A DNA stretch of 64,000 nucleotides, from the IMG/VR virus record IMGVR_UViG_3300023213_000167, positions 762 through 64,761 of that record, one strand, 5' to 3'. Shown piece by piece: positions 1 to 64,000 of this stretch. Both the position numbers and the translations under genes were made by a program. Each line of letters opens with the position of its first letter. Within the stretch, counting starts at the first letter, position 1. This stretch comes from a virus. The notes below the pieces were generated by a model. The model did no database searches. It was not told the origin of the DNA and was given only the letters and a program-made list of their open reading frames with translations.

Positions 1-960
1 TTGGAGTTGGAGCACCTCCCGGAGCAATACGGTATGGAACGTGGCCGCTTTGGCATCGAGGAGGCCGCCGCCGGGCGTGCCGCCACAAAGTTTCCATACG
101 AAGTAAAGGGGTTGGAGTACGAGGAATTCCGGCGCGGCAAGGAAAAAGAGTTTGCCGACCGCATGACCGCACTTGGACCGAACGCCACAGACGAGCAGCG
201 GCGCCAGGTGCTGCAATCTTACGTTCCCTACTTCCCTCAGGCCAGTTGGGCGCGCGGCGCGTTGTTCGGTAAGCAAAATACCGCGGAGCAGGCTATTGGC
301 GAGATCATGGATAAGGTTAGTCGCGGTATGCCCCTAAATGAGCGGGAGCAGTGGATTCTTGAGCAATGGGGCGCGAGCAAGGCCCATAATTTCCAGAACG
401 AGTTTCATCAGCAACAATTGTTGGACCGTGTCCAAAACGAAGCTTCCATCGCCGTAAACAAGATGGGTGCAGGTTTCGGTGGGTGGGAAACACAGTTCAC
501 GAACCCCGCAGATCTCATGGCTGTACAGCAATATCTTACCGCGCGGGAAGCCGCCGTGCGTGCGCGACAACTGGGCCTGCCTGAGAACATGATGCCGATG
601 CCTACAGAGGAACCTCCGGCATACCGTGACTGGCGGCAAAAGGGCGCACAGGAACGCAGTGACAAACAGTACGGAGAGCGTCCGTGGGGCCAATTCTTTG
701 CCCCCCGTCCTATCGCACCCGACGTTGGTCCTGAAGGACCAGTGGGTCCCCGGGGCGCTCCCGCGGTTATGAATACACGGACTGGCGGAGCCGCCGGTGC
801 GGCTGGCCCGACTACCCGTGCCTTCCCTGGCCCAGGACACGCTCATCCCGTAGGCAGCACCTTCACATCTCCTGTCCGCGTATTTGACCCCAAGATGGGG
901 CCCGGTACCCTTCCGGCTGGCGCGCCATTGCCGCCCGGCGCCACTGTAATTGGCCGATAA
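1..960 (+). CDS. Internal virion/ejection protein, 5'-truncated
   Basis: ORF open from the window edge. Q/E/A-rich helical protein with G/P-rich tail, overlapping the start of a 1095-aa gene; the position matches podoviral ejection genes. Confidence 0.5.
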   Translation: MELEHLPEQYGMERGRFGIEEAAAGRAATKFPYEVKGLEYEEFRRGKEKEFADRMTALGPNATDEQRRQVLQSYVPYFPQASWARGALFGKQNTAEQAIGEIMDKVSRGMPLNEREQWILEQWGASKAHNFQNEFHQQQLLDRVQNEASIAVNKMGAGFGGWETQFTNPADLMAVQQYLTAREAAVRARQLGLPENMMPMPTEEPPAYRDWRQKGAQERSDKQYGERPWGQFFAPRPIAPDVGPEGPVGPRGAPAVMNTRTGGAAGAAGPTTRAFPGPGHAHPVGSTFTSPVRVFDPKMGPGTLPAGAPLPPGATVIGR

Positions 961-3900
961 TACCGGAGGCGTCATTTGGGATAACCCGCCAGGTCAGGCG
1001 CCCACGCCTGGGCCGCAGGGGGTCATATGGGATAACCCGCCCGGCCAGCCCGGCGCTGCCGGGGCTGGCCCCACCAGCGGGGTTATCTGGGATAATCAAG
1101 CCAACCCCAGCCCACTGACCGCCACCATGGCAGGGGAGGAAACGGGGCTCCTACCGGTGCTGAAGGAGATGTATGGCGCCAGTCGGCTCGGCGCTCCGCC
1201 GTGGCATCCCATGCAATCTCTGGCGGGGCCTGGGGGCACGGTTTACCCCGCAGGCAAGGCGCTCGATGTTGCCGCGGGTGCGGCGGACATCTTCACCCGG
1301 CCTATGCTGGCGTTGCCTAACATCATCATGCATGGCGCGAAGCAGGGTGCCGCTTCCCTTGGTGCACCCCCGTGGTTACAAACCGCCGCGGAGGTGGGCG
1401 CCGGTGTCAGCGTTCCCGGCCTGCCTATTATCAAAGGCCTGCAGTACCTGGGTCGCGCGGGGCGCGTTGCCGGGGCACTGGGGGAGACTGCCTCGGCCGC
1501 CCGACCGGCAGCCGAAGCCGCGGCCGTACGTCCGGGCGCGGCAGCGGCGGATTTGGAGACCTCTAGTCTACGGGATCGTCTGTACGCCTGGCAAAGCGTG
1601 CCACGTGGCAAAGTGGCAGACCCCGTGCAGGGCGACATGCTGAAGCGTTCCGACATGGCGGACCGCATCGCGCGCCAAATGGTGCGTATGAAGACCACCG
1701 CGGAAGGTGAACAGATTCCCTTCCCCATGACAGAGACACCCATTCCTGGCGGTAAGGGGCGCGTAGACGTGGAGTTCACGCCTCCCGCGCAGCAAGAACT
1801 TCCGCTCATGGGGCGCGGAGAAGGCACGCCACCCGGAGAGCCTCCTGGACGCGTCGGCGGCGGCGGTCCTAAGCCGCCTCCTGTACCTCCGGACGATATC
1901 CCTGGCGCCAGCAACGCATACAAGGGTCGCGGCCTGTGGGGCGGCACGGTAAGGGATGCCGTAGAGAATTTCTTCGGCCGCATCCCTGGCATGGCCAGTT
2001 TAAAGGGTCAGCTGGTACCCAACTACATGAAGGACCAGGAAGCCATCAGCCTGAGCCGGGAGTATGAGGGCAGCCATGGTCTGGCACAGCTTATCGCGGA
2101 TGAATCTCGGAAGGAAATGAAGGCCGCCCTAAAGGGCAGTGACCTCACCGAGAAGGATCTTGGCATGGCCATCAAGGGTGATCCCCAGGCCAGCCCCGCG
2201 GCCCTGCGGGCAGTGCGGGAGTGGCGCGCGGAGATTGACAACAACACCCGGGAGCTGATCAGCCGCGGCTATAAGCCGGAGGAATTGCGTGCCAACATCG
2301 GTACCTATGCCCGCCGGGTATATCTGCGCGACATCATGCATGGAGGGTACCACCCGCGCGCGGAAGACCTCGCGGATGCCCGTGCGTATCTGCAAAAGAG
2401 TCTTATGTTCGAGGGCCGGGCGGCCACGCCCGCGGAGATCGAGGGTGCGATCCAGCAAATTCTCAGCCCTAACAGTTCTGTCACTTATACGCTTGGCGGC
2501 GTTCGTATCCCTATTGGCCCCCTCATCGAGAGACAAAATATTCCGGAACCTATCCGTCGGCTCATGGGTGAGGTCCAAGAAGGCAGTTACCTCACCGCCC
2601 GCACCATCTTTGACCAGCGGAAGCTTATTGCCGCCGACGACCTGTACCGGACCTTGGCTAAGACACACGCCAGCAGCACACCTTTGCCGGGCTATACGCC
2701 GCTACCTAACACGTGGAACTACGGGCCCCTAAAGGGGCTATACGTACCTAACCGGATCTTTGAGGACCTCAAGGCATTCGGGACCTTCGGCAGAGATGAT
2801 GAGACGGCGCGCATGTTCACCACGTTCTACTTCAATATGCTAAACGGGTTCAAGGCCGCGCATACCATCTTCAACCCGACGACCCACATACGCAATATCG
2901 TGGGCAACGTAGCCTTCGCGGACTTCGCCAACGCCAATCCCATTTATCCCTGGAACTGGCGCTACTACAAGCAAGCAGCTGATGCCATCCGCCTCGGCAT
3001 CTACAGCCCGGAATTTGTGGAAGCTCTGAAGGCCGGGGCCATCGGGGCGGAGGCTTACGGGCGGGAGACACTGTGGGCCCGCGACCTTGCGACCGGAGGG
3101 AGTAAGAATATCTGGGAGTCCATTACCAAGGCTGTAGGCGACGTGCCGCGGTACGTGACGGAGAAAAGTAAGTTGGGCGCCCTGTACAACAATGAGGACC
3201 GCCTGTTTAAGCTGGCGTCCTACATGAAAGCACGCGCCGGGGGCATGGACCCCCGTGCAGCCAGCAACCTGGTGAACAACTGGTTCCCCAACTACGCCGA
3301 GGTGGGGAAGCTGGTTGCCGCGGTGCGGGGCAGCCGCAATACACGCGGGGCCAACTTCATGGCCACCGCGTTGGGCAATCCTTTCGCATCGTTCAGGGCG
3401 GAGGCTACCCGCATCGGGTATAACGCCTTCTGGCAACACCCGGTGAAGTTCTTCAAGTGGATGGCCCTGCCCAGCCTTATGTCCTACGGGGCCGCCGCGG
3501 CCACCGGCATGAGTATCAGTGACATGCGACGTATGTATAGTCAGTTGCCCTCCTACCTACAGCAGCCAAGTACAGGCATGGTGGGGTTCAGGGATGAGAA
3601 GGGCAACCCCATGTTCATTGACTTCACCAACTTCCACTATCTGGGAAGTATCCTGGGGTACAATCCGAGAACCCCGGGTCTGGAAGCCATTTGGGGGCGC
3701 GATGCATTATGGCGTGGAACTGGGGCAGGACTCATGAATGAGTTTGCCACAGGCAACCCGCTACTGGGCGGCATGTTCTCTGCACTAAATAACGTGAATC
3801 TGTTCAGCGGGCGGCCGTTGGTGCATACCTGGGACCCCACCGGCACGAAGCTGGCGGGCTATGGCGGGGAGCTAGCACAAACCGTAATACCCCCGTGGAT

Positions 3901-4237
3901 GCCCGGTGGCAACAAGTTCCGTGAGATGCAGCAGGCGTGGCGGGGCCTACCGGGGCGTTATGGTCAGACCCGGTCCTTTGGACGGGCAGCGGCGGGCGAG
4001 ATGCTGGGGATGCAGTTCATCCCGATAGATGCGCAAATGAAGCGGTGGAACCTAGCCCGCGAGCGTGGCGAGACCATGGAAGCCAAGCGAGAACTGTTAC
4101 ACGTCATGTCTGACGTGCATCTCACCCCGGAGGAACGGCGCACGCAGGCGCGTGAGCTATTAGAAATCATCCGGGAACAGCTGAAGCCCCGGCCGGTCAG
4201 CAACGCGGCCAACATCCAATTCCCCGTCGGAGGTTAG
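950..4237 (+). CDS. Large internal virion (ejection/DNA-delivery) protein
   Basis: 1095 aa with a low-complexity N-terminus carrying 3 GVIWDN repeats and a helical C-terminal half. Size and position before the tail fibres match T7 gp16/P22 gp16-type genes. Confidence 0.6.
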   Translation: MADNTGGVIWDNPPGQAPTPGPQGVIWDNPPGQPGAAGAGPTSGVIWDNQANPSPLTATMAGEETGLLPVLKEMYGASRLGAPPWHPMQSLAGPGGTVYPAGKALDVAAGAADIFTRPMLALPNIIMHGAKQGAASLGAPPWLQTAAEVGAGVSVPGLPIIKGLQYLGRAGRVAGALGETASAARPAAEAAAVRPGAAAADLETSSLRDRLYAWQSVPRGKVADPVQGDMLKRSDMADRIARQMVRMKTTAEGEQIPFPMTETPIPGGKGRVDVEFTPPAQQELPLMGRGEGTPPGEPPGRVGGGGPKPPPVPPDDIPGASNAYKGRGLWGGTVRDAVENFFGRIPGMASLKGQLVPNYMKDQEAISLSREYEGSHGLAQLIADESRKEMKAALKGSDLTEKDLGMAIKGDPQASPAALRAVREWRAEIDNNTRELISRGYKPEELRANIGTYARRVYLRDIMHGGYHPRAEDLADARAYLQKSLMFEGRAATPAEIEGAIQQILSPNSSVTYTLGGVRIPIGPLIERQNIPEPIRRLMGEVQEGSYLTARTIFDQRKLIAADDLYRTLAKTHASSTPLPGYTPLPNTWNYGPLKGLYVPNRIFEDLKAFGTFGRDDETARMFTTFYFNMLNGFKAAHTIFNPTTHIRNIVGNVAFADFANANPIYPWNWRYYKQAADAIRLGIYSPEFVEALKAGAIGAEAYGRETLWARDLATGGSKNIWESITKAVGDVPRYVTEKSKLGALYNNEDRLFKLASYMKARAGGMDPRAASNLVNNWFPNYAEVGKLVAAVRGSRNTRGANFMATALGNPFASFRAEATRIGYNAFWQHPVKFFKWMALPSLMSYGAAAATGMSISDMRRMYSQLPSYLQQPSTGMVGFRDEKGNPMFIDFTNFHYLGSILGYNPRTPGLEAIWGRDALWRGTGAGLMNEFATGNPLLGGMFSALNNVNLFSGRPLVHTWDPTGTKLAGYGGELAQTVIPPWMPGGNKFREMQQAWRGLPGRYGQTRSFGRAAAGEMLGMQFIPIDAQMKRWNLARERGETMEAKRELLHVMSDVHLTPEERRTQARELLEIIREQLKPRPVSNAANIQFPVGG

Positions 4238-4243
4238 TACAAC

Positions 4244-4672
4244 ATGGCTTTGCCCAGCGCGAATATTAGTGATCTTGCACAACTCTCCTACAAGGAGACC
4301 GGCACAGGCATTGTGGGTTCGCTTGTTTGCCCAGCCCCTGGTCAACACTTCACTCCGATAACCAATGTCTCCGGCGCCAATGCCTCCATGCAGCTTAATA
4401 CAGGGGGTTTTGGTGGAATGCGGTGGGTTCTACGCCGCCTCTTCGGTTTCCTCAGCGCCGCGGGTACCGCAACGGTCAGCATACAACACGCAAGTGGCAT
4501 TGTGTGGACGTTACCTAACTTGACATCTACGGCACAGATCAGCCTGATTCCCTCGCCGGATTTGCCAGAGGTTGGCCTTGTCACGCCCAGCGGGTTTGCC
4601 CTTATCATTAACGTTGGCGCCGCCGGTGTAGGCGTCACAAGCACCATCATCATGCTGGCGGACCTTATCTAA
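4244..4672 (+). CDS. Hypothetical virion protein
   Basis: 142 aa, G/A/T/S-rich and beta-like, tightly packed between structural genes. Confidence 0.5.
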   Translation: MALPSANISDLAQLSYKETGTGIVGSLVCPAPGQHFTPITNVSGANASMQLNTGGFGGMRWVLRRLFGFLSAAGTATVSIQHASGIVWTLPNLTSTAQISLIPSPDLPEVGLVTPSGFALIINVGAAGVGVTSTIIMLADLI

Positions 4673-4674
4673 TC

Positions 4675-6135
4675 ATGCCACCTGTATATCTCCCGAACGG
4701 ACAACAAATCGTCCGTGCCTTCACGTTTGATGACACGGGTAGTCACGCCCTCACCCTGGCGGACGACGGGAACATTTATTGGGTCAGTAACCCTATTGCC
4801 CCCACGCCCATTGAGGTACTGAAATGGAACCCGACCAGTGGGCTTCTCAGCATCCAGGGCACAGACGGTCAGAACGCCAGCCTGCGGATTCCACGCTTCA
4901 CCAACGCCACGCTACCTCCAGCAGGAACCACGGGGCGTATTGCGTATACAACGGATGACAACAACTTCCGCATTGACATAGGCAGCGCCTGGCAAAGCGT
5001 CAGCATCTTTAACATTCTGGGCGTCTCCGCCGGTGGTACCGGCACAAACACGTTCACCGCCGGGTATGTCAAGAGTCCGGGTGGCACCACCGCCTTCACC
5101 ACGCAGGCTACGCCCATCCCGGTAGGCGACGGGGGGCTAGGTATCGCCAACCCTGCCGCCCACGCCCTGTTGCTGGGGGAAGGTACCAATCCGGCTAACG
5201 CGCTGGTGCTTATCAATGGTCAACTGCCCATTGGGAGTACGGGGGCGGATCCGGTTGCGGCGACACTAACGGGTACACCTGGCAACCTAACGGTAGCAAA
5301 TGCCGCCGGCAGCATCACCCTTGCGGCGCCCGTGCCCGGTTCAGGACGGCTGTTGTTCTCCTCGGCTACACTGCTGACATTTAAGCCGTTTAATGGAAAC
5401 ATAGTGTTCATACCTGGCACCAGCAAAGCATACACCATCCCACAGGCGGGAGTGCAAATCGCAAACACCAATGTCTCCGTTGGTGGCGTCGCTGGTCAGA
5501 ACCTGGCAGCCAACACGACGTACTGGCTGTACTTGTTCGACAGCGCGGGTGCGCTCACGCCTGATTTCTACACCGCAAGTGCCCACACCTTTGATAACAC
5601 AACCGGTTGGGAGATCCGCACGGGCGACAACACCCGAATCTTCATTGGCCTCGTGCGTACAAATGGGTCCTCGCAGTTCGAGCTAGATAACACGTTGCTG
5701 GGCGTTGCATCCTGGTACAACCGGCGCGCGACATCTGCCGTCACCGCAACCTTTGCTACGACCATTACTCCGGCCAACAGCAACGGTGTATGGGTTGAGG
5801 CTTCGTCTATACAGTTTCGCATCAATTTCGTTGCATTCGCTGACGAGGATGTTCTTCTACTTCCTATTGTACCAACAGGTGCTACCACTACTAACTCTGC
5901 TTGGGCAGTTGGACTAGACGGGACAACACCAACACAGGGCGGTATATGGATTGCAACCGCACTCGGCTCCGCAATAAGTCAGAACGGTAGCACGACCATA
6001 CGACCAACAGAAGGATTCCACTTCGCAACAATCATGTACATCGATTTTGGCGGCGGGACCATAAACTTCTTTGGCACCTCGGCACTAGGCTTCTCCGCCG
6101 GATTCACCATGAACCAAATCGTGGTACGCATTTGA
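4675..6135 (+). CDS. Tail fibre / receptor-binding protein
   Basis: 486 aa, G/T/A-rich with fibre-like motifs (GVSAGGTG, PIPVGDGGLG, LPIGSTGADPVAATLTG). N-terminus resembles that of the tailspike at 6715. Confidence 0.7.
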   Translation: MPPVYLPNGQQIVRAFTFDDTGSHALTLADDGNIYWVSNPIAPTPIEVLKWNPTSGLLSIQGTDGQNASLRIPRFTNATLPPAGTTGRIAYTTDDNNFRIDIGSAWQSVSIFNILGVSAGGTGTNTFTAGYVKSPGGTTAFTTQATPIPVGDGGLGIANPAAHALLLGEGTNPANALVLINGQLPIGSTGADPVAATLTGTPGNLTVANAAGSITLAAPVPGSGRLLFSSATLLTFKPFNGNIVFIPGTSKAYTIPQAGVQIANTNVSVGGVAGQNLAANTTYWLYLFDSAGALTPDFYTASAHTFDNTTGWEIRTGDNTRIFIGLVRTNGSSQFELDNTLLGVASWYNRRATSAVTATFATTITPANSNGVWVEASSIQFRINFVAFADEDVLLLPIVPTGATTTNSAWAVGLDGTTPTQGGIWIATALGSAISQNGSTTIRPTEGFHFATIMYIDFGGGTINFFGTSALGFSAGFTMNQIVVRI

Positions 6136-6548
6136 TAATGACGCTTACCGATCAGCTCATGCGCGACGAGGGCGTGGTGTTACACGCCTACCGGGACGCG
6201 TTGGGCAACCTGACCATAGGCGTTGGACATAACCTGGATGCCAAGGGTATCAGCCACCGCGCAGTCATGGTGATATTGGCGGACGACATAAATGATGCCC
6301 GTCATGACCTGGTTGCCGCACTCCCGTGGGTGACCAAGCTAGACATGGCACGGCAGGATGCGCTGACGAACATGTGCTTCAACATGGGCATTGTAGGGCT
6401 GCAGGGTTTCACCAACATGCTGGCGGCGCTTCAGGCGGGAGACTGGGCGACGGCAGCACGGGAGGCCCTGCAGAGCAAGTGGGCCACGCAGGTGGGCGAA
6501 CGTGCCACCCGCCTAGCACACCAATTCGAGACAGGCACGTACCAATAA
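6132..6548 (+). CDS. Endolysin, GH24/T4-lysozyme-like muramidase
   Basis: Catalytic E-8x-D-5x-T pattern (RDEGVVLHAYRDALGNLTIGVGHNL), plus RQDALTNMCFNMG and SKWATQVGERA motifs. Confidence 0.9.
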   Translation: MIMTLTDQLMRDEGVVLHAYRDALGNLTIGVGHNLDAKGISHRAVMVILADDINDARHDLVAALPWVTKLDMARQDALTNMCFNMGIVGLQGFTNMLAALQAGDWATAAREALQSKWATQVGERATRLAHQFETGTYQ

Positions 6549-6558
6549 GGAGACAGAT

Positions 6559-6711
6559 ATGGTAGACGTAGTTCTACACGCAGTAGGCGCGGTAGCGTTG
6601 GTATTGGGCGGCGGATATGGTGGATACAAGGTTGGCCGGAAGGTCGAGGCCAAGGCGCAGGCGGCGCTTCGCGCGGCCGCGGCCGTTGTGGACGCAGTTA
6701 AGAAAGCGTAG
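6559..6711 (+). CDS. Small membrane protein (50 aa), not in the ORF track
   Basis: AAGGAG RBS then ATG; MVDVVLHAVGAVALVLGGGYGGYKVGRKVEAKAQAALRAAAAVVDAVKKA; fills the gap after the endolysin exactly. Confidence 0.6.
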   Translation: MVDVVLHAVGAVALVLGGGYGGYKVGRKVEAKAQAALRAAAAVVDAVKKA

Positions 6712-6714
6712 TAA

Positions 6715-8427
6715 ATGCCCCTTAGAGAAGATCAGTACGCGCCAAACGGGCGGTGGTTTATGCCCGCCATCAGTTTTTCCACTGATGATAAGTACACCAT
6801 CACCCGTGATATTAATGACCGCATTGTATTCGTCGGTAATTTTAATACTAACCCTGTTGAGGTCATGGTATGGGATCCCGCGACTAATTTTGTGACTTTT
6901 GGCGGGCCAGTAGGGTTGCCTGTGTACATAAAAGCCTCCTTGCCTGCTTCTGCGACTGATGGCGCATTGGCGCGCGTCAGCGATGATATACGTGGAATTT
7001 GGGCCTTCTCGGCCGCAAAAGCGGGCTGGGTTTCGGTTACTGGAGTCGCAAACGTTCAAGACTTTGGCGCCGTGGGCGATGGGGCGACGGACGACTCCAC
7101 GGCGATCCAGAACGCGATCAACGCGGCCCCAACTGGTGGGACTGTTTATCTTCCGGCTGCCACTTATGCCGTTGCGACCGGACTGACGATTAACGGATCA
7201 CAAGGCGTCGCCAAACTAGCCGGTTCGGGCTCGGGCGCGGACGGCTCGACAACGATCAAGTTCACCGGCACAGGCGCAGCCCTCACGATCGGCAGTGCGG
7301 CCAATCCGGTCAATGGATTTCTCGTCGAAAATCTTCAGGTTAACGTCCCTTCGGGACAGACCGGGGTCAGGATTTTCCGCAGTTTGCGCGTTCATGTCCG
7401 TGACGTGCGCGTGCAACTGGCTGGGAGCGGCACTGCCTTTGAATTGGACGGCAACGGAGTCCAAAACTACTTCAACTACCTTGAGCATATCGAAGTCACG
7501 AACACGACCCAAGCCCATCCCTACCTCGGCAAGGGCGTGTGGATTCACAATGAGGGCAACTCCAACGCTCTCATCAGCGGTGTCATTCAGTGGGTCGACA
7601 CCGGCATCCAGATCGAAAAAGGAACCGGGACCGCCGCGTCGCAAAATCTCGTCCAAGCAACAGAAATACAGCACTTCGAGACATTCGGGATCAACCTGCC
7701 CGCTTCGGCCACCGGGACGGGGAACATCTTTATCAACAACGCGATTGAGAACGTCGGCGGCCTTGGGACGGGAATCAACATCGCTGATACAACCGCGCCA
7801 GCAACATTCCTCCTTGGGAATAGCTATAGCGGGCTCGCGACCAATCTCAACGATCTGTCGGATAATACGGCATTTCGACAGACGATGCAGTTTGATATTG
7901 ATCGCCAGCGATTCGCGAACATGATCTTCGAGTATCAAGCGGCGACCGGATCACGGATTCGTGGGCAGCGCTGGTCTAGAGCCGCCCCTTCCGATCAGCA
8001 AACCGACGTCATTGGTAATCCCCTCAGGCTGTTTCACGCGGCTAATACCACAACGCCGGGCCTTCAGACGAACATCGACGGGAGCAACAACCCCTTTATC
8101 ATCGCATCCCACGGACTCAACATCGTAACCTACAGCGCCTCCATGACACCCAATGCCACGCCGGGGCGCACGCAACGGATCAGCGCGACCGATGGGAACG
8201 CTTTCACGATCAACAACCCGACGAATAGCCAAGTCGGTGACATTCTCATCGTGATGATCCGCAACACGTCCGGCGGAGCGCTCGGAGCGGCAACGTTCGC
8301 AGCAGGCTACAAACTCGGCGCCGCGTGGGTGCAGCCAGCCAACGGGTTTAGCCGGAGTATCCAGTTCCTCAACGATGGCACTAATTGGGTCGAGGTCAGC
8401 CGAGCGGCGGCGGACGTGGCGAACTAA
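6715..8427 (+). CDS. Tailspike / depolymerase with pectin-lyase-like beta-helix
   Basis: NVQDFGAVGDGATDDSTAIQNAINAA...GGTVYLPAATY cap motif followed by N/G-rich beta-helix repeats. Confidence 0.85.
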   Translation: MPLREDQYAPNGRWFMPAISFSTDDKYTITRDINDRIVFVGNFNTNPVEVMVWDPATNFVTFGGPVGLPVYIKASLPASATDGALARVSDDIRGIWAFSAAKAGWVSVTGVANVQDFGAVGDGATDDSTAIQNAINAAPTGGTVYLPAATYAVATGLTINGSQGVAKLAGSGSGADGSTTIKFTGTGAALTIGSAANPVNGFLVENLQVNVPSGQTGVRIFRSLRVHVRDVRVQLAGSGTAFELDGNGVQNYFNYLEHIEVTNTTQAHPYLGKGVWIHNEGNSNALISGVIQWVDTGIQIEKGTGTAASQNLVQATEIQHFETFGINLPASATGTGNIFINNAIENVGGLGTGINIADTTAPATFLLGNSYSGLATNLNDLSDNTAFRQTMQFDIDRQRFANMIFEYQAATGSRIRGQRWSRAAPSDQQTDVIGNPLRLFHAANTTTPGLQTNIDGSNNPFIIASHGLNIVTYSASMTPNATPGRTQRISATDGNAFTINNPTNSQVGDILIVMIRNTSGGALGAATFAAGYKLGAAWVQPANGFSRSIQFLNDGTNWVEVSRAAADVAN

Positions 8428-8428
8428 A

Positions 8429-8896
8429 ATGAGCTTTCTAACATGGTTATCGGGAAGTACCCCCGGCGGCGCGGTAGGCGAAGCCGGCGCCAAAGTTATA
8501 GAGGGCCTCGGTCAGACTATTGAGGGTCTGATTGAGGAATGGCATCTACCCCCCGCACAGGCGCAGCAATTCCTGCTGGCGTTCAAGCAAGCGGAGCTAC
8601 AGTATGCTCAGGCCTATCTGAATGACGTGGAGGGCGCCCGGCAAATGCAGGCCGCGACGCACAGCTATGTGCCCGGGGCGCTGACGTTGTTAAATGTGAT
8701 TGGGTTCTTTGGTGTGATGATATACGGAGCTTACCACGGGTTGCCGGCTACTAATGAGTTCATGATCATGGTAGGCGCGCTGGTAAATGGGTATGGCATG
8801 GTGCTCAGCTTCTGGCTAGGCAGCAGCCGATCTTCTCAGTCTAAAGACTGGATGCTGTGGCGCAGTACGCCGAGTGGCAACGGTAACGGCAAATGA
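8429..8896 (+). CDS. Holin-like membrane protein
   Basis: ATG 1 nt after the tailspike stop; two C-terminal hydrophobic segments and an LSFWLGSSRSS motif typical of 3TM-holin-like phage proteins. Confidence 0.6.
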   Translation: MSFLTWLSGSTPGGAVGEAGAKVIEGLGQTIEGLIEEWHLPPAQAQQFLLAFKQAELQYAQAYLNDVEGARQMQAATHSYVPGALTLLNVIGFFGVMIYGAYHGLPATNEFMIMVGALVNGYGMVLSFWLGSSRSSQSKDWMLWRSTPSGNGNGK

Positions 8897-9111
8897 CGGT
8901 AGTGTGGCTGCTGGTGGTCTGGCTAACCTATGGCAGCGCGCCCGACACACTATACTTTGAACAGTATGAGACGTGCAAGGCCGCCCGGGAAGAAGTGATA
9001 TATAAGCTCAGTAGCACCGATCAGGACAGCTTTGCCTTTAGTGGACCCCCGTATGGAGGGGTCAGCAAATGTACGAAGATAGAGGTGGAAAGGGTCCCCC
9101 GCCGCACCTGA
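8893..9111 (+). CDS. Small signal/TM-anchored protein
   Basis: 72 aa; ATGA overlap with the holin-like gene; hydrophobic N-terminus then FEQYETC. Confidence 0.55.
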   Translation: MTVVWLLVVWLTYGSAPDTLYFEQYETCKAAREEVIYKLSSTDQDSFAFSGPPYGGVSKCTKIEVERVPRRT

Positions 9112-9236
9112 CGGCACACCCCGTCAGCGAAGGCACCGCGGGGGTGTTTCACGCTGTTATTGCGGCGCTGTACTTATTCGCCCTGTGGTACCACGCCATG
9201 GCCGCGTGGCGCCACCTAAAGGAACGGGTGCGGTAA
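9069..9236 (+). CDS. Small membrane protein (55 aa), not in the ORF track
   Basis: GGAGG about 9 nt upstream of ATG; MYEDRGGKGPPPHLTAHPVSEGTAGVFHAVIAALYLFALWYHAMAAWRHLKERVR; stops just before the terminator. Confidence 0.5.
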   Translation: MYEDRGGKGPPPHLTAHPVSEGTAGVFHAVIAALYLFALWYHAMAAWRHLKERVR

Positions 9237-9238
9237 AC

Positions 9239-9273
9239 AAAAAAGGCCCCGGGGCAAATGCCTCGGGGCCTTT
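9239..9273. terminator. Intrinsic terminator at the convergent junction
   Basis: aaaaaa-ggccccgggg-caaatg-cctcggggcc-ttt; 10-bp stem with a U6 tract on the minus strand and U3 on the plus strand. Confidence 0.8.
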
Positions 9274-9322
9274 CGTACATATGGCGCAGGTGTTGTAGTT
9301 TGGCTAGTATACTATATATATA

Positions 9323-9562
9323 TTACCGCGATTTCAGCGCCTGCAGGCGCCGATTGACTTCCTCCTGTGAACTGTACTGCGCGGGTGTGACGATGAGACG
9401 GGGTTCCTGTTGCTCCCTCTCTTGTTCATACAGCGTCACGGCGTTGCTCAACAGGACAGCTACAAAGTCCCCGTGACTCGCGTCGTTATCCCCCTTGAGG
9501 CGTAGGATGCGTTCCCACAGGGGCCACTCCACCAGCAACCGTATCTCCCGGTAGCGGGCCAT
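9323..9562 (-). CDS. Small putative DNA-binding protein (ribbon-helix-helix-like)
   Basis: 79 aa; REIRLLV strand followed by two helices (WPLWERILRLK; HGDFVAVLLSNAV). Confidence 0.4.
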   Translation of the reverse strand: MARYREIRLLVEWPLWERILRLKGDNDASHGDFVAVLLSNAVTLYEQEREQQEPRLIVTPAQYSSQEEVNRRLQALKSR

Positions 9563-9875
9563 TATGTTCCTCCCAGGCGTGCTTAGTCATCACCGAACCA
9601 CTGTATTTCTCCAGCATGATGTCCCGCAGCTCGTTCTGAATGTGCTCCAGCTCGTGTAGCAGCACGTACCGCTGGACCGGAAGCGGCAAGGTCTGATCTA
9701 TCACAATCATGCACTGTTGCTTTGCGTGACTGTATATGCTCAGGCCGTCGCAGTCCTCCATCAAGGCCTGTTCTGATTTCGGGATTCTCTTTACTTTCAC
9801 CCGCACACCCGGCAGGTGAATGTACTTGGGAATCGGCCAGTCTCCGTACCACGTTGCGTGTTTGGGTCGCGCCAA
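9486..9875 (-). CDS. ImmA/IrrE-like zinc metallopeptidase
   Basis: CDGLSIY...IVIDQTLPLPVQRYVLLHELEH: HExxH with the typical upstream I-x-I...R-x-x-L-x-HE context. Confidence 0.65.
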   Translation of the reverse strand: MARPKHATWYGDWPIPKYIHLPGVRVKVKRIPKSEQALMEDCDGLSIYSHAKQQCMIVIDQTLPLPVQRYVLLHELEHIQNELRDIMLEKYSGSVMTKHAWEEHNGPLPGDTVAGGVAPVGTHPTPQGG

Positions 9876-10033
9876 GTAACGTCACCACCTCAACCTTAGT
9901 ATCAAGTTCATCCACTCCGTATACCCGCCGCAGTAACCATACCCCCACCTCACGGAAGAATGCCAGGGCATCTTTCGCAGGCAGGTCCGCGGCAGCCTGG
10001 CGGCATACAGCCCACCACAGGCGCGCGTACCCG

Positions 10034-10561
10034 TCACGTGCCTCCGTTGGAGGTACTGTCTTCAGCAGCCAGCTGCTGTTGGGGGGCAGGATGACCATTT
10101 ATCAGGTACTTCGAAAGAACACTGTGTTTTAACCTATAAGCCTCATTCCCCGACAAATACCGGTCTATTACCGTGGCCAAGATGGCCGCGTCCTTCTCAT
10201 GCTCAGTCCAGCGTGAGCTGCCGCGCGGTGCCTTGGCCTTTTTCATGTGTGCCCACAGACAATATACGGGCACCTTCCGCCCCCGCCAGTACCCTATGAT
10301 AGCTCCGGCCACGTGCGCCAGAGGCAGCGCAATACGGGCAAACGTGCCCTGATATCCTACCTGTTCTACCACCACCACATCTGGGTTGACAGCTATGTAG
10401 GCATCCAGCTGATTCAGGACAAACTTGACCGCGTCGCCAATAGGAACCTTGCCCTTGCCGGGCGTAACCCAGGTGACCTTCCATATGATCTTCCCGTCCT
10501 GCAACAGCGCCACGCCCGTGTTGCGTAGACCCGGGTCAATCCCCAGGATTAGGCGGGCCAT
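10034..10561 (-). CDS. ruvC: RuvC-like Holliday junction resolvase
   Basis: ILGIDPGLRNTGVALL, VVVVEQVGY and HEKDAAILA acidic motifs. Confidence 0.8.
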   Translation of the reverse strand: MARLILGIDPGLRNTGVALLQDGKIIWKVTWVTPGKGKVPIGDAVKFVLNQLDAYIAVNPDVVVVEQVGYQGTFARIALPLAHVAGAIIGYWRGRKVPVYCLWAHMKKAKAPRGSSRWTEHEKDAAILATVIDRYLSGNEAYRLKHSVLSKYLINGHPAPQQQLAAEDSTSNGGT

Positions 10562-10820
10562 AAACGTCTCCGTTCTCCGCGCACTTACGGTCCTCGTAGG
10601 GCGCGGCCACGCGGCGGTAGAACTCCTGCTTCACGTTCTCCAACACGCCCGTGAGCTCCGCAATGGTGGCATAACAAGGATTCGTATGCCAGTGTTCCAT
10701 GATGAGCTTGGTGATGATGTAATTCAGGCGCCCGGGGCTGCGCCAGATACCATTCTGATCCAGTAACTGGTACATATCGCGGGCAATGGGGGGGCGGGCC
10801 TTCGCGGGTATGTAAGGCAT
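10536..10820 (-). CDS. Conserved phage hypothetical protein
   Basis: MPYI...GRLNYIITKL...GVLENVKQEFYRRVAAPYEDRKCAENGDVY, a motif recalled from many phages. Confidence 0.65.
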   Translation of the reverse strand: MPYIPAKARPPIARDMYQLLDQNGIWRSPGRLNYIITKLIMEHWHTNPCYATIAELTGVLENVKQEFYRRVAAPYEDRKCAENGDVYGPPNPGD

Positions 10821-10890
10821 TAATTAAATATCAACCAGCCAGCAAAGAAGAAGAACATTAGGACAAGTGCTACTATAAGCACTTCTTCCC

Positions 10891-11271
10891 TCATGACGCG
10901 GACTCCCCCCACGGATCACCAGGCAGGTTGTCGTTCTCGCCCAGCGCCTTCTTTACTTCTTCCTCCTCCGCCTTACCCATGAGGGCTGCCTCCACGGGAG
11001 TCAGGCTGGTGATTTTCTCCCGGTTCACCAATAGGTAGGTGACACCGTCCTTGGGAAAGCTGACAATCTTCTTATGCCCCCCGTCGGCCTGTATGATATA
11101 GCCCACGTAATAATAGGCGGGGCCCGCCGGGAATTCCGAAATTAGTTCCAGGTCATCCACGGCAAACACCGTAGGGTGTGCCATGAATCCTCCGCCCCTG
11201 TTCACCATCAAAATGTACTTGCCTGGGTCGGTCTCCAGAGGCGGCTCTATCATGAATACATTCTTAGCCAA
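10891..11271 (-). CDS. Hypothetical protein
   Basis: 126-aa ORF, co-directional and tightly packed. Confidence 0.55.
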   Translation of the reverse strand: MAKNVFMIEPPLETDPGKYILMVNRGGGFMAHPTVFAVDDLELISEFPAGPAYYYVGYIIQADGGHKKIVSFPKDGVTYLLVNREKITSLTPVEAALMGKAEEEEVKKALGENDNLPGDPWGESAS

Positions 11272-11503
11272 TCTTCATATCCTCCACGTCCAGCGCGGCC
11301 AGCAGGCGGCGCTTGCCCTCAGGACTTAGCGGCCATCCATGTATACGCATTCGCCACCGGTCGTTCTCTATCTTGCGCAACGAAACGTTATCAGCCACCA
11401 CGGTAAGCGGCCCCACACACAGTTCATTTTTCCCATGTTTCTGGCTCGGGGCTAGCCAATTCCATATATGCATCCAATCCTCCGCGGATACCGTAACCTT
11501 CAC

Positions 11504-11863
11504 CTACGTCTCCTTAAACCGGTCCAATACCGCGGCCGCGGGGCCGGGCAGCGGCCGGTCATCTACGATGAAACCGCCCTCCACCGCATCAGCCAGTATC
11601 GCGGCACAGGCGATGATGTGCCCCAGGTGCGGGTAGCCGCTGTCAGCCGCGTTATCCTCACGGTCCCGCAGGGCCAGTAGGTGCCGCTCCATGGCATCCA
11701 GGTAGATGGTGTACTTCACCTTCTTGTCGCGCCAGTTGTAAGGCCCATACTTGGCCGCCCCATTTTCCATGGCCTTAGCTCCGTATATCTTGCCTGCCGC
11801 GGGCAGCAGCCCCACCTGTACTTTCTTGATCCCTATCAGGTCTTTGGGATTACTCTGGTCCAC
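11504..11863 (-). CDS. dATP/dGTP diphosphohydrolase-domain protein (DUF5664-like)
   Basis: NPKDLIGIKK...GAAKYGPYNWR...DAMERHL...DSGYPHLGHIIAC. Start re-called to the GTG at 11863 because the longer track ORF overlaps the upstream gene. Confidence 0.85.
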   Translation of the reverse strand: MDQSNPKDLIGIKKVQVGLLPAAGKIYGAKAMENGAAKYGPYNWRDKKVKYTIYLDAMERHLLALRDREDNAADSGYPHLGHIIACAAILADAVEGGFIVDDRPLPGPAAAVLDRFKET

Positions 11864-12239
11864 CGTCAAGTCTTTCAAAGCAAGCTGACCAGCTAGCAAA
11901 CCTAGTTCGTGCAAGGTAGTGGTATCCGTTACGCAAAGGCCCGACGACCCATATTGGTACGCCTGCGGCCAGGGCTGCCCCCATCTCGGCATCGGATCCG
12001 CCAGTACTGCTGCGGCGGATTGTGTCCACGATAACCAGGTCTGCATTAGCTGCCTCAGCAAGGTCACGTCGTGCCTCCGCGGCCGCGTGATCGGGTATCC
12101 ACACGCGGGATGTCTTACGTTTACGGATGTTTAGCCAGGACGCCTGGACGTCATACCCATAATCCCGGCGGAGGCGGCGGGCCACCTTACGTAGCTCAAA
12201 GCGGCGCGGGAAACTACCCGCGATGTATACACGTGTCAT
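11850..12239 (-). CDS. Nucleoside 2'-deoxyribosyltransferase-like protein
   Basis: RVYIAGSF...RDLAEAANADLVIV...GGSDAEMGAALAAGVPIWVVG; start re-called to the ATG at 12239. Confidence 0.8.
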   Translation of the reverse strand: MTRVYIAGSFPRRFELRKVARRLRRDYGYDVQASWLNIRKRKTSRVWIPDHAAAEARRDLAEAANADLVIVDTIRRSSTGGSDAEMGAALAAGVPIWVVGPLRNGYHYLARTRFASWSACFERLDGGPE

Positions 12240-12379
12240 TCGAATTTCACAATCTCCCCGGGCGTGTGGGCCCGGACCTGTGAGATAAGGTGCGGGTAAA
12301 CCTGGGTCAACCCACACCGTGGGCACCACCAGCGGCAATGGTCCATCCAAAGGGCAAAGCCGTCATGGTTGCACACCAT
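12236..12379 (-). CDS. 47-aa zinc-ribbon protein, not in the ORF track
   Basis: MVCNHDGFALWMDHCRWWCPRCGLTQVYPHLISQVRAHTPGEIVKFE; ATGA overlap with the next gene. Confidence 0.55.
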   Translation of the reverse strand: MVCNHDGFALWMDHCRWWCPRCGLTQVYPHLISQVRAHTPGEIVKFE

Positions 12380-12386
12380 TTTAGGG

Positions 12387-13241
12387 TCATCCGGCATCGG
12401 GTTGTTTGCCAAGGTACTTCAAAATATAATCATGTTGGAGTTCATATTGTCCGTCGGCGACGTACTTCACGCAGGTTTGGCGCATTACCGCCCGGCCTGT
12501 GTTGATACGGCCGCTGAAGGTCACCGCAAGGTAGGAGGGAAGGAGCGGGGGATACCCCCGGTCCTCCGCGTAGCCGGTACGACTGTCGTACGCGGACCCG
12601 CATATGTACTGGTGCCGCAGCTTGGTACGCACCTTACGGTTGACATTGTCCACTTCCAGCAAGGCCGCGGGCTGCAAATCGATCGCCACGTGGCTGTGCG
12701 CCGTGAAGATGGCGTCAGCGTTTATGTACTTACCAAAGTCCTCCGCACGCTTAATCTTGGCAGCCAGCGGCGTGCCGCTGTCTATCCCATGATGGAAGAA
12801 CATATCGTAGCTAGACCGATTAATGACCACATTAGCGAAAGTGCTAATCCCAAGGTAAGGGAGACCCAGTCTAAGACACAAGTTTTGGTCGAAGCTGAGC
12901 CCAGTTTCCTTGTAAATACGATTCCCGTGATTACCGCGGACGCCAAAGAGGCCCCGGTCGCGAATAGGCTGAAGAATGTCAATCAGCGCCTCCATCTGCG
13001 CCTGCGGGCTCAAGAGCTGGCCGTACACGTCACCCTTGCTCAGCTTCGTGACGCACTCCCCGCCGTCGCCCATGTACACCCAACGCGCCCCGGGGTCTTC
13101 CTTTATACGGCCGAGATGCTCTCGTATAAACTTCATGTCACACTGCGGACTACCTAGGTGCATGCACGCCAGGGGATACAGGGTAAGTTCTGGCTGATCC
13201 CCTAGGTCCTTGGTTTGGAAGTTGAAATGAATGTAAGCCAC
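12387..13241 (-). CDS. Calcineurin-like metallophosphoesterase
   Basis: CMHLG, MGD, GNH, HHG and AHSH motifs; GTG start overlapping the upstream TAG. Confidence 0.8.
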   Translation of the reverse strand: MAYIHFNFQTKDLGDQPELTLYPLACMHLGSPQCDMKFIREHLGRIKEDPGARWVYMGDGGECVTKLSKGDVYGQLLSPQAQMEALIDILQPIRDRGLFGVRGNHGNRIYKETGLSFDQNLCLRLGLPYLGISTFANVVINRSSYDMFFHHGIDSGTPLAAKIKRAEDFGKYINADAIFTAHSHVAIDLQPAALLEVDNVNRKVRTKLRHQYICGSAYDSRTGYAEDRGYPPLLPSYLAVTFSGRINTGRAVMRQTCVKYVADGQYELQHDYILKYLGKQPDAG

Positions 13242-13639
13242 TAAGCTAAAACCTTTTCTTTCACCGCGGCCCATTCGTCAGCCGGGATTTGTGCGTACCG
13301 TTTGTTCGCACCTACGGCACCCATCCCGCGCTCCGCGCGCAACGCACGGTAGTGCGCGAACAGGCTACCTATCATGGTGAATGCCGTGTACACTGCAACG
13401 GCCGCAAGGGTCAATGGGACGCCGTAGCGGCCAGACATAATGTTTTGGAAAGCGGTGAATACGAAGATGGTTTGAAGGAACCACACCCCGTTGCTTTGCA
13501 GCGCGGCCAGGGCGTGGCGTTTCAGGGAGCCACTGTTACGCGCGCGGCTCACAAAGGTGAAGGCGTAATTCTGCCACATCAACACTACCGGCCACAGCAG
13601 CCAGAACCACGGGGAATGTGGGTCACTCAGAAAGCTCAC
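13241..13639 (-). CDS. Membrane protein
   Basis: 132 aa with about 3 hydrophobic segments. Confidence 0.6.
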   Translation of the reverse strand: MSFLSDPHSPWFWLLWPVVLMWQNYAFTFVSRARNSGSLKRHALAALQSNGVWFLQTIFVFTAFQNIMSGRYGVPLTLAAVAVYTAFTMIGSLFAHYRALRAERGMGAVGANKRYAQIPADEWAAVKEKVLA

Positions 13640-14796
13640 TAGTCCACCACCTCGTCATAACTTTCTGCGGCGACACCCACTTCCTTGAACAGCCAGCCTC
13701 CGGCGCGTATCAACGTACTGGTGTAGCCCTTATGGGGCCGGTGACGGTTCTTCACAATGTGACACTCCGAGGCGTTGTCATACGCCGGAATCAGCTGAAT
13801 GCCTACATCGGCGCTATACTCAATCTCGCCGGTCTCCTTAAACGCCCCTATGCTGGCGACGCTGTCGTAGTGGGCGCGGCCCACCTCGCTGATTAGCAGG
13901 ACGTGGTACCCCCGCTTCTTGAGGTACTCAAGGCGGTGGATCCACTTGTCGAGCCCCGTGCGGCGGTACTCCACGCTGCCCGGGAGTTTTTGGACCGAGT
14001 CGACGATGATGAGAGCAGGAGGAGTAACGGCCCCAAGATCAGAATCAAGGGTGCGGATAGAATCACGATGATACAAGTTATGGGTACGCTCAACAATTCG
14101 AGCATGATTACCCCTAAAAATCTGGGCGGTTCGGTCCATAGCCACCGCAAAGCCATTCTCAAAGTCGTACACCAATACCTTCATGCCCTGCGCGACATCC
14201 AGGGCTACCTGCCAGGCGAGCGTTGACTTTCCTGCGCCAGGCTCTCCAGCAATTGCCCAAACTCCGTAGAGACCGCCGGTTTTTGCGGTGAGGATGGGGA
14301 GGGAATTGACGGCAACTCCCCTTGGGGTTTCTGGGAGGCCTTGCGCGATGCGCGCGCTGACGGATTCGAGCGTCGCCGTGACGACGCTTTCTTGTTGGAG
14401 GAGCGAACATATGAGGCCAACGTCGAGTGTTCCTTTCTGCAACATGCCGCCTGCCTCGTTAATGAGGTCACACAACAGTTGCTTGTCACGTACCCGCTGC
14501 AGTATGTCCTTGACCGCGATGCCCGCGCCTGCGCGGGACACCTCGTCAAGGTAGCCCTTCATTAGCTCCCGGGCGGCTCCGTGGACTTCCACACAGTTGA
14601 GGTACACCGCCTTGAAGTCATACGGGGGATGGGCACCCGTCTCGTCAAGCGCCGCGAGCGTGTACAATACCAGGCGTCCGGGCTTGCTGAGTTCACTGGG
14701 ATCAACGATATCCCGGTCCGCAATCCCTTTGATAACCGCGTGGAGGAGGGCCTGTTCCAGCTCAAGACTTAGGGGGAGTCGCTTTCGGACGGCGAT
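13639..14796 (-). CDS. dnaB: DnaB-like (SF4) replicative helicase
   Basis: Walker A GEPGAGKS, Walker B LIIVDSVQ, ETGEIEYSAD and IVKNR. The frame is open 43 codons upstream of the track's TTG and encodes a DnaB-like N-terminus; start placed at ATC 14796 (uncertain). Confidence 0.85.
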   Translation of the reverse strand: MAVRKRLPLSLELEQALLHAVIKGIADRDIVDPSELSKPGRLVLYTLAALDETGAHPPYDFKAVYLNCVEVHGAARELMKGYLDEVSRAGAGIAVKDILQRVRDKQLLCDLINEAGGMLQKGTLDVGLICSLLQQESVVTATLESVSARIAQGLPETPRGVAVNSLPILTAKTGGLYGVWAIAGEPGAGKSTLAWQVALDVAQGMKVLVYDFENGFAVAMDRTAQIFRGNHARIVERTHNLYHRDSIRTLDSDLGAVTPPALIIVDSVQKLPGSVEYRRTGLDKWIHRLEYLKKRGYHVLLISEVGRAHYDSVASIGAFKETGEIEYSADVGIQLIPAYDNASECHIVKNRHRPHKGYTSTLIRAGGWLFKEVGVAAESYDEVVD

Positions 14797-15548
14797 TTCT
14801 TTTCTCCGGGCGGGCCGACGCGGCGGTCCCAGCGGGGATCTCCGTACCGGCCGGCGGGTTTACACTTGTCCCAATAGGGGCAGTTGTCATATCCACAGAT
14901 GTATTCCTGACACAGGGGCAATGTGCTTGGATCGCGCGCCGCAATGGCGTTCTTGAGCAGCTGTACATGCTCACGTACCACCGCGCGTAGGGACACCAAA
15001 TCATCTTCCGAGATCCGTAGTCTATACGCACGAAATGCGGGCGCTGTCTTGCCACTTGTGTCCCTCAGGTTCAGCAAAAGGATCCATAGCTCAGCTTCGG
15101 TCTTGTTTTTGGCTGCCATGTACAGTAGCAGCTGGGAAATATATGCGCGCAAATCGTCTGTGGTGCGGGGTTCCTTGAAAAAGCGCGCGGACTTGAATTC
15201 GGCAACTTCCCCGTCACGGTCCCAGTCCACGCTGTACCAGAAACCCATATCTTCGCTGTAGGTGCTACCGGTGTCAGTCTTACTGAGATCAACCTTACCC
15301 TCCATTGCCCCTAGGACAAAAGAGTGTAGGACCTTACCAATAAGAAACGTAGGCACCTGACGATCAGTGTAAGGGGCAGGTTCCAGGTACTTCCAGAACG
15401 CCTGTAGTGGGTTGAGCAGATCGCTGGCATGAATGCCTTCCGCACGGCTTGAGTCTTGCGACTCAAGCCATGCACGGCTTGCGTCCCTTAGGCGGGCTTC
15501 CGCCGCGGTATTGCGCGACAGACGTAGGGACGCGGGGAGAGAGATCAA
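14769..15548 (-). CDS. PD-(D/E)xK exonuclease (Cas4/RecB-like)
   Basis: HASDL...GKVLH...SVDWDRDGEVAEFKS...QLLLYM and a C-terminal Cys cluster CQEYICGYDNCPYWDKC; start re-called to TTG 15548. Confidence 0.75.
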   Translation of the reverse strand: MISLPASLRLSRNTAAEARLRDASRAWLESQDSSRAEGIHASDLLNPLQAFWKYLEPAPYTDRQVPTFLIGKVLHSFVLGAMEGKVDLSKTDTGSTYSEDMGFWYSVDWDRDGEVAEFKSARFFKEPRTTDDLRAYISQLLLYMAAKNKTEAELWILLLNLRDTSGKTAPAFRAYRLRISEDDLVSLRAVVREHVQLLKNAIAARDPSTLPLCQEYICGYDNCPYWDKCKPAGRYGDPRWDRRVGPPGEKKSPSESDSP

Positions 15549-16022
15549 CCTACGGTGCCTGTAGCTCCGGCACAGGAGTGCCATGGGTAGCCTCGGCAGG
15601 TTCGCCCCAGGCCACACGCTGGCAGGGCAGCAACTCAAACTCACCCGGCTGTATGACACCCTCCTCCAGGTACTCGACAATCTTGGCGTTTGCGTTATAC
15701 ACCAACGCGTCACATTCCGCCTTATCCGCTACAATCACGGCATCAGCGACTGCGCCAAGGTTTAGCAACACGGCAATGAACACCTCTACCAAAGGTTAGT
15801 TACCTCCTGACAAATAATTGAACACGTAAACACTAACCCAGATACCTACACCCGCGCCGAAGCCCCAAATGAGGCCGCCGGCCACGTGCGCGGCGATTGT
15901 CTTAGCTTGCGAGACGAGGTTTGCTAGCATTGTCTGTACCGGCCAGTTTCCGGATAACCCGGGTGGCCGCGGCTCCTTTCGCCTTGATTTTCACCTTGAT
16001 ACCGCTTTCGGGTTTAGACATC

Positions 16023-16358
16023 TTAGTCATCGCCGAAGATGTTGGCCGGACCGTCAGGATCATCGCCAAAGGGGTCATCCTCAATGGCCTTGGCTGAGGT
16101 CTTGGCCTTGGGCACGTAGGGGTCGCTCACGTCGGCCGATAGGCTGTAGCGCGGGCCCTTGCCTTCATCATTCTTCCACAAGAAAAACGCAATGTCCTTC
16201 TTGCCCTGCATGGCTTCCTTCAGCTTGGCCACCAGCCCGCCGAGGTCGGCGTGCTTGATGGAGCCCACCATGAGGTTGGGGCGCTTGGTACGGAAAAAGC
16301 CGGTCAGGCGGACACTGGTGGTCTCACCCTTCCGGGGGGTTGTCTTTGCGAAAGCCAT
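16023..16358 (-). CDS. ssb: Single-stranded DNA-binding protein (putative)
   Basis: 111 aa, beta-rich basic body with an acidic tail (EDDPFGDDPDGPANIFGDD), located in the replication cluster. Confidence 0.55.
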   Translation of the reverse strand: MAFAKTTPRKGETTSVRLTGFFRTKRPNLMVGSIKHADLGGLVAKLKEAMQGKKDIAFFLWKNDEGKGPRYSLSADVSDPYVPKAKTSAKAIEDDPFGDDPDGPANIFGDD

Positions 16359-16484
16359 CGGCTCTCCTTTTAGCTTTGTTTGCGCGGATTGCGCGTTCGC
16401 GGGGGGTGTAAGGTGGGCAGGTATGTCGCGCCAGGCTGAAGGCCTCCTCCCCGCAGCGCGGACATATAGGAAAAGGATCGGGGG

Positions 16485-19055
16485 TCAGTTCCTCGCGTAC
16501 CAGCCGTACCAATGCCAGTTGGCCTTGCTCCCCGTGCGCAGTGGCACGTCAAAGCCGGGCGCTAACTCCTTGAGAAGGCTGACGTTTTTCATGGTTTCGG
16601 TAATAAGCTCCTGGTCCCGCGTCAGGCGGTCAGGATGCAAATCGACTACCAGGTCGTCGTGGACTTCATTGAAAAGCAACGAGACTGGTATTTCGTTGCG
16701 TATTATACCACAGTCCGCGGGGTTTGTCAAGTACTTTTTTCGGACCGTCAGCAGCATGTCTAGCCAGCTACCGTAGGTCATGTGCGCTTCTTTTATTAGC
16801 GCGGCTTCGACTGCCACCAGGGCCGCCCCCGTAACATCCGCGGCCAGGGATTGAACAGGGAAGTTAATTGCCTGGTTAAGCATGTGACCAAAACCTTCGC
16901 TACGTCGGCCGTCTGGGCAGGGCAAATGGCGGACGCGACCTGTAAGACTCCGGACAGACTGGTGTCGGAGTAGTTCATCCTCTCGTGCATGCATATAAGC
17001 AACAACGTGAGGAATGAGTCTAAGGTAGGCCCGTCGAAGGTGATCTGTACGGTCGACGTGCTGGTCCCAGATGCTGTCGAACCTGATGCCGTTATTCCAC
17101 AATTGTTGGGACATTTTAGGAGTTTGCATATTGTAATGAACTCCGAGGACAATTCCTTTGGCTCCACGATATTCTGGTGTCCCTTCCTTTATTTCGTAAC
17201 CCCACATATCCTTAGCAATTCCGATATACCCACTGCCATGATCGCCAAAATGGTGATTAAGATAAGGCTCCTTAGCAAGGAACCCCAGAACCAGCGGCTC
17301 CAGCTTACTGTAGTCGTTGTCGGAGACCATTCCTCCCGGCCATCTACTGCAAATGATTTGACGTACAGCCGGCGTCCAATTTTGACTGTTCGGATTTGAC
17401 GCCGAGCGCCGCCCGGTTCGCGCGCCCAGAGGGTTGAAGTGAAAGGGCAAAAGCGCGACTGGCGTATCTGCCACAGTTCCCACGGGTCGCAGATACCGGT
17501 CAAGTCCGACAACGTTTGTGGAGTGCAGCTTTTCAATGGCATTGTATTTCAGTAGTGTCTCGACGACATGATGCGGAGGAAGGTTTCGTAGGCTTTCCTT
17601 CGAGACCGACGCCAGGCCCGTATCCGTCTTACCAGGGATTGACAGGCCCAGCCGAGTATAAAGCAGATCACGGATGTGATTATCATTGGTGGGCTTAAAC
17701 TCCGTCATGCCCGCCGCCCAGGCTGCCTTACTCAGCTGGTCAGACAGGGCAAGCAGCTGCGTCTCCTGAGACGCGCGTAATGCGTTTAGTACGTTTAGGT
17801 CGACGAAGGCTCCCGTGAGGGACATCCGCTCCAAAGTACAAGCGACCCGGTGTGTGAACACCACCAGCCGCCGCTGACGTGCCAAGGCGAGCATGGCGCC
17901 GTATTTGGCGGCGATATGATAGCTGGCCCAGGCGTCCCGTACACAACGGTCCATACGTAGGTCAGCGGGGACAAGGGACATGTCATGGTTATTACCTTGT
18001 AAGATGGTTTTGGTACGATACTTCCAGGGAGGAGTGTTGGTGAAACTCAGTAGCTGGTCTTCAAGCTCATAGCTGAGGTCGTTCTCGTCTACCATGCGAG
18101 CCAACAGCAGGCTGTCTAACAGGCGCTCCCCGGTCAGCCACTCTTCTTTCAGTGGTAGCCCGGCATCATGTAACTGTTGTAGCTCTCCGGCAGCGCTGTG
18201 TCCACCGAGGTAAGTCGCCCCTTCAAGGCACGCGCGGAAAACTTGGAAGTCATCTTCGGCGGCAGCCGCGCAGTTGCCGTCAGTGGCCGCGACGGATAAC
18301 ACACGATCAGCGGTGTATTCTGTATCGACGAAAATGACTTTGCCGGGAGGGGGCACCGCGGGGATGAACTCCACGGCGGGCTCAAGCGTAAAACGCTTAA
18401 GGTCGTCGAGGATGCGCTGCCGGAGCGGGAGGGCGCCGCGCAGTACGGCGGCGGGATGGTAGGTTACGAAGGCGGGAGGGACGGATTCACCAGGTAATCC
18501 TGGGATGGGGAGGGGTCGTCCGCGGCTGTGGGTAACGTTGTTGTCCCCGTTGTTGGTGAGGGAACGCAAAGCCGTTCCACCCACCGCAAGAATCGCGGAC
18601 GGCTCAAGGATGACAATAGCTCGGAGAAGAAACGGTCGGCAGGCGCGCACTTGCGACATGCTCGGAGTTTGATTGTCGCGCGGACGGCACCGGATGGCGT
18701 TGACAAGCGCAACGTCTCGGTCGTCATATCCTGCCTCTCGCCACAGTTGCCGCAGTAGTCGACCGCTTCGGCCTGTAAATGGTCTTCCCGTACGTTGGTC
18801 TTCATCTGCACCGGGGGCTTCTCCGATTAACAACAGTTTCTTGGTCCAACCCTGTGGCACGAACGGCCGCATGAAAGGCGCGGCACACGCACTGAATAAC
18901 GCACACTTCTGGCACTGTTCCCGCTCTGGCGAAGCCAGAGACAACTGTTCGGGAATGAGGGCGGTGTACTTTGGCTTCTTTAGACGGGGTACCCGGGGTC
19001 TATTGACGCCAGGTAGTTCGGATGTATCTGTCGCCGCAACTGCTTCTTGATCCAA
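16485..19055 (-). CDS. polA: Family A DNA polymerase with N-terminal family-4 uracil-DNA glycosylase and 3'-5' exonuclease domains
   Basis: UDG4: CQKC, GEAPG, NAIRCRP, YHPAA. Exonuclease: VDTE. Polymerase: TGRRSASNPNSQN, DYSKLE, RGAKGIVLGVHY, NFPVQS, VHDD. Exact start uncertain. Confidence 0.95.
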   Translation of the reverse strand: MDQEAVAATDTSELPGVNRPRVPRLKKPKYTALIPEQLSLASPEREQCQKCALFSACAAPFMRPFVPQGWTKKLLLIGEAPGADEDQRTGRPFTGRSGRLLRQLWREAGYDDRDVALVNAIRCRPRDNQTPSMSQVRACRPFLLRAIVILEPSAILAVGGTALRSLTNNGDNNVTHSRGRPLPIPGLPGESVPPAFVTYHPAAVLRGALPLRQRILDDLKRFTLEPAVEFIPAVPPPGKVIFVDTEYTADRVLSVAATDGNCAAAAEDDFQVFRACLEGATYLGGHSAAGELQQLHDAGLPLKEEWLTGERLLDSLLLARMVDENDLSYELEDQLLSFTNTPPWKYRTKTILQGNNHDMSLVPADLRMDRCVRDAWASYHIAAKYGAMLALARQRRLVVFTHRVACTLERMSLTGAFVDLNVLNALRASQETQLLALSDQLSKAAWAAGMTEFKPTNDNHIRDLLYTRLGLSIPGKTDTGLASVSKESLRNLPPHHVVETLLKYNAIEKLHSTNVVGLDRYLRPVGTVADTPVALLPFHFNPLGARTGRRSASNPNSQNWTPAVRQIICSRWPGGMVSDNDYSKLEPLVLGFLAKEPYLNHHFGDHGSGYIGIAKDMWGYEIKEGTPEYRGAKGIVLGVHYNMQTPKMSQQLWNNGIRFDSIWDQHVDRTDHLRRAYLRLIPHVVAYMHAREDELLRHQSVRSLTGRVRHLPCPDGRRSEGFGHMLNQAINFPVQSLAADVTGAALVAVEAALIKEAHMTYGSWLDMLLTVRKKYLTNPADCGIIRNEIPVSLLFNEVHDDLVVDLHPDRLTRDQELITETMKNVSLLKELAPGFDVPLRTGSKANWHWYGWYARN
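16702..16730 (-). promoter_or_regulatory. Consensus sigma-70 promoter inside polA
   Basis: Minus strand reads aaaaaagtac-TTGACA-17 nt-TATAAT with an extended -10 TG. Confidence 0.8.
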
Positions 19056-19191
19056 ATAATGTCACTCGGGATAAACAAATCGGGGTTAGCTTCAAAAATA
19101 CGCAGGGCCAGCAACCAGTGCTTGTCTTCACATGCCTGGCTGAATTCACGAAGTATGGCCCGGCGCTGCCGGGGCTGTAGGGGCGTCTTTG

Positions 19192-19353
19192 TCATGGGCC
19201 TTCCCAGCACGCAGATGCGGTCCGCTCACCCACGACAAGTCTTATCTGGTTACAGTCATGAAAGCTATGAAAGGGCCCAATCACGCTGTATCCCGAATAC
19301 CCAGACGTCCACGCCATGAACCACCAAGCGATTACTATTGCAGTGTATCTCAT
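19192..19353 (-). CDS. 53-aa signal/TM-anchored protein, not in the ORF track
   Basis: MRYTAIVIAWWFMAWTSGYSGYSVIGPFHSFHDCNQIRLVVGERTASACWEGP; ATGA overlaps on both sides. Confidence 0.55.
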   Translation of the reverse strand: MRYTAIVIAWWFMAWTSGYSGYSVIGPFHSFHDCNQIRLVVGERTASACWEGP

Positions 19354-19533
19354 ACACGCTCCTTGCCCAGCGCCGCCTGTATCCTAAGCAGCTTCGACTG
19401 GGCGATACTAAGCAGCTTTAGGATTTCCTGCCGCGCGGCGCGCTCGCGGTCGAGGGTGGCAAGGAAGCGACTTGCCTGCCACCAGTAACCAGGATGATCA
19501 CGCATCTCCTGCAACTCAGCGTCTGAATACGGC

Positions 19534-19875
19534 TCAACCATGTCCTTTGTCCAAAACGGTGCGTACGTTGTCCAGGATGTTGAGCAAACGGCGGATCTCT
19601 CCCTTACAGTAATCGGCATCGGCGCGGGCTACACGCAGTTCCCCCCCCGTATTGTTCAGCTTCCCCTGTGACTGCGCCAGGGTGGAATTCAGCTTCTGTA
19701 CAACTCCACGCAGTCCATCGCGCTCCAGCTGTACCGATTGCCGTAGGGCACGTTCCGAGCTATACGAGCTTGTATAATTTGTATAAGCCTCGATCCGTTT
19801 CTCTGCCTGGGCTTCTCTCAACGCGACCTCTAAGGTAGCAACGCGCGCGTCTAGCCTGTCCAGATACGCTTTCAT
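19534..19875 (-). CDS. Coiled-coil hypothetical protein
   Basis: 113 aa with heptad-like L/E/R/Q pattern. Confidence 0.55.
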   Translation of the reverse strand: MKAYLDRLDARVATLEVALREAQAEKRIEAYTNYTSSYSSERALRQSVQLERDGLRGVVQKLNSTLAQSQGKLNNTGGELRVARADADYCKGEIRRLLNILDNVRTVLDKGHG

Positions 19876-20324
19876 GGCAGGTTCATTCCTTTCGGTACCT
19901 GCACGCGCTGGCGGAACATCCAGCGACGGGCGGGGGCGTTGGTGGGCCGCCGGTGAAGCGGCCCGCGGTTACGGAACAACACCACGCTAAAGGGTGGCGG
20001 CTGGTAAGTGTGTCCTTCCCACTTTAGCTCCGTGGGGGTACGGTTAGTCCACACGACAAGGGCACAGTCTGGCTTGCTGCCGGGGGTGGTATCCCCGTCA
20101 TAATGCCAGTCGCTCGCCGCGGGAGCGGCAATTGTCGTGCGCCGTACCTCCGCGTGAAGGGCATCGCTGTACCAGCCGCGCTTCCAGTGTATCGGGCCGT
20201 GCGCGGGGTCGACATGAGGCTTCAGACCTGCCTTCGCCGTCAGCTCCGTAAGCTCTCTGCCGATCACCCGTGCACGCCATTCGGAAGGGAGGTATTTGTC
20301 TTTCAGGACGATGTACGGAATCAT
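19872..20324 (-). CDS. 2OG-Fe(II) dioxygenase-like protein
   Basis: WHYDG (HxD), PPPFSVVLFRN, distal LHRRP and RWMFR in double-stranded beta-helix order; GGAGG RBS before the ATG at 20324. Confidence 0.6.
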   Translation of the reverse strand: MIPYIVLKDKYLPSEWRARVIGRELTELTAKAGLKPHVDPAHGPIHWKRGWYSDALHAEVRRTTIAAPAASDWHYDGDTTPGSKPDCALVVWTNRTPTELKWEGHTYQPPPFSVVLFRNRGPLHRRPTNAPARRWMFRQRVQVPKGMNLP

Positions 20325-20967
20325 GTTGCCGCCTCCACCCCATTGTTCAAGGCCGAAGATCATCACCATCTCCAAAACACGCAGATGCGGCCAAGGATTA
20401 TAGCCCACCTGGCGGTAGGATCATGATATAAGAACCACCACCGCCAGCGTGGCCAAGTGGTGATTCCTAGCTTAATGACCAAAAATCATACCCCATCTCG
20501 AATGGCCAAATCATCCCCCGCCCCAACCAAGGTCGAACGTCAACGCCCAGGTGTCCGGGTCATGATGATATGTGAAGAACCAGTGCATGATTATCCGGCT
20601 TCCTTTGCGCGTAGCCGCTCAGTCAAGTCCTTGACCATTGCCAGGGCGTTGTCACGTTGCTCCTTCAGGCTTTGTAGCTTGTGAAGGACGTTCAACGTCT
20701 CCACCTCGAACGCATCCGCCCGACTCTTCTGATACTCGCGCATCCGCTCCACCTGGATCAACTCCCCGCTGAGCCGGTGACAATTCGGACACCCAGGCGT
20801 CGGTAACTTGGATATAGATGTCGTAGATTCCGCCGTCGGTTTGTCGTTTTCGGTAGTCATTCAGCAACTCACACAAGCTGAGTTCCAGCTTGTCTAGGTC
20901 CTCACCGTTCAAGTTATCCATGAGCATCAGCCGGGCCACCATGACCCGGAAGCTGTTATCGTTGGCG

Positions 20968-21741
20968 TCAGGAGGCGGTGTATCCGCTAACATCGGCATT
21001 GTTGGCGTTCTCCACGAGGGGGTACATGTCCTTTAGGTAGCGTCCGCGGGCCAGGTTGGGGATATCCGCCAGGTCATCGTATGGCTGTACCAAGATCAGC
21101 TTACACGCGATCCCCCGGCTGGACAGCCAGATTAGGATGGCCGACATAGCTTCCTGGCCGTTACTGTCTGCCACCAACCCGCACATTTTATCACGAAACA
21201 GCTTCGCTGTCAAGTCCAAACTTTGCTCAGGGGGCCGCAGGCCCATGAGGGCAACGCCCATGAAGCCATGCCCGGCGGCAGCCAGGGCGTCCATTGGACC
21301 CTCGGCGATGATGACCGTATTGCGCCGGTTGGCCCGCGGCAGCGGCGCCGGGAGGGGCCACACTACCACGATGGCGTCACCCCGCGGGGCAAAGGGGCTC
21401 ATGTAGCGGATGGGCGGGGGGGCTATGTGCGTGTTATCTAGGAGGTGGACGCTGCTTTCGCTACGCCCGTCTTTCTTCTCCATGAGACGCGCCTGCCAGT
21501 ACAAATTACCCCCGGTAGCCGTGGCTGGGATGACGATACGAGGATTCGCGTCACCGGCATCCCAGGACGGGTACCAACCGTTCTGCCGTGCTGTGTCAAA
21601 GCTGAGCTGCCTGATGCCCAGGTATGACGCCATCAACGCCCACGAGGACACCGTGAAGCAGCCACGCGGCATACTGCTGGAAAAGGGGCGGTCCTTGGTG
21701 CGCGCGCTTTCGCGCGCTTCGTGTGTGTCATCTTGGCTCAT
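20968..21741 (-). CDS. DNA primase, TOPRIM domain
   Basis: RIVIP...YWQAR...RYMSP...IIAEGPMDALAA...GVALMG...VADSN...DDLAD. Confidence 0.8.
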   Translation of the reverse strand: MSQDDTHEARESARTKDRPFSSSMPRGCFTVSSWALMASYLGIRQLSFDTARQNGWYPSWDAGDANPRIVIPATATGGNLYWQARLMEKKDGRSESSVHLLDNTHIAPPPIRYMSPFAPRGDAIVVVWPLPAPLPRANRRNTVIIAEGPMDALAAAGHGFMGVALMGLRPPEQSLDLTAKLFRDKMCGLVADSNGQEAMSAILIWLSSRGIACKLILVQPYDDLADIPNLARGRYLKDMYPLVENANNADVSGYTAS

Positions 21742-22045
21742 CTGCGTTCCCTGACTGGTACCACTGCGTGGTAGGGCGGAATATCGGTGCATTTACGTCA
21801 AGCAGGCGTTCCCTTGACGACCGGCCGGGCGCATCGGGGTACTTTGCCATGTCCTCCGCACTGGCCAGGGCATAGTACAAATCGTTGCAGACTAGGCACT
21901 GGACTTGCTGCCTGTTAATACGGACGTACTGCTTGCGATGCGCGGTATTCCCGCAGGGAGGCAGATCCGTTGGAACAGTCTTGGCTTCTACGGACGGGGT
22001 ACCTAGCGACTGTCCGTAGATACTGTCGACGATTTTATCCGTCAT
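21728..22045 (-). CDS. Zinc-binding protein upstream of the primase
   Basis: GGAGG RBS; C-x4-H...CLVC; overlaps the primase start. Confidence 0.5.
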   Translation of the reverse strand: MTDKIVDSIYGQSLGTPSVEAKTVPTDLPPCGNTAHRKQYVRINRQQVQCLVCNDLYYALASAEDMAKYPDAPGRSSRERLLDVNAPIFRPTTQWYQSGNADEPR

Positions 22046-22061
22046 GAAGCCTCCGCCTGCA

Positions 22062-22400
22062 TTATTGGTCATCGGTACCTGTATCGTCTGGCTCGTCGTC
22101 AAGGCCGAAAAGTTCGGCTTCGGTGGGCTCTGATTCCACCACCATGTCGAGCTCTGAAAGGACATCATAAACCTCGTCTGTCACTGTTTCCAATATGTCA
22201 ATCTGGTAATCGCCTAACTCGTCGTACTCCTCTGTGATTACGCCTACCTCGTACAATCCGTGGTAGACGGCTTCACGGATACGCTCCTTGTCAAAGAAAT
22301 CAGCGATGCTCAACTTGATCACCTTACCTATGTCATGCATCTTGTCATGCAGCCCCGGTGGTACATATGGTTCACCCGGGGTGCCTAGCTTGTCATGCAT
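22062..22400 (-). CDS. Acidic hypothetical protein
   Basis: 112 aa, D/E-rich, first gene after the 22457-22485 promoter; CAGGAG RBS. Confidence 0.6.
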   Translation of the reverse strand: MHDKLGTPGEPYVPPGLHDKMHDIGKVIKLSIADFFDKERIREAVYHGLYEVGVITEEYDELGDYQIDILETVTDEVYDVLSELDMVVESEPTEAELFGLDDEPDDTGTDDQ

Positions 22401-22456
22401 GTAGTGTGTACTCCTGTTCCTGAACTACTACACTCCCGTCCCTTCACTACAACCCA

Positions 22457-22485
22457 ATTATAGCATGTTTCAGAGCGGTTGTCAA
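22457..22485 (-). promoter_or_regulatory. Consensus sigma-70 promoter driving the replication operon
   Basis: TTGACA-accgctctgaaacatgc (17 nt)-TATAAT, extended -10, intergenic. Confidence 0.9.
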
Positions 22486-22494
22486 GAGAAATCT

Positions 22495-23250
22495 TTACCC
22501 CTTGCTCCCATTCACGATACCGGCGTGGTGTGCTGTACTCACACCCGCTATTTGCGTCCAGGGCTTGGCCGCGGGGAATTTCCCATCGTGCCACAATGCC
22601 TTCAGCTTGGCGGCAGCTTGCTGGACATACCCGGCATCTACCGGCTGGATGCTATGTTTGGGCATCTTGGGCGGGACCGCGGCGTAATTCCCCGCGTTCT
22701 TCTTCCAGAACGCCGCCGTCTCCTCCACGTACGCGGCCTGGGTGTCGATGATACCTTCTAGCATACGCCAGGGATCTGTCTCCCCGTCCCAATACAGCCC
22801 GATGCGGCACAGCAGCGCGTAGGTGCTGACGTGGACGCTGGTGGTCAGCCACGCAGGGTCTAGGTACAACACGCGCCGGTCGCTGTGGCCTTCCACGTGC
22901 GCCCAGGTAGTAGGCGAAATGTCTGCCTTCTTCTCCCAGGCGTGCAGGAAGTCAATGAGTCGGTTCAGGTGCTCGGCACCCATACGGGGGCTGCCCGTCA
23001 GCTGTATCTCCAACGGGAAGCGCGGCAACTTCAGGTCCAGCTGCCCGGGCGCGTACTTCAGGCCGTAGATGGCGGCTTCCTTCTTGTGGTGCTCCGCCCA
23101 TATGATGTCCTGTAAGTAGTCCTTGCACTGCACCGGGAACATCAGCTGTTCATGCTTGGCGTTCAGCCAGGCGAACTTGCAGTGCAGGCCGCTGATTTGG
23201 TTGTACGTCACATTGGGGTGCGCCTTGACGGTAACTGTCTTAACGCCCAT
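22495..23250 (-). CDS. Hypothetical protein of the amidoligase cluster
   Basis: About 250 aa (FAWLN...FPVQCKDYLQDIIWAE); start overlaps the ATP-grasp stop. Confidence 0.55.
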   Translation of the reverse strand: MGVKTVTVKAHPNVTYNQISGLHCKFAWLNAKHEQLMFPVQCKDYLQDIIWAEHHKKEAAIYGLKYAPGQLDLKLPRFPLEIQLTGSPRMGAEHLNRLIDFLHAWEKKADISPTTWAHVEGHSDRRVLYLDPAWLTTSVHVSTYALLCRIGLYWDGETDPWRMLEGIIDTQAAYVEETAAFWKKNAGNYAAVPPKMPKHSIQPVDAGYVQQAAAKLKALWHDGKFPAAKPWTQIAGVSTAHHAGIVNGSKG

Positions 23251-23959
23251 TGACTCCCACGCCTCCCTTGTTTCGATAGAAATCGTGGATGGCCCGGGCG
23301 TACACCTGGATGGTTCCGCCCTCCAGCCCCGGGGCACTATTGACCTCAAAAACGACAAATCCGCCATCCGGCTTCACTCCTATGTCCACGGCCCCAAAGT
23401 CGTAACCTAGCGCCTTACAGGCCTTGTGGCAGGCATCCCTGAGGCCACGCGGGGGATCGTATCCGCCATAGGACAGCTTCCAGCCCGCATTGTGGGCGCG
23501 GAACCGTGGGTTAGGCACCTTACCCTCTTGTGGCACCTTCTTGGCGAGGCGCAACGAGGTCCCGTGGAAGCTATGAACCCTGTATTCCGTGTGCGTGGGG
23601 ACGTACTGGACGTAGTAGTCCCCGGTGGTACGCCCGGACAACAGGTCCTTGGCGCGCTGGTGGTTGTCCACGCGGGCGAGCCACCCTGCCCGTCGCTCTC
23701 GCGAGAAGGGAGGGACGGGTACCCCGCCCGTCTGTAGCTTACTTAGCTCGTGGTACTTGTTCCCGGCCCGGTGGGGGTTCAGCAGGCGCCCCCGTAGGCC
23801 CCCCGGTAGGCCCTCCCCCCATCCCACGAACACGTCTGAGGAGTTCCCCGAAGGGCACAGGCGCTTCGCCCGTGTAGCGCAGCCACCTTCGATACCATTT
23901 AGGGCGGCGACGAGTTCCTTGGCGCCCATGCTTCCACGACGACATACGATGTATATCAT
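23240..23959 (-). CDS. ATP-grasp ligase (RimK/YheCD-like)
   Basis: NKYHEL, EYRVHSF, RAHNAGW, ALGYDFGAVDIG and VFEVNSAPGL motifs. Confidence 0.9.
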   Translation of the reverse strand: MIYIVCRRGSMGAKELVAALNGIEGGCATRAKRLCPSGNSSDVFVGWGEGLPGGLRGRLLNPHRAGNKYHELSKLQTGGVPVPPFSRERRAGWLARVDNHQRAKDLLSGRTTGDYYVQYVPTHTEYRVHSFHGTSLRLAKKVPQEGKVPNPRFRAHNAGWKLSYGGYDPPRGLRDACHKACKALGYDFGAVDIGVKPDGGFVVFEVNSAPGLEGGTIQVYARAIHDFYRNKGGVGVNGR

Positions 23960-24281
23960 CCTTTCCTCACAAGTATGATGGTAACCAGGACGATGAGACC
24001 CATCCACACTAGGAACACAATATCACCTCCGTCAAGACACATGCCCAACACCTCCCACAACGATTTTGACCAGATTTGATAATGTTTACTAGAGTGTTAC
24101 GTACCACCTAAGCACAGAGGACAGCCGGTCTGCTTGTACCGCTTCGTGGCAGGCGGTGGCATGCTCACCCACCACACCTTAACCTCAGGGTCGTACCGAC
24201 CGTGCTTCTCGGCGTGGCAGGTAACTACCCACCACACCTTGCGCCGGCCTCCGTAATGCTCACTGCCCTTGGGCGGCTGGC

Positions 24282-24731
24282 TCACAGATTCGCGCTCCAC
24301 AACACGACCAGATTGGTCGTCTTGGGGTTACGAAACTCCCCGAGCCGCTTCCACCCACTTTCCTCCAGCAGCTTGTTCTCCGCCGCATTGGTGGACAGGA
24401 CCGTGGCCAGCATCATGCCGTACCTCAGACGCCGGGCCGCTTCCATACGGGTATTCAGCAAAACACTGCCGATACCCTTCTTACGAAGGTCTTCCGCAAT
24501 CTCCGCGTGGAAGCTCACCACCACGCCGCAACAGCCAGGTAGCTGCTGCAGGCCGAAAGTGGCGATGTTGCGAGATTCGGTACGTACATCGTACACGCCA
24601 GGCTCGCCACGGCGCTCCACGATGTACGTGTAACCGATACCGGCGGCATCTAGCGACGGTCTACGGCGCATCAAGGCGCCGTTTAGCTCGTGGAGAGGAT
24701 CTGCCTCGGGAACTCCGCTGATCTTACCCAT
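24282..24731 (-). CDS. GNAT-family acetyltransferase
   Basis: AEDLRKKGIGSVLL (acetyl-CoA motif A), TVLSTNAAENKLLEESGW; AGGAG RBS. Confidence 0.8.
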   Translation of the reverse strand: MGKISGVPEADPLHELNGALMRRRPSLDAAGIGYTYIVERRGEPGVYDVRTESRNIATFGLQQLPGCCGVVVSFHAEIAEDLRKKGIGSVLLNTRMEAARRLRYGMMLATVLSTNAAENKLLEESGWKRLGEFRNPKTTNLVVLWSANL

Positions 24732-24799
24732 GTTACGTCTCCTTTCGCTTCCCCTGATGGTATCCGGGGTCCTTGCCACAGGACTCGCAGCCGCACGTC

Positions 24800-25135
24800 C
24801 TAGTCTGAGTCTTCACTCCCGGTGTTCTCTGCTGTCGGCGGCTGAGGCCCTTCCTGCATCGCAGTTGGTTTGGCATAGTCGATGGTCTCCCTGTCGTCCC
24901 CACATGGTGGGAACAGTACGTGAGCAATGATACGAACGTCCCTGATCTTGGACCACTTAACACCACCTATGGCGCCGGGATACCTGGCTTTCAGCGTCTT
25001 CCGGCTCCACAGGCTTTTGCAATGAAACTCGGCGTTTTGCAGTCCCTCGCTGAAATAGTCCAGCATCCACCGTTGCCCCCCGCCGGGCGGATCACACGTG
25101 AACCACACGCCGTATCTGATTACAGGATCAGCCAC
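24800..25135 (-). CDS. Hypothetical protein
   Basis: 111 aa; AGGAGG RBS before the GTG. Confidence 0.55.
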   Translation of the reverse strand: MADPVIRYGVWFTCDPPGGGQRWMLDYFSEGLQNAEFHCKSLWSRKTLKARYPGAIGGVKWSKIRDVRIIAHVLFPPCGDDRETIDYAKPTAMQEGPQPPTAENTGSEDSD

Positions 25136-25144
25136 GATGCCCTC

Positions 25145-26194
25145 CTAAACCAGCAGCGTCCGCCACGCGACGGTTTGGATCGACGTGCACGGACGGAACC
25201 AATTCTCACGGTTCCGCTCAATGACTTGCAGTGCCTTATCGATATCCTGGCAATCGCGCGTGATGAGGATGCGCGGACGCAGACTTGCCAGGCGATCGAT
25301 AAGCTGTTGCCGGTACGAATCGTTGGCCGGTACGCCCTGTGGCTGTTGCTTCTCGGAGCCCGGTCGGTTCTTCACGGCGCTGGCGCTGATGATATCCCAA
25401 TTCACCAATGTGATCTTGGCTAACGCGAAGTACGCGTAGGCCAGCCAGGGATGCGTCAGCCAGGTGGACGGGATGCGGTATTCAATGTGGAAGTACACGC
25501 CGCCCTTGGGGTTCACCGGGTGGTCACTGGCCATGAGACGCACCGGATCACCATTATTCGGACCGTACTTCATGTTACGAGTGATCCGCAGCGGCCACAG
25601 CTGGCACCACATCTCCAGTGGGTACAGCAGGTAGTTCATGGTGAGAATGTACTTCATGGCGCTGAATCGCCGGTAGTTTGCCGCCTCAGCGCCATACCGC
25701 TCCATCGCGTTGACCGTCTCGTCATCAACGTTGTCGGGTACTGGCTTGGTCATGTTATACTGCTTCCAGCCCAACAGAGTATCGTGATAGTAGCGGTTAG
25801 CTTTGCTTGCGACACGTGCCAGGTCCGGGTCGTACACCCAGAACGTGGTGTGGATATGCCCGCCGAGTGGCTCTCCGCTTGTCACGCCCTGCACCCACGG
25901 ATGCGCCAACAGTACCACGTCACGCATGTTCTTGGTGCGACTTAGGAAGTTCTCGGTCTCGGCCAAGCCGTACGCAATATCTAACATATGCCGCCGGATA
26001 TTGTGCGCCGGAGGCGGGCGCAACTCCGCCGTGGCCGCGTGGTTATCCGTGCCGATGAACGAATTCAGTGCCTGCGCCTTGTTAGGGCTGATGACCGTAC
26101 TGGCCGGGATGATGTACGGACTCCATTCCTTAACTCGCGCGAACACGAATTCAGGATCGCTCCCTATTTTGTACAACAGCAGGGATCTACTCAT
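25145..26194 (-). CDS. phiEco32-like COOH-NH2 ligase type 2 (copy 1)
   Basis: IGSDPEF, IGTDNHAATAELRP, PLGGHIH and HIEYRIPSTWLTHP. Confidence 0.85.
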   Translation of the reverse strand: MSRSLLLYKIGSDPEFVFARVKEWSPYIIPASTVISPNKAQALNSFIGTDNHAATAELRPPPAHNIRRHMLDIAYGLAETENFLSRTKNMRDVVLLAHPWVQGVTSGEPLGGHIHTTFWVYDPDLARVASKANRYYHDTLLGWKQYNMTKPVPDNVDDETVNAMERYGAEAANYRRFSAMKYILTMNYLLYPLEMWCQLWPLRITRNMKYGPNNGDPVRLMASDHPVNPKGGVYFHIEYRIPSTWLTHPWLAYAYFALAKITLVNWDIISASAVKNRPGSEKQQPQGVPANDSYRQQLIDRLASLRPRILITRDCQDIDKALQVIERNRENWFRPCTSIQTVAWRTLLV

Positions 26195-26430
26195 GGATCA
26201 TACTCCTCGCTGTACAGAAACACCTCCACCTTGCCCTCAGCCTTATCTACATACCACTGTAGGTGCGCGCCGCAGCCGTGGATACGCGTTCCTCCGTGGT
26301 AGTCCGGGAGTAAAACGTAGCCCGTGGCCGGGATCATGCAGAATGTCTTGAACGGATTGCCCGCCAGGTCGCGCGCGGTTCCTACTTGCCACATGCAACG
26401 ATAACTCCGTGACCCGGGAAAAAGTCCCAT
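26191..26430 (-). CDS. Hypothetical protein
   Basis: 79 aa; ATG 5 nt after a palindrome copy; ATGA overlap with the ligase. Confidence 0.55.
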   Translation of the reverse strand: MGLFPGSRSYRCMWQVGTARDLAGNPFKTFCMIPATGYVLLPDYHGGTRIHGCGAHLQWYVDKAEGKVEVFLYSEEYDP

Positions 26431-26435
26431 GTCGT

Positions 26436-26451
26436 GTCAACCTGGGTTGAC
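26436..26451. repeat. Palindrome copy 1, GTCAAC-CTGG-GTTGAC
   Basis: Read directly; lies in a 22-nt intergenic gap. Confidence 0.9.
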
Positions 26452-26452
26452 G

Positions 26453-27172
26453 TCACAACGTCTTGAATCGGCCCATGAGATTCTTGAGCTCCACGCGGCC
26501 AGGCTTGGGCGGTTGCACTGCCATGAGATTGTTTTTGCTGCACGGGAAGCACAGCTGGCCGTTCTGGCTGAGGCGGGCGTTGATCTCATCATAGCTCGGG
26601 GGCCAAGGAATGAGAGTGCCGCACATGGGGCATGGGCGCTCGGCGCAGGCGTTACACAGACTTACCAGGAACCCGCAATTCTCTGGGATGCGGCGCATGG
26701 CGTACATGTTGGCCCACAGCGCATTGGGCGGCAACAGCACGTATGTCTTGCTCTCGATGTTCCACTTGAGAGACAGCGGGCGCTTGTACCGCGCGTGGCC
26801 GCACACCATGCACACTGCGACCGTGAAGTACGACTCGTTGAACATCCGCGCCAAATCGGCGGGCTGGGTATAGGCTGCCAAGTAGGTCACCGGGTCCCAA
26901 CTGTCATCCACATACGCCCGCTCACTGCCATATGACCACAATGCCGCGTGGCTAGGCTCGTGTAACAGCAGGTCCTTTGTCCATACCCGCAGCCGCTCCA
27001 TCAGAGCGGAGCGTAGGTTTGCAGTTGACAGCGATGCGTTGTGCACCAGGAACGCCAGCACCGCGCCCATGTCAATGGGGGCGCCCTGCCGTATCGCCGA
27101 GGCGAACCTCTCGATTTCGCTTACATTGTCCACTAGGGTTCCGCTCCGAAAGCGCATGTTCAGTCCACTCAT
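26453..27172 (-). CDS. Hypothetical protein with CxxC motifs
   Basis: 239 aa; CMVCGH, CNAC, CPMCG and CFPC; ATGA overlap with the GATase. Confidence 0.6.
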   Translation of the reverse strand: MSGLNMRFRSGTLVDNVSEIERFASAIRQGAPIDMGAVLAFLVHNASLSTANLRSALMERLRVWTKDLLLHEPSHAALWSYGSERAYVDDSWDPVTYLAAYTQPADLARMFNESYFTVAVCMVCGHARYKRPLSLKWNIESKTYVLLPPNALWANMYAMRRIPENCGFLVSLCNACAERPCPMCGTLIPWPPSYDEINARLSQNGQLCFPCSKNNLMAVQPPKPGRVELKNLMGRFKTL

Positions 27173-28647
27173 GGGGTTGTAACCACGTCCCGCGGTATGT
27201 CGGACTTGATGTTACAGAACGCACACCGCAATATCCAGGCATTCCACGTCGCCAACCTAGCCCACGCTCCACACCACGGACACAGGTATCCTCCCGACTT
27301 GTAGGCATTAGTAGTGCCTACAAAGTTGCTTGGCAGTGGCATGGTGAGAAGCAGCCACTCGTAGGGCAGCTTGTGATCCAAGGATGTGGTGCCATCCTCG
27401 CGCTGCGCAGCGGGCAGGCGCACGCTGTTGAAGTTGCGATGCCACCACTTCTTCACGCGCTTGTGCGGGCGGAAGAAGCTGTAGCGGTAAACGCCGCCGT
27501 TGTGCTGCGCCATCCGTCGGAAGTTCCAGTGCCCATATGGCGTGGGTACCCTTAGCTGCATCCCATCGCTGCCATTCTCCAGCAAATTGTTGTAACGATC
27601 CGGATCGCAGTTGCGCCAGTCCATCCGGTGCCGATCGAACTCAGGCAGCGGTTTACTGGGGTCACGTTTGTGGCTCACAGGACGCCACGTAATGTCCCAT
27701 GCTTCCTCACTGTACGTCACGCCATCGCTGTACTTGTTGACGCGCTTGGCTTCAGATTCCGAAGGGCCAGTCTCCGTAATCAGGGTCGTGCTCACTGCGC
27801 AAGAGCGCAGTGGCGTGCGGGTGGGAGCGCCGGTCTTCGACACGGAACCCCCATCGTTTAGTATACGATGCTGTCTTCCCACGCCCCGCGTGTGTGTACG
27901 CGGGTGAAAAAAAGGGGAGCGCGTGACCTTCCAGGCACGCGCAAGCTGCTCATTGGGCTCCAGTACCAGAATGTGGTTATTCGGCACTCGTGTCATGGTG
28001 AGGAACCGTATGTTGGCGATGGGTACCGAAGGCAGCCGTCGTCCCGCCACCGCCGCGCTGCTCCAGTACAGGATCTCCTTCTTGGGATCTAGGAACAGAA
28101 AGACGTCCGCCCCGTCCAGCCGCGCCAGCGCGATGCGGTCACGGGAATTCGCGTTCCAAATAGCCAGCGTGGCGCTGCCTTGCAGAATACTGAGGTAGGT
28201 CAGAGCTGTGTCATAGTCCGTGCCCTGAGACAGCACCAACGGCACCGCGGATGTATCCACTTCAGCGGACCTGTGGTCCTTGTCATAGTAGTCCCACAAG
28301 TCATCGTCGTTGGTGATTTGGCCGTTGTGGACAACCACCCACCCGCCCCGTTCCACGGGATGGTTGTTACGGTTGTCCTTGGCCTCTCCCTTTGTCGCCT
28401 GCCGCGCGTGTACCAGGCCGCGTGGGCTAGAGACAATCTTGTCCCACAACCCGCTGTCGCGCCCGATGGTGCTAATTAGGTGCTCGGCAGGCCCCTGGTG
28501 TTTCTTGATCCGGATGCTGGTGCCCTCCTGAAATGCGACACCCGCGGCATCGGTGCCGCGCAGGCGGTTCGCCAACAGCAGCGCCTGCACGTGGCCCACC
28601 GTAGGCCGCGCATCCCCCCAACAATACCACCCTCCGATTCCGCACAT
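27169..28647 (-). CDS. Class II (Ntn) glutamine amidotransferase with C-terminal extension
   Basis: MCGI N-terminal nucleophile, RGTDAAG, HARQAT, NNHP, VHNG and VDT; C-terminal CPWC...CAFC. Confidence 0.9.
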   Translation of the reverse strand: MCGIGGWYCWGDARPTVGHVQALLLANRLRGTDAAGVAFQEGTSIRIKKHQGPAEHLISTIGRDSGLWDKIVSSPRGLVHARQATKGEAKDNRNNHPVERGGWVVVHNGQITNDDDLWDYYDKDHRSAEVDTSAVPLVLSQGTDYDTALTYLSILQGSATLAIWNANSRDRIALARLDGADVFLFLDPKKEILYWSSAAVAGRRLPSVPIANIRFLTMTRVPNNHILVLEPNEQLARAWKVTRSPFFHPRTHTRGVGRQHRILNDGGSVSKTGAPTRTPLRSCAVSTTLITETGPSESEAKRVNKYSDGVTYSEEAWDITWRPVSHKRDPSKPLPEFDRHRMDWRNCDPDRYNNLLENGSDGMQLRVPTPYGHWNFRRMAQHNGGVYRYSFFRPHKRVKKWWHRNFNSVRLPAAQREDGTTSLDHKLPYEWLLLTMPLPSNFVGTTNAYKSGGYLCPWCGAWARLATWNAWILRCAFCNIKSDIPRDVVTTP

Positions 28648-28697
28648 TACGGCCTCCCCCTTCCCGCGCTCATCCGTTAGGGCTGAGCACGCAGTGC

Positions 28698-29756
28698 TTA
28701 GTACCGTGTGATGCCGTGCTCATTGCAGAAACTGCTCCACCCGTAGTTGTCCTTCCACACCAAGTCTAGGGCGCCATCCTGTGGAAGAAACTTGGGTGCA
28801 GTCATGATGGTGTTAGCCTTGTAGTGCCCGGCGAACTCCCCGCTGACCGCGATACGGCCCTCGCCAGTGTTGATGGCGCGGGTAATGGCTTCCTCTGCGC
28901 CCTTGTCGTGCGCCTTCTCGAACACGGGGAAGTCCATTGCGATATCGCGCATGATGCCTAGGCCCAGGTGGCCCACGGCGGGATGCGACCATACCTCGGG
29001 GCCGGGCGTGCGGTACTCAATGCCCACGAATAGCGGCGGATCGCCGTCATAGAATTTCATGGCCGCATCGTATCTCCCGCGCAGCAACGTGTTGCCAAGC
29101 AGGTTCATCCGCTCGGCCTGGGCCTTGTCCCAATACTTCCCATGCTGCTGCATCCGAAACTCCCCGGCCTGGCCGTAAAACTGGCGCCGCGCCCAACTGG
29201 CGGGGGAGGGATACATGCAAGCAAGAGGCACGCCCAGGTGCTTGTCGCACGCCTTGATGTACGTGGCGACGCGCTCCGCATCTCGCATCCAGGCGTAGGT
29301 TCCGGTGAATGCTTCCAGCAAAGGCACACTGATGTGTAGGTGGCCCCCCGCGTATCGGAAGGGATGCGTCATGGCGTCGATGGGCGGGCACTTATACTGC
29401 ACCGTGTAGGCATCCATACTCGGCTCACACCCGAATTGCTTCACGTCGTCGGGCGCATCTATCATGTCCGCTAGGTCTATTTGCACCGTCGGCAGTGCCT
29501 TGACCGCGAAGCCTTTCGCGGCCATCTTTTGCTGCAACTCCCGCAGAGACAGGATGGCGGTCATAGCCACGCTTTCGCGGCAGGTGTACGCAGCGGCGAG
29601 ATTCAACTCCACCGCGTAGCCGTCACGGAAGAAGTGACCGTAGACCGTCTTTGTCTTGTGGTGCTTATCCCCGAACGCCAGATGCGCAGGGGCAGGCTTG
29701 TCCCCCTGGAACAAAAAGTATTCAGGGTCGGTCCCAAAGTAGAACGGGTACGCCAT
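28698..29756 (-). CDS. phiEco32-like COOH-NH2 ligase type 2 (copy 2)
   Basis: FGTDPEY, DGYAVELN, FGCEPSMDAY, RYAGGHLH, RRQFYGQAGEFR and GIEYRT. Confidence 0.9.
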   Translation of the reverse strand: MAYPFYFGTDPEYFLFQGDKPAPAHLAFGDKHHKTKTVYGHFFRDGYAVELNLAAAYTCRESVAMTAILSLRELQQKMAAKGFAVKALPTVQIDLADMIDAPDDVKQFGCEPSMDAYTVQYKCPPIDAMTHPFRYAGGHLHISVPLLEAFTGTYAWMRDAERVATYIKACDKHLGVPLACMYPSPASWARRQFYGQAGEFRMQQHGKYWDKAQAERMNLLGNTLLRGRYDAAMKFYDGDPPLFVGIEYRTPGPEVWSHPAVGHLGLGIMRDIAMDFPVFEKAHDKGAEEAITRAINTGEGRIAVSGEFAGHYKANTIMTAPKFLPQDGALDLVWKDNYGWSSFCNEHGITRY

Positions 29757-30509
29757 TACCGCCTCCTCTTTACTTGTCCGGATCTATCTCCGCCAACATG
29801 TCAATTACCTCACGCTCCTTGAAATAAAAATTGCTACCGAGTTCTACCGGCCATTCCTCGGTTGTGGCGGGCTCCAGTTTGCCTAGCACAGGTACCTTGG
29901 GTGTATCATCCTGCTTATAATGCTCCGGCAACCGGGCGGCATCAAAGGCGCCGGAGCCGGGCCGCATGGCAGGAGGGGCGACGGGTAGTTCGTAGTGCTT
30001 CAGTTCCTTGTGATGCTTTTCACAGCAGAAACGGCAGAAGTCCCCAATGCAGCGGTACCCTGTGACGGGGTTAACCTTGCAGCCCTCGCTGATACACTTG
30101 CCCCAATTCATCGTATTGGCTCTTTCCCATTGGCGGGCGCGGTGATCCTGACGACCATCGGTGTGGTAGCTCTCGTTAGAACGGAAAACCATCCCACGGC
30201 GCCTCATATTGAGTGACGTCGACGAGTCTTCCCAAGCGCGGACCAACCACGCTACTATGCCCCACAGCAGACATGCCAGGACTATCAGTATCCACATTTG
30301 CTGGCTTAGACTCGGCTCCTCCATTGGCTAGTATCGGCAAACTACGCCGCTCCCCCAAGTGCCTGAGTATTCCCTCTTCCAAAGGAATGAATGTGTCTCC
30401 ACAGTTGTCACAATGATACATCCCCGACTCTTCGCAGTCCCCATAAATTTTGGTGAGGTGCTGCGAGGTGTTGCACTGATAGCACTTAATCTCTCCTGCG
30501 TCCTCGCCC

Positions 30510-30953
30510 TCAGGAGGTTTCTGTGGGCTCATACCCCGCGTCCTTCAATACCTTCCGTAGCGCTTGCACCTGCCTCACGGACAGCCGCGTGGTTTCATAA
30601 CCCTTGTCATGATAAATGCTGCGGAAGCGCTTGGGCGGGAACTTCTTGACGCTTTCGACGATGGCCGCGCGCACGCCATTTTTGTTTGGGCAATCGTCTT
30701 CGCCACACGTGCAAACCCCGTTGTAGCCGGGGATATTCTTAGGTATAGGGCGCACAGTGTTGCTGTAGCACCAGACATGCGCGCCCTGGTCATAGCAGCG
30801 CTGCACGTAGGTGTGCGTGTCCGACTCTAGCTCCGCGAGCAGGCGGTAGGCGGGGCGCCCCGTGAGGGCGCGTAGGCAGTGCAGCGTCAGCCCGATGTGG
30901 TCCATGTCCCGCCACTTCTTCAACAGCACCTTCCAGTCCGTGTCCTTAGCCAT
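30510..30953 (-). CDS. Hypothetical protein with SWIM-like Cys motif
   Basis: 147 aa; VCTCGEDDCP. Confidence 0.5.
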   Translation of the reverse strand: MAKDTDWKVLLKKWRDMDHIGLTLHCLRALTGRPAYRLLAELESDTHTYVQRCYDQGAHVWCYSNTVRPIPKNIPGYNGVCTCGEDDCPNKNGVRAAIVESVKKFPPKRFRSIYHDKGYETTRLSVRQVQALRKVLKDAGYEPTETS

Positions 30954-31198
30954 GTTGTCTTACCCCGTCGCGTCGCTTTCGGTGTTCTTCTTGCCAGGGA
31001 CGGTCAGCATCCGGAGGCAACGGAAGTTTCCCCCCTCGACGATGCCAAGGTACCCCGCCTCGTCACAAATGACGACGGCCAGGTCGTCCGTGACTGCCAG
31101 AATCAAAGCTGGGCTGTCCACGCCGATTGGCCACGCATGGCCGGCTTCCCCGGCGACTCGCTGGACCACCCCTCCACAGAAACCCTTGGTCGTAACCA

Positions 31199-31471
31199 TT
31201 ATGCGTCCCCTCCTCCTTCTATGTACAGATCGTGCTCAACCTCGGGGCACCCGTGATCCCACTCATCTCGTAGGAACACCGTGCGCGGCAGCGGATTCAC
31301 CCGCACCGGCTCACAGCGTGAGATGTTTATTTCTTCGCGGTTGTCCTCGCTCATTTCTTGCATCCTCTCGACCAACGCGGTACGCGCCTGCATACATTCA
31401 TCGTAAGACTTGAACACCCTACCTTCTGTGTGCACGGGTAGGATGGAAATGAGAATAACCCATAGTAACAT
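31199..31471 (-). CDS. Small signal/TM-anchored protein
   Basis: Hydrophobic N-terminus then FKSYDEC. Confidence 0.55.
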   Translation of the reverse strand: MLLWVILISILPVHTEGRVFKSYDECMQARTALVERMQEMSEDNREEINISRCEPVRVNPLPRTVFLRDEWDHGCPEVEHDLYIEGGGDA

Positions 31472-31498
31472 GAGCGTTAGCCCTTCTAGACGGTGTCG

Positions 31499-31855
31499 TT
31501 ACTTCTTAGGGCAGGGGCAGGTGCCGCTGTTGCAGTAGCGGTGATCTTTGAACGCTACCCGGTGAAAATTGAGGAACGTCTCGGCGGTGCTGTGATACTG
31601 ACCTCCTTCGCGTGGATGCCGCCACAGGTCGCGGTTACGCGGATGCATTTGGTAACCGTGCCAGATAAGCATCTTGCGCACCCACATGCCTATCTCACGT
31701 GACACGCCGTCTCGCTCAAACGTGCGCGGGCGCGGCGCCACAACAGGATCGACAATGACCTGAGCATCTTCCGGGGGTTGCAGCTTAGCGGCTTTGTCAG
31801 CTAGTTCAGTCTGCCCGCCACGACGCAAACCTTCAACGTAAGCAGCGTAGCTCAT
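31499..31855 (-). CDS. Hypothetical protein
   Basis: 118 aa; AGGAGAGGTG RBS; C-terminal HRYCNSGTCPC. Confidence 0.6.
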   Translation of the reverse strand: MSYAAYVEGLRRGGQTELADKAAKLQPPEDAQVIVDPVVAPRPRTFERDGVSREIGMWVRKMLIWHGYQMHPRNRDLWRHPREGGQYHSTAETFLNFHRVAFKDHRYCNSGTCPCPKK

Positions 31856-32801
31856 GGTGCCACCTCTCCTAACCGAGGAACTCCCGAGGCAACTGGTACT
31901 GTCGTTCCGAGGCTACTACTGAAGATGAACTACGTCAGAGACATCTACAGGTGTCAATTTTCCCAACACGGGCACCACAATAGAGTCGTCCCGTCCGCGC
32001 GGTACGTCAGGGGGAACCTTCTTCCGCAGCGCAGGCAACGCCAACCCACCCGCCACCTTATTAAATGCATGATTAGCAGGGTCCCAATGCTGCTTAGGAC
32101 GGCGCTCACGACGGCTATCGTAATGTACACGGGCCGCGTCTATCCTTTCCCGCGCATCCGCGCGGTGCCCCACGTGTTCACGCGCGTTACCCACGATTAA
32201 GACCGTTCGCTGCCCAAAGCTGGGCAAATGTCAGGATGATGCGGGCCTCCTGCGGAGTCAGCTTGTTGCGCGCCTCTATTTCCGCAAACCACGCACTGAG
32301 AATCTCGTTGGGCACCAGCTTGGGATGTTCCAAAACCTCATAGCATTTCTGCGTAGTGGTGTCATACAAATCCCAATGATCGAAGAAGCTGCCCTCATCT
32401 ATGCACAGCTCAAAGCGCGGCTTCGGTTTTACCTTGGGCATAACACCCCCCGGTGTATGAAGTCACAGTACGCCTTGTTGGCCCGGGACCATTTCCGCGT
32501 CTCCTTACATCCGCTGCACAATCCCTCCGGGTCCAATACAAACTGACCAGCCGTGGAATCAAAGTTGATCTGGACCAGGGACGTATTGCACACCGGGCAT
32601 GGCGGTGCAGCCAGTCCGCGATAGCGCCACCTAGTCCAGAGGTCCAACGCCGGTTCTCCTACTTGCCGAAGCCACCGAGCGGCGAAATGATGCGTGTTCC
32701 GGTGATGATGCTGTGTAAGCCGAGACCCACGAAGCTCAGCGCCATCACGATGACGACAGCAGCTACGAAGATACCTAGTGCCTTGAACACGTGTCCTCCT
32801 T

Positions 32802-32817
32802 GTCAACCTAGGTTGAC
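32802..32817. repeat. Palindrome copy 2, GTCAAC-CTAG-GTTGAC
   Basis: Immediately upstream of an AAGGAGG RBS on the minus strand. Confidence 0.9.
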
Positions 32818-33530
32818 ACGGCGGGGCCGATTCCCCGCCGTGCCGCACAGGAAACGCACACGACACTACCTACACCTACGCCATCACAAAAGGCATTTCG
32901 TGTAGGAGGCAGAGACATTCGCGATCATCCCCATCCGCGACGACCGCCGGGTCCCCTGCCGCGGGCATCACAGGTACGCCGAGGGTGTTACCGCCACGGC
33001 ACCTGTGACCTGCATCCCCGCCCTGTAACCCCACCCGCGCCCATTCTCCCATCCTGAGTTGCGAGTGTCCCCCCTGTTACTTCCGCCGGTAGCAGAAAGC
33101 ATGGGGTTTGGAGCCCCAGAGACCTCTGCGTCCCGGTACTACGTTGGTCAGGCTTTTACGTGTCACCGTAGGGTTACCGGCGACGACCCACCCTCTCTCA
33201 GTGCCCCTTTTGACAGCTTTGGGGCATCCCCTAGCCTGACAAGCGGCGCCGTACAACAGCACCGCCTCCCCAAGTCAGCGTTAGCCTCCCTCGGGGGTAC
33301 CTGGCCCTGGGGTTCTGTGCATCCCGCGAGAGTATTAGTCAAGCGTGGCGCGTGAAACCCCGGCATCCAGTCACTACAGCCGTTTCCAGCCCCCGGCCTG
33401 CGTTATCCTCGTCATGTATCGACGGTACGCCGCAGAACAGCCACCGAAGTAGCCTACCGGGTGCGTACTTTGGCATCGGCGTATAACCCCACCGTCGGGT
33501 GCGTGCGCAGCCGAGCACGCCTCGGATGCG
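32817..33530 (-). ncRNA. Candidate large structured non-coding RNA (~700 nt)
   Basis: No ORF with a credible RBS; many helices including UUCG- and GAAA-capped hairpins and two 8-bp long-range stems; directly follows a tRNA-like element. Confidence 0.5.
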
Positions 33531-33532
33531 TA

Positions 33533-33601
33533 TGGAAGGACTCGGGGGGATTCGAACCCCCAACCGCGTTTGGCGGACGCGCTTTAAGTCACCCTAGTCC
33601 T
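33533..33601 (-). tRNA. Aberrant tRNA-Gly(GCC)-like element with CCA end and no D-arm
   Basis: T-arm GGGGG-TTCGAAT-CCCCC, arm CGCGT-CCGCCAA-ACGCG, 7/8-bp acceptor, then U-CCA; only 12 nt where the D-arm belongs. Confidence 0.5.
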
Positions 33602-34101
33602 ACATCAAGCCAGACCAGGAAAGTCGCGCGCAGGTGGCCCACAGAACTTGACTAGCGTTAGCCCGTCTCTGCTATACCTGCGTCCGAGCCCCGTACAACG
33701 ATATCGTCCGTTACTTCCGCGGGCAATTCTACCAGTCGCGCAGGGGTTTCATGGCCCGCCTCCTTTTCCCAGGGTGCACGCCAGACACCATCCACGCCAA
33801 GTATCATGTCGACAATAGCCGGCCCCGCGCCAGATAGCCAGTCCTCAAAATTACGCGCGGCAATCACGGACTGTATCCCCAAATAACCGTAGCCAAAAGC
33901 CGCGCAATGCGACTGGCGTGAACGTAATGCAGCTTACCTGCGTATAGGGCGTCGTTCTGGGTCTCGATAGCCTGGCGCTCTTTTTCGGTGAACGTTACGG
34001 TGTAGATCACCTCACCACTGGGCGTTGAAGTGCGCTCCATGATACCCTCCCCCCTGTCTATGGTTAAGCCGCAGCCCCGCCTCACCTTTCTGCCTTACTA
34101 T

Positions 34102-34174
34102 TACCAACGGATGGATTTGGACCACCAACCCCCGGGCTCCACGGCCCGGTGCTCTGCCATTGAGCTACGTTGGC
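34102..34174 (-). tRNA. Aberrant tRNA-His(GUG)-like cloverleaf
   Basis: Acceptor GCCAACG/CGTTGGT, D-arm GCTC-AATGGCA-GAGC, anticodon stem CCGGG/CCCGG with an 8-nt loop CCGTGGAG, T-loop TCCAAAT; no encoded CCA. Confidence 0.7.
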
Positions 34175-34412
34175 ATATTGTCGGTAAAGCGGGGCTACGA
34201 CACCCTAATCTTCCATAGCCTCACGGATCATGAGGCCATCGTCGAAATTCAGCCAGTACAGCCGATGCCAGAACGTGTTGGGTATTACCAGCCGCTTGAA
34301 AGGTTTGCGCGCGGGAAGAACGGAGCACTCCTTTCTTTCCTCGCATTTCGCCGAGCGTGAGCCCGACTTGGCGGACCGAGCGGGAAGCCGGCCCGTCGCG
34401 CGCGAACCCTTC

Positions 34413-34601
34413 TTACCCCTCATGGTCAGCGCCCAATCCTCCATTCATCGCGAGAAAGACGCAGTCGCAGCAATCCTCCGGCCCCTCCGCGATGCACTGT
34501 TCGATCAGGTTCTGCCGGAGCTCGAACGGGAGGTTCCGCTCGTCTGTCCCCAACGACTCTGCCACTTCCGCGATAGGGCACACGAAGATTTGCTCTACCA
34601 T
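34413..34601 (-). CDS. Cys-rich microprotein (paralog A, 62 aa)
   Basis: MVEQIFVCPIAEVAESLG...PFELRQNLIEQC...DCCDCVFLAMNGG. Confidence 0.6.
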   Translation of the reverse strand: MVEQIFVCPIAEVAESLGTDERNLPFELRQNLIEQCIAEGPEDCCDCVFLAMNGGLGADHEG

Positions 34602-34762
34602 TGGTCCCCCAACCCCGGCCCGCCGTTCATGGCGAGCCATGCGCACGTGCAGTCATTCCCGCATATGTCGATCATGTCGTGCCGTAGCTCCTCGGGTACG
34701 GCGCTTACGTGCAACCCTAGCTCGGACGCCAACCAGTCTATCGGACACGCGGCAGTTGCCAT
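34595..34762 (-). CDS. Cys-rich microprotein (paralog B, 55 aa), not in the ORF track
   Basis: GGGGAGG RBS; MATAACPIDWLASELG...PEELRHDMIDICGNDCTCAWLAMNGG. Confidence 0.65.
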   Translation of the reverse strand: MATAACPIDWLASELGLHVSAVPEELRHDMIDICGNDCTCAWLAMNGGPGLGDQW

Positions 34763-36710
34763 CCTCCCCTCACCTGCGGTGTTATTGTTGTACTACGCCC
34801 GTGACACACACCAGCCGTGGCCGCACAGACAGCTACCCCGTATAAAGGGCAGTTCGTGCCAAGCGCAGATACAAACAAGGGCGCCACGGGGATACCAAGC
34901 TTTAACCAAGCACGCTACACTTGGCGGGCGTCCTGGCGGCGTTTCCTCTTCTACGCCTGATCCGGCCCATGCTAATAGCGATGGCGACCGTATGTCAAGG
35001 TTGGGGGCACAGTCACTGGCCGCCCCCCGGGCGTTGTACGAGTGTTTACTCCCAATATGCCAGCACGATGGCGTGGCTGGGGTCCACGTATCCTAGAAGC
35101 CACGGATCACTGACCGGGTTGAAGGTGGAGTACATCGGCGCGGCGACCTTGAAGCACCGGAACAGCCCGGTACGGCGGGCTTCCTCATACTTCAGTAGCG
35201 CCTGATCGGGGATGTGGCCGGTGTAGGAGCCGATGTCTTCCCAATCCACGTGCCGGACGTTGAACAGCCGGAACGGAATCGTCTTCCGGATGCGGTCTCG
35301 CAACGTACCGATGTCCATGATCAGTCCGAACTGAGCTTCCGCCAGGTCCCAGCGGCCCCGCGTCTGCTGCCCGGCCAAGTCTTGGCGGATTTCCGCCACC
35401 TTCGCCCTGTCCTCCGCCGCTTCACATGGTGCCGTCTCTACCTTTAGCATCCCGCTTCCTCCTGTGAAAGAAGTTACACCACGCACGGTTGTTGTCGCCG
35501 CCCGCTTCCCCGCCCATAGCTCCATTGAACAGCCCGTTGTTGCGGCGGTTCACTTCGCTGTCACACGCCCCCCGGGTCGCGGCCATGTCTTTGTGATACC
35601 CGCACAATTCTCCAATACCACGGCTGCGGACGGGGTAGCACTCGGGGCAATCTTGTGGGCTCATAGCACCTCCCCGGATGGGATGATAATGTCCGTGATA
35701 CGTGCCTCTGGAGGCAGCGGAGCTGGCGGGTCCGCGTGGTACCTCTGCTCCGCGGCAACGGCCTTGTCGAGCCAGACCAGTGCCGCGGCGTCACGGCCCT
35801 CGTACGCGTCGCGCAGGGCCATCGCGAAGTAGCACTTGGCGCGCGGGGGAAGGTCTCGCACGCCAGGCATGGTCATGAACATGGTGACCGGGATGACGGG
35901 CACCGCAACGATGTGTGGTGGCAACTGTTTCACCAGGTCGTTTCCTTCCATACAGGCTTGCCCACTTCCACCAGGTCACTGCTCCACGGGCAGCCGACAA
36001 CCTTGTCCTCGGCATCTCGCGTGAAGTGCAGCATCATGCGAAAGATACTGGGCCTACTGGTCACCGTCATCGGGGCTAATTGACTACAGCCCCCGCACCG
36101 GCCAAAAGGGCGCCGCGTTAACACCGGCATGGCTTTACCCCTTTCCCCCTGTCCACGCCTCCTCATCTGCAGGGTTCAACAACGGGACGACGGGCGGGCG
36201 TGGGTCGCGCGTCCCCCCATTCTCATAGAACCGTTTCACGACGTCCGCAGACTCTCGAAACTCCACGCCACGGTCATCGTTGCCCGGATGCGGACTGCGG
36301 TACTTCTTCCCGCCCATGAGATTCTTACGCCGTCTCATGCGTACCTCCCCGGCTTACGCCGGCCGTCCGGCAAGTGACACCCGCACGTCAGCAGCGGCGG
36401 GGTGGTCCCCGCCGTGCTGCGCGTTGTATCCCAACGCTTGCGCGCCTTCCCGCGTCCATACACGCGCACCATGTCATGCCACAACGCGCCAAGATACAAC
36501 GTCAGCTTTTGCCGCTCCGCCACGCTCAGCACGTTACCGCACGCACGCGTGGATGATGTCAGCCTTGACCTCGTACAGGATGTTCTTAATCTGAGCTATC
36601 TCGCCGTCGCTGAAAGCCGCGGCGACGCCCGCCGCCGACACCAGGAAGCCAAAGGCCACTCCCGCTATGAACTTTAGCATGTCTGCTCACCTCCTCCACA
36701 CGAAATTCGT

Positions 36711-36726
36711 GTCAACCCCGGTTGAC
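36711..36726. repeat. Palindrome copy 3, GTCAAC-CCCG-GTTGAC
   Basis: About 13 nt upstream of a GGAGGAGGTG RBS on the minus strand. Confidence 0.9.
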
Positions 36727-38113
36727 AGCTGCGGTCCTTCCGCGCAGCTGTCTGTACAACAGCGCCGGTACTCCTGGGTACGGACCCAGGCATACATCAG
36801 CACACACACGAGGATTATCGCCCCCGCGTAGTGTACCCACGTCTCGAATGGGCTACGCACCCGCACGGCTCACCTCCCGCCCGCGATCTCATCCCGCAAC
36901 AGATGAGAAGGTACACAGCCATGCCGCCCGAGGAATCCAGCATACTCCACGACGATTGCTTTGTTCGGGTCGGCACCGTACATCATGTACGCGTGTAACT
37001 CGCCCACGCTGAAGGATTCCCGGCAGTCCATCCACCAGGCACCAACGGTTGCGCCGTGTGCCCATCCGATGTGGAACGCCGACGAGCCTGCGCGCCACTG
37101 CGAGACCAGCACATTCTCCGCGATGACCGGCGGCTCATCACCGGCACACGCGATGCTGGCGAGGACAAATATCGCGACAAGCGCGGCCAGTCCCGCCACT
37201 ACCACAAGTGTTAAACGCTCCGGTTTCATATGCTCTCACCTCCCCCCTCCCAGGTGCAATAGCCCGTAGTGTGCGGCCCCAGGTGCTCTATTTCCTTGGT
37301 GCAAATGCTGCCGTGCTCGCACTCCACCGAACAAAACCCCAACCTACGCCTCATCTCCGCGAAGATGGGGTGGCGGAGAATATGCCCCAATATCTCCTCC
37401 GTGGCGCCCTCGTCTGGATCGTAGTCATCCATCATGGACTCCTCAGATGACGATGGAACCAGTCGTCAACCAGCCTAACCGCGAGCGGAAACGCGCGCCC
37501 CGATGGGCTATAGTACCAGATGGCAAGGATGGGGTAGTACCCCAACGCCGCACAAGACACGGGATACAAGCCACTATGTTCACGTAAGAGGCGTACCGCG
37601 GCGAAGCGGCCACGTAACGCAGCCCCACGCGACGCGTGTTCACAATGATGTGGGCACAGTAGCGACATAGGTCAAGAGGCGGGGGCCGTAGCGGGTTTGT
37701 CATCATCGCCATGTTGTGCCCCTCCCGTGGCCGCCGGGTGATTGTTCGGCGGCGCCTGATGCCGTGGACACCACGTGTAGTAAGGGAGCAAACAATGCGT
37801 CGTGCCTGCATAACACGCGCATGTCCACTCCTTCCTACACGCCGTGTGGATACAGAAGTGCGCCTTCACGCACGCACGTACGCCAACAACCTGCGCCACC
37901 AAGACGCACGCTGCAACGCCTCTCGTTCCAACACGTGCAACCGTTCACGCACGAAGGAGATTGTCCCGTGTAAATCCTTGTCGGTCATCCCGCGGACGGC
38001 CTCAGCCTCACGCGCGAGCCACGAGGCGTCTACGCCCTGCGGTATGTGCGTGACCGTGGCGGGCACCTGTGCCGACAACGCACATTTGCCCCTATGCGTG
38101 AATACCACCCACG

Positions 38114-38545
38114 TCACACGCCGTCCACGACCGCCAGCAGCAGTCGTGCCTCCTTCACCCGCTGATGCGAGACAGCCCGCTGCTCATACACCCGTTTCTT
38201 GGCGCGGTAATCCGCGCACAGGTCCTGCCGTTCAACGCGCGACAAGCCTGACGCCTTGAGGGCGCCATTCAACGCCCAACAACGTGCCGCCTCACGGCTG
38301 TACTTGTCCTTCGGGTTATACTTCACCGAAAAGACAACAGCGTCGGGCACGGTGCACGGTCCCTTGGTATCTGTGCGTTCGCACAGTCCTGGGTGGACGG
38401 TGCACGTCGTGCCTGGACCCGGCGGGTAAAGGCCCGTCGGGTGCGGCATGTCGGGGACGTGGTGCCAGTGCGCGCTGTACAACGTTCCATCCGGCGCGTC
38501 TAGCCTCAAAAGCGTTTCCCCCTGATACTGAGCACGTAGGTGCAA
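38114..38545 (-). CDS. Hypothetical early protein
   Basis: 143 aa; KYNPKDKYSREAARCWAL; GTGA overlap with the next gene. Confidence 0.55.
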   Translation of the reverse strand: MHLRAQYQGETLLRLDAPDGTLYSAHWHHVPDMPHPTGLYPPGPGTTCTVHPGLCERTDTKGPCTVPDAVVFSVKYNPKDKYSREAARCWALNGALKASGLSRVERQDLCADYRAKKRVYEQRAVSHQRVKEARLLLAVVDGV

Positions 38546-38799
38546 TGCGCGACGTTGCTGGCCTTGCCGCTGCCGTAGACGACGTGGACCAGCAGGAATC
38601 CCGCGTCATCCAAAGATACGGGTGGCTCGATAGTGACCGAAGAAACTGCACCGTGCTTGGTGCGGAGGAGCCGATGGGAGGCGGGGAGCAGCTGGTCCAG
38701 CGTCAGGCGAAACTTGTGGGCTACGTCAGCGCGCGTACGGATCTCGATAGCTTGCGTCACCTCTTCTCACCTCCCGCCCGTGAAAAGACGTGCTACCGC

Positions 38800-38815
38800 G
38801 TCAACCGGGGTTTAC
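38800..38815. repeat. Palindrome copy 4, GTCAAC-CGGG-GTTTAC (1 mismatch)
   Basis: Upstream of the GGAGGTGA RBS of the gene starting at 38760. Confidence 0.75.
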
Positions 38816-39245
38816 GTCAAAGGCGCCTCAGTTAAGCCACGCCTTCGCCTGCGGCGAATTAGCCACGACGACCGCGGCCGCGTGCAAGTGTGGTATCAAC
38901 ATGCGCGCCAGCCGACGGTGACATGCAGTATCTCCGCACACAGGATCGCCACATTCCTGTACGGCACAGCCGCACACGAAACACGCGCAACACACGCAAG
39001 GCTCCACAGCCTCACCCGCTTTCCGCGTCAGGGAAGCACGGTCCCGCGTGTGTCCAGGGCTTCCCGCAGCCGGTTACGTGGCATTTGGGCACGTGACAAC
39101 TGCACGTGCATTCGTAGGTGTGCGGATCGTGCGCGTCACCTTCGCTGCGGCCAATGCACACGTCGTGCTGCCCATCCTTACAACGCTGGGTCAGTTGCCT
39201 GTGTACCTGCATCTTCAACGCCATACTGTCTCACCACCTTTCCGT

Positions 39246-39261
39246 GTCAACCTGGGTTGAC
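39246..39261. repeat. Palindrome copy 5, GTCAAC-CTGG-GTTGAC
   Basis: Upstream of the RBS of the gene starting at 39224. Confidence 0.9.
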
Positions 39262-39657
39262 GTTATTCAGGCTCCCGAGACAACGGCGTCCAACGACATA
39301 CACAGGGAATCCGCCGCGGGCGTCCTGGACAGCAGCTGCACCCGCAATACCACACCCACATCCGGGTGTACCGCAAGAGGTACCACCGAATTGGAGCCGT
39401 GGCTATTGCCGGCATACTTTGTCACCGCGAGGGATTCCCGCTTCGGCCACCGCAATGTCAAGCACCAACCGGCGCGCCCCCAACGGCGGATGCGCCAATT
39501 CCCAGGCAATCGTGCGCCCAACCTCGCTCGTGGTTATCACCGTGCGATTCAATTCCACGCCAATGCCGTCCGGATTCAAGCCTTCGGCGTTATACCAACG
39601 ACCGCGCAGCGCCACGCTGATACGCTTTTGCGCCATCGCGCCTCACCGCCTTCCGGT

Positions 39658-39673
39658 GTCAACCCGGGTTGAC
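39658..39673. repeat. Palindrome copy 6, GTCAAC-CCGG-GTTGAC
   Basis: Extends to a 20-bp perfect palindrome; upstream of the gene starting at 39636. Confidence 0.9.
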
Positions 39674-40089
39674 ACTGACGCGCTGCGTCAAAGATGGACA
39701 ACACGAAAAGGGCATACCACGGCCCCACACCGAGGCCATGGTACACCCCACCACGTCATACAACAACACGATACAACAACAACATGGCAAGCTGGCCCCA
39801 CCCTACTGCCAGTGCCAGCCCGGCGCCTACAAACGCACGTGCGCCCCCGCACGCGCAAGCACCGTGCTATCCCACGCCCACGCCGCCCTTAGACGGCGAC
39901 GTCCAGAAGGTCAGCGGCCCGGATTAACCACTCGATCAGCGGCCCGGGCTTACCGTGCGCCACCCACGAAAGGTAACGCTCATACAACTCGTCGTCCCGT
40001 ACATGCGCCACATCGGCGCCGTATCTCCAGCGAAGGCTAGGAACGACGTCCTGCCGATCACCGAGCGGCAACGTACTCACCTCATTCCC

Positions 40090-40340
40090 GCGCGGATACA
40101 CACCCTACTTACACCCCCAACCGAAACAAAGGCGGTTTGGGCGCGTGGCCCGACTTTAACGGGCCGCATCTCTAAGGTACCAAGTATGGCGAAGGTGTAT
40201 CCGCGCTAACGGTGGTACCGTATGTGGTGGCACGCGCGTCCAACCGAAGGGTCCGCACGGCCCGACTTAAACGGGCAGCAAGGCCAAACAGGGGTGCGGG
40301 TCTTCAGACCCACTATTGTTTGCGCTGTGGCGTGCGGTTA
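40090..40340 (-). ncRNA. Candidate structured RNA with twin repeated hairpins
   Basis: 12-bp stem 40090-40101/40195-40206; duplicated hairpin GGCCCG-ACTTWAA-CGGGC at 40147 and 40259, each preceded by CAACCGAA. Confidence 0.45.
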
Positions 40341-40343
40341 GTC

Positions 40344-40359
40344 GTCAACCCGGGTTGAC
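40344..40359. repeat. Palindrome copy 7, GTCAAC-CCGG-GTTGAC
   Basis: Outer edge of the trailer of the 40422 gene. Confidence 0.9.
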
Positions 40360-40367
40360 ACGCAAAC

Positions 40368-40401
40368 GGTTCATGCACTCTTGAGACGGTACGGCCCCGC
40401 G
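40368..40401. repeat. Left arm of imperfect 34-bp inverted repeat (partner 41552-41586)
   Basis: ggttcatgcactcttgagacggtacggccccgcg versus reverse complement of the partner, ggttcgtgctctcttgaggcggtgcggccctcgcg. Confidence 0.85.
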
Positions 40402-40421
40402 CGTGAGCCGCGCCGGGACGA

Positions 40422-41483
40422 CTAGCTCGTTTTCTCCGTTTTGGGCGTGGGCACCAGCTTCATGCACAGCGCCGCGAGCCGCTCCGCCTGAGCCTGCGTC
40501 AAGCTGATACCCTTTTTGGGGGCATTCTTGAGTAGGCCGTCCATGCTGCCCATGAAGGCGAACTTGTTGGCGAAGATGCTCATTTTGTTGCTTTCGTGAC
40601 GATGGGTGGTCGGATTCCACTTCAGCGCCACGATCGACAAGGCTTCCGCCCGTGCCTCGGCGGAGCTGCGTAGCTTGTCGTTGTGCTCCTGGTTCTGCGG
40701 ATCGTCGGCGTTTTCGACTACCGGCTTGACGGCGTTGCGCCACGCGACATGCGTGGTACTCAGCCAGACACCGGCTTGCAGCATGGCAATCGGATCGCCA
40801 TACGCGGCGCCACCGACGAGGACAAATCCCTTCTCCACCCACGTGCGGGTGACTTCGGGAAGGGTGAGACGCTGCGCGTCTGTCAGCTGATCGTTGAGGG
40901 CCGGGAAGTACACGCCTTCCTTCGCGACGCTAGTCCATGCCTGCTTGTGCAGGATGCAACTGGCGATGCGCGCAAGCTGGATGTACCGATTGACCCGCTG
41001 CCGGTACCCGCTGCTGACCAGCGGCTTGGGCTCTTTCGGGGCACGCTTCGATGACGCCACGTACAACTCTTGGGTCTCGGGGTTGGTACCAGCCACGTAC
41101 CGAGTCCCTTCGATTTGGGGGTTGACGTTTTGGTCGATTGTGCCGTAGAACAGAGCGGCCAGCCGTTTCGCCAGAGTGGCGGCGCCTTCCTTGTAGATTG
41201 CGAAGAACTCCGCCAGATCAGCCACGATGGGGGCGGCCAAGTTCTGAGCGTGCGACGTGTCGCTTACGCGGTCAGCCGCGATGTTCTTACCGAGCCGCTG
41301 CTCGATGAGCGCAAGGGCGGATGCCTGCTCTTCGATACGTTTGGCCTGCTCGTCGATGGCCGGAGCCTGTACGTGTGGCCCGGGCGACGTGTCAACCACC
41401 GGCGCCGCGGTCGGCGTCTGCGGTGGCGCAACATCGTCCACGACGACACTGCCGGGCGTGTTAGACTCTTGGGTGGTATTAAT
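40422..41483 (-). CDS. Orphan early protein (339-353 aa) flanked by complementary leader and trailer
   Basis: Largest ORF of the early region; track start GTG 41441 has no RBS, while an in-frame ATT at 41483 follows GAGGT by 5 nt. Confidence 0.7.
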   Translation of the reverse strand: MNTTQESNTPGSVVVDDVAPPQTPTAAPVVDTSPGPHVQAPAIDEQAKRIEEQASALALIEQRLGKNIAADRVSDTSHAQNLAAPIVADLAEFFAIYKEGAATLAKRLAALFYGTIDQNVNPQIEGTRYVAGTNPETQELYVASSKRAPKEPKPLVSSGYRQRVNRYIQLARIASCILHKQAWTSVAKEGVYFPALNDQLTDAQRLTLPEVTRTWVEKGFVLVGGAAYGDPIAMLQAGVWLSTTHVAWRNAVKPVVENADDPQNQEHNDKLRSSAEARAEALSIVALKWNPTTHRHESNKMSIFANKFAFMGSMDGLLKNAPKKGISLTQAQAERLAALCMKLVPTPKTEKTS

Positions 41484-41551
41484 GGCGTACCTCGCGTTTC
41501 GGGTGAGATGTTACCCCGTGCGCGCCAGCCGCGTATGCTGCCGGCTGGTGC

Positions 41552-41586
41552 CGCGAGGGCCGCACCGCCTCAAGAGAGCACGAACC
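41552..41586. repeat. Right arm of imperfect inverted repeat (partner 40368-40401)
   Basis: 30 of 34 positions identical plus a 1-nt bulge. Confidence 0.85.
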
Positions 41587-41635
41587 GCTTACGTTTGTAC
41601 GGGGTTTCACCCGAACGAACCCACCACGTTTTCGT

Positions 41636-41651
41636 GTCAACCCGGGTTGAC
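41636..41651. repeat. Palindrome copy 8, GTCAAC-CCGG-GTTGAC
   Basis: Outer edge of the leader of the 40422 gene. Confidence 0.9.
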
Positions 41652-42442
41652 GTCTTCCCAACGCCACGTGAGGGTGACAGGGATACCGTCCACATGGATT
41701 GTGTGTAGCGCGTACTTACCGGCAGGTACTGCGCGCTGCTGTGTGCTGACGGTGGGACTGTGCGACTGACACATGTGAGGCAGCGGTCTCATGTGTAACC
41801 GCCGCCGCTCCGCGTGCTCGCCGCCGCAGTTACAAGGCCAGTCGTGATACCAGACCGAGCCGGGAAGGAATACTAGGTCACTCATCGCGGCATACCACAC
41901 AGCCGGGACACGGCTGATGGGCGAACCGCGTGCGCGCGAGCACGAGGGCCGCGGTAAGACGTCCGGGGTATGCGCGCGACAGAATGTCGTCGCGTAACTG
42001 GCCGGCCGTCCTACCGATTCCTAGGCGCCGCGCGCGGGTAACGATGTTCCTTACCGGAATGCCGTTACCGCGCCGCGTCTGCATTGTCGGGAATATCCGC
42101 ACGGGCGAAACCCCTTTCCGGGCCCGCCCGGGCGAAACCCCGGACAAACGCTGCCAACGGGGAATAGCCCGTTGGACTACGCACCTATGTGCTCAGTGTC
42201 ACCGGATGCGCGCTGAGTCCAGGGCCGGGATTCTGACGGTAGCGTGGGACTGTGCCGGGGTCGTTAGTCCCCGCGGCCCACGCCGCGTCTGTCGCCGTAG
42301 CCCCCACGCGCGCGGTACTTTGTCCTACCACGCGCGCGGCGCATCCGACGTACTACCGTGCTTTGCATCATTGCTCTGGCGTGCGCTGCGGGTTTGTCCC
42401 GTGACATTTTGTGTCACCGTCCGCCCGCCTGCCTCACCGGGT

Positions 42443-42458
42443 GTCAACCCGGGTTGAC
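42443..42458. repeat. Palindrome copy 9, GTCAAC-CCGG-GTTGAC
   Basis: Left edge of the control region. Confidence 0.9.
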
Positions 42459-42580
42459 AGGACTGCCGCGCCGAGCCTACCGTCCGTTTGTTACATAAAT
42501 GCTCTGGCGGCCAAACACCCCAACGCCTGTGTACTAAACATGTGTTGAGTAGTATGCCCGCGTGTCACATTGGCACAACT

Positions 42581-42596
42581 GTCAACCTGGGTTGAC
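42581..42596. repeat. Palindrome copy 10, GTCAAC-CTGG-GTTGAC
   Basis: Inside the control region. Confidence 0.9.
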
Positions 42597-42990
42597 ACAT
42601 GGGCGTGTCAATCTGTCCCATACCCTTCGGGCCCACATGGGTTGACTAGGCCCACACGTGTTGACTAAACATGTGTTTAGGGGTCCTCCGACGTTCGAGA
42701 GCCGCGGCCGCGCGCGCATGCCTGAAAATCGAGTATGTGACCCAGAAAGGGACCCCCGAATATTTTAAATTTTAGGTACCTTTGCAGGTCATGCCTTTTC
42801 TCCTGATTTATTAAGCATTTACAATACACTGTTTTGCTTAATAAATTCGCGGGGTTGCAGGCCGACACTCGTTTTATGTCGGCGGACACCCCCCTTGTCA
42901 AGTTTATTTTATTTTGTGGCATTTTGCTTACAGCCATTGAGTTTACAGCGCACTTTTGGGGCACTTTTCAGGGTCTTCTTGAAAAAGGTG

Positions 42991-42999
42991 TGGTATAAT
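42991..42999 (+). promoter_or_regulatory. Extended -10 promoter (TGgTATAAT) facing the late module
   Basis: tgtggTATAAT, the same context as the promoter inside polA; no recognisable -35. Confidence 0.65.
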
Positions 43000-43244
43000 A
43001 GGGACAGTAAAGCAAGAAAAGAGGAAGCCGGTAGCAGTGCTGACCGTGGTAGTCCTGACAGTCACCTGAAACCGGTCCTTTCGGACCGGCGGTACGCGGA
43101 AGATACCGCGGAACAACGATACCAGCGAAAGGGGTAAAGCCCGCACGTATAGCACGCACGCCGCTGAGCTGCCCGCCCGGGGGGTTTGTCATGTATGTAG
43201 TTGATTTACCTCTGAGCTGGCGTTCGGCCTGAACGAAGTTCGGC

Positions 43245-43733
43245 ATGACGATTAACGAAATAGATGCTAAGATACCCCAGGTCCGGCGTTTGCTCAGACA
43301 GGGCAGGCGACAGGCAGCTTGGGAGCTGGTAACCCCGCACATACCCCCCCACAGCCCCCTAAACGGCCTCTTAAAACGCTTCCAACGTGAATTAAAGTTA
43401 CTGGAAGTGCCCCGAAAAGGGCCTTCCGCAAGCCTCCCTCCCCCGCGGGAATGGGTCCCCCGTACCCGTCCTGCGAAGCGGTGCCGGTGCGGCAACCCCC
43501 TTCCGCACCGGGACCGGATCTCTCGGCGTCACCACATGTTTATCATGCGCCAGATAGGTCAGGCCCGGTGGCGCTGGCATGATACCACCCCCGAACAGCG
43601 TCGCCTCGCCACGGAGCCTGCTCGGGCTGCCCTTCAGCGGAAACGGGAAGGCGTTGTTTTACAAGCAGTTCACCCACGATTGGTCAAACTCCTAGGAAGA
43701 CAGGGCGCGCTTGGTTTACAAGGACGCGGATAG
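43245..43733 (+). CDS. Basic hypothetical protein
   Basis: 162 aa, R-rich with CRCG; first sizeable ORF after the rightward promoter. Confidence 0.5.
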   Translation: MTINEIDAKIPQVRRLLRQGRRQAAWELVTPHIPPHSPLNGLLKRFQRELKLLEVPRKGPSASLPPPREWVPRTRPAKRCRCGNPLPHRDRISRRHHMFIMRQIGQARWRWHDTTPEQRRLATEPARAALQRKREGVVLQAVHPRLVKLLGRQGALGLQGRG

Positions 43734-43814
43734 GATGTATTGTCCCAACTGCGGACGGGTCTACAACGGTTTGTATTGCCAATATTGTGCTGAGGACTAC
43801 TTCCAGGAATAACA

Positions 43815-44552
43815 TTGAAGGACTCACCCCAGGTTGAGGCATATGACTCCCTAAGGTTTGGTAGGGACTTAGCCGGCTCCCCCTATGGAAGCGCAGCCGG
43901 CCCCATGGCGAAGTATGTCTACATGATACACCATGGGCAAACGGCCCTGAAAGAGAAGCTACACGGCCTCCAGAATGAGCCTTTGGACGCCGCCGGGAGG
44001 GGGCAAGCCGAGAAGGTGGGTGAGCTTCTCGCTGATGTACCCCTCCTACATATCTTTTCCAGTGATCTCAGGCGTTCCCACGAGACATCGGACATAATCT
44101 CCCAGGTAAATCCGGGACATCCTGGGGTGCAGGTCCTACCCTCCCTCCGTCCATGGAATCTGGGGGATGTCGCCGGTCAAAAGCTGGACGCCGCTTTCAA
44201 GAAGCTCCTTGATTATTACCAACATCAGGAGCCTGATACCCCCTTCCCCACCGAAGGTGGGGAGCCCTGGAACAGCTACATGGCCCGCTTCATGCCCATG
44301 CTCAAGACACTCTTTGACGGGGCCGTGAAGCTAAAGCAACAGGGCGTGCTTGGCCTCGTTGGACACTCCCACGGCATGCGGGTTGCGGATGCCTGGGTTA
44401 AGGCCGGCGCCCCGGCCAACTTGTCCCTCCCCGCGTCTTTCCACATCAGCGCGGAGCACCCCGCCGCCCCGGATCACCCCTTGAAGTTCGCGTGGGACGG
44501 GAACAATTGGGCTGAGGAGGCCCTGCAACAGCATGGCAATCGGGGGGCTTAA
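43815..44552 (+). CDS. Histidine phosphatase (phosphoglycerate-mutase-like)
   Basis: MIHHGQT (RHG variant), PLDAAGRGQA, FSSDLRRSHET, LRPWNLG, GEPW and VGHS. Confidence 0.85.
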   Translation: MKDSPQVEAYDSLRFGRDLAGSPYGSAAGPMAKYVYMIHHGQTALKEKLHGLQNEPLDAAGRGQAEKVGELLADVPLLHIFSSDLRRSHETSDIISQVNPGHPGVQVLPSLRPWNLGDVAGQKLDAAFKKLLDYYQHQEPDTPFPTEGGEPWNSYMARFMPMLKTLFDGAVKLKQQGVLGLVGHSHGMRVADAWVKAGAPANLSLPASFHISAEHPAAPDHPLKFAWDGNNWAEEALQQHGNRGA

Positions 44553-44898
44553 CGCCTGGGTAGGTGGCGCGCAGGGGGACCATGGCTGGTCCTCCGGGAC
44601 CCTCCAAGTCAATCCGACGGATGGGACGGTCCTCGCCAGCATCAGCGGGCTTACGGGTGGCAAGTACATGTTCGCCACGTCCGGCTTTGGCACGGCGGGC
44701 TGGACATACGACATCCAGCTACAGGACGTCAACAATACCGTAGTCCAGACACAGCGCCGTAACCCGGGCACCGGGACAGACGACTTCTTGTTCCCCAACA
44801 AGGTCAGTTGCCTGGCCGATTATCAGCTCAAGCTGATTCTGCGGGGGGGCATAACGGGTACCGTGCAAATGTCTATCTTCTTCCAGGAGGTGGGATGA
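44533..44898 (+). CDS. Hypothetical virion-like protein
   Basis: 121 aa, G/T-rich and beta-like. Confidence 0.5.
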   Translation: MAIGGLNAWVGGAQGDHGWSSGTLQVNPTDGTVLASISGLTGGKYMFATSGFGTAGWTYDIQLQDVNNTVVQTQRRNPGTGTDDFLFPNKVSCLADYQLKLILRGGITGTVQMSIFFQEVG

Positions 44899-45083
44899 AG
44901 CGCCTTTGGGCCTATATAAAGGACTGGCTGGACCTACAGCATCCGGTCATATGGCCAGAGAACATATGGACCGCTCCCGCGGTTCTGCCCCTAGTGTCGC
45001 TAGACTGCGGCCATACCCATTGGTCCTACGCCATCAGTCATACAGGTAAAACCCAGTGTAGAGACTGTTACGAGAAGCGGTAA

Positions 45084-45782
45084 GTGCCGTCCCACGTCCA
45101 GACGCAGTTCACCACCGCATCGTCTGTTACATCGGTCTCACTCGTTATGACGGCGACAGCTGGGAATGCGGTAATCGCTAGCTTGCTCCTCTATTTTACC
45201 AACGGGGGTGTGACCAATACCGGGGGTTCTCTAACTCAGACCTTCACGGCGGAACCCGCCGGCGGCCTCATTTTTTACCAATTCGCCAACTATAACGTTG
45301 GCGCCGGGTCTATCACATACTCATTTTCTTGGACAAGCTCGAACTCCGTAAGTCTGTTTCTCACGGAGGTCAGCGGTCTTAAGACAAGTGCGGCTTTCGA
45401 CACGAACTCGGCGGGAGGAACCGTCAGTGCGGGGACAAGCGTTGTATGCGGTTCAGCGACACCGGCGGCAGCGAATGACTTCTCTATTGCCCTACTGCAC
45501 TTGGATGGCAGTGTACCAAACAACAGTTCTGAGACCATTGATAACAGCTTCACCGTCCCGACGAACGGGGACCAGAACCTTTCTGGTAACACCCTCAGAT
45601 GCGCACTCGCCTTCAAGGTAATATCGGCTGCTGTCAATCCGACGTGGAGCTGGACAGGTAGCGCGGATGCGGCGGCTATCCAAGGATTGTACCTGGCGTC
45701 AGCCGCCGTAGCATTTACGCCCGACGAGGACTTCTTCATCCCGCAGGTTTTCGTGCCGGAGACCCACGTAAGTGTCTGGTGA
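45084..45782 (+). CDS. Hypothetical virion/decoration protein
   Basis: 232 aa, S/T/A-rich beta-sandwich-like sequence. Confidence 0.55.
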   Translation: MPSHVQTQFTTASSVTSVSLVMTATAGNAVIASLLLYFTNGGVTNTGGSLTQTFTAEPAGGLIFYQFANYNVGAGSITYSFSWTSSNSVSLFLTEVSGLKTSAAFDTNSAGGTVSAGTSVVCGSATPAAANDFSIALLHLDGSVPNNSSETIDNSFTVPTNGDQNLSGNTLRCALAFKVISAAVNPTWSWTGSADAAAIQGLYLASAAVAFTPDEDFFIPQVFVPETHVSVW

Positions 45783-46011
45783 AATCCTTCCTGACACACG
45801 CGGGCATACGGGCGCCAAGAGACACTGGTTCCTTGGCAACACCGTCCCCACCTTCTGTGCTAACTGTCAGGCGCAGGGGCCGTACGTGGCCGAGGAGAAT
45901 TGCACCTTCGCCTTTTGGCTGTGCAATAACTGTTTCGAGAAGTGGGGCCCCATCGCCGCGACCATGATTTTGCCAGACGAAGCATTGGCGATCGACAAAG
46001 GAGACGCATAG

Positions 46012-46512
46012 ATGCCATTCGTTTACACCGATATCCCCGCGGCTGCGGAGTCAACTACAGCGGCGGGCGTAATGTACACCACCAATGCTGCGGGTGGCAC
46101 ACTTACTGACCATGCGCGGTTTCTCACTGCCGCGGGCCGTCAGGCTATTATCCGGGCATGCTATTTGACGGGCCGGGCCAACGCCGCGACTACTATCACG
46201 GGTATCTCAGTGCGCATCATTCGTCTCGCTACCGCCTCAACGGCGGGCACGGTTGGATCCAGTCGTCCGCGGGACCCTGGCGCACCGGCTGCTACCGTGA
46301 CCTTCAACACGGCGCCCACGATTGGTACCACGGCGACGCTACAGCAAGCGTTTGGTTGCGGCAAGGCGGGTCCGGGGGGATGGGTAGCACAGGACCCGGA
46401 TTCAGGAATCCTGCTTGCGCCCGGCGGCGGAGCCAATGGTAACGCCGACGTAGTCAGTGGCGCGCAGGAAGCTTCGCTGAACTTCGACGCCACGCTAGAG
46501 CATATTGAGTAA
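46012..46512 (+). CDS. Hypothetical virion protein
   Basis: 166 aa, A/T/G-rich; AAGGAG RBS. Confidence 0.6.
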   Translation: MPFVYTDIPAAAESTTAAGVMYTTNAAGGTLTDHARFLTAAGRQAIIRACYLTGRANAATTITGISVRIIRLATASTAGTVGSSRPRDPGAPAATVTFNTAPTIGTTATLQQAFGCGKAGPGGWVAQDPDSGILLAPGGGANGNADVVSGAQEASLNFDATLEHIE

Positions 46513-46515
46513 TTC

Positions 46516-46863
46516 GTGATTCTGTACTGGTGGGTTGGCGATGAAGAGGTCGTCAAACCTGTTAACCTTGATGAGGAAATCCCCCTCTCCTGGCTCCCCA
46601 CGCCGGTACAATACACCGTTCCGTTTCCCCCCGTTTTTTGGCACCAGGATGACGTTGTACGTCTCGTCAGCCTCGACGAGGAAATACCGCTTTCCTGGTT
46701 TCCCGCACCGGTACGTTACCTTGTACCAAACCCGCCCGTTTGGTGGCACGAAGATGAGGTCCAGCCGTTCATCCCCGTCAGTGGCACGAATCGCCGTAGC
46801 CCCGCCGCGCAGTGGATGCGCCGGCTGGAATTACTCGGTCTGAGAGGAAACTTCAACGCCTAA
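46516..46863 (+). CDS. Protein with a 35-aa tandem repeat
   Basis: LDEEIPLSW(L/F)P(T/A)PV(Q/R)Y...PPV(F/W)WH(Q/E)D, twice. Confidence 0.6.
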   Translation: MILYWWVGDEEVVKPVNLDEEIPLSWLPTPVQYTVPFPPVFWHQDDVVRLVSLDEEIPLSWFPAPVRYLVPNPPVWWHEDEVQPFIPVSGTNRRSPAAQWMRRLELLGLRGNFNA

Positions 46864-46900
46864 CGCCGCACCCGAACCTAGTATCCGCGCCTACGATACC

Positions 46901-48124
46901 ATGCGGGGGGACCGCGTGCTGGACCAGCCTTGGTTTGGCAGCAGTCGTCCCTACCAGGATCCCTTGGACTTCCTGATACGGGCCTATCACGCGGCTAGCA
47001 GCGTCCCCCCAGGCATGAAGGAAGGCGTCATGCAAGGCGATCCTAAGGTCATGGCTATGATGGAGGCAGCATCGCCTGGGCTGACGCGCTTCATACAACG
47101 TATTCCTGGCATATTCAATTTTTCTACATACAAGAATTCATTAGAGGCGGGGGCTACACAACTGCGCAAATTTGTGGACAGGGCTCCTCTTAACAGAAAT
47201 GTTGACATTAGGGTTAGCACCACCGGCCCAGGTAGGCTGAAGGGGCTTCCTCAGGACGTAGAGGACCTCATCACAATGGCGCATGAGGGATTACACGGCG
47301 CCTATTATCAGAAGCCCAATGCCACAGGATATCCTCCCGAGAAACATATTTCAGATATGTATAACCATTTTGTGGAAAGGTTTCCTCACCTGAAGGCTTT
47401 CGCGAAATGGAATGAGATGCATGGATTTCCGGAAGCACAGGCGCAAGCAGAAGCCATTGTTGAAGGCATGGCCCACAGCACCGTGAAGGGGACATTAGGT
47501 AGGTCCCCAGTTGCGGGGCCCTTTCCGTATGATACATCCTGGGATCCATCAATTATTGACCGGATGTCCGAGATGAAAATGCCACGCCCAGGTTCTCCGC
47601 TATTCCGCATGAATCCGCCAAACGACCCCTACGAGAACTTTAAGACGCTGGCCGGCGCCAAGCGCAGCGCGGAAGGCGGACATTTTAACCCGGCCACTGC
47701 TAAACAGGTGATGATGGATCCGCACTCAAGTGAGCCATACCCGGGCGTGGCGGGTAGTGACCGGACCCCAATAAGGACCTGGCAGGCTCCGGTCTCTGAT
47801 TTGCAGGCGCAGATCGTAACGGGGCGACAGCCCTTTAAATTCCCTGTAGAACTGGGGGGAGGTAGGCATCCTGATCATTGGGATCGGTACCAGGGACAAA
47901 TACTGGGCACTAATTTAGGTCCTCCCGATTATGCGAGTCCTATGTATAGTGCCATGTCACCAATGGCAGGTCCTAGTGTAAATTGGCCGTGGGCCACGGG
48001 CCGTGAAATCATCAAAGACTTCCTATGGGGCGCGAGCCCCTCGGGCGCGCTGCGACCACCCTCTGCCGGGAGATCCGGCATCCACGGTGTGATAGATTTT
48101 GGACCCTCTACCCCCCAGCCCTAA
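46901..48124 (+). CDS. Hypothetical protein with HExxH zincin-like motif
   Basis: LITMAHEGLHG followed by AEAIVE. Confidence 0.5.
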   Translation: MRGDRVLDQPWFGSSRPYQDPLDFLIRAYHAASSVPPGMKEGVMQGDPKVMAMMEAASPGLTRFIQRIPGIFNFSTYKNSLEAGATQLRKFVDRAPLNRNVDIRVSTTGPGRLKGLPQDVEDLITMAHEGLHGAYYQKPNATGYPPEKHISDMYNHFVERFPHLKAFAKWNEMHGFPEAQAQAEAIVEGMAHSTVKGTLGRSPVAGPFPYDTSWDPSIIDRMSEMKMPRPGSPLFRMNPPNDPYENFKTLAGAKRSAEGGHFNPATAKQVMMDPHSSEPYPGVAGSDRTPIRTWQAPVSDLQAQIVTGRQPFKFPVELGGGRHPDHWDRYQGQILGTNLGPPDYASPMYSAMSPMAGPSVNWPWATGREIIKDFLWGASPSGALRPPSAGRSGIHGVIDFGPSTPQP

Positions 48125-49706
48125 CGTACCGGACGTTCCCACCCAGGAACAGCTTGGCAGCCTCATGTCTGCCTTGAAATGGGTAGGCACGCCCCATCAG
48201 CTGCCTGAGTTTGCGGACCCGGGCCGCGGGGCCTTTTGGATGGGCACGCCTCCCGGCACACCTGGGAAGGAGCCGCATCCCGGCCTACTTGAGTTCAGCC
48301 CCCTTCTGGGCATGATGCCTGGTGCGTCCTCGGCAGGCGCGGCGGGGGAGGCAGCGCCCCGCATCCCACGCCGTGTGCAGCTCACGAATCTTGCCAACCA
48401 AGCCAAGGGGGGCGACGAATCCGCGTTTAACCAACTGTTTAACATGCTGAGCGGGACCGCGCAACGGTTGGCGACACGTTATACCGGCGGTGAGAAGTAT
48501 ACGGGGCGTATGTTAGCTCCCGAAGGGCGCACTGGGGAAATTGTCCCCGAGGTTAATCAGCCATCCGCTTATCACGATGCTCTCAGTGCCGCCAATGAAC
48601 GTATATGGTCAGCACTACAGTCCTTTGACCCCACCAAGGGTGCATTCGGGCCGCATTACTTCCACCAGGCCCGCCAAGGAGCGCGCCGGGCGGCGACTAC
48701 CGCCACAGACATCGCCCCAGTCAGTGAAGACGTCAAGGTGTTAATGCGCCGGATCGAGGCGTGGCAGGACAAGATGGAGGCAGGTACGGCATTGAAACAA
48801 GGGTATCCGTATCGGCCTTCGTTGGATCTCGCCTTTAAACACCTTAAAATTCATCCGGTAGACGCCCAAATGGTCCGGGATGCTTACGCATCTCCTGGTC
48901 ACACCGGCGCCGGCGTGATCCGTCTAGACCAGCCAATTGATACGCGTGGTAGTACATCTGCGCAAGCCCCATTGGAGGAAATAGTAAGCCGTGACGCGCC
49001 AGGTACTCACCGAACAGAAGCTGCAGAGTCGGCCGAAGCGCGCACTCCTGGTATGACAGCTGGGCCTGAACAGGAGCGCCGTCTCAGCAGCGCGCATTCC
49101 GCGCTTCGTCAGGCGCAGCGCGAGTTCCAACGCGACAACGAACGGGATTGGGACATATATAACCGCTGGTTCAACGGTGAAACCATGCGCCAAATTGGGG
49201 ACGTGCATGGTGTAGGCAAGTCGCAGATACAGCGTATCATAGAGAAGACCGAAGCTACCTTGGCCAAACGGGCCCGAGAGCTCGCGGGGGAGACCGATCC
49301 ACGCACGCCCCGCCAGCAGGCGGGCGCCTCCCGCCCACGTGCCGCCGCGCAGCAGCAGGCCTGGGAGACACCAGAGACCGGAGAGATCCCGCCCGGGTTG
49401 CCCCGCCTTAGCGGCGGCAGTGATAGACCTGAATCCTCTGGTAGCTTCCGTGGGCCCCTGTCCCCGGGACAGCGCCACGATTTAGAACAGGCTAATCGTG
49501 TTGGCTCGAAAATTGGAGGGGGTTCGCAGCCATACAATGCGGCGGAAATCGCCCCACAATTGCAACCACAACGATTTCCAGGCGCGGTGTTTTCTCGTGA
49601 TTTGAATATACGTTACCCCTACAACGAGAAAGTTGCTAAACCTTTTAACGACCCGCGAGGTTTTTGGCTGTTCCTGAAATCACTAATGGGGAATTATGGC
49701 ATTTGA
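48099..49706 (+). CDS. Sigma-70-family factor (regions 2, 3, 4) with long N- and C-terminal extensions
   Basis: AKGGDESAFNQL (2.1), IWSALQSFDPTKGAF (2.3), RPSLDLAFKHLKI...IRLDQPI (3) and GETMRQIGDVHGVGKSQIQRII (4.2 HTH). Confidence 0.8.
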   Translation: MDPLPPSPNVPDVPTQEQLGSLMSALKWVGTPHQLPEFADPGRGAFWMGTPPGTPGKEPHPGLLEFSPLLGMMPGASSAGAAGEAAPRIPRRVQLTNLANQAKGGDESAFNQLFNMLSGTAQRLATRYTGGEKYTGRMLAPEGRTGEIVPEVNQPSAYHDALSAANERIWSALQSFDPTKGAFGPHYFHQARQGARRAATTATDIAPVSEDVKVLMRRIEAWQDKMEAGTALKQGYPYRPSLDLAFKHLKIHPVDAQMVRDAYASPGHTGAGVIRLDQPIDTRGSTSAQAPLEEIVSRDAPGTHRTEAAESAEARTPGMTAGPEQERRLSSAHSALRQAQREFQRDNERDWDIYNRWFNGETMRQIGDVHGVGKSQIQRIIEKTEATLAKRARELAGETDPRTPRQQAGASRPRAAAQQQAWETPETGEIPPGLPRLSGGSDRPESSGSFRGPLSPGQRHDLEQANRVGSKIGGGSQPYNAAEIAPQLQPQRFPGAVFSRDLNIRYPYNEKVAKPFNDPRGFWLFLKSLMGNYGI

Positions 49707-49954
49707 AATACTGTTGGGATTCATGACAAGTGCATGGCTATTTACATTGGCTGGCGTGGCATATGGAGGATGGCGGTATGCTTACCTACCTTTTCGTGCC
49801 TTGCGTGCTGATATTACCACCCTTGCCAGAGAAGTGGACGCTTTGAAGAAGGAAGTGGGGCTGCGGAAGGTGGCCGATATGAGCGACGTGGAACAGGCGC
49901 GCCGGGAACGTGCGGCCCGCTGGAACTTCACGGCACCGCCCGTGGGGACTGACC

Positions 49955-50392
49955 GTGCCACGTAAGAAAGACCTCACCGTCGCGGGTATGTTCAGTGATG
50001 TCCCCAAAGTGATTCGTAAGAAGGGGCGCGTGGCAGGTTTCACACACCTCCGTGACCGCATCCTGGACAAATGGGAAATCCTCGCCGCCAAGGCGAATGC
50101 CTATAGCTTGCTAAAACTGGCTATTGAGGCGGACCGCCATGCTATGTTCGCGCAGGTGGCCGAGACTAAGGCGAAGGACAGTTACGATACCGAGCTGTAC
50201 CGAGGTTTGTCTGATTACCTAGCAGGGAAGGTGGACGCGGCTCCTGACGCGACCGGCAAGTACGCCGAAATCCGAAACACGGGCCCCCTGAACATACATC
50301 CCTCCGATGAGGCCCTTGAGGAGCTAAGCGCTCCAGAAGAGGAACATTCACAACATGGCGAACAAGTGCCGAGCGAACCAGTTGGCGCGTGA
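49955..50392 (+). CDS. Hypothetical protein, possible terminase small subunit
   Basis: Basic N-terminus, helical body and acidic tail, shortly upstream of terL; function inferred from position only. Confidence 0.35.
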   Translation: MPRKKDLTVAGMFSDVPKVIRKKGRVAGFTHLRDRILDKWEILAAKANAYSLLKLAIEADRHAMFAQVAETKAKDSYDTELYRGLSDYLAGKVDAAPDATGKYAEIRNTGPLNIHPSDEALEELSAPEEEHSQHGEQVPSEPVGA

Positions 50393-50561
50393 ACATGCCG
50401 GGGCTTTTGTCCCCGGGAAGTGCCAAGCAGGTTTTGACTTTCTGCTCAGTCCCGTAACTACCCACCTTCGCGAGAATGAGCCCGAGGGCAATGACCGCGG
50501 GAGTGAGGCCAATCCATTGCTGTTGCGTCGTACTGACACCAGTATTGATGACGACTAACGC

Positions 50562-50930
50562 ATGGCTATTACTACCCTCCCTCTTGCTGTACCATCTGGT
50601 TATAGTCAATACCAGGATACGAACGTAGGCGCCACTGTCAACACCATCAAGGCGACGGGCGCCACGTTATTCAGTATGGTGATTGACAATACCAGCAATA
50701 CGGCGATTACGTACGTGAAGTTCTTCTTTGTCGCGGCGGGTTCGGTGACGCTGGGTACGACGGGGCCGGACTGGATTGTGCCAATCCCCTCCAGTAAGAA
50801 GATTACGGTGCCCCTGCCCGACGGTCCTGCCTATCCCACGGCGCTGTCCTACGCGGCTGTGACTACCAATGGCACGGCGGGCACCACGGCGCCCACCAAC
50901 CCGGTGGTGCTGACGGTACTGTATACGTAA
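50562..50930 (+). CDS. Hypothetical virion-like protein
   Basis: 122 aa, T/V/A-rich beta sequence. Confidence 0.55.
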   Translation: MAITTLPLAVPSGYSQYQDTNVGATVNTIKATGATLFSMVIDNTSNTAITYVKFFFVAAGSVTLGTTGPDWIVPIPSSKKITVPLPDGPAYPTALSYAAVTTNGTAGTTAPTNPVVLTVLYT

Positions 50931-50932
50931 GT

Positions 50933-52618
50933 ATGACCCGCTCGGAGCGGTATCGGCGGTTCATGGAGCAACTCCGGATCCGTACGGAGGAGGGCACCAT
51001 CGCCCCGTTGAAGTTCACCGAGTCCCAGGAAATCCTTTGGGATGAGGTAGCCCCCGATCTTGATACCGGGGAGCGGCTGTGGTACATCGTCCTCAAGGGA
51101 CGTCAGGTCTACGCAACCACATTCTTTGAAGCATTGGGCTTTACCCGAACCCTCGAAAAGCCCAACACCAACAGCCTTGTCATTGCGCAAGACCTTGACA
51201 GCGCGGTTGAGATCTTTGACATGGTCAAGAGATTCTACGATTTCCTTGCCATGCCGAAGCTTGAGGCGGCCCGTGTACGCGAAGTTATCCTCCCCATCCC
51301 GGGAGGAAACAGCAACTTCAAGGTTGTGTCCGCGGGAACGGCCGCAAAGGGCCGGGGCACGACCAAATCTGTGCTGCACTGCAGCGAGGTGGCCTTCTGG
51401 GAACACCCCGAGGTGCTGCTAGGCCTCAGCCAAGCGTTGCCTGACCTACCGAACACAATGTGGGTCCTTGAGTCAACCGCCAACGGTATGATCGGCCACG
51501 GTGAGATGTTCTATAGACAGTGGAAGGACGCCCAAAGCGGCCTTAGCAAAATGAAACCTATATTCATCCCCTGGTACGTCATGAACAAGTACCGGGAGGA
51601 TCCGGGGGTGCCGGAGGAAGAATGGGACGAGGAAGAAAAGATGTTGATGGAGAGCTGCAACCATCTTGGCCTGGACGAGAGGAGTCTGAGATGGAGGCGG
51701 AACATTATCGTGACGAAGTGTCAAGGCTTCGTCGAGAAGTTCCATCAAGAGTACCCTTCAACCCCATCCGAGGCCTTCATCAGTACCGGCTTACCCGCTT
51801 TCGACCCACTAGCAATCCTGTACCAGGAGAAGTATCTTTGCCGTCCCCGCGTACGGGGGACCTTCGGCTCCCGGGGACAGTTCCTCCCACGTTCTGATGG
51901 AGAGGTATTCATATGGAAATCCCCGCAAGAGGGGCACGACTATGCGATTGGTGTGGACACCGCGGAGGGCTTGAAGGGCGGGGACTTTGCGTGTGCCCAG
52001 GTCATCGACATGAACGATCTGGAACAGGTAGCTTTGATACATGGCCTCATCCAGCCTTTCGAATTCAGCCGGATCCTGAATCACCTGGGGCGCCTATACA
52101 AGGGTGCCATGCTAAATATTGAGATCGCCAGCGCCGGTATCGCCGTGCAAGACTACATGCTGCGCGTGTGGAATTACCCCCGGTACCATCCGTGGCGCGG
52201 GAAGCCCGACCGGGCAGCGCCCACGCAAATGCGCCTATTTGGGTGGAGTACCAATGTCCACAGCCGGCCGCTACTTATCGAGAGTGGCAGGCGCGCCATA
52301 AACAACCGCCTCATCACGTTGCACGACCGTAGTACCGTCGACGAAATCACGCATTTCTCCCGCCAAGACGACGGGAAATACGCCGCTACTGCTGGCCACG
52401 ATGACCGCGTCATGGCCCTGCTTCTCGCGCTACGGAGCCGCGAGGAGAACTTCACGCCCATCAGCCGCCTCGTCATAAGTTCAGGGGCCGTCACGGACCT
52501 GGACGTACGCGGGGTGCGGACGGTGGACGTGTTGGAAGCCGAGCGCGTCGGCCTCCGCCGAGTCCATCAGGACATTAAGAAAAAGGCCCGAGAGGCCGTT
52601 AAACACTTTTGGATGTAG
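50933..52618 (+). CDS. terL: Terminase large subunit
   Basis: LKGRQVYATT (Walker A region), LHCSEVAFW (Walker B), LESTANG, IGVDTAEG and HDDRVMA. Confidence 0.95.
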   Translation: MTRSERYRRFMEQLRIRTEEGTIAPLKFTESQEILWDEVAPDLDTGERLWYIVLKGRQVYATTFFEALGFTRTLEKPNTNSLVIAQDLDSAVEIFDMVKRFYDFLAMPKLEAARVREVILPIPGGNSNFKVVSAGTAAKGRGTTKSVLHCSEVAFWEHPEVLLGLSQALPDLPNTMWVLESTANGMIGHGEMFYRQWKDAQSGLSKMKPIFIPWYVMNKYREDPGVPEEEWDEEEKMLMESCNHLGLDERSLRWRRNIIVTKCQGFVEKFHQEYPSTPSEAFISTGLPAFDPLAILYQEKYLCRPRVRGTFGSRGQFLPRSDGEVFIWKSPQEGHDYAIGVDTAEGLKGGDFACAQVIDMNDLEQVALIHGLIQPFEFSRILNHLGRLYKGAMLNIEIASAGIAVQDYMLRVWNYPRYHPWRGKPDRAAPTQMRLFGWSTNVHSRPLLIESGRRAINNRLITLHDRSTVDEITHFSRQDDGKYAATAGHDDRVMALLLALRSREENFTPISRLVISSGAVTDLDVRGVRTVDVLEAERVGLRRVHQDIKKKAREAVKHFWM

Positions 52619-52647
52619 TCAACGATACCTTGTAGTTAGGAGATAAT

Positions 52648-53193
52648 ATGCCAAAACCATATCCGGTCAGTGGACAAGTATTTGTCCCGGCCATTGCCGT
52701 GGCTCCGTCTGGCGTCAACGGGGGCGTCGTTATCGGCACTTACAGCAACGTTAACTTGACGCCCGCGGTTACGGGCAATGCGATTTTGGACAGCTATGTC
52801 CTACCTGCGTTCGCCCTGGATCGTCCAGGAACTGGACTGTATATCACTGCCTTTGCAACCACGGCGGCGAATGTCAATAGCAAGACGCTGGCCATCAACT
52901 TCGCCGGTACGGGTGCAGTAGGTGTCGCGCCTGTGAATGGAACCGTCATTGTCACACAGGCAACTACTGCCTCCGGTGCCTCATTGCTGGTCGAGGTGTG
53001 GGTCTTCAAGACGGCTGCCAGTGCGCAGACGTACGCAGGCTATGGTACCGCTGGCGCCGCGCTTGCCGCGCCCACTACGGGTACCCTCAGCGTAGCCGAC
53101 ACCGGCGGCATTCAGGTTAACCTGGTTATGAACAATGCTACGGCCGCTGGCGACAGCACCGTGCAGTTCTGGCAGATTCAGTACCTTGGCTAG
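52648..53193 (+). CDS. Hypothetical virion protein
   Basis: 181 aa, A/T/G/V-rich; AGGAG RBS. Confidence 0.6.
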   Translation: MPKPYPVSGQVFVPAIAVAPSGVNGGVVIGTYSNVNLTPAVTGNAILDSYVLPAFALDRPGTGLYITAFATTAANVNSKTLAINFAGTGAVGVAPVNGTVIVTQATTASGASLLVEVWVFKTAASAQTYAGYGTAGAALAAPTTGTLSVADTGGIQVNLVMNNATAAGDSTVQFWQIQYLG

Positions 53194-53877
53194 ACGGTAT
53201 TACGAGCCCCGGTGTGTCTCCGCTGATCCCGACGGAAATCCCTGCGGCGCCCGCCTGGACGCCGTTGGGGAGCGGGATCCCTCCTTCGGACCTAACTACC
53301 GCCCTGGCATGTGGGTCTTCAGGTGCCGGCGTTGCGGCGCGGTCCGCGCCATTGAGAAGGAATTGCTGGGGCGGTACCTGGAGCGTGTATGAGCGAAGAA
53401 ACCTATGTGAGACCCGGAGTCTCGGGAGCAAAAGTTAATGCCAACGCCGAAAATTGGACGTGCGCGTATCCCGGCTGCACCACAGGCGGAAGCCTCCAGC
53501 AACGAGTCGGCCCCGTCTACTACCGCCATCCCTGCTATGGACACGGGCGAGACTACACTCCGGGAAAGGTCGTGGGGATCTATTATATTTGCGGAGCCCA
53601 CTACAAACAGTTCTTCACTGAGCATGGACTTGGCGGAGACCCCGAGTGGCTACGTAGGGCACAGCTCTCGGACGATTACGCCAGAACAGCTACAGTCACT
53701 CCCGCCGAAGGTGCAAAAGGTTTTAGCGACGCTCTCAAGCGGAAGGGGTGACACCCCCTCGCAGGTCATCGACACCATTTGTGTATGGATGGTGGAGAAT
53801 GACATGCCTGCCCAGTACCTGCCGCTTACGGAGGCCCTGGTGTTCTACGTTGATAACTACTTCCTGGACGTCTAAAC

Positions 53878-55794
53878 TTGGCGAATCTGGCAACGCAAGA
53901 TTATCCCGCGCGTAGCGAGGGGCAGGCTAACGTCGAAGACGTTAAGCGTGCCACAACGGAGCGGGAGCTGTGGGAATGGCTTGACAGCCTCACCGACCAT
54001 GCCGACCGCGTGCGCGTGGAAGAGGCCAAGTTCGAGCAGTTCGACCGGTACATGGACATGTACTACGGTCACCACTGGCCCGAAACTATGCCTTCCTTCC
54101 GGCCGCCGGTGGTTGTTAATGAGCTGCGCACGCTGATCTTGAACGAAGCCAGTGATCTCATTGACGCTACGCCGCGTATCTATGTCATGCGTGACCCCAC
54201 CAACGGCCAGCGCGACGAGGATGTAGAACGGGCCCTGCGCGCCATATGGGTACGTGAAGAAGTTGATCTGAAGGTTATGAACGCCATTTGCTGGGCGCTG
54301 ATTCTCGGCACCGGCTTTTTGCGTGTTCAGTGGGACCCGGACGCGGCCAACGGCCTGGGTGACGTCATTGTCAACGACGTCGATCCACGCTTCGTTTTGC
54401 CTGACCCCGACGCGGTGGACGATCACAAGTGGGCCTACGTAATCGTCGAAAGCTTCACCGACATCTCTGAGGTCCGCCGGCTATTCCCGGTCAGCGGCAT
54501 GAAGGTCAAGCCCGAGGACAAGTGGAGCATCCGCGACAAACGGCGCGATGTCCCGGGTACCGTGGGCAGCGCAGGCTTCTACAGCGGCCCCATGAGCAAC
54601 CAGGCGAGCCTGCTGGGCAAGGAGCTGGAAGGGTTCAAGAAAGCACGGGCGCGCGTGCTGGACTGTGTTATCCGTGACGATCGGACCGATATCAAGGTTA
54701 CGGAGGTCAAGGGACCCGATGGCAAAGAAGTCCTTGACGAGGGCGGCAAGCCTAAGCTGGAAATCAAAGAGGTGCCCTTGTATCCCAACGGGCGGCGCAT
54801 CGTGGGGGCAAACGGCGTTATCCTCTTTGACGGTGATAACCCAAATCCTGGTGGCGATTTCGGTATTATTCGAGTTATTCTAGAGCCCACGCTGAACAAG
54901 TTCTGGGGGGAAGGCTTCGTCAGCCAGACCATGGAACTACAATTGGCGGCCGACAGTTTGATGTCGGGGGTTGTGGAGAACGCCAAACGCCTGAATAACG
55001 GCATTGTCAAGGCTACCACCAACACAGGCGTTGACTGGGAATCCTTTGCAGGGATGCCCGGGCAAATTGTCCAGATTAACCAGGGCAGCGACTTCGACAT
55101 CATGTATCCGCACCCCATGCCCCCCGACATGATACAGGCCCCGTGGCAAGCGTTGGACATGCAACGGCGGCTGCTCGGGTTCCCGCAGGCGCGCGCGGGA
55201 GAGTCCGGTAGGGGTAACGTTTCACCGGAGCTTACCGAGACTGAGATCACTCAGGCGCAGGGAGTTACCCGCCTGCGTAGCCGCATGATGTACTTCATCA
55301 TCAAGCGGTTGGCGGAGATGATATTCGCGCGTATGGCCAGCGGGTACATGACCCCGCGGGTCATCCCGGCGGTTGAGGGGGAGCGGTTTAAGCCGGTGCG
55401 CTGGCAGCCCATGGAGCGCCCCGAGCGTTACAGCCTATACATAGATCCTACATCCTTCCAGGTCATGTCCCGCAGCATGCTGAAGCGGTTCGGCCTGGCC
55501 CTGTACAAACTGGGCGCCATCGACCGTCTGGCCTTACTAGAGGCTGTCGGTTGGCCCAATTGGGAAGAGGTGGCACAGCGTATGCAGCAGGCACAAAGTG
55601 GTCAGCCCAAGCCAAAGGTTAGCGTCAGCCTTAAGGGTGAGGTGGACAAGTACGTAGCCACCGACCTGGCCGAGGGTGTGGACCCACGGCCGCACGATAT
55701 GCAACGCCGTCAGCAGTCACAACAAATGCAGTCCACCATGATGTCAGGTGGCGGCCCCGGCGCCGTGATGCCGGGTGGAGGCCCGGGTATTTAA
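53878..55794 (+). CDS. Portal (head-tail connector) protein
   Basis: 638 aa; YYGHHW, PPVVVNELR, GTGFLRVQWD and FWGEG pattern; located between terL and the scaffold. Confidence 0.9.
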   Translation: MANLATQDYPARSEGQANVEDVKRATTERELWEWLDSLTDHADRVRVEEAKFEQFDRYMDMYYGHHWPETMPSFRPPVVVNELRTLILNEASDLIDATPRIYVMRDPTNGQRDEDVERALRAIWVREEVDLKVMNAICWALILGTGFLRVQWDPDAANGLGDVIVNDVDPRFVLPDPDAVDDHKWAYVIVESFTDISEVRRLFPVSGMKVKPEDKWSIRDKRRDVPGTVGSAGFYSGPMSNQASLLGKELEGFKKARARVLDCVIRDDRTDIKVTEVKGPDGKEVLDEGGKPKLEIKEVPLYPNGRRIVGANGVILFDGDNPNPGGDFGIIRVILEPTLNKFWGEGFVSQTMELQLAADSLMSGVVENAKRLNNGIVKATTNTGVDWESFAGMPGQIVQINQGSDFDIMYPHPMPPDMIQAPWQALDMQRRLLGFPQARAGESGRGNVSPELTETEITQAQGVTRLRSRMMYFIIKRLAEMIFARMASGYMTPRVIPAVEGERFKPVRWQPMERPERYSLYIDPTSFQVMSRSMLKRFGLALYKLGAIDRLALLEAVGWPNWEEVAQRMQQAQSGQPKPKVSVSLKGEVDKYVATDLAEGVDPRPHDMQRRQQSQQMQSTMMSGGGPGAVMPGGGPGI

Positions 55795-56355
55795 ATGGCA
55801 GTAACGTTGCTCGCGATTTGTCCCACGTGCCAAGAGATTCGTTACCGTAGCCGCCCTCTCGTGAAAGGAGACCTTCCTACCGCCAATGACTTCACACCCG
55901 TCGGAGAAGGCGTGCCGCCCGCCGCGGGCGATATCCCGATGTGTCACGTGTGCCAAGCTGTCCTTAAGGTGGGACCAGAGGCGCCTATTGATCGTACACC
56001 AAATCCTGGCACACGCCCAATTATCCGCCCCGCGAGTACGGTACCCACACCGGAAACCGTATTTGAAGTGAGGGATGGCGAATCCATTGCGGACATACGC
56101 CAATTCAACGACGGCATCGTCGTATTCACCAACCGCCGCATTGTAAGGCTTCCCCTACTGTGAACGGTGTAAGCATCCGCCGCTGGACAGAGACGGGGGA
56201 TTACTGGGTGGTGGAGGGCAGTGTGGCCGGGACCGACATCAGCGTAGACATTCCCAAAATGTATCTAGAGGGTATGGACAAAGCGCAGCGCGAGATGTTT
56301 GCGCGTGTCAAATTATATCAAATGGCCCGCGCCATGCAAAACAGAGGATAACGAT

Positions 56356-56523
56356 ATGCCCGCAGTCAGTGAAAAACAACGTCGATTTATGGGCGCAGAC
56401 CTTGCACGCGCCCGGGCCGGACAAAAGACCCGTACGGGTATGAATGCCGGCCAGCTACGCGATTTCGCGCGCAAACCTATCGCGCGCGGAGGAGCCCGGC
56501 GATCAAGCCGCGGCTCATATTAA
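56356..56523 (+). CDS. Small basic phage protein
   Basis: MPAVSEKQRRFMGADLARARAGQKTRTGMNAGQLRDFA, a motif recalled from many phage head modules; GAGG RBS. Confidence 0.65.
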   Translation: MPAVSEKQRRFMGADLARARAGQKTRTGMNAGQLRDFARKPIARGGARRSSRGSY

Positions 56524-56755
56524 GGAGAAAATCTAATGGCTAAGAGTCCCGTAGGGATTCCCACGCCGGATCATGGCGGGATGGATGACCCTTCTCTAGG
56601 CTCCGAACAGGTCTTCCTTGGACCTATGTATCAGGGCCCCTATAAGGGCGCATCGTTGGGCGCCTATCCGGTGCGCAATACTAAGGGCGAGAGTGTGATT
56701 GATGTTCACATTCCCGACCCCCTTGGCCTTAAAAAGGCCTAAGGGAGACTAACCT

Positions 56756-57202
56756 ATGCCAATGCCGGGAGCGATGATGCCCGGTGGGCCAGGTGGTGGC
56801 GGTGGTGGTATGCCGCCTGGAAGCCCCGGCGACAACAGCGGTATGGGCGGGCTTGGCCAGGACCCGAACAGTGCGGCCGCACTGTCGGCAATGGACCTGC
56901 TCAGCCCTAAGCAGGCAAATCCCACCGCGGCACTACAGCAGGTAGAGGAAGCGCTTAAGCTCGCGCACCAGTTGGTTGTGTCCAGCATCCCACAAATCAG
57001 CCAGTGGGCCCCTAAAAGTGCCAAGGACCTTCACAGCGCAGGGCGCGCAATCATTCAGGTACTAGAGGAACTACACGTCGACCAGCCTCTCATGCCACCC
57101 CCAGACCTGATGCTGGGTATGCAGCCCGGCCCAGGCGCCGCAAGCCAAATGGGCGGCGGCGGTATGGGCGGAGGCGCGGCAGGCTTTGGGTCGCCGGCGT
57201 AG
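56756..57202 (+). CDS. G/P/M-rich head-module protein
   Basis: 148 aa; low-complexity ends around a helical core; AGGGAG RBS. Confidence 0.6.
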   Translation: MPMPGAMMPGGPGGGGGGMPPGSPGDNSGMGGLGQDPNSAAALSAMDLLSPKQANPTAALQQVEEALKLAHQLVVSSIPQISQWAPKSAKDLHSAGRAIIQVLEELHVDQPLMPPPDLMLGMQPGPGAASQMGGGGMGGGAAGFGSPA

Positions 57203-57273
57203 TCAACCTAGGTACCGTATCACCCCGAGACTGACAACCCTCAGTCGGAACTGCCCGCGAAACAGTCACCCGA

Positions 57274-58062
57274 TTGGCGGATCAGGAGGATAAGATGCCC
57301 TCATTCGAGGAAATCATTGGAGATGACAAGACTTTCACCAACGACCGCAAAGTACTGGTCGGCGACGTGGAAGTCTCATTGGGAGACATTAGGAAGGGTT
57401 ACTTGCGAGACGCGGACTACCGTCGCAAGACGGAAGACGTGGCTAATCGCCGTCGGCAATTCGAACAGGAACGTATCGAGTTTGAGAACCAACGCCTTAC
57501 CGCCGAGCAGCAGTTGGCGGCTATGGCGCAGCAGATTACCCAGCGGCAGCCTGGCGTGACCAAGGATGAGGCTGAGGAGATCCTCGAACGTGACCCTGTT
57601 GCCAAGAGGCTGCGCAGCGAGATTCGCGAAGCAACCGCGGCTGTAAGGGAGATGCAGGAAACCGTCGGTCAGTTGCGACGGGACAGCAAAATGCAGGAGC
57701 AAATGTTCATTGCTGATCAGCACCGCAGGGTGCTAGCAGCCCTGAAGCAGTTTGACCCTGCGTTGGATGAGGATGGCCTGATTAACTACGCGCGTACGCG
57801 TGGTATCCCCCGGCTTGATGACGCATATAAGCTGTACAAGTTTGACGACATCGTCAAAGGTGTGCAGGACAAGACGCGCGAGGAAGCCACCACTACCGCG
57901 TATGAAAAGGCCAAGAAGGATCTAACTCAGCCAGTTGTTCCCGCAACCCGGGTGGTCAAGCCTGCCCCTGACGCGCCGAAGGACTTCGAGGAGGCCGCAT
58001 CCGCGGCTATCAATGACCCAGAGATTCTGAAAGAGCTCTCTCAATGGAGCAGTGTCAGATAG
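57274..58062 (+). CDS. Capsid scaffolding protein
   Basis: KGYLRDADYRRKTEDVA motif and coiled coil, immediately upstream of the capsid gene. Confidence 0.85.
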   Translation: MADQEDKMPSFEEIIGDDKTFTNDRKVLVGDVEVSLGDIRKGYLRDADYRRKTEDVANRRRQFEQERIEFENQRLTAEQQLAAMAQQITQRQPGVTKDEAEEILERDPVAKRLRSEIREATAAVREMQETVGQLRRDSKMQEQMFIADQHRRVLAALKQFDPALDEDGLINYARTRGIPRLDDAYKLYKFDDIVKGVQDKTREEATTTAYEKAKKDLTQPVVPATRVVKPAPDAPKDFEEAASAAINDPEILKELSQWSSVR

Positions 58063-58084
58063 ACGTCGCCCCTTAAGGCGACGT
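58063..58084 (+). promoter_or_regulatory. Intergenic 8-bp hairpin before the capsid gene
   Basis: acgtcgcc-ccttaa-ggcgacgt; no U-tract, so more likely an mRNA stability or processing element. Confidence 0.4.
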
Positions 58085-58100
58085 ACGACGGAGATCTCTC

Positions 58101-59087
58101 ATGGCAGTCGGTGTGAGTGCGTCGCAGCCCCCTGTGACGCTAATCAATACCGCGAACGCCGTGTCGCAGAAGCATTTCCGTCCGGTACTTGTTGACGCCA
58201 TTTTCAAGCCTTCACCGGCTTGGTGGCGGATGACCCGACTGGGTCGCAAGCTACAGGGCGGGGCTGCAATTGTGCTACCGGTGTCTTACGCGGAGGAAAC
58301 GACGGGCGGTGCGTACTGGGGTGCCAACATCCTAGATACGTCCCTCTCGGACAGCATCCAGCCGGCGGAGTGGCAGTGGCGCCATTATTTCCAGGCCATT
58401 GTCATCCCGTATACGGACATTCTGTTTAACGCCGGCCCGGGCCAGGTTATCGACCTGATCAAGGCTAAGGAAGAGATTGCAATGGCCTCGCTGTTGCAAA
58501 AGCTCTCGCGTGCGCTGTGGCATACATCGCCCCAGAACACGACCAACGATCTAGATGACCTCATCGCGGCGATTATTACCACCAACAACACGTATGGTGG
58601 TATCAACCGTGGTTCGGCAGCCAACTCTTTCTGGATCAGCGGTAACGGGTCGGGGCCGACTTCCCTCGGTACTAACCTAACCCTCGCCGCCATGCAGTCT
58701 GAGTACGGCAAGATCACGTTCGGTAATGAAGAGCCGGATACCATTTTGACGACGCAAAGCGCTTACAACGCTATGTGGAACCTGATGGTTGGCAACATCC
58801 GGTACCCCGTCCAGGACGAAGAGACGGCGCGCATGGGCTTCAAGCGGCACCTCGTGTTTAACAACAGCGTGGTGTTGCATGACCAGTTCCTGCCCGCCCA
58901 GGAGATGTTCTTCCTGAACACGAAGTATGTGTGCGTCTACTTCCACCAAGACGATTACTTCGTCATCGATCCGTTCCTTAAGCCGTCCAACCAGCGTGTC
59001 TTGGTCAGCAACATCTTCGTAACCCTCAACGTGTTGGTGAAGAACCCGCGTATGTGCAGCGCGATCACCAGCATCACGAACGGTTAA
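58101..59087 (+). CDS. Major capsid protein
   Basis: 328 aa after the scaffold; GGAAIVLPVSY, EPDTILTT, FNNSVVLHD and FFLNTKY pattern. Confidence 0.85.
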   Translation: MAVGVSASQPPVTLINTANAVSQKHFRPVLVDAIFKPSPAWWRMTRLGRKLQGGAAIVLPVSYAEETTGGAYWGANILDTSLSDSIQPAEWQWRHYFQAIVIPYTDILFNAGPGQVIDLIKAKEEIAMASLLQKLSRALWHTSPQNTTNDLDDLIAAIITTNNTYGGINRGSAANSFWISGNGSGPTSLGTNLTLAAMQSEYGKITFGNEEPDTILTTQSAYNAMWNLMVGNIRYPVQDEETARMGFKRHLVFNNSVVLHDQFLPAQEMFFLNTKYVCVYFHQDDYFVIDPFLKPSNQRVLVSNIFVTLNVLVKNPRMCSAITSITNG

Positions 59088-59102
59088 GGAGGAGGATCAG
59101 AC

Positions 59103-59555
59103 ATGGCTTTCGCAATCACGCGTGTCACCTTTGGTACACCTACGAATTTCGTAGGTTTGTCCATCCCTGGTAACGCCGCATCTGGGGGCCCGACCTACGC
59201 GTCAGGTTCCACCACCGCCCTTGCGGTGGCCGCGGCGGCTACGACTAACGACGCCATCCAGAACATGGGCGTGACCTGTTCAGCCTTCCGTGCGGTGACG
59301 TATCTGCAAAGTGTCGCAGGTACCTCCACTATCTCGGTTGCGCTACAGGTTAGTTCATCTGCGACGTTTGCGTCGGATGTCAATACGGTAGACGTGAAGT
59401 TCGTCAACGCGGCCACGGGCAACGCCTATGTCCTAGAGCTGAAGGGCGAGCATGCGCTCGTCGCTGGCGCTCAGTACGTCAGGCTACAGTACGTGACCGG
59501 GACCGGTACGTCGGCAACGGCGGACGCGGCCTACTTCGCAGCGCCCTCGCCCTAA
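59103..59555 (+). CDS. Capsid decoration/cement-like protein
   Basis: 150 aa, A/T-rich; strong AAGGAGGAGG RBS directly after the capsid gene. Confidence 0.55.
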   Translation: MAFAITRVTFGTPTNFVGLSIPGNAASGGPTYASGSTTALAVAAAATTNDAIQNMGVTCSAFRAVTYLQSVAGTSTISVALQVSSSATFASDVNTVDVKFVNAATGNAYVLELKGEHALVAGAQYVRLQYVTGTGTSATADAAYFAAPSP

Positions 59556-59603
59556 AGGCGAATTGACGGGGGCCGGGGCAACCCGGCCTCCGCCGAGGCA
59601 CGA

Positions 59604-60503
59604 ATGGCGTTACAAGACCTTGTAACCAGTATCAGTCAGCAAATACCGGATCCCAACAATCTGGCGTTTTCGGTCCCGCAGCTCCTTGCTTGGATCAGCG
59701 ACGCCGGGGATACGTTGTGTGCTACGGTACCTGTGGTGCAGGACTGGTATGCCATCCAGGCGCAAACCGGGATGGACATATATCAACTCCCGCAACACAT
59801 ACAAAGCGTGGAACAGGCCTGGTTCGACCTCACGCCCCTTACCCGCACGGCGGAGATCGACGACATCTTCACGACCAAAATCACCGGCCGCAGCTGGTGG
59901 TTCGGGCCCCACAGCATCCACGCGAACCCGCGGCTACACGTCTGGCCGGCGCCCAACCGCACGGGCCTCACCACGACCCTCCTGGCCAATATCACCGCTA
60001 CGGATGGCGCCATTCCCGTGGATAACGTCGGTGTAGTTACGGCCACGTCCGCCAGTGGGTTCAAGGTCTTTGGTTTCTTGCAAATCGATAATGAGATCAT
60101 CCTATACAGGAATTTGCCTGGCACTGGTGGTCCCGGTCCCATCACCAACATACTGCGCGGCCAGGGGGGCACTATCGCCGCGGCCCACACAGCCGGTGCC
60201 ATCATCACTGAGCTTAACATCATGTTCAAATGTACCCGGTTGCCCAATCGGGTCACAGCTACGACCGATTTGCTGGAAGTGCCCCGCGGACTATGGCCAC
60301 TACTTGAGCTGTATGTCCTGGCGCGCGTGCGCAGCGTTGAGCAAGATGAGCAAACCGCCATGATGCTACGGCGGGAGTTTGATCAGATGGTGGAGAAACT
60401 GGCCCAGAAAAGCCAGATTAAGGGACTGCGGCAAGGTATTCAGGTCCGTGCACTGGCCCCCGGCTGGGGAGGACTGTTCCGTGGACGTACATACATTCCT
60501 TAG
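59604..60503 (+). CDS. Head-tail adaptor / tail tubular protein A-like
   Basis: 299 aa; LLAWISDA, YQLPQ, LHVWPAP motifs and position. Confidence 0.7.
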   Translation: MALQDLVTSISQQIPDPNNLAFSVPQLLAWISDAGDTLCATVPVVQDWYAIQAQTGMDIYQLPQHIQSVEQAWFDLTPLTRTAEIDDIFTTKITGRSWWFGPHSIHANPRLHVWPAPNRTGLTTTLLANITATDGAIPVDNVGVVTATSASGFKVFGFLQIDNEIILYRNLPGTGGPGPITNILRGQGGTIAAAHTAGAIITELNIMFKCTRLPNRVTATTDLLEVPRGLWPLLELYVLARVRSVEQDEQTAMMLRREFDQMVEKLAQKSQIKGLRQGIQVRALAPGWGGLFRGRTYIP

Positions 60504-60666
60504 CCACGTACCCTGGAGCATTCTGGTGGGCAATCTGTTGGTCGTGCCCGTGGTGCGCATGGTGTGGAACCTACGCGTGAACCATATTTCTCACATGCAA
60601 GAGTCCCTTGCGCGTATTGAGGCTAAGATAGACCGCCACCTTGAGTGGCATTCGGAGCAAAAGTAG
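60481..60666 (+). CDS. Small membrane protein
   Basis: GGAGG upstream; one TM segment then LARIEAKIDRHLEWH. Confidence 0.55.
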   Translation: MDVHTFLSHVPWSILVGNLLVVPVVRMVWNLRVNHISHMQESLARIEAKIDRHLEWHSEQK

Positions 60667-62252
60667 TGCCCCAGCGTCCTACCGGCCCGCTCATGCCCAT
60701 CCGCCAGACCGACTTTAGCGGAGGGGTCAATGCCGTCACCAACCCCTATGTTGTAGGCGAAAAGCAATTGCAGCGTGTGCGTAACATGCTGCTGGATGAG
60801 CACGGCTCCCTGCGGACCCGTGACGGCTTCAGCGTTATCAGCACCAGCCCGGCCGCCGGACCCATCCTCCTTCGCGGGCTGTTGAATCAGGTGAACGGCA
60901 CGCACAGCGCCTACGCCCTACAGCAGCAGATGAACGGCACTGCTCTTGTCCTGTATGACACCACCACCTCTCCCTGGACGGTTATAAACACCTTCAACTC
61001 TACCGAGTTCCTGCCCCAAAGCGTTACGATGAACAACACAGACATCATCGCGCTGGGGTATCAGACACCCGTCTCCTACAATGGAACCACCACCACGGCC
61101 ATTACTGCAGGGGCCGGGCAAAGCACGCCCCCGGGCGCCAAGCACATAGCGTTTCACCTGGCATCACTGTGGGTGTGGAATACAAACCCGGCGACTACCT
61201 CATCGGATGGCCCCAGCAGCCTGCGGGCGTCGGACGTGAACAACTTCAACAGCTGGCCCAACGCTAGCCAGGCATTCGTCGGTAAGGATGACGGTCAGGT
61301 TGGCATGGGCATGGCCACATATACCATTGCAGAGACCGGTATCAGTCCGACCCAGACCCTGGTGTTATTCAAGAACATTAGCTCTTATCAGGTGCTAGGC
61401 ACATTTGGCGCGACCAACTTCTCCGTCCAGAAGATCAAGACGGACATGGGCTGCATAGCACCCCGCACGATCCAGTTCGTGAGCGGTTTCGGCATTATCC
61501 GCCTGACCCACAAGGGTTTCGCCCTGTTCAACGGCGTGGATGACCGCCTCATCAGTGAGGAAGTGCGGCCTTATATTTACGGCCGGGACGACATCACGGC
61601 TATCAACTTCAGTTCGGTGGACCGTAGCTGGGCCGTGCAAAGTCAGAACCCGCCGCTATATATCGCCGCCTGCCCTGTGAACGGAACCAGTCTGCAGCGC
61701 TACTTCGTGTATGACCTGGTACGTAGGGCATGGACCATATGCGATTTCCCTGTGGACACCTCCTGTCTGTTTCTATACACCACGGCTAATACGCAGCCCC
61801 TCGTCCAGGCAGGCACCGCGGTAACTAACCAGCTACTACAGCTGTTCAGTGGCGCTGCTAACGACAACGGCACCGCCATCAACTGGTCCTTCCGTACACG
61901 AAACTACAATGCGGGTAGCCCCACCGGCCGCGCCTTCTTCAGACGTTTGATATTGGATTTCTTTTTCATTCCCATTGAGACCGTCACGGTCAGCAGCAAC
62001 GTGCTGGGAATCGGCACGCCCATTACCAAGACGGACAGCTTTGACGGCGCGCCACCTTCCGCCCTGTGGGGCACAGGAACGTGGGGTTCCATGGTGTGGG
62101 GGGCAACGGGGGCCGCGGATGGCCGGCAAGATGTAGACATCCTGCGAACGGCCCCATCCATTTACTACGACATCTCCGGCATCGGTCCCGTACGTTTGCG
62201 CGCCCTTGAGACGCAAATCCGAGTCAAACCCTTTACTCGCGCGGTGAGTTAA
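60666..62252 (+). CDS. Tail nozzle / tail tubular protein B-like
   Basis: DFSGGVN...RNMLLDEHGSLRTRDG N-terminus and beta-propeller-like body, about 530 aa. Confidence 0.75.
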   Translation: MPQRPTGPLMPIRQTDFSGGVNAVTNPYVVGEKQLQRVRNMLLDEHGSLRTRDGFSVISTSPAAGPILLRGLLNQVNGTHSAYALQQQMNGTALVLYDTTTSPWTVINTFNSTEFLPQSVTMNNTDIIALGYQTPVSYNGTTTTAITAGAGQSTPPGAKHIAFHLASLWVWNTNPATTSSDGPSSLRASDVNNFNSWPNASQAFVGKDDGQVGMGMATYTIAETGISPTQTLVLFKNISSYQVLGTFGATNFSVQKIKTDMGCIAPRTIQFVSGFGIIRLTHKGFALFNGVDDRLISEEVRPYIYGRDDITAINFSSVDRSWAVQSQNPPLYIAACPVNGTSLQRYFVYDLVRRAWTICDFPVDTSCLFLYTTANTQPLVQAGTAVTNQLLQLFSGAANDNGTAINWSFRTRNYNAGSPTGRAFFRRLILDFFFIPIETVTVSSNVLGIGTPITKTDSFDGAPPSALWGTGTWGSMVWGATGAADGRQDVDILRTAPSIYYDISGIGPVRLRALETQIRVKPFTRAVS

Positions 62253-62812
62253 TGCCCACAATCAGCCAAGGAATACCAGTCCCAGCTACACTTGCTACCG
62301 GGCAAATTGCCCAGGCGGCCGATGTAGTCACGTTATACAACTCGCTGAATGCCTTCGTCATCCCCAGCAGCGTGGGCGTCTTCCAGCAGGGCAACATCTC
62401 AGACACCGCCATCACGCTCACCATCGGGGGAACGGTTAACCAGGACTACACCATCAGTGCTGCCAATAACAAGACGTTGCTGGTATTGCTCACTTTTAAC
62501 TGGAGCACCAGCGGTGCCACCCTGACACCTGCGCTTACCCTGCGGGTGAACGGGGCCGCCGTCAGTGCGGCGCAGACGCTGAATGCTTCTGCCGCCCAAA
62601 GCGGGATGCTGTTTGCCTTCATTGGCCCACATGACGCCAACGCCGCACAGACGGTGCTGGCATGGACGATTGATAGTGGGGGCACGTCGAACCGCTTCGG
62701 GGCGAATGCGAACCTACCCACCGCTACCACCACCTCTGTCGGGGTCACTTTCAGCAATGCTACGGCCGGCACCCTTATTCTGCAGCACGCGCGTATTTGG
62801 CAGGAGGGTTAA
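62252..62812 (+). CDS. Tail-associated protein
   Basis: 186 aa; AQAADVVTLYNSL tail-anchor-like N-terminus. Confidence 0.55.
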   Translation: MPTISQGIPVPATLATGQIAQAADVVTLYNSLNAFVIPSSVGVFQQGNISDTAITLTIGGTVNQDYTISAANNKTLLVLLTFNWSTSGATLTPALTLRVNGAAVSAAQTLNASAAQSGMLFAFIGPHDANAAQTVLAWTIDSGGTSNRFGANANLPTATTTSVGVTFSNATAGTLILQHARIWQEG

Positions 62813-62956
62813 CGTGGACTTCCAAAAGGACCATGGCATGCCGATTATACCCCTGTGCAACTGCGGCCATCCCGAGCCCTACCACGGCAAGTATGGCTGT
62901 ACTACCGGTGACGGGCATAGTGTGTGTAATTGCCGTGAATACGCGGAGCATAACTA

Positions 62957-64000
62957 ATGCCGGTAGACTACGCCAGCAGCATTAACGTCTCTCCGTCCTC
63001 TCCCCTGTTCCAGCCATCTGGCTGGCAGGTGGGCAAGCAACCACTGTCGCTGCCGCCTACCGGTCCGGGTATCACCCTGGACGAGCTTATCCGACAGGCT
63101 ACCCAAATGAACCAGATGGGTGGAGCGGCCGCTGCTACCGGCCCCACTTCCGCGGTGAAATTGGCGTCTACAGGCAACCTGCCAACGGGTAACGTAGGTG
63201 GGGGTGCAACCGGCCAAACCACCGGTGCCACCGCCGCGGGCGGGCCCACGGGCGCGAATGATCCGCTATTGCAGGCGCTGCAGGCCACGGGCCTGGCTGC
63301 CAAACTTGGTGGCGGCTTGCTAAACCAAGCCGGGCAGCCACCGGCCACATCTACGCAGGGTCCAAACATGAGTGTGGCGGGATTGCAGGCTGCGCAAGAC
63401 CTGAACCCCGCCTTTAAGGACTTGAATCAGCAACAGTGGGATTGGCTTAGGGGAGCATTTGGTGACCCCACGCAGGCGGAGATTGAAGGGCCACACGCGC
63501 TGAACACGCAAGACATTAGTAACGTGAAAGGTTTGCAGGCAGATTATAGCCAGCCCTCCGTCGCATCCCGCGTCGCAGGCGGAGCTGGCGCGGGCCTCTC
63601 CGTTGCAGGAGGGGCATATGGGTTGTACACCGGAATCCGAGACGCCGCCAACGCCCGCAGTGAACAGGAGCGTAACGCCGCCATCGCTAACTCGATTGGC
63701 AGCGCTGCCAGCGTAGGCACAGGCGCCGCATCCCTGGCCGGGGTCGGCGGAGACGTTGCACCCGTGGTTGGGGCGGCGATTCAGGGCGGCACCGGCGTTT
63801 ACAATGCCGCAACTGCCAAGGGGTTATCAGACACAGAACGGGCCATCCTTGCAGGGTCTGAGGTGGGCAATGCAGCGGCGGGGTACTTCACCGGCGGCAT
63901 TTTGCCCATCGCGGAAACTGCCATCAGCGCGGCCGGGGGCCCCTCATGGCAAAGCCTACTCGTCAAGGCAATGGATGCACTGGGGCTGAACGAGCACAGT
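62957..64000 (+). CDS. Ejection-protein-like ORF, 3'-truncated, not in the ORF track
   Basis: ATG overlaps the previous TAA; frame read open for 348 codons to the window end; G/A/Q-rich (MPVDYASSINV...GAGAGLSVAGGAYGLYTG). Confidence 0.7.
   Translation, partial: MPVDYASSINVSPSSPLFQPSGWQVGKQPLSLPPTGPGITLDELIRQATQMNQMGGAAAATGPTSAVKLASTGNLPTGNVGGGATGQTTGATAAGGPTGANDPLLQALQATGLAAKLGGGLLNQAGQPPATSTQGPNMSVAGLQAAQDLNPAFKDLNQQQWDWLRGAFGDPTQAEIEGPHALNTQDISNVKGLQADYSQPSVASRVAGGAGAGLSVAGGAYGLYTGIRDAANARSEQERNAAIANSIGSAASVGTGAASLAGVGGDVAPVVGAAIQGGTGVYNAATAKGLSDTERAILAGSEVGNAAAGYFTGGILPIAETAISAAGGPSWQSLLVKAMDALGLNEHS

Follow-up and report, generated by a model that had tools for sequence, protein, structure and literature searches.

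A probable lineage-specific variant of the phiEco32/LUZ24/RIO-1 amidoligase cassette in a metagenomic phage

Is a phage gene block rich in amide-forming enzymes a new, expanded pathway, and what would its enzymes act on? The block occupies positions 22495–29756 of a 64-kb window, which is the whole stretch of DNA analyzed (64,000 nucleotides) and sets the numbering used here. It encodes two glutamine synthetase (GS)-fold COOH-NH2 ligases, a class-II glutamine amidotransferase (GATase), a GNAT acetyltransferase, and a RimK-like ATP-grasp ligase. An earlier note, made from the sequence alone, had recognized five amide-forming or amide-donating enzymes in one co-directional block. All five are present, and every feature described below is on the minus strand except a palindrome, to which no strand applies. 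The enzyme identities are borne out by Pfam or PHROG matches and intact motifs.

Enzymes of the block

Ligase 1 (28698–29756, 352 aa) is a phiEco32-type COOH-NH2 ligase of the GS/GCS2 fold. It matches phrog_3815 ‘COOH.NH2 ligase’ (5.5e-23) and scores 23.8 bits against PF14395, slightly below the 25-bit cut-off. By tblastn it matches proteins annotated as COOH-NH2 ligases, at 26–32% identity, in 165 phage records. Residues D10/E12, R44-D45-G46...E50, H139/H141, R190-R191..Y194-G195, E199/R201, and E247-Y248-R249 are invariant in seven orthologues. Ligase 2 (25145–26194, 349 aa) is a divergent PF14395-type paralogue. Its 32.5-bit PF14395 match is confined to the N-terminal part, its ESM Atlas features match PF14395 clusters with a score of 0.94, and its structure gives TM 0.56–0.65 to GCS2, Pup ligase/Dop, and glutamine synthetase. 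The invariant residues are D13/E15, G48-D50-H52, E57-R59, H113/H115, R206-N207..Y210-G211, and E238-Y239-R240, and tblastn returned zero matches in 50,697 phage records. The note's ‘divergent duplicated ligases’ did not arise by recent duplication: the two proteins, which have motifs in common, are ancient paralogues (hhalign E 8e-5), and both are kept in 11 of 11 related loci.

The GATase (27169–28647, 492 aa) is a class-II (Ntn) glutamine amidotransferase with a C-terminal zinc-ribbon domain. The match to PF13522 (5e-14) covers residues 1–200 only. In the AF2 model (pLDDT 81.6), residues 1–250 superimpose on the GlmS glutaminase domain 1xff (VIA Z 26.4, rmsd 2.6, 223 aligned; Foldseek 1e-13). 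Cys2, R30-G31, H107-N108-G109, and D131 are conserved across 24 homologues. The C-terminal module with CPWCG...RCxxC is also conserved, and the linker at 252–314 is variable and disordered. The C-terminal zinc-ribbon domain is novel.

The ATP-grasp ligase (239 aa, 23240–23959) lies in an open reading frame spanning 23240–24007, with the start probably at 23959. It matches the RimK-like family phrog_2599 (1.7e-25), and tblastn finds it in 195 phage records. RimK is the ribosomal protein S6 alpha-L-glutamate ligase, and RimK/alpha-L-glutamate ligases are the best solved relatives of the profile (7qys, 5zct, 4iwx; E ~1e-5). The alignment to RimK-type PDB entries includes GAVDI...VFEVNSAPGLEG; the Mg/ATP motif xVDI...EVNSxPGLEG is aligned and invariant, as are D192, E205, and N207. 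The phage protein differs from RimK in length (239 versus ~300 aa) and scores 25.6 bits against a RimK family cut-off of 143; both it and the GNAT fall far under the NCBIfam equivalog cut-offs. The alignment check for absent catalytic residues, which the earlier note had offered as a way to refute its reading, found the motifs conserved, so that refutation fails.

Gene order and the known cassette

A six-gene core of ligase 1, GATase, unkB, ligase 2, ATP-grasp, and unkC is found in 11 related metagenomic loci. It always lies upstream of Toprim primase and UDG-PolA genes, closing the early region immediately before the replication genes. The cultured phages tf, Klyazma, and phiM6 carry cassette homologues of ligase 1, the GATase N-domain, and the ATP-grasp, and in them the cassette directly precedes the primase/helicase gene; the proposed relation to computationally described phiEco32-type clusters holds. 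The cassette has been known since 2009, occurs in hundreds of short-tailed phages, and is not a new pathway. According to the summaries in PMC5498523 and PMC6256558, the class was described by Iyer et al. 2009 (Mol Biosyst 5:1636) and Hardies et al. 2013 (J Virol 87:9189); the names in use are ‘amidoligase’ or ‘peptidoglycan-modification’ cassette (phiEco32/LUZ24/RIO-1 type). A seven-gene module occurs in phiEco32, 7-11, RIO-1, PA11, tf, LUZ24, PaP3, and CW02 (PMC5498523, PMC6256558, PMC10580990). In the literature we found no experiment on any member of the class and none identifying the product, in agreement with the earlier note, so family membership is the sole basis for the chemistry.

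The block shares with the phiEco32/LUZ24-PaP3/tf/PA11/RIO-1/phiM6 cassettes a homologous PF14395-type ligase, a class-II GATase, a RimK-like ATP-grasp, a second GS-fold ligase, interspersed phage-only genes of undefined role, and a place directly upstream of primase/helicase and PolA genes. The label ‘expanded’ lacks support: the published cassette ordinarily already contains two GS-like ligases, a class-II GATase, and an ATP-grasp (PMC5498523, PMC6256558), and the usual gamma-glutamyl cyclotransferase (GGCT) and Amidoligase_2 are missing from this copy. The second ligase is a PF14395-like paralogue here, whereas it is Amidoligase_2 (PF12224) there. Annotated canonical cassettes carry a BtrG/AIG2-like GGCT and a C26 gamma-glutamyl hydrolase, whereas the block has no match to either; the contig is only ~75% complete, so absent genes such as GGCT could be off-contig. 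The C-terminal half of the GATase differs, being a zinc-ribbon module here, and this phage alone has an inserted GNAT. The proteins unkB and unkC have no detectable similarity to the tf genes of undefined role or, by tblastn, to the Klyazma region.

Because the module always adjoins primase and polymerase genes, modification of DNA, nucleotides, or replisome proteins can be proposed, and the position directly upstream of primase and PolA is constant in the lineage and the cultured phages. This role is very unlikely. Pfam, PHROG, and NCBIfam searches of the block revealed no nucleic-acid-binding, glycosylase, or transferase domain, the C-terminus of the GATase is neither conserved nor an acidic SSB-like tip, and adjacency to replication genes in a compact phage genome may mirror only expression timing.

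Every open reading frame of the block, small ones included, has the coding pattern GC1 > GC2 < GC3. Five have no assigned function (26453–27172, 26191–26430, 24800–25135, 24097–24300, and 22495–23367). The ‘coupled stop/start codons’ of the earlier note exist at GATase/unkB and unk79/ligase 2 (both ATGA) and at ATP-grasp/unkC, which overlap by 11 nt, but not between ligase 1 and GATase (50-nt gap), between unkB and unk79 (22 nt), or before the ATP-grasp gene (~135 nt of non-coding DNA). The gap that separates the unkB stop from the unk79 start contains a GTCAAC-N4-GTTGAC palindrome (26436–26451). The window holds 10 copies of it against 0.19 expected by chance, and this copy is the nearest of the 10 to the replication genes. 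A predicted sigma-70 promoter with 12/12 consensus matches, TTGACA-17-TATAAT with an extended -10 (22457–22485), follows directly after the unkC stop, ahead of the primase-side genes, and this perfect consensus marks the block's apparent downstream boundary. At the other end, a Cys-rich open reading frame (29770–30324, 184 aa; zero Pfam, PHROG, or NCBIfam matches) stops 13 nt ahead of the start of ligase 1, for which there is a strong ribosome-binding site, AGGAGG. Its tblastn homologues lie directly upstream of ligase 1 in L005/L006, L008, L012, and L013, and it is a possible seventh module member.

The core protein unkC (251 aa, 22495–23250), which has no clear known fold, lies in a frame spanning 22495–23367, with the start probably at 23250. 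Its homologues come after the ATP-grasp gene in L005, L007, L012, L013, and L014 but are upstream in L004; C42, D48, W134, R149, D205, H241, and G244 are invariant. Its AF2 model (pLDDT 89.2, pTM 0.86) gave zero Foldseek matches in the PDB and weak VIA matches to GS-fold ligases, including PafA (Z 6.3, rmsd 4.2, 174 aligned) and Dop (Z 5.9, rmsd 4.2, 170 aligned).

The remaining genes lie outside the core. The GNAT (24282–24779, 165 aa; the start may be M17), an accessory insertion, scores 22 bits against PF00583 (cut-off 20.7) and has the acetyl-CoA motif LRKKGIGS. Homologues in L006 (46% identity) and L008 are upstream of the cassette, outside the block, and tblastn gave zero matches in isolate phages. 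Two small genes, unk79 (26191–26430, 79 aa), with coding-like GC3 and no clear ribosome-binding site, and unk111 (24800–25135, 111 aa), with a GTG start after a TAGGAGGG ribosome-binding site, have no family match and zero homologues in the related loci. A putative small Cys-containing frame (24097–24300; 67 aa from GTG, possibly 47 aa) is followed by the non-coding DNA before ATP-grasp. The co-occurrence survey suggested by the earlier note found the GNAT inside the block in 0 of 11 related loci. The GNAT, unk79, and unk111 are insertions specific to this phage that would add at most an N-acetyl cap, and the N-acetylated product proposed earlier is not a property of the pathway but at best a peculiarity of one phage. 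Surface masking and anti-defence, the examples of a role given in the earlier note, are guesses.

unkB and its predicted docking on ligase 2

The zinc-ribbon protein unkB (26453–27172, 239 aa) sits between GATase and ligase 2 in all related loci that have the core. Its junction with GATase overlaps or abuts in most loci, and its junction with ligase 2 overlaps in several. It has no Pfam, PHROG, or NCBIfam match, and a library of 1.8 billion proteins yields 78 representatives; the family has four conserved CxxC pairs and the conserved C-terminal tail L..V.PPKP.R..LR. Complex prediction with ligase 2 gave ipSAE 0.62, the median of three runs (0.64, 0.62, and, in one run, 0.00), and the best of three controls was 0.00. 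Of 80 solved complexes, 58 attain that mark, compared with 2 of 110 mismatched pairs; these counts are only rough here because our own alignments and three chains were used. Runs 1 and 2 share 76% of contacts and all runs at least 0%; partner pLDDT is at least 39, and the fold of unkB itself is poorly predicted (pLDDT 40–51). The predicted contact residues L216, V219, P221, P222, L229, L232, and F236 are the best conserved non-cysteine positions among 51 family members, and no contact to the GATase C-domain was predicted. The C-terminal tail of unkB is thus predicted to dock on ligase 2.

Two known systems resemble this arrangement. PafA and Dop are paralogous GS-fold enzymes acting on a protein tag. 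The block likewise has two paralogous GS-fold carboxylate-amine ligase-type proteins; the ligase 2 Atlas model aligns with Dop and Pup-ligase clusters (TM 0.62–0.64), the best, weak, structural matches of unkC are PafA and Dop, and a protein partner is predicted to dock through its C-terminal tail. In contrast to that system, the block lacks a Pup-like protein with a C-terminal GGQ/GGE and proteasome genes, and the likeness is at fold level only, common to GCS2 and glutamine synthetase. LysW is an amino-group carrier protein that has a zinc finger and a C-terminal tail, and the RimK-family ATP-grasp ligase LysX serves it. Here too a small zinc-binding protein is predicted to dock by its tail on an ATP-dependent carboxylate-amine ligase, and the clustered RimK-family ATP-grasp matches LysX weakly (1.2e-3). 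The differences are that unkB has ~240 aa, four CxxC pairs, and a basic hydrophobic PPKP tail rather than acidic EDWGE, that it is predicted on the GS-fold ligase 2 rather than the ATP-grasp, and that the likeness does not extend to demonstrated sequence similarity.

Proposed mechanism and acceptor

The block is probably a lineage-specific variant of the phiEco32/LUZ24/RIO-1 cassette that works as follows. The sequence comparisons show its gene content, catalytic motifs, shared gene order, and homology to the known cassette; we infer each chemical step, the complex, and the target. Three ATP-dependent carboxylate-amine ligases would act in the cytoplasm early in infection, activating carboxylates as acyl-phosphates and building a short glutamate/glutamine-type amide chain on one acceptor. 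The Ntn-type GATase would feed glutamine-derived ammonia to one ligase for amidation or, alternatively, trim a gamma-glutamyl amide like EgtC. An adaptor or carrier role on ligase 2, docked by the conserved tail, is suggested for unkB. The acceptor is tentatively a protein or protein-tethered intermediate; a free small molecule is a weaker candidate, a cytoplasmic peptidoglycan precursor an improbable one, and something else more improbable still.

A free metabolite, such as an amine or polyamine protected by a gamma-glutamyl group, or a short non-ribosomal peptide, could be made or detoxified via gamma-glutamylation, with the GATase as a gamma-glutamyl amidohydrolase and, in this phage, the GNAT acetylating an amino-acid-like intermediate. 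A GS-like ligase paired with an amidohydrolase follows the logic of the Puu and ergothioneine EgtA/EgtC pathways, and EgtC is one of the structures that match the GATase domain (VIA Z 21.4, rmsd 2.5, 209 aligned; NCBIfam 2e-4). The weak best matches of the GNAT are amino-acid (phosphinothricin/arsinothricin/methionine-sulfoximine) N-acetyltransferases, and the GGCT and C26 hydrolase of canonical cassettes are more typical of small-molecule gamma-glutamyl metabolism, which counts against the mechanism proposed above. However, GGCT and C26 are absent from this variant, the GATase bears a zinc ribbon where small-molecule amidotransferases have a synthase domain, and the predicted unkB–ligase docking is not needed for a free-metabolite route. 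We consider this route possible but unlikely.

Peptidoglycan modification is the published proposal for the class, as set out in section 16 of PMC5498523, in PMC6256558, and in PMC10580990, which cites Iyer 2009 and Hardies 2013. In this model the ligases and the GATase would act in the cytoplasm on stem-peptide precursors, altering or amidating them, and the changed cell surface would shut out other, superinfecting phages. Glutamine-dependent amidation of peptidoglycan peptides is established for MurT/GatD (PMC3267633), and D-Ala-D-Ala ligases also match the ATP-grasp profile, more weakly than RimK. However, the nearest solved ATP-grasp relatives are protein-modifying RimK enzymes, Pfam, PHROG, and NCBIfam searches of the block turned up no Mur-ligase, Fem, transpeptidase, or membrane-associated component, and we found no muropeptide data for such phages. 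The model also leaves unaccounted for a zinc-ribbon partner, unkB, predicted on ligase 2, and it is improbable.

Modification of a protein or protein-tethered acceptor remains our tentative reading of this cassette variant, and the predicted docking of unkB on ligase 2 is a new lead.

Organization and expression context of the gene block

The window covers 64 kb of a 66,321-bp IMG/VR viral record that is ~75% complete by CheckV, and its G+C content is ~58%. The presence of a terminase, a portal protein, tail-spike-like proteins, a family-A DNA polymerase, and a DnaB-like helicase identifies the source as a tailed lytic-type phage. The amidoligase block (22495–29756) is on the minus strand, with an early region punctuated by palindromes on one side and the replication genes on the other. 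All of its ORFs are minus-strand. Ligase 1 (28698–29756) matches phrog_3815 "COOH.NH2 ligase" (5.5e-23) and PF14395 (23.8 bits; cut-off 25). It is followed by a class-II (Ntn) glutamine amidotransferase (GATase; 27169–28647) that matches PF13522 (5e-14) over its N-terminal 200 residues only, by unkB (26453–27172), which belongs to a conserved zinc-ribbon family, and by the ORF unk79 (26191–26430). Ligase 2 (25145–26194) matches PF14395 in its N-terminal third (32.5 bits) and precedes the ORF unk111 (24800–25135), a GNAT acetyltransferase (24282–24779), and a small ORF (24097–24300) that shows a C...H...CPLC pattern and has a coding-like GC3. The ATP-grasp enzyme (23240–23959) matches phrog_2599 (1.7e-25), and the block closes with unkC (22495–23250), whose start was moved to M40, the codon at which its homologues begin and ahead of which stands a GGGAGG ribosome-binding site. 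The G+C by codon position is of the coding type in all ORFs of the block. The ORF map and family scans confirm each of the five enzymes named in the earlier note. The coupled stop/start codons it described are present at three junctions; the other junctions have spacers of 9 to ~135 nt, the longest being a non-coding gap after the small ORF.

Toprim primase, PolA, and helicase genes lie downstream of the block, which is the early/middle, replication-adjacent position found in podovirus-like genomes. The corresponding gene sets of the cultured phages tf, Klyazma, and phiM6 likewise directly precede a primase/helicase gene. Directly after the unkC stop is a sigma-70 promoter (22485–22457, minus strand) that matches the consensus at 12 of 12 positions (TTGACA-17-TATAAT) and has a TG extended -10. 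The primase-side unit begins at this promoter, which places the block in the early unit before it and suggests that the replication genes are driven by host sigma-70. The palindrome GTCAAC-N4-GTTGAC occurs at 10 sites (nine exact and one with a single mismatch) between 26436 and 42596, where 0.19 would be expected by chance. All copies are in the early region, and the one closest to the replication genes is inside the block, in the gap between unkB and unk79. The replication module also contains a minus-strand ORF (11504–12067) with a dATP/dGTP diphosphohydrolase N-terminal domain (PF18909, 6.1e-22). A RuvC-like ORF (10034–10561) and a weak PD-(D/E)XK nuclease match (14769–15713) were also noted.

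Comparison with the known phage cassette

The canonical cassette annotated in Klyazma, tf, and phiM6 comprises a PF14395 ligase, an Amidoligase_2 (PF12224), a class-II GATase, a RimK-like ATP-grasp ligase, a gamma-glutamyl cyclotransferase (GGCT), and several uncharacterized genes; its GATase is sometimes accompanied by a second amidotransferase or a C26 hydrolase. To our knowledge no product of the cassette has emerged since its prediction in 2009, and a search of the full-text literature found no experimental identification of one. Published accounts describe it as a module of seven genes for peptide-bond formation or "peptidoglycan modification", list it for phiEco32, 7-11, RIO-1, PA11, tf, MR299-2, LUZ24, PaP3, and CW02, and propose that it changes the cell wall so that superinfection is prevented (PMC5498523; PMC6256558; PMC10580990). 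Two ligases, a GATase, and an ATP-grasp are the normal content of this cassette, and the "expanded" pathway of the earlier note is not upheld. Because the same content is present in annotated cultured phages and in the literature, the system as a kind is already known.

Ligase 1 is the PF14395 phiEco32-like COOH-NH2 ligase type 2 of the set. By tblastn it matched annotated COOH-NH2 ligases in 165 isolate phage records, including Bruynoghevirus, PA11/TC6, tf, and Klebsiella phage Klyazma. Ligase 2 had no tblastn match in isolate phages, and the two ligase families are linked by a weak profile match (hhalign probability 61%, E 8e-5). Five motifs are common to both: GxDPE, DG...E in ligase 1 or E-x-R in ligase 2, HxH, R(R/N)xxYG, and EYRxP. 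These are read, from the alignments, as the probable metal- and ATP-binding set of glutamine synthetase (GS)-fold ligases. The invariant residues of ligase 2 are D13/E15, E57/R59, H113/H115, and E238/R240. Its Atlas structure matched the GCS2, Dop/Pup-ligase, and glutamine synthetase clusters over the full length (residues 1–349; TM 0.56–0.65), and its Atlas sequence features point to PF14395 (0.94). Ligase 2 is thus predicted to have a full-length GS-like fold that carries the acidic, His, and Arg motifs for metal and ATP binding. The profiles of both ligases found no match to PDB sequences at E ≤ 1, and the fold evidence for ligase 2 is therefore its predicted structure together with Pfam.

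The canonical cassette has Amidoligase_2 as its second ligase, whereas the block has the PF14395-type ligase 2 instead. PF12224 had no match in the 66-kb record. The idea that ligase 2 is a disguised Amidoligase_2 was rejected, as hhalign matched it to neither tf_21 nor Klyazma orf051. The sequence comparisons indicate that a deep PF14395-type paralogue fills the Amidoligase_2 slot here. The block also differs in lacking the GGCT of the canonical cassette: PF06094 (AIG2/GGACT) had no match in the ~75%-complete record, and no GGCT is annotated in 11 related metagenomic loci.

The GATase has the class-II (Ntn) architecture of the phiEco32-type cassette. Its N-terminal nucleophile Cys2, R30-G31, H107-N108-G109, and D131 are kept in 24 homologues. 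The AF2 model (pLDDT 81.6) matched the GlmS glutaminase domain 1xff (VIA Z 26.4, rmsd 2.6, 223 residues), and EgtC was among the fold matches (VIA Z 21.4). A disordered, variable linker (residues 252–314) leads to a confidently modelled C-terminal module of 175 residues with an invariant CPWCG...C..C zinc ribbon. The whole-model VIA search gave this domain Z ~3 and barely tested it. The likeness to the tf and Klyazma amidotransferases is limited to the N-terminal domain, and the zinc-ribbon module sets the GATase of the block apart. No SSB-like tail was seen on this protein, whose C-termini are unconserved. No close GATase relatives were found in a scan of viral_contigs; the full-length protein has 29 relatives with 29–39% identity over ~98% of the length.

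The ATP-grasp enzyme is the RimK-like ligase of the phiEco32-type cassette. RimK-type alpha-L-glutamate ligases came first in a profile search of the PDB (E ~1e-5), and the motif GAVDI...VFEVNSAPGLEG aligned with these enzymes, with D192, E205, and N207 invariant. Matches to the R2K clade (PF14243/PF18299) were weaker than those to the RimK type (R2K_3 16.5 bits and R2K_2 15.5 bits; cut-offs ~26). The tblastn search placed homologues in 195 phage records, phiEco32-like SU10 among them. Missing catalytic residues had been named beforehand as a finding that would overturn the proposal; the motifs are present in both ligases, the GATase, the ATP-grasp, and the GNAT. The block is a real, intact variant of the known phage amidoligase cassette.

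Related loci and the embedded acetyltransferase

The window proteins were searched by tblastn against 11 contigs drawn from the 29 GATase relatives. The whole block had no match at the DNA level by blastn against 50,697 phage records. In the 11 loci the core order is ligase 1, GATase, a protein of 230–310 aa at the unkB position, ligase 2, and ATP-grasp, and in most of them an unkC homologue follows. Downstream of the related core come a Toprim primase and a PolA gene that carries a fused UDG-like domain, and a Cys-rich ORF resembling the one at 29770–30324 is ahead of ligase 1 in five related loci. These data show a distinct, widespread cassette lineage with conserved accessory proteins of its own.

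Other genes were observed at these loci. The UDG-like domain is N-terminal to the family-A polymerase (PF03167 + PF00476) in L002 (17295–19814), L004 (16527–19091), L007 (13545–16019), and L012 (11887–14538), and L005 encodes them as two neighboring, unfused genes. RNA-repair genes are near the cassette in two cases, an RNA ligase (PF09414) downstream in L002 (15744–16646) and RtcB upstream in L009 (6063–7241). L004 encodes a sigma-70-like protein with Sigma70_r4 domains (1069–2109) near the early region, as do phiEco32-like phages and Klyazma.

The block GNAT matches PF00583 at 22 bits (cut-off 20.7) and has the acetyl-CoA motif A (R/Q-x-x-G-x-G/A) as LRKKGIGS. It had no tblastn match in isolate phages, and neither the GNAT nor unk79 nor unk111 has a counterpart inside the block of any of the 11 related loci. 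Three of the 11 have GNAT genes 2–3.5 kb upstream of the cassette: L006 has two (4804–5250 and 6198–6572), with one homologue 46% identical to the block GNAT, L008 has a weak homologue (6539–7027), and L012 has a different GNAT (1440–1805). This upstream placement is a loose association. Because GNATs are upstream in three relatives and inside none, the gene is a mobile early gene that landed in the cassette in this phage only, and it is no part of the pathway. The N-acetylated product proposed earlier depends on this non-conserved gene and could apply at most to this one phage.

Zinc-ribbon protein unkB, unkC, and the candidate acceptor

A library of 1.8 billion proteins yielded 78 representatives of the unkB family, whose hallmarks are four CxxC pairs, each invariant or nearly so, and a C-terminal tail that is conserved. 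For unkB and unkC the ESM Atlas was uninformative (scores ≤ 0.85), and neither protein is similar to the uncharacterized cassette genes of phage tf. Because the GATase, unkB, and ligase 2 are translationally coupled in many loci, unkB was modelled as a partner of the GATase C-terminal domain and of ligase 2. No confident contact of the GATase C-terminal domain with unkB or ligase 2 was predicted, which is no evidence against binding. The unkB–ligase 2 prediction gave an ipSAE of 0.62 (runs 0.64, 0.62, and 0.00), compared to 0.00 for the best of three controls, and the score was abolished when ligase 2 was replaced. Of 80 solved complexes, 58 attain the 0.62 mark, as do two of 110 mismatched pairs; this calibration is rough here because the prediction used our own alignments and three chains. 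Contact agreement was at least 0% overall and 76% between runs 1 and 2, and partner pLDDT was at least 39. The predicted interface places unkB tail residues 214–239 on ligase 2 residues 34–48, 60–83, 249–253, 313–317, and 343–349. In a 51-sequence family alignment, the contacting residues L216, V219, P221, P222, L229, L232, and F236 show the strongest conservation of all non-cysteine positions, an observation independent of the docking prediction. The model supports binding of unkB to ligase 2 via its conserved C-terminal tail.

The unkC AF2 model is good (pLDDT 89.2, pTM 0.86) but corresponds to no clear known fold, and it had no Foldseek match in the PDB at E ≤ 0.001. Its top VIA rows are all GS-fold ligases and all weak: PafA (Z 6.3, rmsd 4.2, 174 aligned), Dop (Z 5.9), GshF (Z 5.2), and GS (Z 4.7). 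The GS-fold ligase motifs are absent from unkC, and hhalign found no match to ligase 1 or ligase 2. By shape, unkC reached TM ≤ 0.37 in the Atlas and matched only one uncharacterized phage protein in BFVD. The AFDB clusters yielded one uncharacterized relative and a "LAGLIDADG domain-containing" entry (E 3e-7, TM 0.54), whose name was not trusted as a family assignment. A word-indexed search for homologues returned unkC itself only, and a profile added only five relatives. The invariant C42, D48, D205, and H241 suggest a catalytic chemistry different from that of the ligases.

In the mechanism favored here, three ATP-dependent carboxylate-amine ligases, expressed early and acting in the cytoplasm, would form amide links of the glutamate/glutamine type on a single acceptor. 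The Ntn GATase may donate ammonia to a GS-fold ligase or act as a gamma-glutamyl amidohydrolase like EgtC, and unkB may be an adaptor or carrier bound to ligase 2. We infer every chemical step of this scheme. A protein or protein-tethered acceptor has close to an even chance, based on the likeness to RimK and PafA/Dop, the zinc-ribbon partner, and a GATase without a small-molecule synthase domain. A free small molecule is somewhat unlikely, a peptidoglycan precursor is improbable, and any other acceptor is more improbable still. The unkB residue K223 is conserved in 36 of 51 sequences and is absent from the confident contacts, which favors an adaptor or carrier role for unkB over a universal lysine acceptor site.

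A protein-directed or carrier-protein ligation system that combines docked unkB as scaffold or adaptor with unkC as the GGCT replacement is, taken jointly, quite unlikely. With unkB as scaffold, the ligases would assemble a Glu/Gln-type amide chain on it by analogy to LysW; as adaptor, unkB would deliver a protein of host or phage origin to a tagging enzyme resembling PafA. In either case, unkC, with its invariant Cys/Asp/His residues, would take the place of GGCT as a novel trimming or transfer enzyme. The docking of unkB on ligase 2 is the one new, testable point, and it could tell a protein from a small-molecule target. Hundreds of lytic phages carry the amidoligase cassette, among them therapy candidates from the LUZ24/PaP3 and phiEco32 groups, and cultured phages are a better place than a metagenomic contig to solve its function. 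If the ligation-system reading is true, the long-unexplained podovirus amidoligase cassette would gain a protein substrate.

Follow-up and report, generated by a model that had tools for sequence, protein, structure and literature searches.

The window analysed here, a stretch of 64,000 nucleotides from the IMG/VR virus record IMGVR_UViG_3300023213_000167, contains a leftward early block in which the palindrome GTCAAC-N4-GTTGAC recurs at ten places spread over 16 kb (Table 1). A preliminary description of this DNA had listed ten copies; their coordinates and number stand, with the correction that nine are perfect and one, at 38800, has a single mismatch. From 100 dinucleotide shuffles, 0.00 exact copies would be expected by chance, versus 9 observed, and no other motif is over-represented in the phage genome. 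As had also been stated, no full copy occurs elsewhere: a scan of the whole 66,321-bp record yielded no further exact palindrome.

Table 1. Copies of the palindrome and related partial sites; positions are those of the window, and copies 1 to 10 follow the leftward direction of the early genes.
Feature	Position	Strand	Description
Copy 1	42581..42596	.	Exact, centre CTGG on +; opens the leftward block, within the divergent control region
Copy 2	42443..42458	.	Exact, perfect 16-mer palindrome, centre CCGG; weak 47-aa ORF 35 nt on
Copy 3	41636..41651	.	Exact, centre CCGG; 25 nt with RBS, then GTG at 41610, the start of a 43-aa ORF that precedes orphan gene 40422-41441
Copy 4	40344..40359	.	Exact, centre CCGG; 62 nt past the orphan-gene stop; ~240-330 nt of structured non-coding DNA follows
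Copy 5	39658..39673	.	Exact; 20-bp perfect palindrome counting GT/AC flanks; terminator-like hairpin 39749-39709 ahead; start 39636, 21 nt on
Copy 6	39246..39261	.	Exact, centre CTGG on +; start 39224, 21 nt on
Copy 7	38800..38815	.	One mismatch, GTTTAC arm, uncompensated; start 38760, 39 nt on
Copy 8	36711..36726	.	Exact, centre CCCG on +; GC-rich hairpin directly before; start 36680, 30 nt on, of a gene for a 48-aa membrane peptide
Copy 9	32802..32817	.	Exact, centre CTAG, the sole TA centre; 9-bp GC hairpin directly before, AAGGAGG directly after; GTG start 32790
Copy 10	26436..26451	.	Exact; 1 nt past the stop of gene 26453-27133; next gene encodes 67-79 aa (26191-26394 or 26191-26430)
Two tandem degenerate copies	42631..42665	.	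GCCCAC-N4-GTTGAC, starts 42631 and 42650; 2 mismatches each, GTTGAC arm kept; just upstream of copy 1 in the leftward direction
Isolated exact 11-mer GTCAACCTAGG	57202..57212	+	One arm plus centre; at the stop of the gene preceding the scaffold gene, ahead of the scaffold and capsid genes

Codon-usage gene calls made for this analysis placed all ten palindromes in non-coding DNA (P ~1e-5 within 26-42.7 kb), in agreement with their reported position at gene boundaries. Of the ten, only the copy at 41636 comes into contact with an ORF, at the stop codon of a weak one. Seven or eight copies lie 11-41 nt upstream of a start codon, the distances to the next leftward start being 11, 21, 21, 25, 30, 35, 39, and 41 nt, and longer non-coding DNA follows the copies at 42581 and 40344. 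The nearest two palindromes are 138 bp apart, and the sites are single rather than twin.

The copies are conserved in a symmetric manner. Over the 12 arm positions of the ten copies there is one change in total, which is uncompensated, whereas the 16 nt adjoining the palindromes are just 66-91% alike. The inner pair is C at N1 and G at N4 in every copy, the left flank is always a pyrimidine (T or C) and the right flank always a purine (A or G), and five copies are perfect 16-mer palindromes. On the evidence of the sequence, this shows that selection maintains the exact sequence of each arm. The bases that would form the loop of a hairpin are themselves symmetrically constrained, which fits a dimer bound to duplex DNA. 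Because the arms, the inner C/G pair, and the Y/R flanks have been kept while the flanking DNA has drifted, and because no -10 element is present, we read the palindromes as operators rather than as promoters or plain RNA hairpins. What binds them is probably a sequence-specific DNA-binding protein of two-fold symmetry, a dimer or a higher oligomer. Of the four roles proposed in the preliminary description, operators are the one that the symmetric conservation, without covariation, supports. Two palindromes head the leftward early block and the rest stand immediately ahead of individual early cistrons, so the entire early region could be under one protein. If that protein is a repressor that oligomerises, it might repress or gate the early cistrons by bridging single sites.

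If the block is one operon, all copies would be transcribed, and each could form a 6-7-bp hairpin just 5' of an RBS; this hairpin could be where the message is processed, could stabilise its 5' end, or could be a translational operator bound by an RNA-binding protein. The closeness of seven or eight copies to a start codon would suit such a role, as would the palindrome+RBS module common to three copies (family D2) and the stable hairpins that abut several copies and could be the 3' ends of processed upstream messages. However, the 60 stem pairs show neither covariation nor G-U substitution, and the sole change breaks a pair. The symmetry and constraint of the would-be loop are a further argument against an RNA element; moreover, the palindrome's own hairpin is present in only a minority of minimum-energy folds, anywhere from 1 to 30 nt separate it from the RBS, and no Rfam match was found for the element. 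In the only characterised setting of the motif, that of clpC2, it functions at the DNA level, ahead of a leaderless message (PMC10030653). We consider an RNA element unlikely.

A second alternative is that the palindrome, or one of its arms, is a single-element middle-gene promoter read by the sigma-like protein of the phage (48165-49706). This protein gives weak matches to Sigma70_r2 and to a PHROG sigma family, and the phage also encodes a portal and an adaptor protein that are SU10/phiEco32-like, together with ligases of the phiEco32 type. In phiEco32 and 7-11, promoters for the phage sigma factor are 6-8 copies of a short motif with transcript starts 6-9 bp downstream (PMC8948821). Our phage resembles these two in having a distantly related virion module, a phage sigma-like gene, and 6-10 copies of a short motif upstream of genes (PMC8948821). 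The status of the palindrome as the only over-represented motif, the terminator-like hairpins ahead of several copies, and the isolated arm plus centre ahead of the scaffold and capsid genes would also be consistent with a sigma promoter. The phiEco32 and 7-11 motifs, however, are asymmetric (tAATGTAtA; GTAAtg-16-aCTA) and precede middle and late genes (PMC8948821), whereas ours is a palindrome restricted to the early block. Sigma promoters are asymmetric, and here both arms are equally conserved with no + strand genes to use the other direction. There is no second element at a fixed distance from the palindrome. On the gene strand, no palindrome has TANNNT 15-20 nt past TTGAC(A/G), with one chance match on the + strand, and a sigma-70-type scan detected no promoter-like site at any palindrome and no regional excess of such sites. 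Several palindromes also leave no room for a -10 element, a transcript start, and an RBS before the start codon; at 32802, the RBS begins right after the palindrome. The hairpin promoters that had been suggested earlier are likewise not supported. Finally, the sigma assignment of the 48165-49706 protein is based on sub-threshold matches, no motif common to the + strand intergenic regions was found, and the late + strand block is without palindrome copies, apart from the doubtful half-site at 57202. That half-site had been reported before, and the exact 11-mer is indeed present; with ~0.12 extra 11-mers expected by chance (base-frequency arithmetic), it is not significant alone. We rate a sigma promoter as rather improbable.

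The palindromes might instead be recombination points for the gain, loss, or shuffling of small early genes, in the manner of PeSL elements or integrons, a role that could coexist with regulation. Most copies fall between 31 and 42.4 kb, a region without a homologue in the syntenic relative G001. One copy alone (26436) lies inside the conserved module; it immediately adjoins a small gene for which the search in G001 gave no homologue. Orphan gene 40422-41441, without a homologue anywhere, is bracketed by two copies and a 54-nt imperfect inverted repeat, and a 32-nt palindrome+RBS module recurs. This amounts to limited support for the cassette role previously put forward: the module, one indel relative to a relative, and one bracketed orphan gene. 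Against it, just one indel is informative, the phage has no recognisable recombinase, HUH, or homing nuclease, the palindromes do not by inspection fit the attC core RYYYAAC/GTTRRRY, and no relative carrying the motif was found. We judge recombination junctions very unlikely. The T4-type PeSL elements couple an early sigma-70 promoter to a stem-loop. Like these and the cluster O mycobacteriophage repeats, the phage palindromes are intergenic dyad-symmetric repeats by small early genes in a variable region; unlike PeSL elements, they are without a promoter, and the sequences appear to be unrelated.

Two other families of short sites are relevant here. The Gram-positive and actinobacterial SOS box has the core GAAC-N4-GTTC, and a 6-4-6 geometry is the sole likeness between such LexA boxes, to which the palindromes had been compared, and the phage sites. 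All ten sites read CAAC/GTTG at the core positions (GAAC/GTTC at 0/10), and no integrase or repressor was recognised that would give SOS control a meaning. LexA-box identity is refuted at the sequence level, and we give it practically no weight. Stoperators, known from cluster A mycobacteriophages (L5 gp71), are 13-mers that lack symmetry and favour one orientation relative to transcription; the monomeric repressor that reads them is encoded by the phage itself, which is temperate. Like stoperators, which one repressor reads, the palindromes are present as many copies of a short site in short intergenic gaps; the phage half-site resembles their TGTCAA, and the ClpC2-type HTH profile gives a weak match to a cluster A immunity repressor structure (7r6r). 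Unlike stoperators, the phage sites are symmetric, and the phage has no recognised repressor or HTH protein and no lysogeny genes that we could see.

A much closer match came from bacteria. Three unrelated bacterial contigs with the motif have twin copies adjoining homologous genes for 70-83-aa HTH proteins. At clpC2 loci of Actinomycetota that are split into HTH and Clp_N genes, two palindromes precede the HTH start in 80 of 80 cases, at -46/-48 and -19/-20 with one deviating locus (-68/-40), and ~240 kb of flanks held 3 other palindromes. The gene after the HTH encodes a Clp_N protein that matches ClpC1-NTD and ClpC2 structures, and the HTH itself gives a weak match to the N-domain of Rv2667 (ClpC2). 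Five whole actinobacterial genomes (3-14 Mb) each contain 0-4 exact palindromes, almost all in twin clpC2-type loci. The N4 spacer is common to all ten phage sites and to both sites at all 80 split loci, and the host sites have a left pyrimidine and a right purine in 158/160 cases each. These comparisons show that the phage palindrome is the same in sequence, spacing, inner bases, and flanks as the 'upstream-type' operator of the actinobacterial ClpC2 autorepressor. The preliminary description had missed this closest known match.

ClpC2 consists of an HTH plus a Clp N-domain and senses phospho-arginine and antibiotics. Taylor et al. (2023, PMC10030653) showed by EMSA that it binds this pseudo-palindrome as an autorepressor; they print the spacing of the mycobacterial operator, clpC2o, as n5, and the phage match is therefore to the split-type operator. 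Like clpC2o, the phage sites have inverted GTCAAC/GTTGAC arms, N4, and Y/R flanks, for which recognition by a dimer on DNA would be expected, and like the upstream (-35-type) operator they are C-rich at N1 and G-rich at N4. The arrangement differs. Host operators are paired 27-28 bp apart and form the -35 and -10 of one leaderless promoter, whereas the ten phage sites are solitary, lie within transcription units or between them, and are not accompanied by a clpC2 gene; none of its sites belongs to such a dual operator overlapping -35 and -10 with a clpC2-like gene next to it. ClpC2 binds dual operators with a Kd of ~10 nM and single ones with a Kd of ~250 nM, and phospho-arginine releases the protein (bioRxiv 10.64898/2026.06.30.735635). 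The single state of the phage sites speaks against ClpC2, given the ~25-fold weaker binding to single operators. Furthermore, repression was negligible when a single operator stood at a distance from the promoter at which it could not interfere with polymerase binding, and the authors' reading is that ClpC2 acts at initiation and not by blocking elongation (bioRxiv 10.64898/2026.06.30.735635).

Searches of the phage proteins with hmmsearch and hhalign, run with a positive control, found no homologue of the ClpC2 HTH, and no DNA-binding protein was recognised. A plausible binder, if short of an even chance, is an unrecognised phage regulator of the same specificity, in which case the sites would be bait for a new regulator family among the orphan early genes. 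The host's own ClpC2-type repressor is another possible binder, nearly as likely, and would require an actinobacterial host. Terminase and capsid have a distant likeness to phages of Gram-negative hosts, the DNA polymerase is the only phage protein that points to Gram-positive phages, and a spanin is absent, which is weak evidence on the host. We offer only tentatively the full proposal that this is a phage of an actinobacterium with ten putative operators for the host's ClpC2 proteostasis/antibiotic sensor, a protein not encoded by the phage. With host ClpC2 as the binder, ten sites per replicating genome would titrate the repressor, and the DNA decoy would strip ClpC2 from its promoter and so turn on the host's ClpC1-decoy protein. 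Phage early genes would be gated by phospho-arginine and proteotoxic stress, and their expression, together with that of host clpC2, would be tied to the proteotoxic-stress state.

In a few temperate phages, one operator is known to recur across the genome and to be read by a repressor that the phage itself encodes. The array described here differs in that the phage looks lytic, no regulator is recognisable, and the site equals the one used by a conserved host regulator. In mycobacteria, ClpC2 is being investigated for its ability to sense phospho-arginine and antibiotics directed at ClpC1, and to our knowledge its only target so far is its own promoter. If ClpC2 binds the phage sites, they would be its first target beyond clpC2 and would connect this pathway to phage infection for the first time, and a DNA motif would predict the host of an uncultured phage. 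If the host-ClpC2 reading is true, the phage would take its cue from a host stress repressor that is not LexA.

The distribution of the motif among viruses bears on the same question. It is absent from the close relatives of the phage, and two unrelated viral contigs (G012 and G011) have three copies each without a protein in common with it, which suggests either a factor that these phages do not encode or convergent specificity. In G011, whose terminase is closest to those of Burkholderia, enterobacterial, and Vibrio phages, the three copies lie in one control region. The -35 consensus is part of GTCAAC/GTTGAC palindromes, and many viral contigs of any G+C show an enrichment of these palindromes in their intergenic DNA. 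Taken with G011, this suggests that proteins other than ClpC2 probably read the same palindrome. For the bacterial system, the twin operators at 80/80 loci, with 0-4 exact copies per genome, are a comparative result in their own right.

A pattern search returned the palindromes at the positions assigned to them in the preliminary description, as nine exact GTCAAC-N4-GTTGAC sites and a tenth copy, 38800, that carries one mismatch. The number of exact sites expected by chance is 0.00 (shuffled sequence), and the part of the 66,321-bp IMG/VR virus record outside the window, which spans bases 762-64761, holds no further copy. Our own gene calls, based on codon usage, resolve the window into three blocks. 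All ten palindromes fall in the long leftward block and all ten are non-coding, a placement with P ~1e-5 even when restricted to 26-42.7 kb. On the gene strand, a Shine-Dalgarno sequence and start codon lie 11-41 nt past seven or eight of the palindromes, while two are located at the head of the block, in the divergent control region, and one is placed after the orphan gene for a 339-aa protein. The genes flanked by palindromes are orphans. We conclude that the array is a real and strongly non-random feature.

Coordinates of the palindromes and of other features in the window
Feature	Position	Strand or direction	Basis or remark
Tail and lysis block	1-9.2 kb	+	codon-usage gene calls
Long leftward block	9.3-42.4 kb	leftward	codon-usage gene calls
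Virion block	43.8-64 kb	+	codon-usage gene calls
Exact palindromes (starts)	26436, 32802, 36711, 39246, 39658, 40344, 41636, 42443, 42581		pattern search
One-mismatch palindrome (start)	38800		pattern search
tRNA-like genes	33538-33611; 34101-34175		ARAGORN
Terminator-like hairpin	39709-39749	minus	19-bp stem, U-rich tail
27-nt direct repeats	40142-40168; 40254-40280		85% alike
54-nt inverted repeat	40344-40397; 41557-41610		76% complementary
Orphan gene, 339 aa	40422-41441
Motif (A)CTCAACAYATGTTTAGT	42520-42549; 42651-42680		two copies
Genes with no homologue found in G001	44533-49706		protein queries
Gene for 513-aa sigma-like protein	48165-49706

Alignment of the repeat family, together with a table of base counts, indicated that the conserved unit exceeds 16 bp and reads (G)YGTCAACC-YR-GGTTGACR(C). 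Across the 12 arm positions of the ten copies there is a single change. The spacer begins with C and ends with G in every copy (10/10 each), and the flanking base is a pyrimidine on the left and a purine on the right, again in 10/10. Five sites are perfect 16-mer palindromes, and site 39658 is a perfect 20-mer. Because the 16 nt adjoining the sites are only 66-91% alike (family D2), the invariance of the sites reflects selection rather than youth, and symmetric selection on the sequence, including the bases of a would-be hairpin loop, is characteristic of a dimer that reads duplex DNA. The operator role, one of several suggested previously, is thus supported by the symmetric conservation of arms, spacer ends and flanks, and from this sequence pattern we consider it fairly probable that the palindromes would serve as operators for a symmetric DNA-binding protein.

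Another reading is that the palindromes are promoters for a phage sigma factor. The phage encodes a 513-aa sigma-like protein with sub-threshold sigma-70 matches in two libraries (Sigma70_r2 and PHROG sigma). A 559-aa protein encoded at the equivalent position in the relative L026 (4031-5710) is 24% identical to it (E 2e-6); apart from this, the phage protein is an orphan. The sites themselves are unlike promoters, since TANNNT was found 15-20 nt past TTGAC(A/G) on the gene strand at none of the ten, a promoter scan located zero matches at a palindrome, and the ribosome-binding site at 32802 starts immediately past the palindrome. We regard this reading as quite improbable. No late-promoter motif was found in the plus-strand gaps. 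A role at the RNA level or at unit boundaries, which we judge improbable, would be in keeping with the GC-rich hairpins that adjoin sites 32802 and 36711 and with a terminator-like hairpin, the only strong site of the intrinsic-terminator type within the early block, 36 nt before palindrome 39658. Against an RNA element, the palindrome formed a hairpin of its own only inconsistently in MFE folds, Rfam contained no family matching it, and the one arm change occurs without compensation.

A LexA box was rejected on inspection, as were an integron attC core and a sigma-54 promoter. The earlier analogy with LexA was wrong. Among known systems, the nearest is the operator of ClpC2, an actinobacterial autorepressor with an HTH and a Clp N-domain. 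Scans of IMG/VR and of JGI metagenomes, the latter with the commonest 18-mer of the palindrome, yielded no kin of the phage among the matches. In three unrelated bacterial contigs, a gene of 70-83 aa has twin palindromes, 27-28 bp apart, directly at its start, and the encoded HTH proteins share 50-75% identity with one another. A search of GTDB genomes with the alignment of these three proteins gave at least 573 loci, and the 80 best are without exception from Actinomycetota. With up to two mismatches allowed per site, all 80 carry twin GTCAAC-N4-GTTGAC at -46/-48 and -19/-20 of the HTH start (-68/-40 at one locus), and their other flanking DNA holds three sites in total. At these split clpC2 loci (L100-L179), a 69-83-aa HTH gene is, where inspected, followed by a ~190-aa Clp_N gene after a few tens of nt (~30-160 in the listed loci). 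The Clp_N protein matches the ClpC1 N-domain and ClpC2 structures, and the HTH weakly matches the N-terminal fragment of Rv2667 (ClpC2). In the downstream operator the centre is TA without exception and creates a TANNTT -10 element, located 6-7 nt ahead of the start codon as would be expected if the transcript is leaderless. Five whole actinobacterial genomes (3-14 Mb) contain 0-4 exact sites each, all but one site in twin loci; the nine exact sites of the phage, within 16 kb, exceed the count in any of these whole genomes.

Published work identifies these bacterial loci as the ClpC2 system. The autorepressor binds the pseudo-palindrome CGTCAAC-n-GTTGACG, its operator is often duplicated and overlaps a leaderless promoter at its -35 and -10, and cyclomarin A releases it from the operator (PMC10030653). 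It binds dual operators at ~10 nM and single ones at ~250 nM, phospho-arginine releases it from DNA, and in vitro its repression is negligible when a single operator lies at such a distance from the promoter that polymerase binding is not hindered; the authors' reading is that it acts at initiation and not by an elongation block (bioRxiv 10.64898/2026.06.30.735635). The phage sites equal the host upstream-type operator at every position, and only site 32802, with its CTAG centre, resembles the downstream type that bears the -10. However, host operators are twin sites at the clpC2 promoter, an architecture that the phage sites lack despite their agreement in sequence, and the array therefore falls outside the clpC2 locus family. 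Instead, it may be a variant of dispersed operator arrays, working like the ClpC2 system, which it may use. The cluster-A mycobacteriophage immunity repressor family has a stoperator that contains TGTCAAG, and the ClpC2-type HTH profile weakly matches such a repressor (PDB 7r6r, E 0.0024), suggesting that the two recognition helices may be related. A literature search for a link of phages to ClpC2 or to the palindrome found none among the papers it covered.

No homologue of the ClpC2 HTH was detected in the phage by hmmsearch profile search or hhalign, for which a positive control worked, and no DNA-binding protein was recognised among all called genes with Pfam and PHROGs; the ESM Atlas gave nothing usable for two small early proteins. 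For the binder of the putative operators, a phage regulator of unrecognised type is a possible, if tentative, candidate, and a host ClpC2-type repressor, proposed from motif likeness, is rather doubtful. Two viral contigs unrelated to the phage bear on this question. G012 (L021; 66% G+C), a fragment carrying the virion module of a Mu-like myovirus, contains CGTCAACCCGGGTTGACG in three identical copies at 733, 4789 and 10147, each at most ~30 nt upstream of a virion-operon start codon. G011 (L300), a 17.9-kb HK97-like phage fragment (60% G+C), has three GTGTCAACCYAGGTTGWCAC copies at 14188-14309, within 120 bp of a 1-kb non-coding control region and ~2.6 kb upstream of the terminase genes. Neither has a protein in common with the phage, and the ClpC2 HTH was found in neither, so that their multi-copy motifs favor either convergent specificity or a factor that the cell provides. 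Palindromes of this kind include the -35 consensus, and their intergenic share in viral contigs is 41% overall (57% at high G+C), compared with ~15-19% expected. Given this general enrichment, ClpC2 is unlikely to be the sole reader of the sequence.

The host signal points both ways: relatives of the phage DNA polymerase are all from Gram-positive phages, whereas those of the terminase and capsid are from Gram-negative phages. No o-spanin or spanin was found in the phage, which is weak evidence on the host. Cluster names carried no taxon, and the Atlas taxon labels read just 'Viruses'. The nearest relatives of the G011 terminase are proteobacterial phages; the G012 sheath protein had no match in 401 sampled Actinomycetota genomes, a result that carries no weight on the host. 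Were ClpC2 the binder, occupancy of single sites would require raised ClpC2 levels or oligomers that bridge sites, and the host promoter would face competition from the ten sites on each replicating genome. Such competition would be predicted to induce host clpC2 during infection and to make early expression dependent on stress.

A search of INPHARED found neither a near match at the DNA level nor a match to the portal, and no cultured phage is close; ~100 metagenomic relatives have the portal in common. GTCAAC-N2-8-GTTGAC is missing in the syntenic relative G001, the complete distant relatives G002 and G003, L026, and 39 loci in all. Thus, the palindrome is lineage-specific and located in a hypervariable early region, and comparison of site conservation or breakpoints is limited to one junction. 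G001 and the phage have replication and virion modules in common and nothing at 31-42.4 kb, the home of eight sites. In place of the dispersed motif, G001, the nearest of the long relatives, carries repeat arrays of another kind, made up of clustered GTACTACGTAGTAC-type palindromes. These clusters (22.29-22.70 kb and 37.02-37.73 kb; L056) fall at the control region and within the replication block. A second control-region motif, (A)CTCAACAYATGTTTAGT, also has a single copy in the L026 early control region (~2620-2640, minus strand) and so is conserved where the palindrome is not. That the palindromes are cassette junctions, which may coexist with the other readings, is very improbable. It has limited support from 26436, the single site within a conserved module, which directly adjoins a small gene lacking a G001 homologue by protein search, and from the orphan 339-aa gene, which has no homologue among 5.8 billion proteins and is flanked by two palindromes and an imperfect inverted repeat that extends into both.

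The phage has matches to an SU10/P22-like portal and an SU10-like adaptor, and a weak terminase match. It encodes a family A DNA polymerase, a primase-helicase, RuvC, two phiEco32-type ligases, a glutamine amidotransferase and a dATP/dGTP diphosphohydrolase, as well as a lysozyme and a fibre that is pectate-lyase-like. We recognised no gene for an integrase, a repressor or partition. The two tRNA-like genes were called as tRNA-Gly(GCC) and as one with a 4-base anticodon (gtgg), and only the second meets the Rfam tRNA threshold. Elsewhere, G014, a complete 63-kb virus (50% G+C), carries four identical GTCAACTTGAGTTGACA copies over 30 kb (3930, 14520, 22450 and 34600; L296-L297). The two 27-nt direct repeats form twin hairpins within the 250 nt of non-coding DNA that follow palindrome 40344.

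Follow-up and report, generated by a model that had tools for sequence, protein, structure and literature searches.

Ordinary phage tRNA-Gly(GCC) genes, for example those at L152:1290-1364 and L151:10843-10917 in other viral contigs, score 76 to 77 bits with the Rfam tRNA model (RF00005), whose gathering cut-off is 29 bits. For comparison, 26 ordinary phage tRNAs in two arrays score between 30 and 77 bits, nearly all of them between 46 and 77. tRNAs that lack a D-arm, such as mitochondrial tRNA-Ser(AGY), and tRNA-like RNAs of the mascRNA type are RNase P substrates. Phages do carry tRNAs with branches other than 7/5 (Mukai et al., PMC5389517), altered loops in phage tRNAs have been proposed as a defence against anticodon nucleases (PMC10264068), and a nuclease that cleaves between positions 32 and 33 has been described (PMC11724271). 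Elongator tRNAs almost always have U33 (PMC5041475), and bacterial glycine identity needs U73 (PMC9976931, the source of the whole bacterial tRNA-Gly identity set used here).

The glycine tRNA-like element (Gly-like element) compared with these systems lies in an uncultured phage. The window, meaning the whole 64,000-base stretch of DNA that was analysed, covers bases 762 to 64761 of a 66,321-base IMG/VR virus record that is ~75% complete. The phage encodes a family A DNA polymerase, a large terminase, a primase-type Toprim protein, and a helicase-like ATPase, and the same record holds a phiEco32-type amidoligase cassette. No match to PF00589 or PF00239, the tyrosine and serine recombinase families, was found in the ~75% complete record, so the phage looks lytic. 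Genes around the element are on the minus strand, and about 0.7 kb downstream of it contains no called gene. The features of the locus, listed 5′ to 3′ on that strand, are as follows.

34174-34102, minus strand: tRNA-His-like gene with the 8-nt loop CCGUGGAG (Rfam, 54 bits, and ARAGORN fold), upstream of the Gly-like element and after small ORFs
34040-33864 and 33867-33658, minus strand: two small ORFs between the tRNA-His-like gene and the Gly-like element
33611/33601 to 33533, minus strand: the Gly-like element, after ORF 33867-33658
33611-33605, minus strand: alternative 5′ acceptor strand GGCUUGA of the ARAGORN cloverleaf
33601-33594, minus strand: 5′ acceptor strand AGGACUAG of the D-armless fold, paired with CGAGUCCU
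33593-33582, minus strand: 12-nt unpaired linker in place of a D-arm, as drawn in the D-armless fold
33581-33565, minus strand: anticodon arm CGCGU-CCGCCAA-ACGCG, with a 5-bp stem and 7-nt loop (sequence and ARAGORN fold)
33576-33570, minus strand: anticodon loop CCGCCAA (sequence)
33576-33575, minus strand: C32 C33 (sequence; position 37 is A)
33574-33572, minus strand: GCC anticodon (sequence)
33564-33562, minus strand: variable region GUU, unusually short at 3 bases (sequence)
33561-33545, minus strand: canonical T-arm GGGGG-UUCGAAU-CCCCC (sequence)
33544-33537, minus strand: 3′ acceptor strand CGAGUCCU, which pairs with either competing 5′ strand
33536, minus strand: U discriminator of the D-armless fold (sequence)
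33535-33533, minus strand: encoded CCA, the 3′ end only in the D-armless fold

The element is identical in sequence in an independent contig, L148, from a second assembly of the same phage (JGI sample 3300023212), and it is therefore not an assembly artefact. That sample assembled the phage (99.95 to 99.99% identical) as two contigs, L142 and L148, which both end inside the gene-free spacer (window 33234-33323) with an overlap of ~90 bases; L142 stops 200 bases before reaching the element. The two contigs differ from the window at 34885 and 34915 (single-base indels), at 33910 (a substitution), and at 39330-39332 (a 3-base indel). A coding ORF across the element was considered and rejected, as it has no Pfam match and no gene is called there. 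Nearby on the minus strand, the adjacent small ORFs 34413-34646 and 34595-34762 appear to be paralogues that share the pattern C-x-I...E-L-G...C...C-x-C-x-x-L-A-M-N-G-G, and neither matches a known family.

Minus-strand bases 33581 to 33533 form a flawless 3′ portion of a tRNA. The anticodon stem, the T-arm, and loop positions 34 to 38 have no defects; the 64-kb window holds no other canonical T-arm, and this one matches base for base that of ordinary phage tRNA-Gly(GCC) genes in other viral contigs. With those genes the element shares the identical 17-base T-arm, GCC followed by AA, a U before the 3′ tail, and a site just downstream of a tRNA-His gene. It differs from them in having CC rather than UU at positions 32 and 33, only 3 bases (GUU) rather than 5 between the anticodon arm and the T-arm, an unrelated acceptor sequence, a D-arm unrecognisable by sequence, one extra base before CCA in a 7-bp register, and an Rfam score below 12.7 bits. 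Judged from its sequence, the 3′ part is unmistakably tRNA-derived and beyond what chance would give. The preliminary description of this DNA had recognised a canonical T-arm and a GCC loop with C33, and both are borne out, at 33561-33545 and at 33576-33570 (CCGCCAA, with C at 33575). Its view that the retained parts look non-random also holds, given the flawless 3′ two-thirds and the same UU-to-CC replacement at positions 32 and 33 of the neighbouring tRNA.

Position 33 of the element (33575) is thus C where a canonical tRNA has U. Among 208 tRNAs called by ARAGORN in the fetched loci, U33 occurs in 203 and C33 in 3, and all three of the latter carry CC at positions 32 and 33 and lie in phage contigs; this phage is not alone in having C32 C33. 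The first of the three is a tRNA-Ile(GAU) at L151:10582-10655 (minus strand), in an 18-tRNA stretch of a 277-kb phage contig, with loop CCGAUUA and an Rfam score of 47.5 bits. The other two, at L155:4035-4117 and L157:3566-3648, are Thr(CGU) tRNAs called by ARAGORN only.

The 5′ part can be drawn in two ways that share bases and are mutually exclusive. In the first, the D-armless fold, AGGACUAG pairs with CGAGUCCU through six Watson-Crick pairs, an A.G mismatch, and a G-C pair, followed directly by U and CCA. The preliminary description had proposed an 8-bp acceptor; the two strands do pair, but they form only 7 pairs, with the A.G mismatch at the seventh position. The absence of a D-arm likewise applies only to the fold that starts at 33601, as do U73 and the encoded CCA. 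In the second fold, ARAGORN, which had been suggested as a check, does call a tRNA-Gly(GCC), but as a full cloverleaf at 33611-33538 on the minus strand, starting 10 nt farther upstream than 33601, and not as a D-armless RNA. This fold draws a D-arm, UAGG/CUUA, with loop ACUAGGGUGA and with U8, A14, G18, G19, and A21 in register, and bases 33582 to 33593 become part of the D-loop and the 3′ D-stem. All four canonical arms are present in it, but the acceptor has four Watson-Crick pairs besides two G.U pairs and an A.C mismatch, only 4 bp remain in the T-stem, and two surplus bases separate the D stem from the anticodon stem. C (33538) becomes the discriminator, no CCA follows, and U73 and the encoded CCA are lost.

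We estimated how readily such folds arise by chance by keeping the real 3′ part, shuffling the 90 bases upstream of it, and rerunning ARAGORN in 3,000 trials. A tRNA was called on 160 of the 3,000 shuffled 5′ halves (5.3%), 105 times as Gly. A 6-bp Watson-Crick helix abutting the T-arm occurred in 4.0% of 200,000 random trials, and the same helix with N-CCA next in 0.06%. In the ensemble of the isolated 79-mer, pair probabilities were 0.7 to 0.9 for the D-armless helix and 0.02 for the ARAGORN helix, and the constrained minimum energies of the two folds were nearly equal (-22.9 and -22.7 kcal/mol); with 30 to 60 flanking bases included, neither was favoured. Each fold is thus only modestly above chance, and neither 5′ reading is secure.

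The covariance model RF00005 did not report the element even at E values up to 10; the best match from the tRNA clan reached 12.7 bits over the T-arm only, so the RF00005 score lies below that value and short of the cut-off. The best full-length Rfam alignment was to mascRNA (RF01684) on the D-armless fold, at 25.3 bits against a cut-off of 42.5 and with an E value that would be near 1 across the whole window, and we regard it as structural resemblance only. In that fold the element is like mascRNA and metazoan mitochondrial tRNA-Ser(AGY) in carrying an acceptor on the T-arm, an anticodon-like hairpin, and a short linker for the D-arm; it is unlike them in that there is no homology and a D-arm can still be drawn with the other 5′ strand. 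Long acceptors, like the 8-bp one of the D-armless fold, also occur in tRNA-Sec (8/5) and in 8/4 and 9/3 tRNAs (PMC5389517), but the branch of the latter stays at 12 bp and they retain a D-arm and, in most cases, a long variable arm, all of which the element lacks; with an 8/5 (or 9/4) branch of 13 bp and no D-arm, the D-armless fold falls outside the 8/4 and 9/3 classes. The UCA anticodon and long variable arm of bacterial tRNA-Sec are both missing from the element. A standard or permuted tmRNA was rejected: RF00023, RF01850, and RF04321 gave only local matches to the T-arm or 3′ end, at 8.5 to 23.3 bits against cut-offs of 47 to 84 bits, and an ARAGORN tmRNA search found none.

The tRNA-His-like neighbour, in contrast, scores 54 bits with the Rfam tRNA model. 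Its loop, CCGUGGAG, departs from the UUGUGGA of ordinary phage tRNA-His by a U32U33-to-CC replacement plus one extra 3′ G, and the Gly-like loop CCGCCAA departs from the UUGCCAA of ordinary phage tRNA-Gly by the UU-to-CC replacement alone. The four-base anticodon (gtgg) that ARAGORN assigns to the tRNA-His-like gene is probably a misreading. The extra G could pair with C32 to leave a 6-nt loop; this gene lacks the histidine identity elements G-1 and C73, and no CCA is encoded. The gene is enclosed by a 19-bp stem (34201-34183 with 34086-34068), whose four G.U pairs can form only in minus-strand RNA. Its duplex energy of -62.4 kcal/mol is highly significant against shuffled sequences (-39.1 ± 4.8 kcal/mol). 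The 3′ arm of this stem has a weaker extension that runs as far as about 34052-34038, where the next ORF has its ribosome-binding site and start codon. A comparable processing stem flanking the Gly-like element was sought and rejected, at -45.7 kcal/mol versus -51.7 kcal/mol for shuffles.

A tRNA-His(GUG) gene lies directly upstream of a tRNA-Gly(GCC) gene in four phage tRNA arrays (L151, L152, L153, and L158), and the His-then-Gly order in the window is the order in those four fetched arrays. Together with the identical UU-to-CC change, this order suggests that the pair entered as a block and that a common cause altered both loops. Nuclease evasion of the kind described in PMC10264068 would, by analogy, be one candidate cause.

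Searches for relatives of the locus returned little. A blastn search with the 1.6-kb region found nothing in phage genomes, the element alone gave only generic T-arm and anticodon-arm matches, and its 5′ half matched no tRNA in 50,697 phage genomes. Exact and gapped patterns of the element gave nothing useful in viral contigs, and a loose pattern run against metagenomes returned mainly the variable arms of tRNA-Ser. Used as queries, the neighbour proteins led to no related viral loci; the DNA polymerase likewise led to none and had no close relative. A neighbour protein had no homologue among 5.8 billion proteins. Since no relatives of the element were found, covariation cannot choose between the two folds. 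Distant relatives of the phage, whose COOH-NH2 ligases are about 35 to 40% identical, share its gene order. A counterpart of the Gly-like element is absent from them; three (L143, L144, and L150) carry no tRNA, and a fourth, L149, has an unrelated long-armed tRNA-Ile(UAU) upstream of its amidoligase cassette. This last tRNA (L149:3997-4088, in a 60.9-kb contig with a 37% identical ligase) is a 92-base UAU tRNA with a long variable arm and encoded ACCA, scores 60 bits with Rfam, and sits in the small-gene region upstream of the cassette. In an unrelated phage tRNA array, L155:4512-4975 is a GOLLD RNA (192 bits) with an embedded tRNA-Ile(UAU) at 4576-4647.

We give roughly even credence to the reading that the Gly-like element is a degenerate derivative of tRNA-Gly(GCC) that has lost normal decoding, that is, a degenerating or repurposed gene. 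This reading is based on the unmistakable tRNA character of the 3′ part, the Rfam score below 12.7 bits, the lack of any phage tRNA match to the 5′ half, the near-chance quality of both 5′ readings, the failure of either fold to be favoured once flanks are included, and the lack of a flanking stem, and also on the gene-free spacer that adjoins the element and its lack of a counterpart in distant relatives. On this account, a two-gene His-then-Gly tRNA islet would occupy an early, minus-strand region, with the Gly-like element as its second gene and a tRNA-Gly(GCC) gene as its ancestor. The 5′ third would have diverged until the D-arm and the 5′ side of the acceptor could be drawn only in two weak and exclusive ways, with C33, a variable region of 3 nt, and a mismatch at the acceptor's base as further defects, and the standard decoding function would have been lost. 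The derived gene would now sit at the edge of the 0.7-kb gene-free stretch, presumably dispensable DNA. If its RNA is still used, the likeliest activity would be a passive one: RNase P could recognise and cut the acceptor/T-arm helix with its 3′ NCCA and so set the 3′ end of the upstream two-ORF message.

Several observations count against degeneration. The decay is very uneven, leaving the anticodon stem, T-arm, and loop positions 34 to 38 intact, and the helix AGGACU/AGUCCU is followed by U and CCA, a joint occurrence with a chance of about 0.06%. The adjacent tRNA has undergone the very same U32U33-to-CC change, which suggests that selection acted on both for one reason, and a C32 C33 tRNA in another phage array scores as high as 47.5 bits. 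Phage genomes, moreover, usually purge useless DNA.

The flawless 3′ part, the NCCA in register, and the shared C32 C33 speak for two working forms. The first, which we consider possible but somewhat doubtful, is a D-armless tRNA mimic whose 8-bp acceptor stacks on the 5-bp T-stem and which has a linker of 12 nt, U73, and its CCA encoded. It would be cut by RNase P at 33601/33602 and would serve as a nuclease decoy, a non-ribosomal glycine carrier, or a signal for an mRNA end. The low chance figure for a 6-bp Watson-Crick helix followed by N-CCA argues for this reading, as do the dominance of that helix in the isolated 79-mer and the end-to-end alignment of mascRNA, a D-arm-poor tRNA-like RNA. 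Elements of glycine identity are also present. C35 and C36 come with the GCC anticodon in any fold, the D-armless fold supplies the U discriminator that the ARAGORN fold replaces with C, and a 7-bp register has G1-C72, U73, C35, and C36 together (identity set from PMC9976931). The C32 C33 change common to the neighbour and the nuclease-defeating loop changes proposed for phage tRNAs (PMC10264068) are further points in its favour. Against it, the mascRNA score is far below its cut-off, the stem contains the A.G mismatch, and the acceptor and T branch comes to 13 bp instead of 12. The C2-G71 pair is missing as well: the first acceptor pair in the 8-bp fold is A-U, and no register has C-G as its second pair, which is always G-C or G.U. 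No homologue was found in the viral contigs, metagenome pattern search, or species genomes covered, the tRNA-type bases U8, A14, G18, G19, and A21 are in register for the rival cloverleaf, and the fold is not favoured once flanks are included.

It is unlikely, in our judgement, that the element is instead an odd but functional cloverleaf tRNA-Gly(GCC) at 33611-33538, matured by RNase P, 3′ trimming, and CCA addition and reading the commonest glycine codons. ARAGORN calls it; U8, A14, G18, G19, A21, A37, and the T-loop invariants are in place; and MAFFT aligned its D region with that of an ordinary phage tRNA-Gly. GGC and GGU make up 62% of the glycine codons in the phage's long ORFs, and the neighbouring tRNA likewise lacks an encoded CCA. 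A working tRNA of this form would, however, have to tolerate a score below 12.7 bits with the Rfam tRNA model, an acceptor with two G.U pairs and an A.C mismatch, a T-stem cut to 4 bp, and two extra bases between the D and anticodon stems. It would also have a C discriminator where U73 is required (PMC9976931) and C at position 33 where U33 is almost invariant (PMC5041475), and ARAGORN also makes tRNA calls on 5.3% of shuffled 5′ halves.

A further idea, to which we assign a similarly low probability, treats the tRNA-His-like gene and the Gly-like element as a matched pair of altered tRNA mimics, in which C32 C33 would escape or soak up a host anticodon-loop nuclease and the Gly-like member would have been pared to a D-armless, CCA-ended form still matured by RNase P. 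The element is like the phage tRNAs implicated in nuclease resistance (PMC10264068) in being a phage tRNA-type gene with a loop altered at positions flanking the anticodon, here in two adjacent genes alike. It is unlike them in that its tRNA body is defective; the published tRNAs are normal in other respects and were set against a known host. A decoy role for the element, as raised in the preliminary description, is plausible only by this analogy.

Very improbable is an origin from a host tRNA gene, whether as its 3′ portion carried in an attachment site or as a scar left by recombination with such a gene: only the region from the anticodon stem to the 3′ end is tRNA-like, which is the block typically duplicated at tRNA integration sites, but the record has no tyrosine or serine recombinase, none of the 21 places at which the 21-base T-loop-to-acceptor string occurs among 185,579 species genomes shows a GCC anticodon (those with a readable anticodon belong to tRNA-Ala, tRNA-Arg, or other types), and C33 would itself be unlikely in a host glycine tRNA. 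An attachment-site fragment in particular was rejected, with no integrase in the ~75% complete record and no matching host glycine tRNA.

The other two roles proposed for the element are likewise unsupported. An aminoacyl donor would call for a FemAB-type transferase, and none was found in the virus record; C2-G71 is absent in every fold. No CCA-adding enzyme was found in the record either, and a link to tRNA-dependent transferases or to a phage CCA-adding enzyme was rejected for want of both enzymes there. A signal for processing the adjacent RNA finds no flanking processing stem here, unlike at the neighbouring tRNA.

The Gly-like element is not proven to be a new kind of RNA; a tRNA gene in decay or put to another use is the likeliest account. 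As a relic, it would show no more than that automated tRNA annotation of phages can depend on a 5′ half that arose by chance, and ARAGORN accepts about 1 in 20 shuffled sequences. Should the D-armless form be produced and have a use, a bacterial virus would provide an example of a minimal tRNA shape that is, to our knowledge, known so far mainly from animal mitochondria. Were that form true, the element, with the change at positions 32 and 33 of its neighbour, would offer a test case for phages tuning or sacrificing tRNA loops against host nucleases.

Follow-up and report, generated by a model that had tools for sequence, protein, structure and literature searches.

Tandem long-range helices predicted in sense RNA bracket cistrons at the start of a phage early operon

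Introduction

Establishing long-range RNA structure in the mRNAs of bacteria and phages is difficult, and few examples have the backing of comparative evidence. In the hok mRNA, a message of about 400 nt that encodes a small toxin and has an antisense RNA, pairing between the 5′ and 3′ ends controls the activation of translation. In bacteriophage T7, the RNase III sites are local hairpins between genes. The T7 polycistronic early mRNA is processed by RNase III at five sites, as cited in PMC3867540. Pairing between the 5′ UTR and the 3′ UTR has been described for icaR of Staphylococcus aureus (PMC3868564) and hbs of Bacillus subtilis (PMC5737220); in icaR, translation is repressed by base pairing of the 3′ UTR to the Shine-Dalgarno region (PMC3868564). 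Long-range intramolecular duplexes in mRNAs are also documented targets of RNase III (PMC11780869), for which the idealised Escherichia coli substrate is 22 bp (PMC3867540). A close parallel to the locus analysed here is found in rRNAs, which are flanked by leader-trailer helices (PMC10250234).

Here we describe helices of comparable geometry around protein-coding cistrons. The sequence analysed is a 64-kb stretch of DNA (hereafter the window) from an uncultivated tailed phage, in which the helices lie at the start of a leftward early operon.

Results

A helix around the 339-aa gene

The original prediction had placed complementary arms of 34 bp on either side of an early gene encoding 339 amino acids. 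The arms lie where it had put them, and their pairing had been understated: once G-U pairs are allowed, the sense (minus) strand can form a gapless helix of 39 bp (helix d) composed of 32 Watson-Crick pairs, 6 G-U pairs and 1 U-U (score 66). The inward continuation that it had proposed was also recovered, with CGCG/CGCG extending the helix past a 1-nt bulge. The unit is laid out as follows:

40360–40398, minus strand: 3′ arm of helix d in the trailer, starting 23 nt past the stop codon and pairing with 41594–41556
40422–41441, minus strand: 339-aa early gene inside helix d, coding-like by its GC1/2/3 of 0.63/0.45/0.78
41442–41555, minus strand: structured leader of 114 nt inside helix d, from sequence reading and folds
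41556–41594, minus strand: 5′ arm of helix d on the leader side of the gene, in gapless pairing with 40398–40360

Read on the antisense strand, the same arms give no G-U pairs and 6 mismatches, and the score is 40 as opposed to 66. Evidence from transcript folding took the form of minimum free energy (MFE) folds, and those of the 1.3-kb and 1.9-kb sense transcripts contain helix d with 38 of its 39 pairs. The outer 8–9 nt of the 5′ arm (GGTTCGTGC) are kept in two of the related loci described below, L006 and L010. The enclosed gene has a GTG start codon with no canonical Shine-Dalgarno sequence before it. An in-frame ATT is located 14 codons upstream of this GTG, 5 nt after a GAGGT.

A second helix in tandem

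Directly upstream, another helix (helix c) wraps a unit of small genes, and its 3′ arm abuts helix d:

41591–41623, minus strand: 3′ arm of helix c from the helix scan, sharing 4 nt with the 5′ arm of helix d
41637–42147, minus strand: content of unit c, two small overlapping putative ORFs (41878–42147 and 41637–41900), from the ORF list and sequence reading
42119–42151, minus strand: 5′ arm of helix c, pairing with 41623–41591

Helix c comprises 33 bp on the sense strand (25 Watson-Crick pairs, 7 G-U pairs and 1 mismatch; score 53) and only 22 bp on the antisense strand (score 32). It had been missed in the original prediction, where its 3′ arm appeared as a 41-nt ‘insertion’ between a palindrome at 41636 and the 34-bp arm. 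The two putative ORFs of unit c are joined by an ATGA overlap, the stop codon of the second being the TGA of the palindrome, and neither ORF had a family match. The global MFE fold of the two-unit transcript is without helix c, and palindrome-palindrome pairing competes.

Helices were scored with a strand-aware scan (Watson-Crick pair, +2; G-U pair, +1; mismatch, −4) over spans of up to 2.5 kb. Helices d (66) and c (53) outscored every other long-range helix on either strand of the whole 64 kb. When the 13.3-kb early region was dinucleotide-shuffled 60 times, the top-scoring long-range helix averaged 33.6 and reached 39 at most. Local alignment of one flank to the other outscored 1,000 of 1,000 shuffles. 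These two methods replaced RNAduplex with 130-nt flanks, which was uninformative because long internal loops inflate its null and the arms fall outside such flanks.

Homologous loci carry their own helices

Homologs of the 339-aa protein (P0002, P0004 and L010:5105–6154; 24–30% identity) were identified at three loci, each within the syntenic early operon of a related metagenomic phage. Two of these loci, L006 and L007, were found via the 339-aa protein, and L010 was found via another marker gene 4–8 kb away. These loci provided an independent test of the predicted pairing, which it passed: each homolog is bracketed by a helix of its own, of different sequence and 28–38 bp in length, and L006 and L010 also have a tandem, abutting upstream helix. 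Pooling of the seven helices gave 196 Watson-Crick, 37 G-U, 1 A-C and 3 other pairs; at interior positions alone, there were 28 G-U pairs versus 1 A-C pair (p = 1.1e-7). The antisense score was below the sense score in every helix. An anchored comparison across the orthologous helices of the four phages revealed both-sided changes in 21 of 28 columns, with 110 of 112 cells paired, and RNAalifold recovered the closing 8 bp, compensatory pairs included.

The arms lie outside the coding sequence: the start codon follows the end of the 5′ arm by 10–115 nt, and 11–33 nt separate the stop codon from the 3′ arm. The enclosed homologous ORFs span 310–349 aa, and their ribosome-binding site and start codon are located in the loop. 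The position of the unit is syntenic in the four phages, and the gene has the same orientation relative to the operon in all four; the synteny that the window shares with L006 and L010 suggests that the unit has been inherited vertically. The feature is confined to these four phages and is absent from the more distant relatives L012 and L013.

The original prediction had looked to homologs for compensatory changes. These are present, with a bracket helix at 3 of 3 homolog loci, and its preference for single-stranded sense pairing over a DNA inversion site was borne out by the G-U and A-C counts across the seven helices (37 and 1) and by the brackets around the homologs. Together, the strand-specific G-U pairs and the compensatory changes show, on comparative sequence evidence, that natural selection acts on sense-strand RNA pairing of the arms.

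The enclosed protein and its surroundings

The 339-aa protein had been called an orphan. This description is close to correct: no match was found in Pfam, PHROG, NCBIfam or the PDB (profile search for the PDB), and the three distant homologs are the only relatives identified. AlphaFold2 predictions reached a pLDDT of 42 with 3 sequences, and a pLDDT of 57 and a pTM of 0.49 with 4 sequences. Foldseek comparison of the predicted structure with the PDB and BFVD, together with an atlas shape search, returned no match. An AIPR identity, raised by an ESM Atlas feature search, was rejected, the value of 0.76 being weak and below the useful range.

Protein-profile searches of IMG/VR, metagenome contigs and genome contigs yielded no further homologs, and a word-indexed search of 5.8 billion proteins recovered only the known members of the family. 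Likewise, no relatives beyond these phages were found in 185,579 species genomes, IMG/VR and 1.84 billion protein representatives. A neighbour-protein search returned the window’s own protein as the sole match, the protein encoded at 48099–49706 (provisionally taken as terminase) had no match in IMG/VR, and megablast against phage records detected no close relatives at the DNA level. The 39–43.5 kb region contained no Rfam families, and scanning for promoter consensus sequences revealed no sigma-70 site on the minus strand upstream. By eye, TTGACA-17-CATAAA can be read near 42905–42870; we did not rely on it.

Palindromes of the early region

Two 16-bp palindromes had been proposed as the ends of the unit, and both are present:

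40344–40359, no strand assigned: palindrome copy immediately 3′ to helix d, alone among the copies in having its ACG-AAACG extension on the plus strand
41636–41651, no strand assigned: palindrome GTCAACCCGGGTTGAC at the 3′ end of unit c, one of 10 copies

Their proposed role as ends did not hold: they belong to a separate element, GTCAAC-N4-GTTGAC, which has 10 copies in the early region where 0.3 are expected. The palindromes are therefore not specific to the 339-aa gene. With its 9-nt extension, the copy at 40344 faces the opposite way from all the others. The palindrome at 41636 and its flanks can pair with this copy over 26 bp, without G-U pairs and symmetrically between strands. In L006 (near 7054–7069) and L010 (5033–5018), too, the 3′ arm is followed by an analogous palindrome. 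The extended palindrome also occurs in one unrelated IMG/VR contig, L005.

Discussion

The phage helices share several properties with the leader-trailer helices of rRNA operons (PMC10250234, PMC6582327): the flanks are complementary over approximately 30 bp across 0.2–1.2 kb, the helices are arranged in tandem on one polycistronic transcript, they are maintained by covariation and their length is above the RNase III substrate minimum. Unlike rRNA helices, they enclose a protein-coding cistron, ribosome-binding site included, and abut directly, with arms that overlap by 4–5 nt. No boxA/boxB/boxC-type signals were found adjoining the arms; near the arms at four loci, boxA was absent by the E. 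coli, Bacillus, generic and lambda consensuses, although the host’s own boxA may differ. The full rRNA-operon analogy, which combines antitermination with processing, may therefore not extend to this locus.

As in T7 early mRNA, the setting is a phage early operon read by the host polymerase, in which double-stranded RNA signals between cistrons would separate and stabilise messages, provided that RNase III cleaves the phage helices. In contrast to T7, each helix joins the two flanks of a cistron, which lies wholly inside it. The likeness to icaR, hbs and the B. subtilis RNase III duplexes (PMC11780869) lies in mRNA ends that pair across hundreds of nucleotides, with a link to RNase action there and presumably in the phage. 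The arrangement differs from icaR in that the ribosome-binding site of the phage gene is in the loop, 10–115 nt from the helix, and in that the phage helices are much longer and in tandem. A hok-type fold-back likewise closes a full-length mRNA by pairing its extreme ends. We rejected this model for the phage gene, in which the start codon and ribosome-binding site are in the loop 10–115 nt inside the helix, the ORF is 310–349 aa long and no hok features were seen.

On balance, we favour the view that helices d and c are conserved long-range helices of the sense mRNA, in tandem and each wrapping one cistron unit, and that they form an rRNA-like leader-trailer bracket for host RNase III processing or stabilisation. 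The 339-aa gene would then probably be cut out or protected as rRNA is. We infer the analogy with RNase III-excised units from geometry, which fits in that the helices are 28–39 bp long, tandem and abutting; every one of them exceeds the idealised E. coli substrate. Once the 3′ arm is transcribed, a duplex of 30–40 bp would form, as around 16S and 23S rRNA. Cutting of this duplex by host RNase III would free each cistron from the polycistronic early transcript, and the freed message would keep its 5′ and 3′ ends paired, shielded from exonucleases and from 5′-end-dependent RNase E. The phage is without an RNase III of its own, and the host enzyme would therefore serve.

Real RNA helices might instead act uncleaved, as clamps, each holding its cistron in a closed loop. 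Clamps of this kind could block 3′ exonucleases and RNase E scanning, insulate the folding or translation of neighbouring cistrons, or bind a phage or host dsRNA-binding protein. Selection at the RNA level and the position of the arms, just outside the ribosome-binding site and stop codon, are consistent with such a role; stacking of the arms, which abut in tandem, might give a single rod of about 70 bp, and RNase III is also a non-catalytic dsRNA binder (PMC3867540). We nevertheless regard clamping without cleavage as rather unlikely, as near-perfect duplexes of 30–39 bp are expected to be RNase III substrates in almost any bacterium, and the sequence contains no protective feature such as large internal loops.

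The original prediction had also offered a new mobile cassette. On such a reading, the arms would be terminal repeats of an IS-like, MITE-like or swappable element, and the 339-aa protein a possible transposase. The anatomy invites this reading (a 1.2-kb unit with inverted ends of 28–39 bp and one ORF of about 340 aa without a known family), as do the non-homologous small genes in the equivalent position upstream of the homologs and the skew of the 40–42 kb segment, which is opposite to that of its neighbours. We abandoned it as highly improbable. Target-site duplications are absent from all four loci, and there is no recombinase in the 66-kb record (75% complete) and no match to a transposase family; the arms are single-copy in the window, with one copy per genome, and no further copies appeared in the species genomes, IMG/VR and protein representatives searched above. 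The unit occupies the same syntenic position in four phages at 24–30% protein identity, its arm sequences differ between phages and therefore cannot be shared recombination sites, and a strand asymmetry of 37:1 for G-U over A-C is not expected of double-stranded DNA sites.

In archaeal pre-rRNA circularisation, the 5′ and 3′ ends are brought close to each other. Helix d would do the same, and a circularised mRNA had been suggested; the paired ends would then direct excision and ligation into a circular or otherwise covalently closed mRNA. The sequence does not require this step, the phage record (66 kb, 75% complete) encodes no RtcB or RNA-ligase domain, and no motif resembling a bulge-helix-bulge is evident in the continuous helices; we consider circularisation exceedingly improbable. 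It is scarcely credible that the arms are crossover sites of a Gin/Hin-type invertible segment that changes the orientation of the gene with respect to an external promoter. A 1.2-kb segment does lie between inverted repeats of about 34 bp, and the palindrome at 40344 is inverted compared with all other copies, but the same record contains no serine or tyrosine recombinase (PF00239, PF00589), the gene has one orientation relative to the operon in four phages, and strand-specific G-U pairs and compensatory evolution would be meaningless for a double-stranded DNA site.

C-to-T and A-to-G changes, which are of the deamination type, are favoured on the non-transcribed strand with an asymmetry of a few-fold. 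Both sense-compatible changes are of this type, yet there is next to no chance that the G-U excess is a by-product of such mutation in inverted repeats of recent duplication, with RNA pairing under no selection, as the observed ratio is 37:1 and a bias explains neither the complementarity of 28–39 bp kept in four phages with differing sequences and 21 of 28 compensatory columns, nor arms placed exactly outside the coding regions.

Returning to the rRNA-like bracket, we tentatively raise the possibility that tandem abutting leader-trailer helices, each packaging one early cistron in a closed loop of RNA, are a general, so far undescribed design of the first operon of tailed phages, one that works without a boxA signal. 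If so, the helices would be the functional core of these units, through RNase III-dependent excision, end protection or the timing of the first messages, and two stacked helices may form a rod of about 70 bp from whose centre the upstream and downstream RNA exit.

The signal described here is purely comparative: whole protein-coding cistrons are enclosed by helices of 30–40 bp, arranged like rRNA processing stems. It disposes of the tempting but mistaken idea that inverted repeats like these are mobile or invertible DNA, and tandem, sense-specific bracket helices provide a search pattern for units of this type elsewhere. If host RNase III cuts the helices, these phages would reuse the logic of rRNA maturation to release and stabilise their first messages, and such cleavage would offer a testable handle on the early gene expression of uncultivated phages.

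Helices around the 339-aa gene and its upstream neighbour

Each strand was scanned for gapless antiparallel helices with a span of ≤2.5 kb (Watson-Crick +2, G-U +1, mismatch -4). The two top-scoring long-range helices of the whole 64 kb, both strands considered, lie next to each other on the sense strand of the early genes; the next-best helix without palindrome involvement scores 41.

Features of the window
40422-41441, minus: 339-aa ORF; GC1/2/3 = 0.63/0.45/0.78, coding-type
41594-41556/40398-40360, minus (sense): helix d, around the 339-aa gene; 39 bp (32 Watson-Crick, 6 G-U, one U-U), score 66
42151-42119/41623-41591, minus (sense): helix c, upstream; 33 bp (25 Watson-Crick, 7 G-U, one mismatch), score 53
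48099-49706: 535-aa ORF without Pfam match; weak similarity to a 559-aa protein of L006
50933-52618: large terminase; 52-63% identity to L008, L010 and L012, 29% to Roseobacter phage CRP-7

Helix d contains the inverted repeat of the original prediction, which we re-located at the same position. Read on the plus strand, its arms form 0 G-U pairs and 6 mismatches (score 40); when the 13.3-kb early region was dinucleotide-shuffled 60 times, the best helices had a mean score of 33.6 and a maximum of 39. The minimum-free-energy (MFE) fold of the sense transcript contains helix d, and the flanks gain 51.6 kcal/mol when cofolded as the sense strand, versus 42.7 as the antisense strand. The 41 nt that had appeared to break the repeat separate the palindrome at 41636 from the 34-bp arm; they represent the 3' arm of helix c, which overlaps the 5' arm of helix d by 4 nt. 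Helix c encloses 495 nt with two small overlapping ORFs, the second of which takes its stop from the palindrome. The antisense strand offers only 22 bp here (score 32). Helix c is missing from the global MFE fold because palindrome-palindrome pairing competes.

Family searches assigned the 339-aa protein to no family, in agreement with the original prediction, and its best structural model (pLDDT 57) gave no fold match. The putative start of the ORF is a GTG without a Shine-Dalgarno sequence (41442-41500, minus), whereas neighbours and homologues have one (AAGGAG, AGGAG, AGAGG). Alternatively, translation may begin at an ATT that is in frame 14 codons further upstream and follows GAGGT by 5 nt. 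Composition sets the gene apart from its neighbours, although it shares their strand: in the 2-kb bin 40001-42000, both GC skew and AT skew have the reverse sign of those in the neighbouring minus-strand early genes. Downstream, the 670-nt stretch between the palindromes at 40344 and 39658 holds little convincing coding sequence and two copies (40142-40168 and 40254-40280) of a 27-nt hairpin-shaped repeat, GGCCCGACTTWAACGGGC, with no match in Rfam.

Related phages carry helices of different sequence

The window covers positions 762-64761 of an IMG/VR virus record that is 66,321 bp long and an estimated 75% complete. Its gene products include a family A DNA polymerase with a fused UDG domain, a P22/SU10-like portal, a glutamine amidotransferase and a phiEco32-type ligase. 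Given this gene content, and because its large terminase is ≤29% identical to that of any isolated phage, it is an uncultivated tailed phage. Small minus-strand genes at ~26-43 kb form a leftward early operon, divergent from the rightward structural block, and the 339-aa gene unit is located close to the operon start.

An exhaustive HMMER search of 1.84 billion representatives returned two homologues of similar length, P0002 (30% identity) and P0004 (24%); P0003 (1445 aa) was set aside, as its match was partial and comprised short repeated stretches. P0002 and P0004 are encoded in phage contigs (L006 and L007) in the position seen in the window, at the head of an operon that diverges from the packaging block, each within its own leader-trailer repeat of different sequence. 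In a blind test, more relatives were obtained via an unrelated marker protein encoded at a distance of 4-8 kb and scanned without reference to the gene. One of these, L010, has a 349-aa homologue (5105-6154) and two helices that meet at one base; in L006, the 3' arm of the upstream helix and the 5' arm of the following one share 5 nt. Bracket helices, that is, leader-trailer pairings around one cistron unit, were thus found in four phages; L012 and L013, which are more distantly related and lack the gene, had no such helix in the scan.

Bracket helices in related phages
L006, 5920-5949/7011-7040: around the homologue; 30 bp, 3 G-U
L006, 5477-5513/5888-5924: upstream, around a 74-aa gene; 37 bp, 8 G-U
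L007, 2802-2829/3795-3822: around the homologue; 28 bp, 3 G-U, 1 A-C
L010, 6217-6180/5071-5034: around the homologue; 38 bp, 7 G-U, score 69
L010, 6463-6432/6248-6217: upstream, around a 51-aa ORF; 32 bp, 3 G-U, score 61

The divergent control regions of all these phages contain common operator- or promoter-like repeats of the ACTCAACA-N-ATGT / TAGTCAACA type (window 42520-42700, L007 2386-2587, L010 6960-7010). These repeats confirm that the phages are related and point to one early regulatory system common to them.

Selection probably acts on pairing in the transcript

Summed, the seven helices comprise 196 Watson-Crick pairs, 37 G-U, 1 A-C and 3 other mismatches. Counting only positions inside Watson-Crick runs, which avoids bias from G-U-assisted extension, leaves 28 G-U versus 1 A-C (binomial p = 1.1e-7). 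When the four homologue-gene helices were anchored at their conserved outer end (GGTTCGTG, in L007 CCTTAGAA), 110/112 cells were paired and 21 of 28 columns held pair-keeping two-sided changes; RNAalifold on full units recovered the 8 bp at the closing end, compensatory pairs included. Without exception, the arms closely flank the coding region together with its ribosome-binding site. It is very probably sense-transcript pairing that is under selection, and the preference for RNA pairing in the original prediction thereby passes its own homologue test. Strand-biased mutation could be proposed as the source of the G-U excess, but 37:1 is out of reach of a few-fold bias, which also cannot keep complementarity at 24-30% protein identity. 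The suggestion of a mobile cassette found no support: none of the four loci has a target-site duplication flanking the arms, the arms are single-copy and the synteny of the unit is conserved among related phages. DNA inversion was likewise unsupported, given the G-U-type strand specificity and a record (66,321 bp, estimated 75% complete) in which no resolvase/invertase or tyrosine recombinase gene was found.

The palindromes form a separate element

GTCAAC-N4-GTTGAC occurs 10 times at 26436-42596, versus 0.3 expected. Most copies precede a minus-strand Shine-Dalgarno sequence and start codon by 10-40 nt, and on this strand they extend as GTTGAC-AC. Both ends of the gene's repeat do carry this 16-bp palindrome, but as just two of the ten copies of a separate element rather than as part of the unit. 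The copy at 40344 is odd only in that its 9-nt extension is on the opposite strand, which allows it to form 26 bp with the copy at 41636; this pairing is strand-symmetric because it contains no G-U. In L010, palindrome copies can likewise pair as RNA over 22 bp (5039-5018/4464-4443). In one frame, the palindrome (41637-41651, 40345-40359, other copies) reads V-N-P-G-stop on either strand, so that several ORFs, whether real or spurious, terminate within it.

Each phage has its own repeated intergenic palindromes with related half-sites: GTCAAC-N4-GTTGAC in the window (26436-42596), the GGTACAACGGTTGTAC family in L006 (4794-7293) and GTAAAC-N3-5-GTTTAC in L010 (5018-7125). All three phages have a palindrome copy after the 3' arm of the large bracket helix. 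As half-sites are constant within a phage and different between phages, the sequences suggest that the palindromes are the target of a co-evolving DNA-binding regulator.

A possible route of transcript processing

RNase III cuts long-range intramolecular duplexes in mRNAs (PMC11780869; PMC6212723) and the leader-trailer helices flanking rRNAs (PMC10250234; PMC6582327), and the T7 early precursor has five cut sites (PMC3867540). Every bracket helix exceeds the 22 bp of an idealised RNase III substrate (PMC3867540). By analogy, the most economical reading, which we consider plausible, is that the early transcript resembles a small rRNA operon in layout. A helix would close each cistron unit once its 3' arm is transcribed, and host RNase III would cut it and release the message, whose retained base-paired ends may resist exonucleases and 5'-end-dependent decay. 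Abutting arms might allow both helices to stack into a ~70-bp rod, from whose centre the upstream and downstream RNA would exit. Processing would depend on the host, because the record (66,321 bp, estimated 75% complete) encodes no RNase III; it also encodes no RtcB or RNA ligase, and the circularised mRNA originally proposed gains no support.

The main rival is that the helix serves as a clamp that is not cleaved. Pairing sequesters the ribosome-binding site in icaR and hok, whereas the bracket helices leave it unsequestered. Rfam gave no family match at the locus, and boxA-type motifs, searched for in all four loci, were found near no arm, although the host boxA sequence may differ; as it stands, the lineage appears to have brackets without a recognisable boxA. 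Under the rRNA-operon-like reading, leader-trailer helices of a known, processing type would surround phage protein-coding cistrons.
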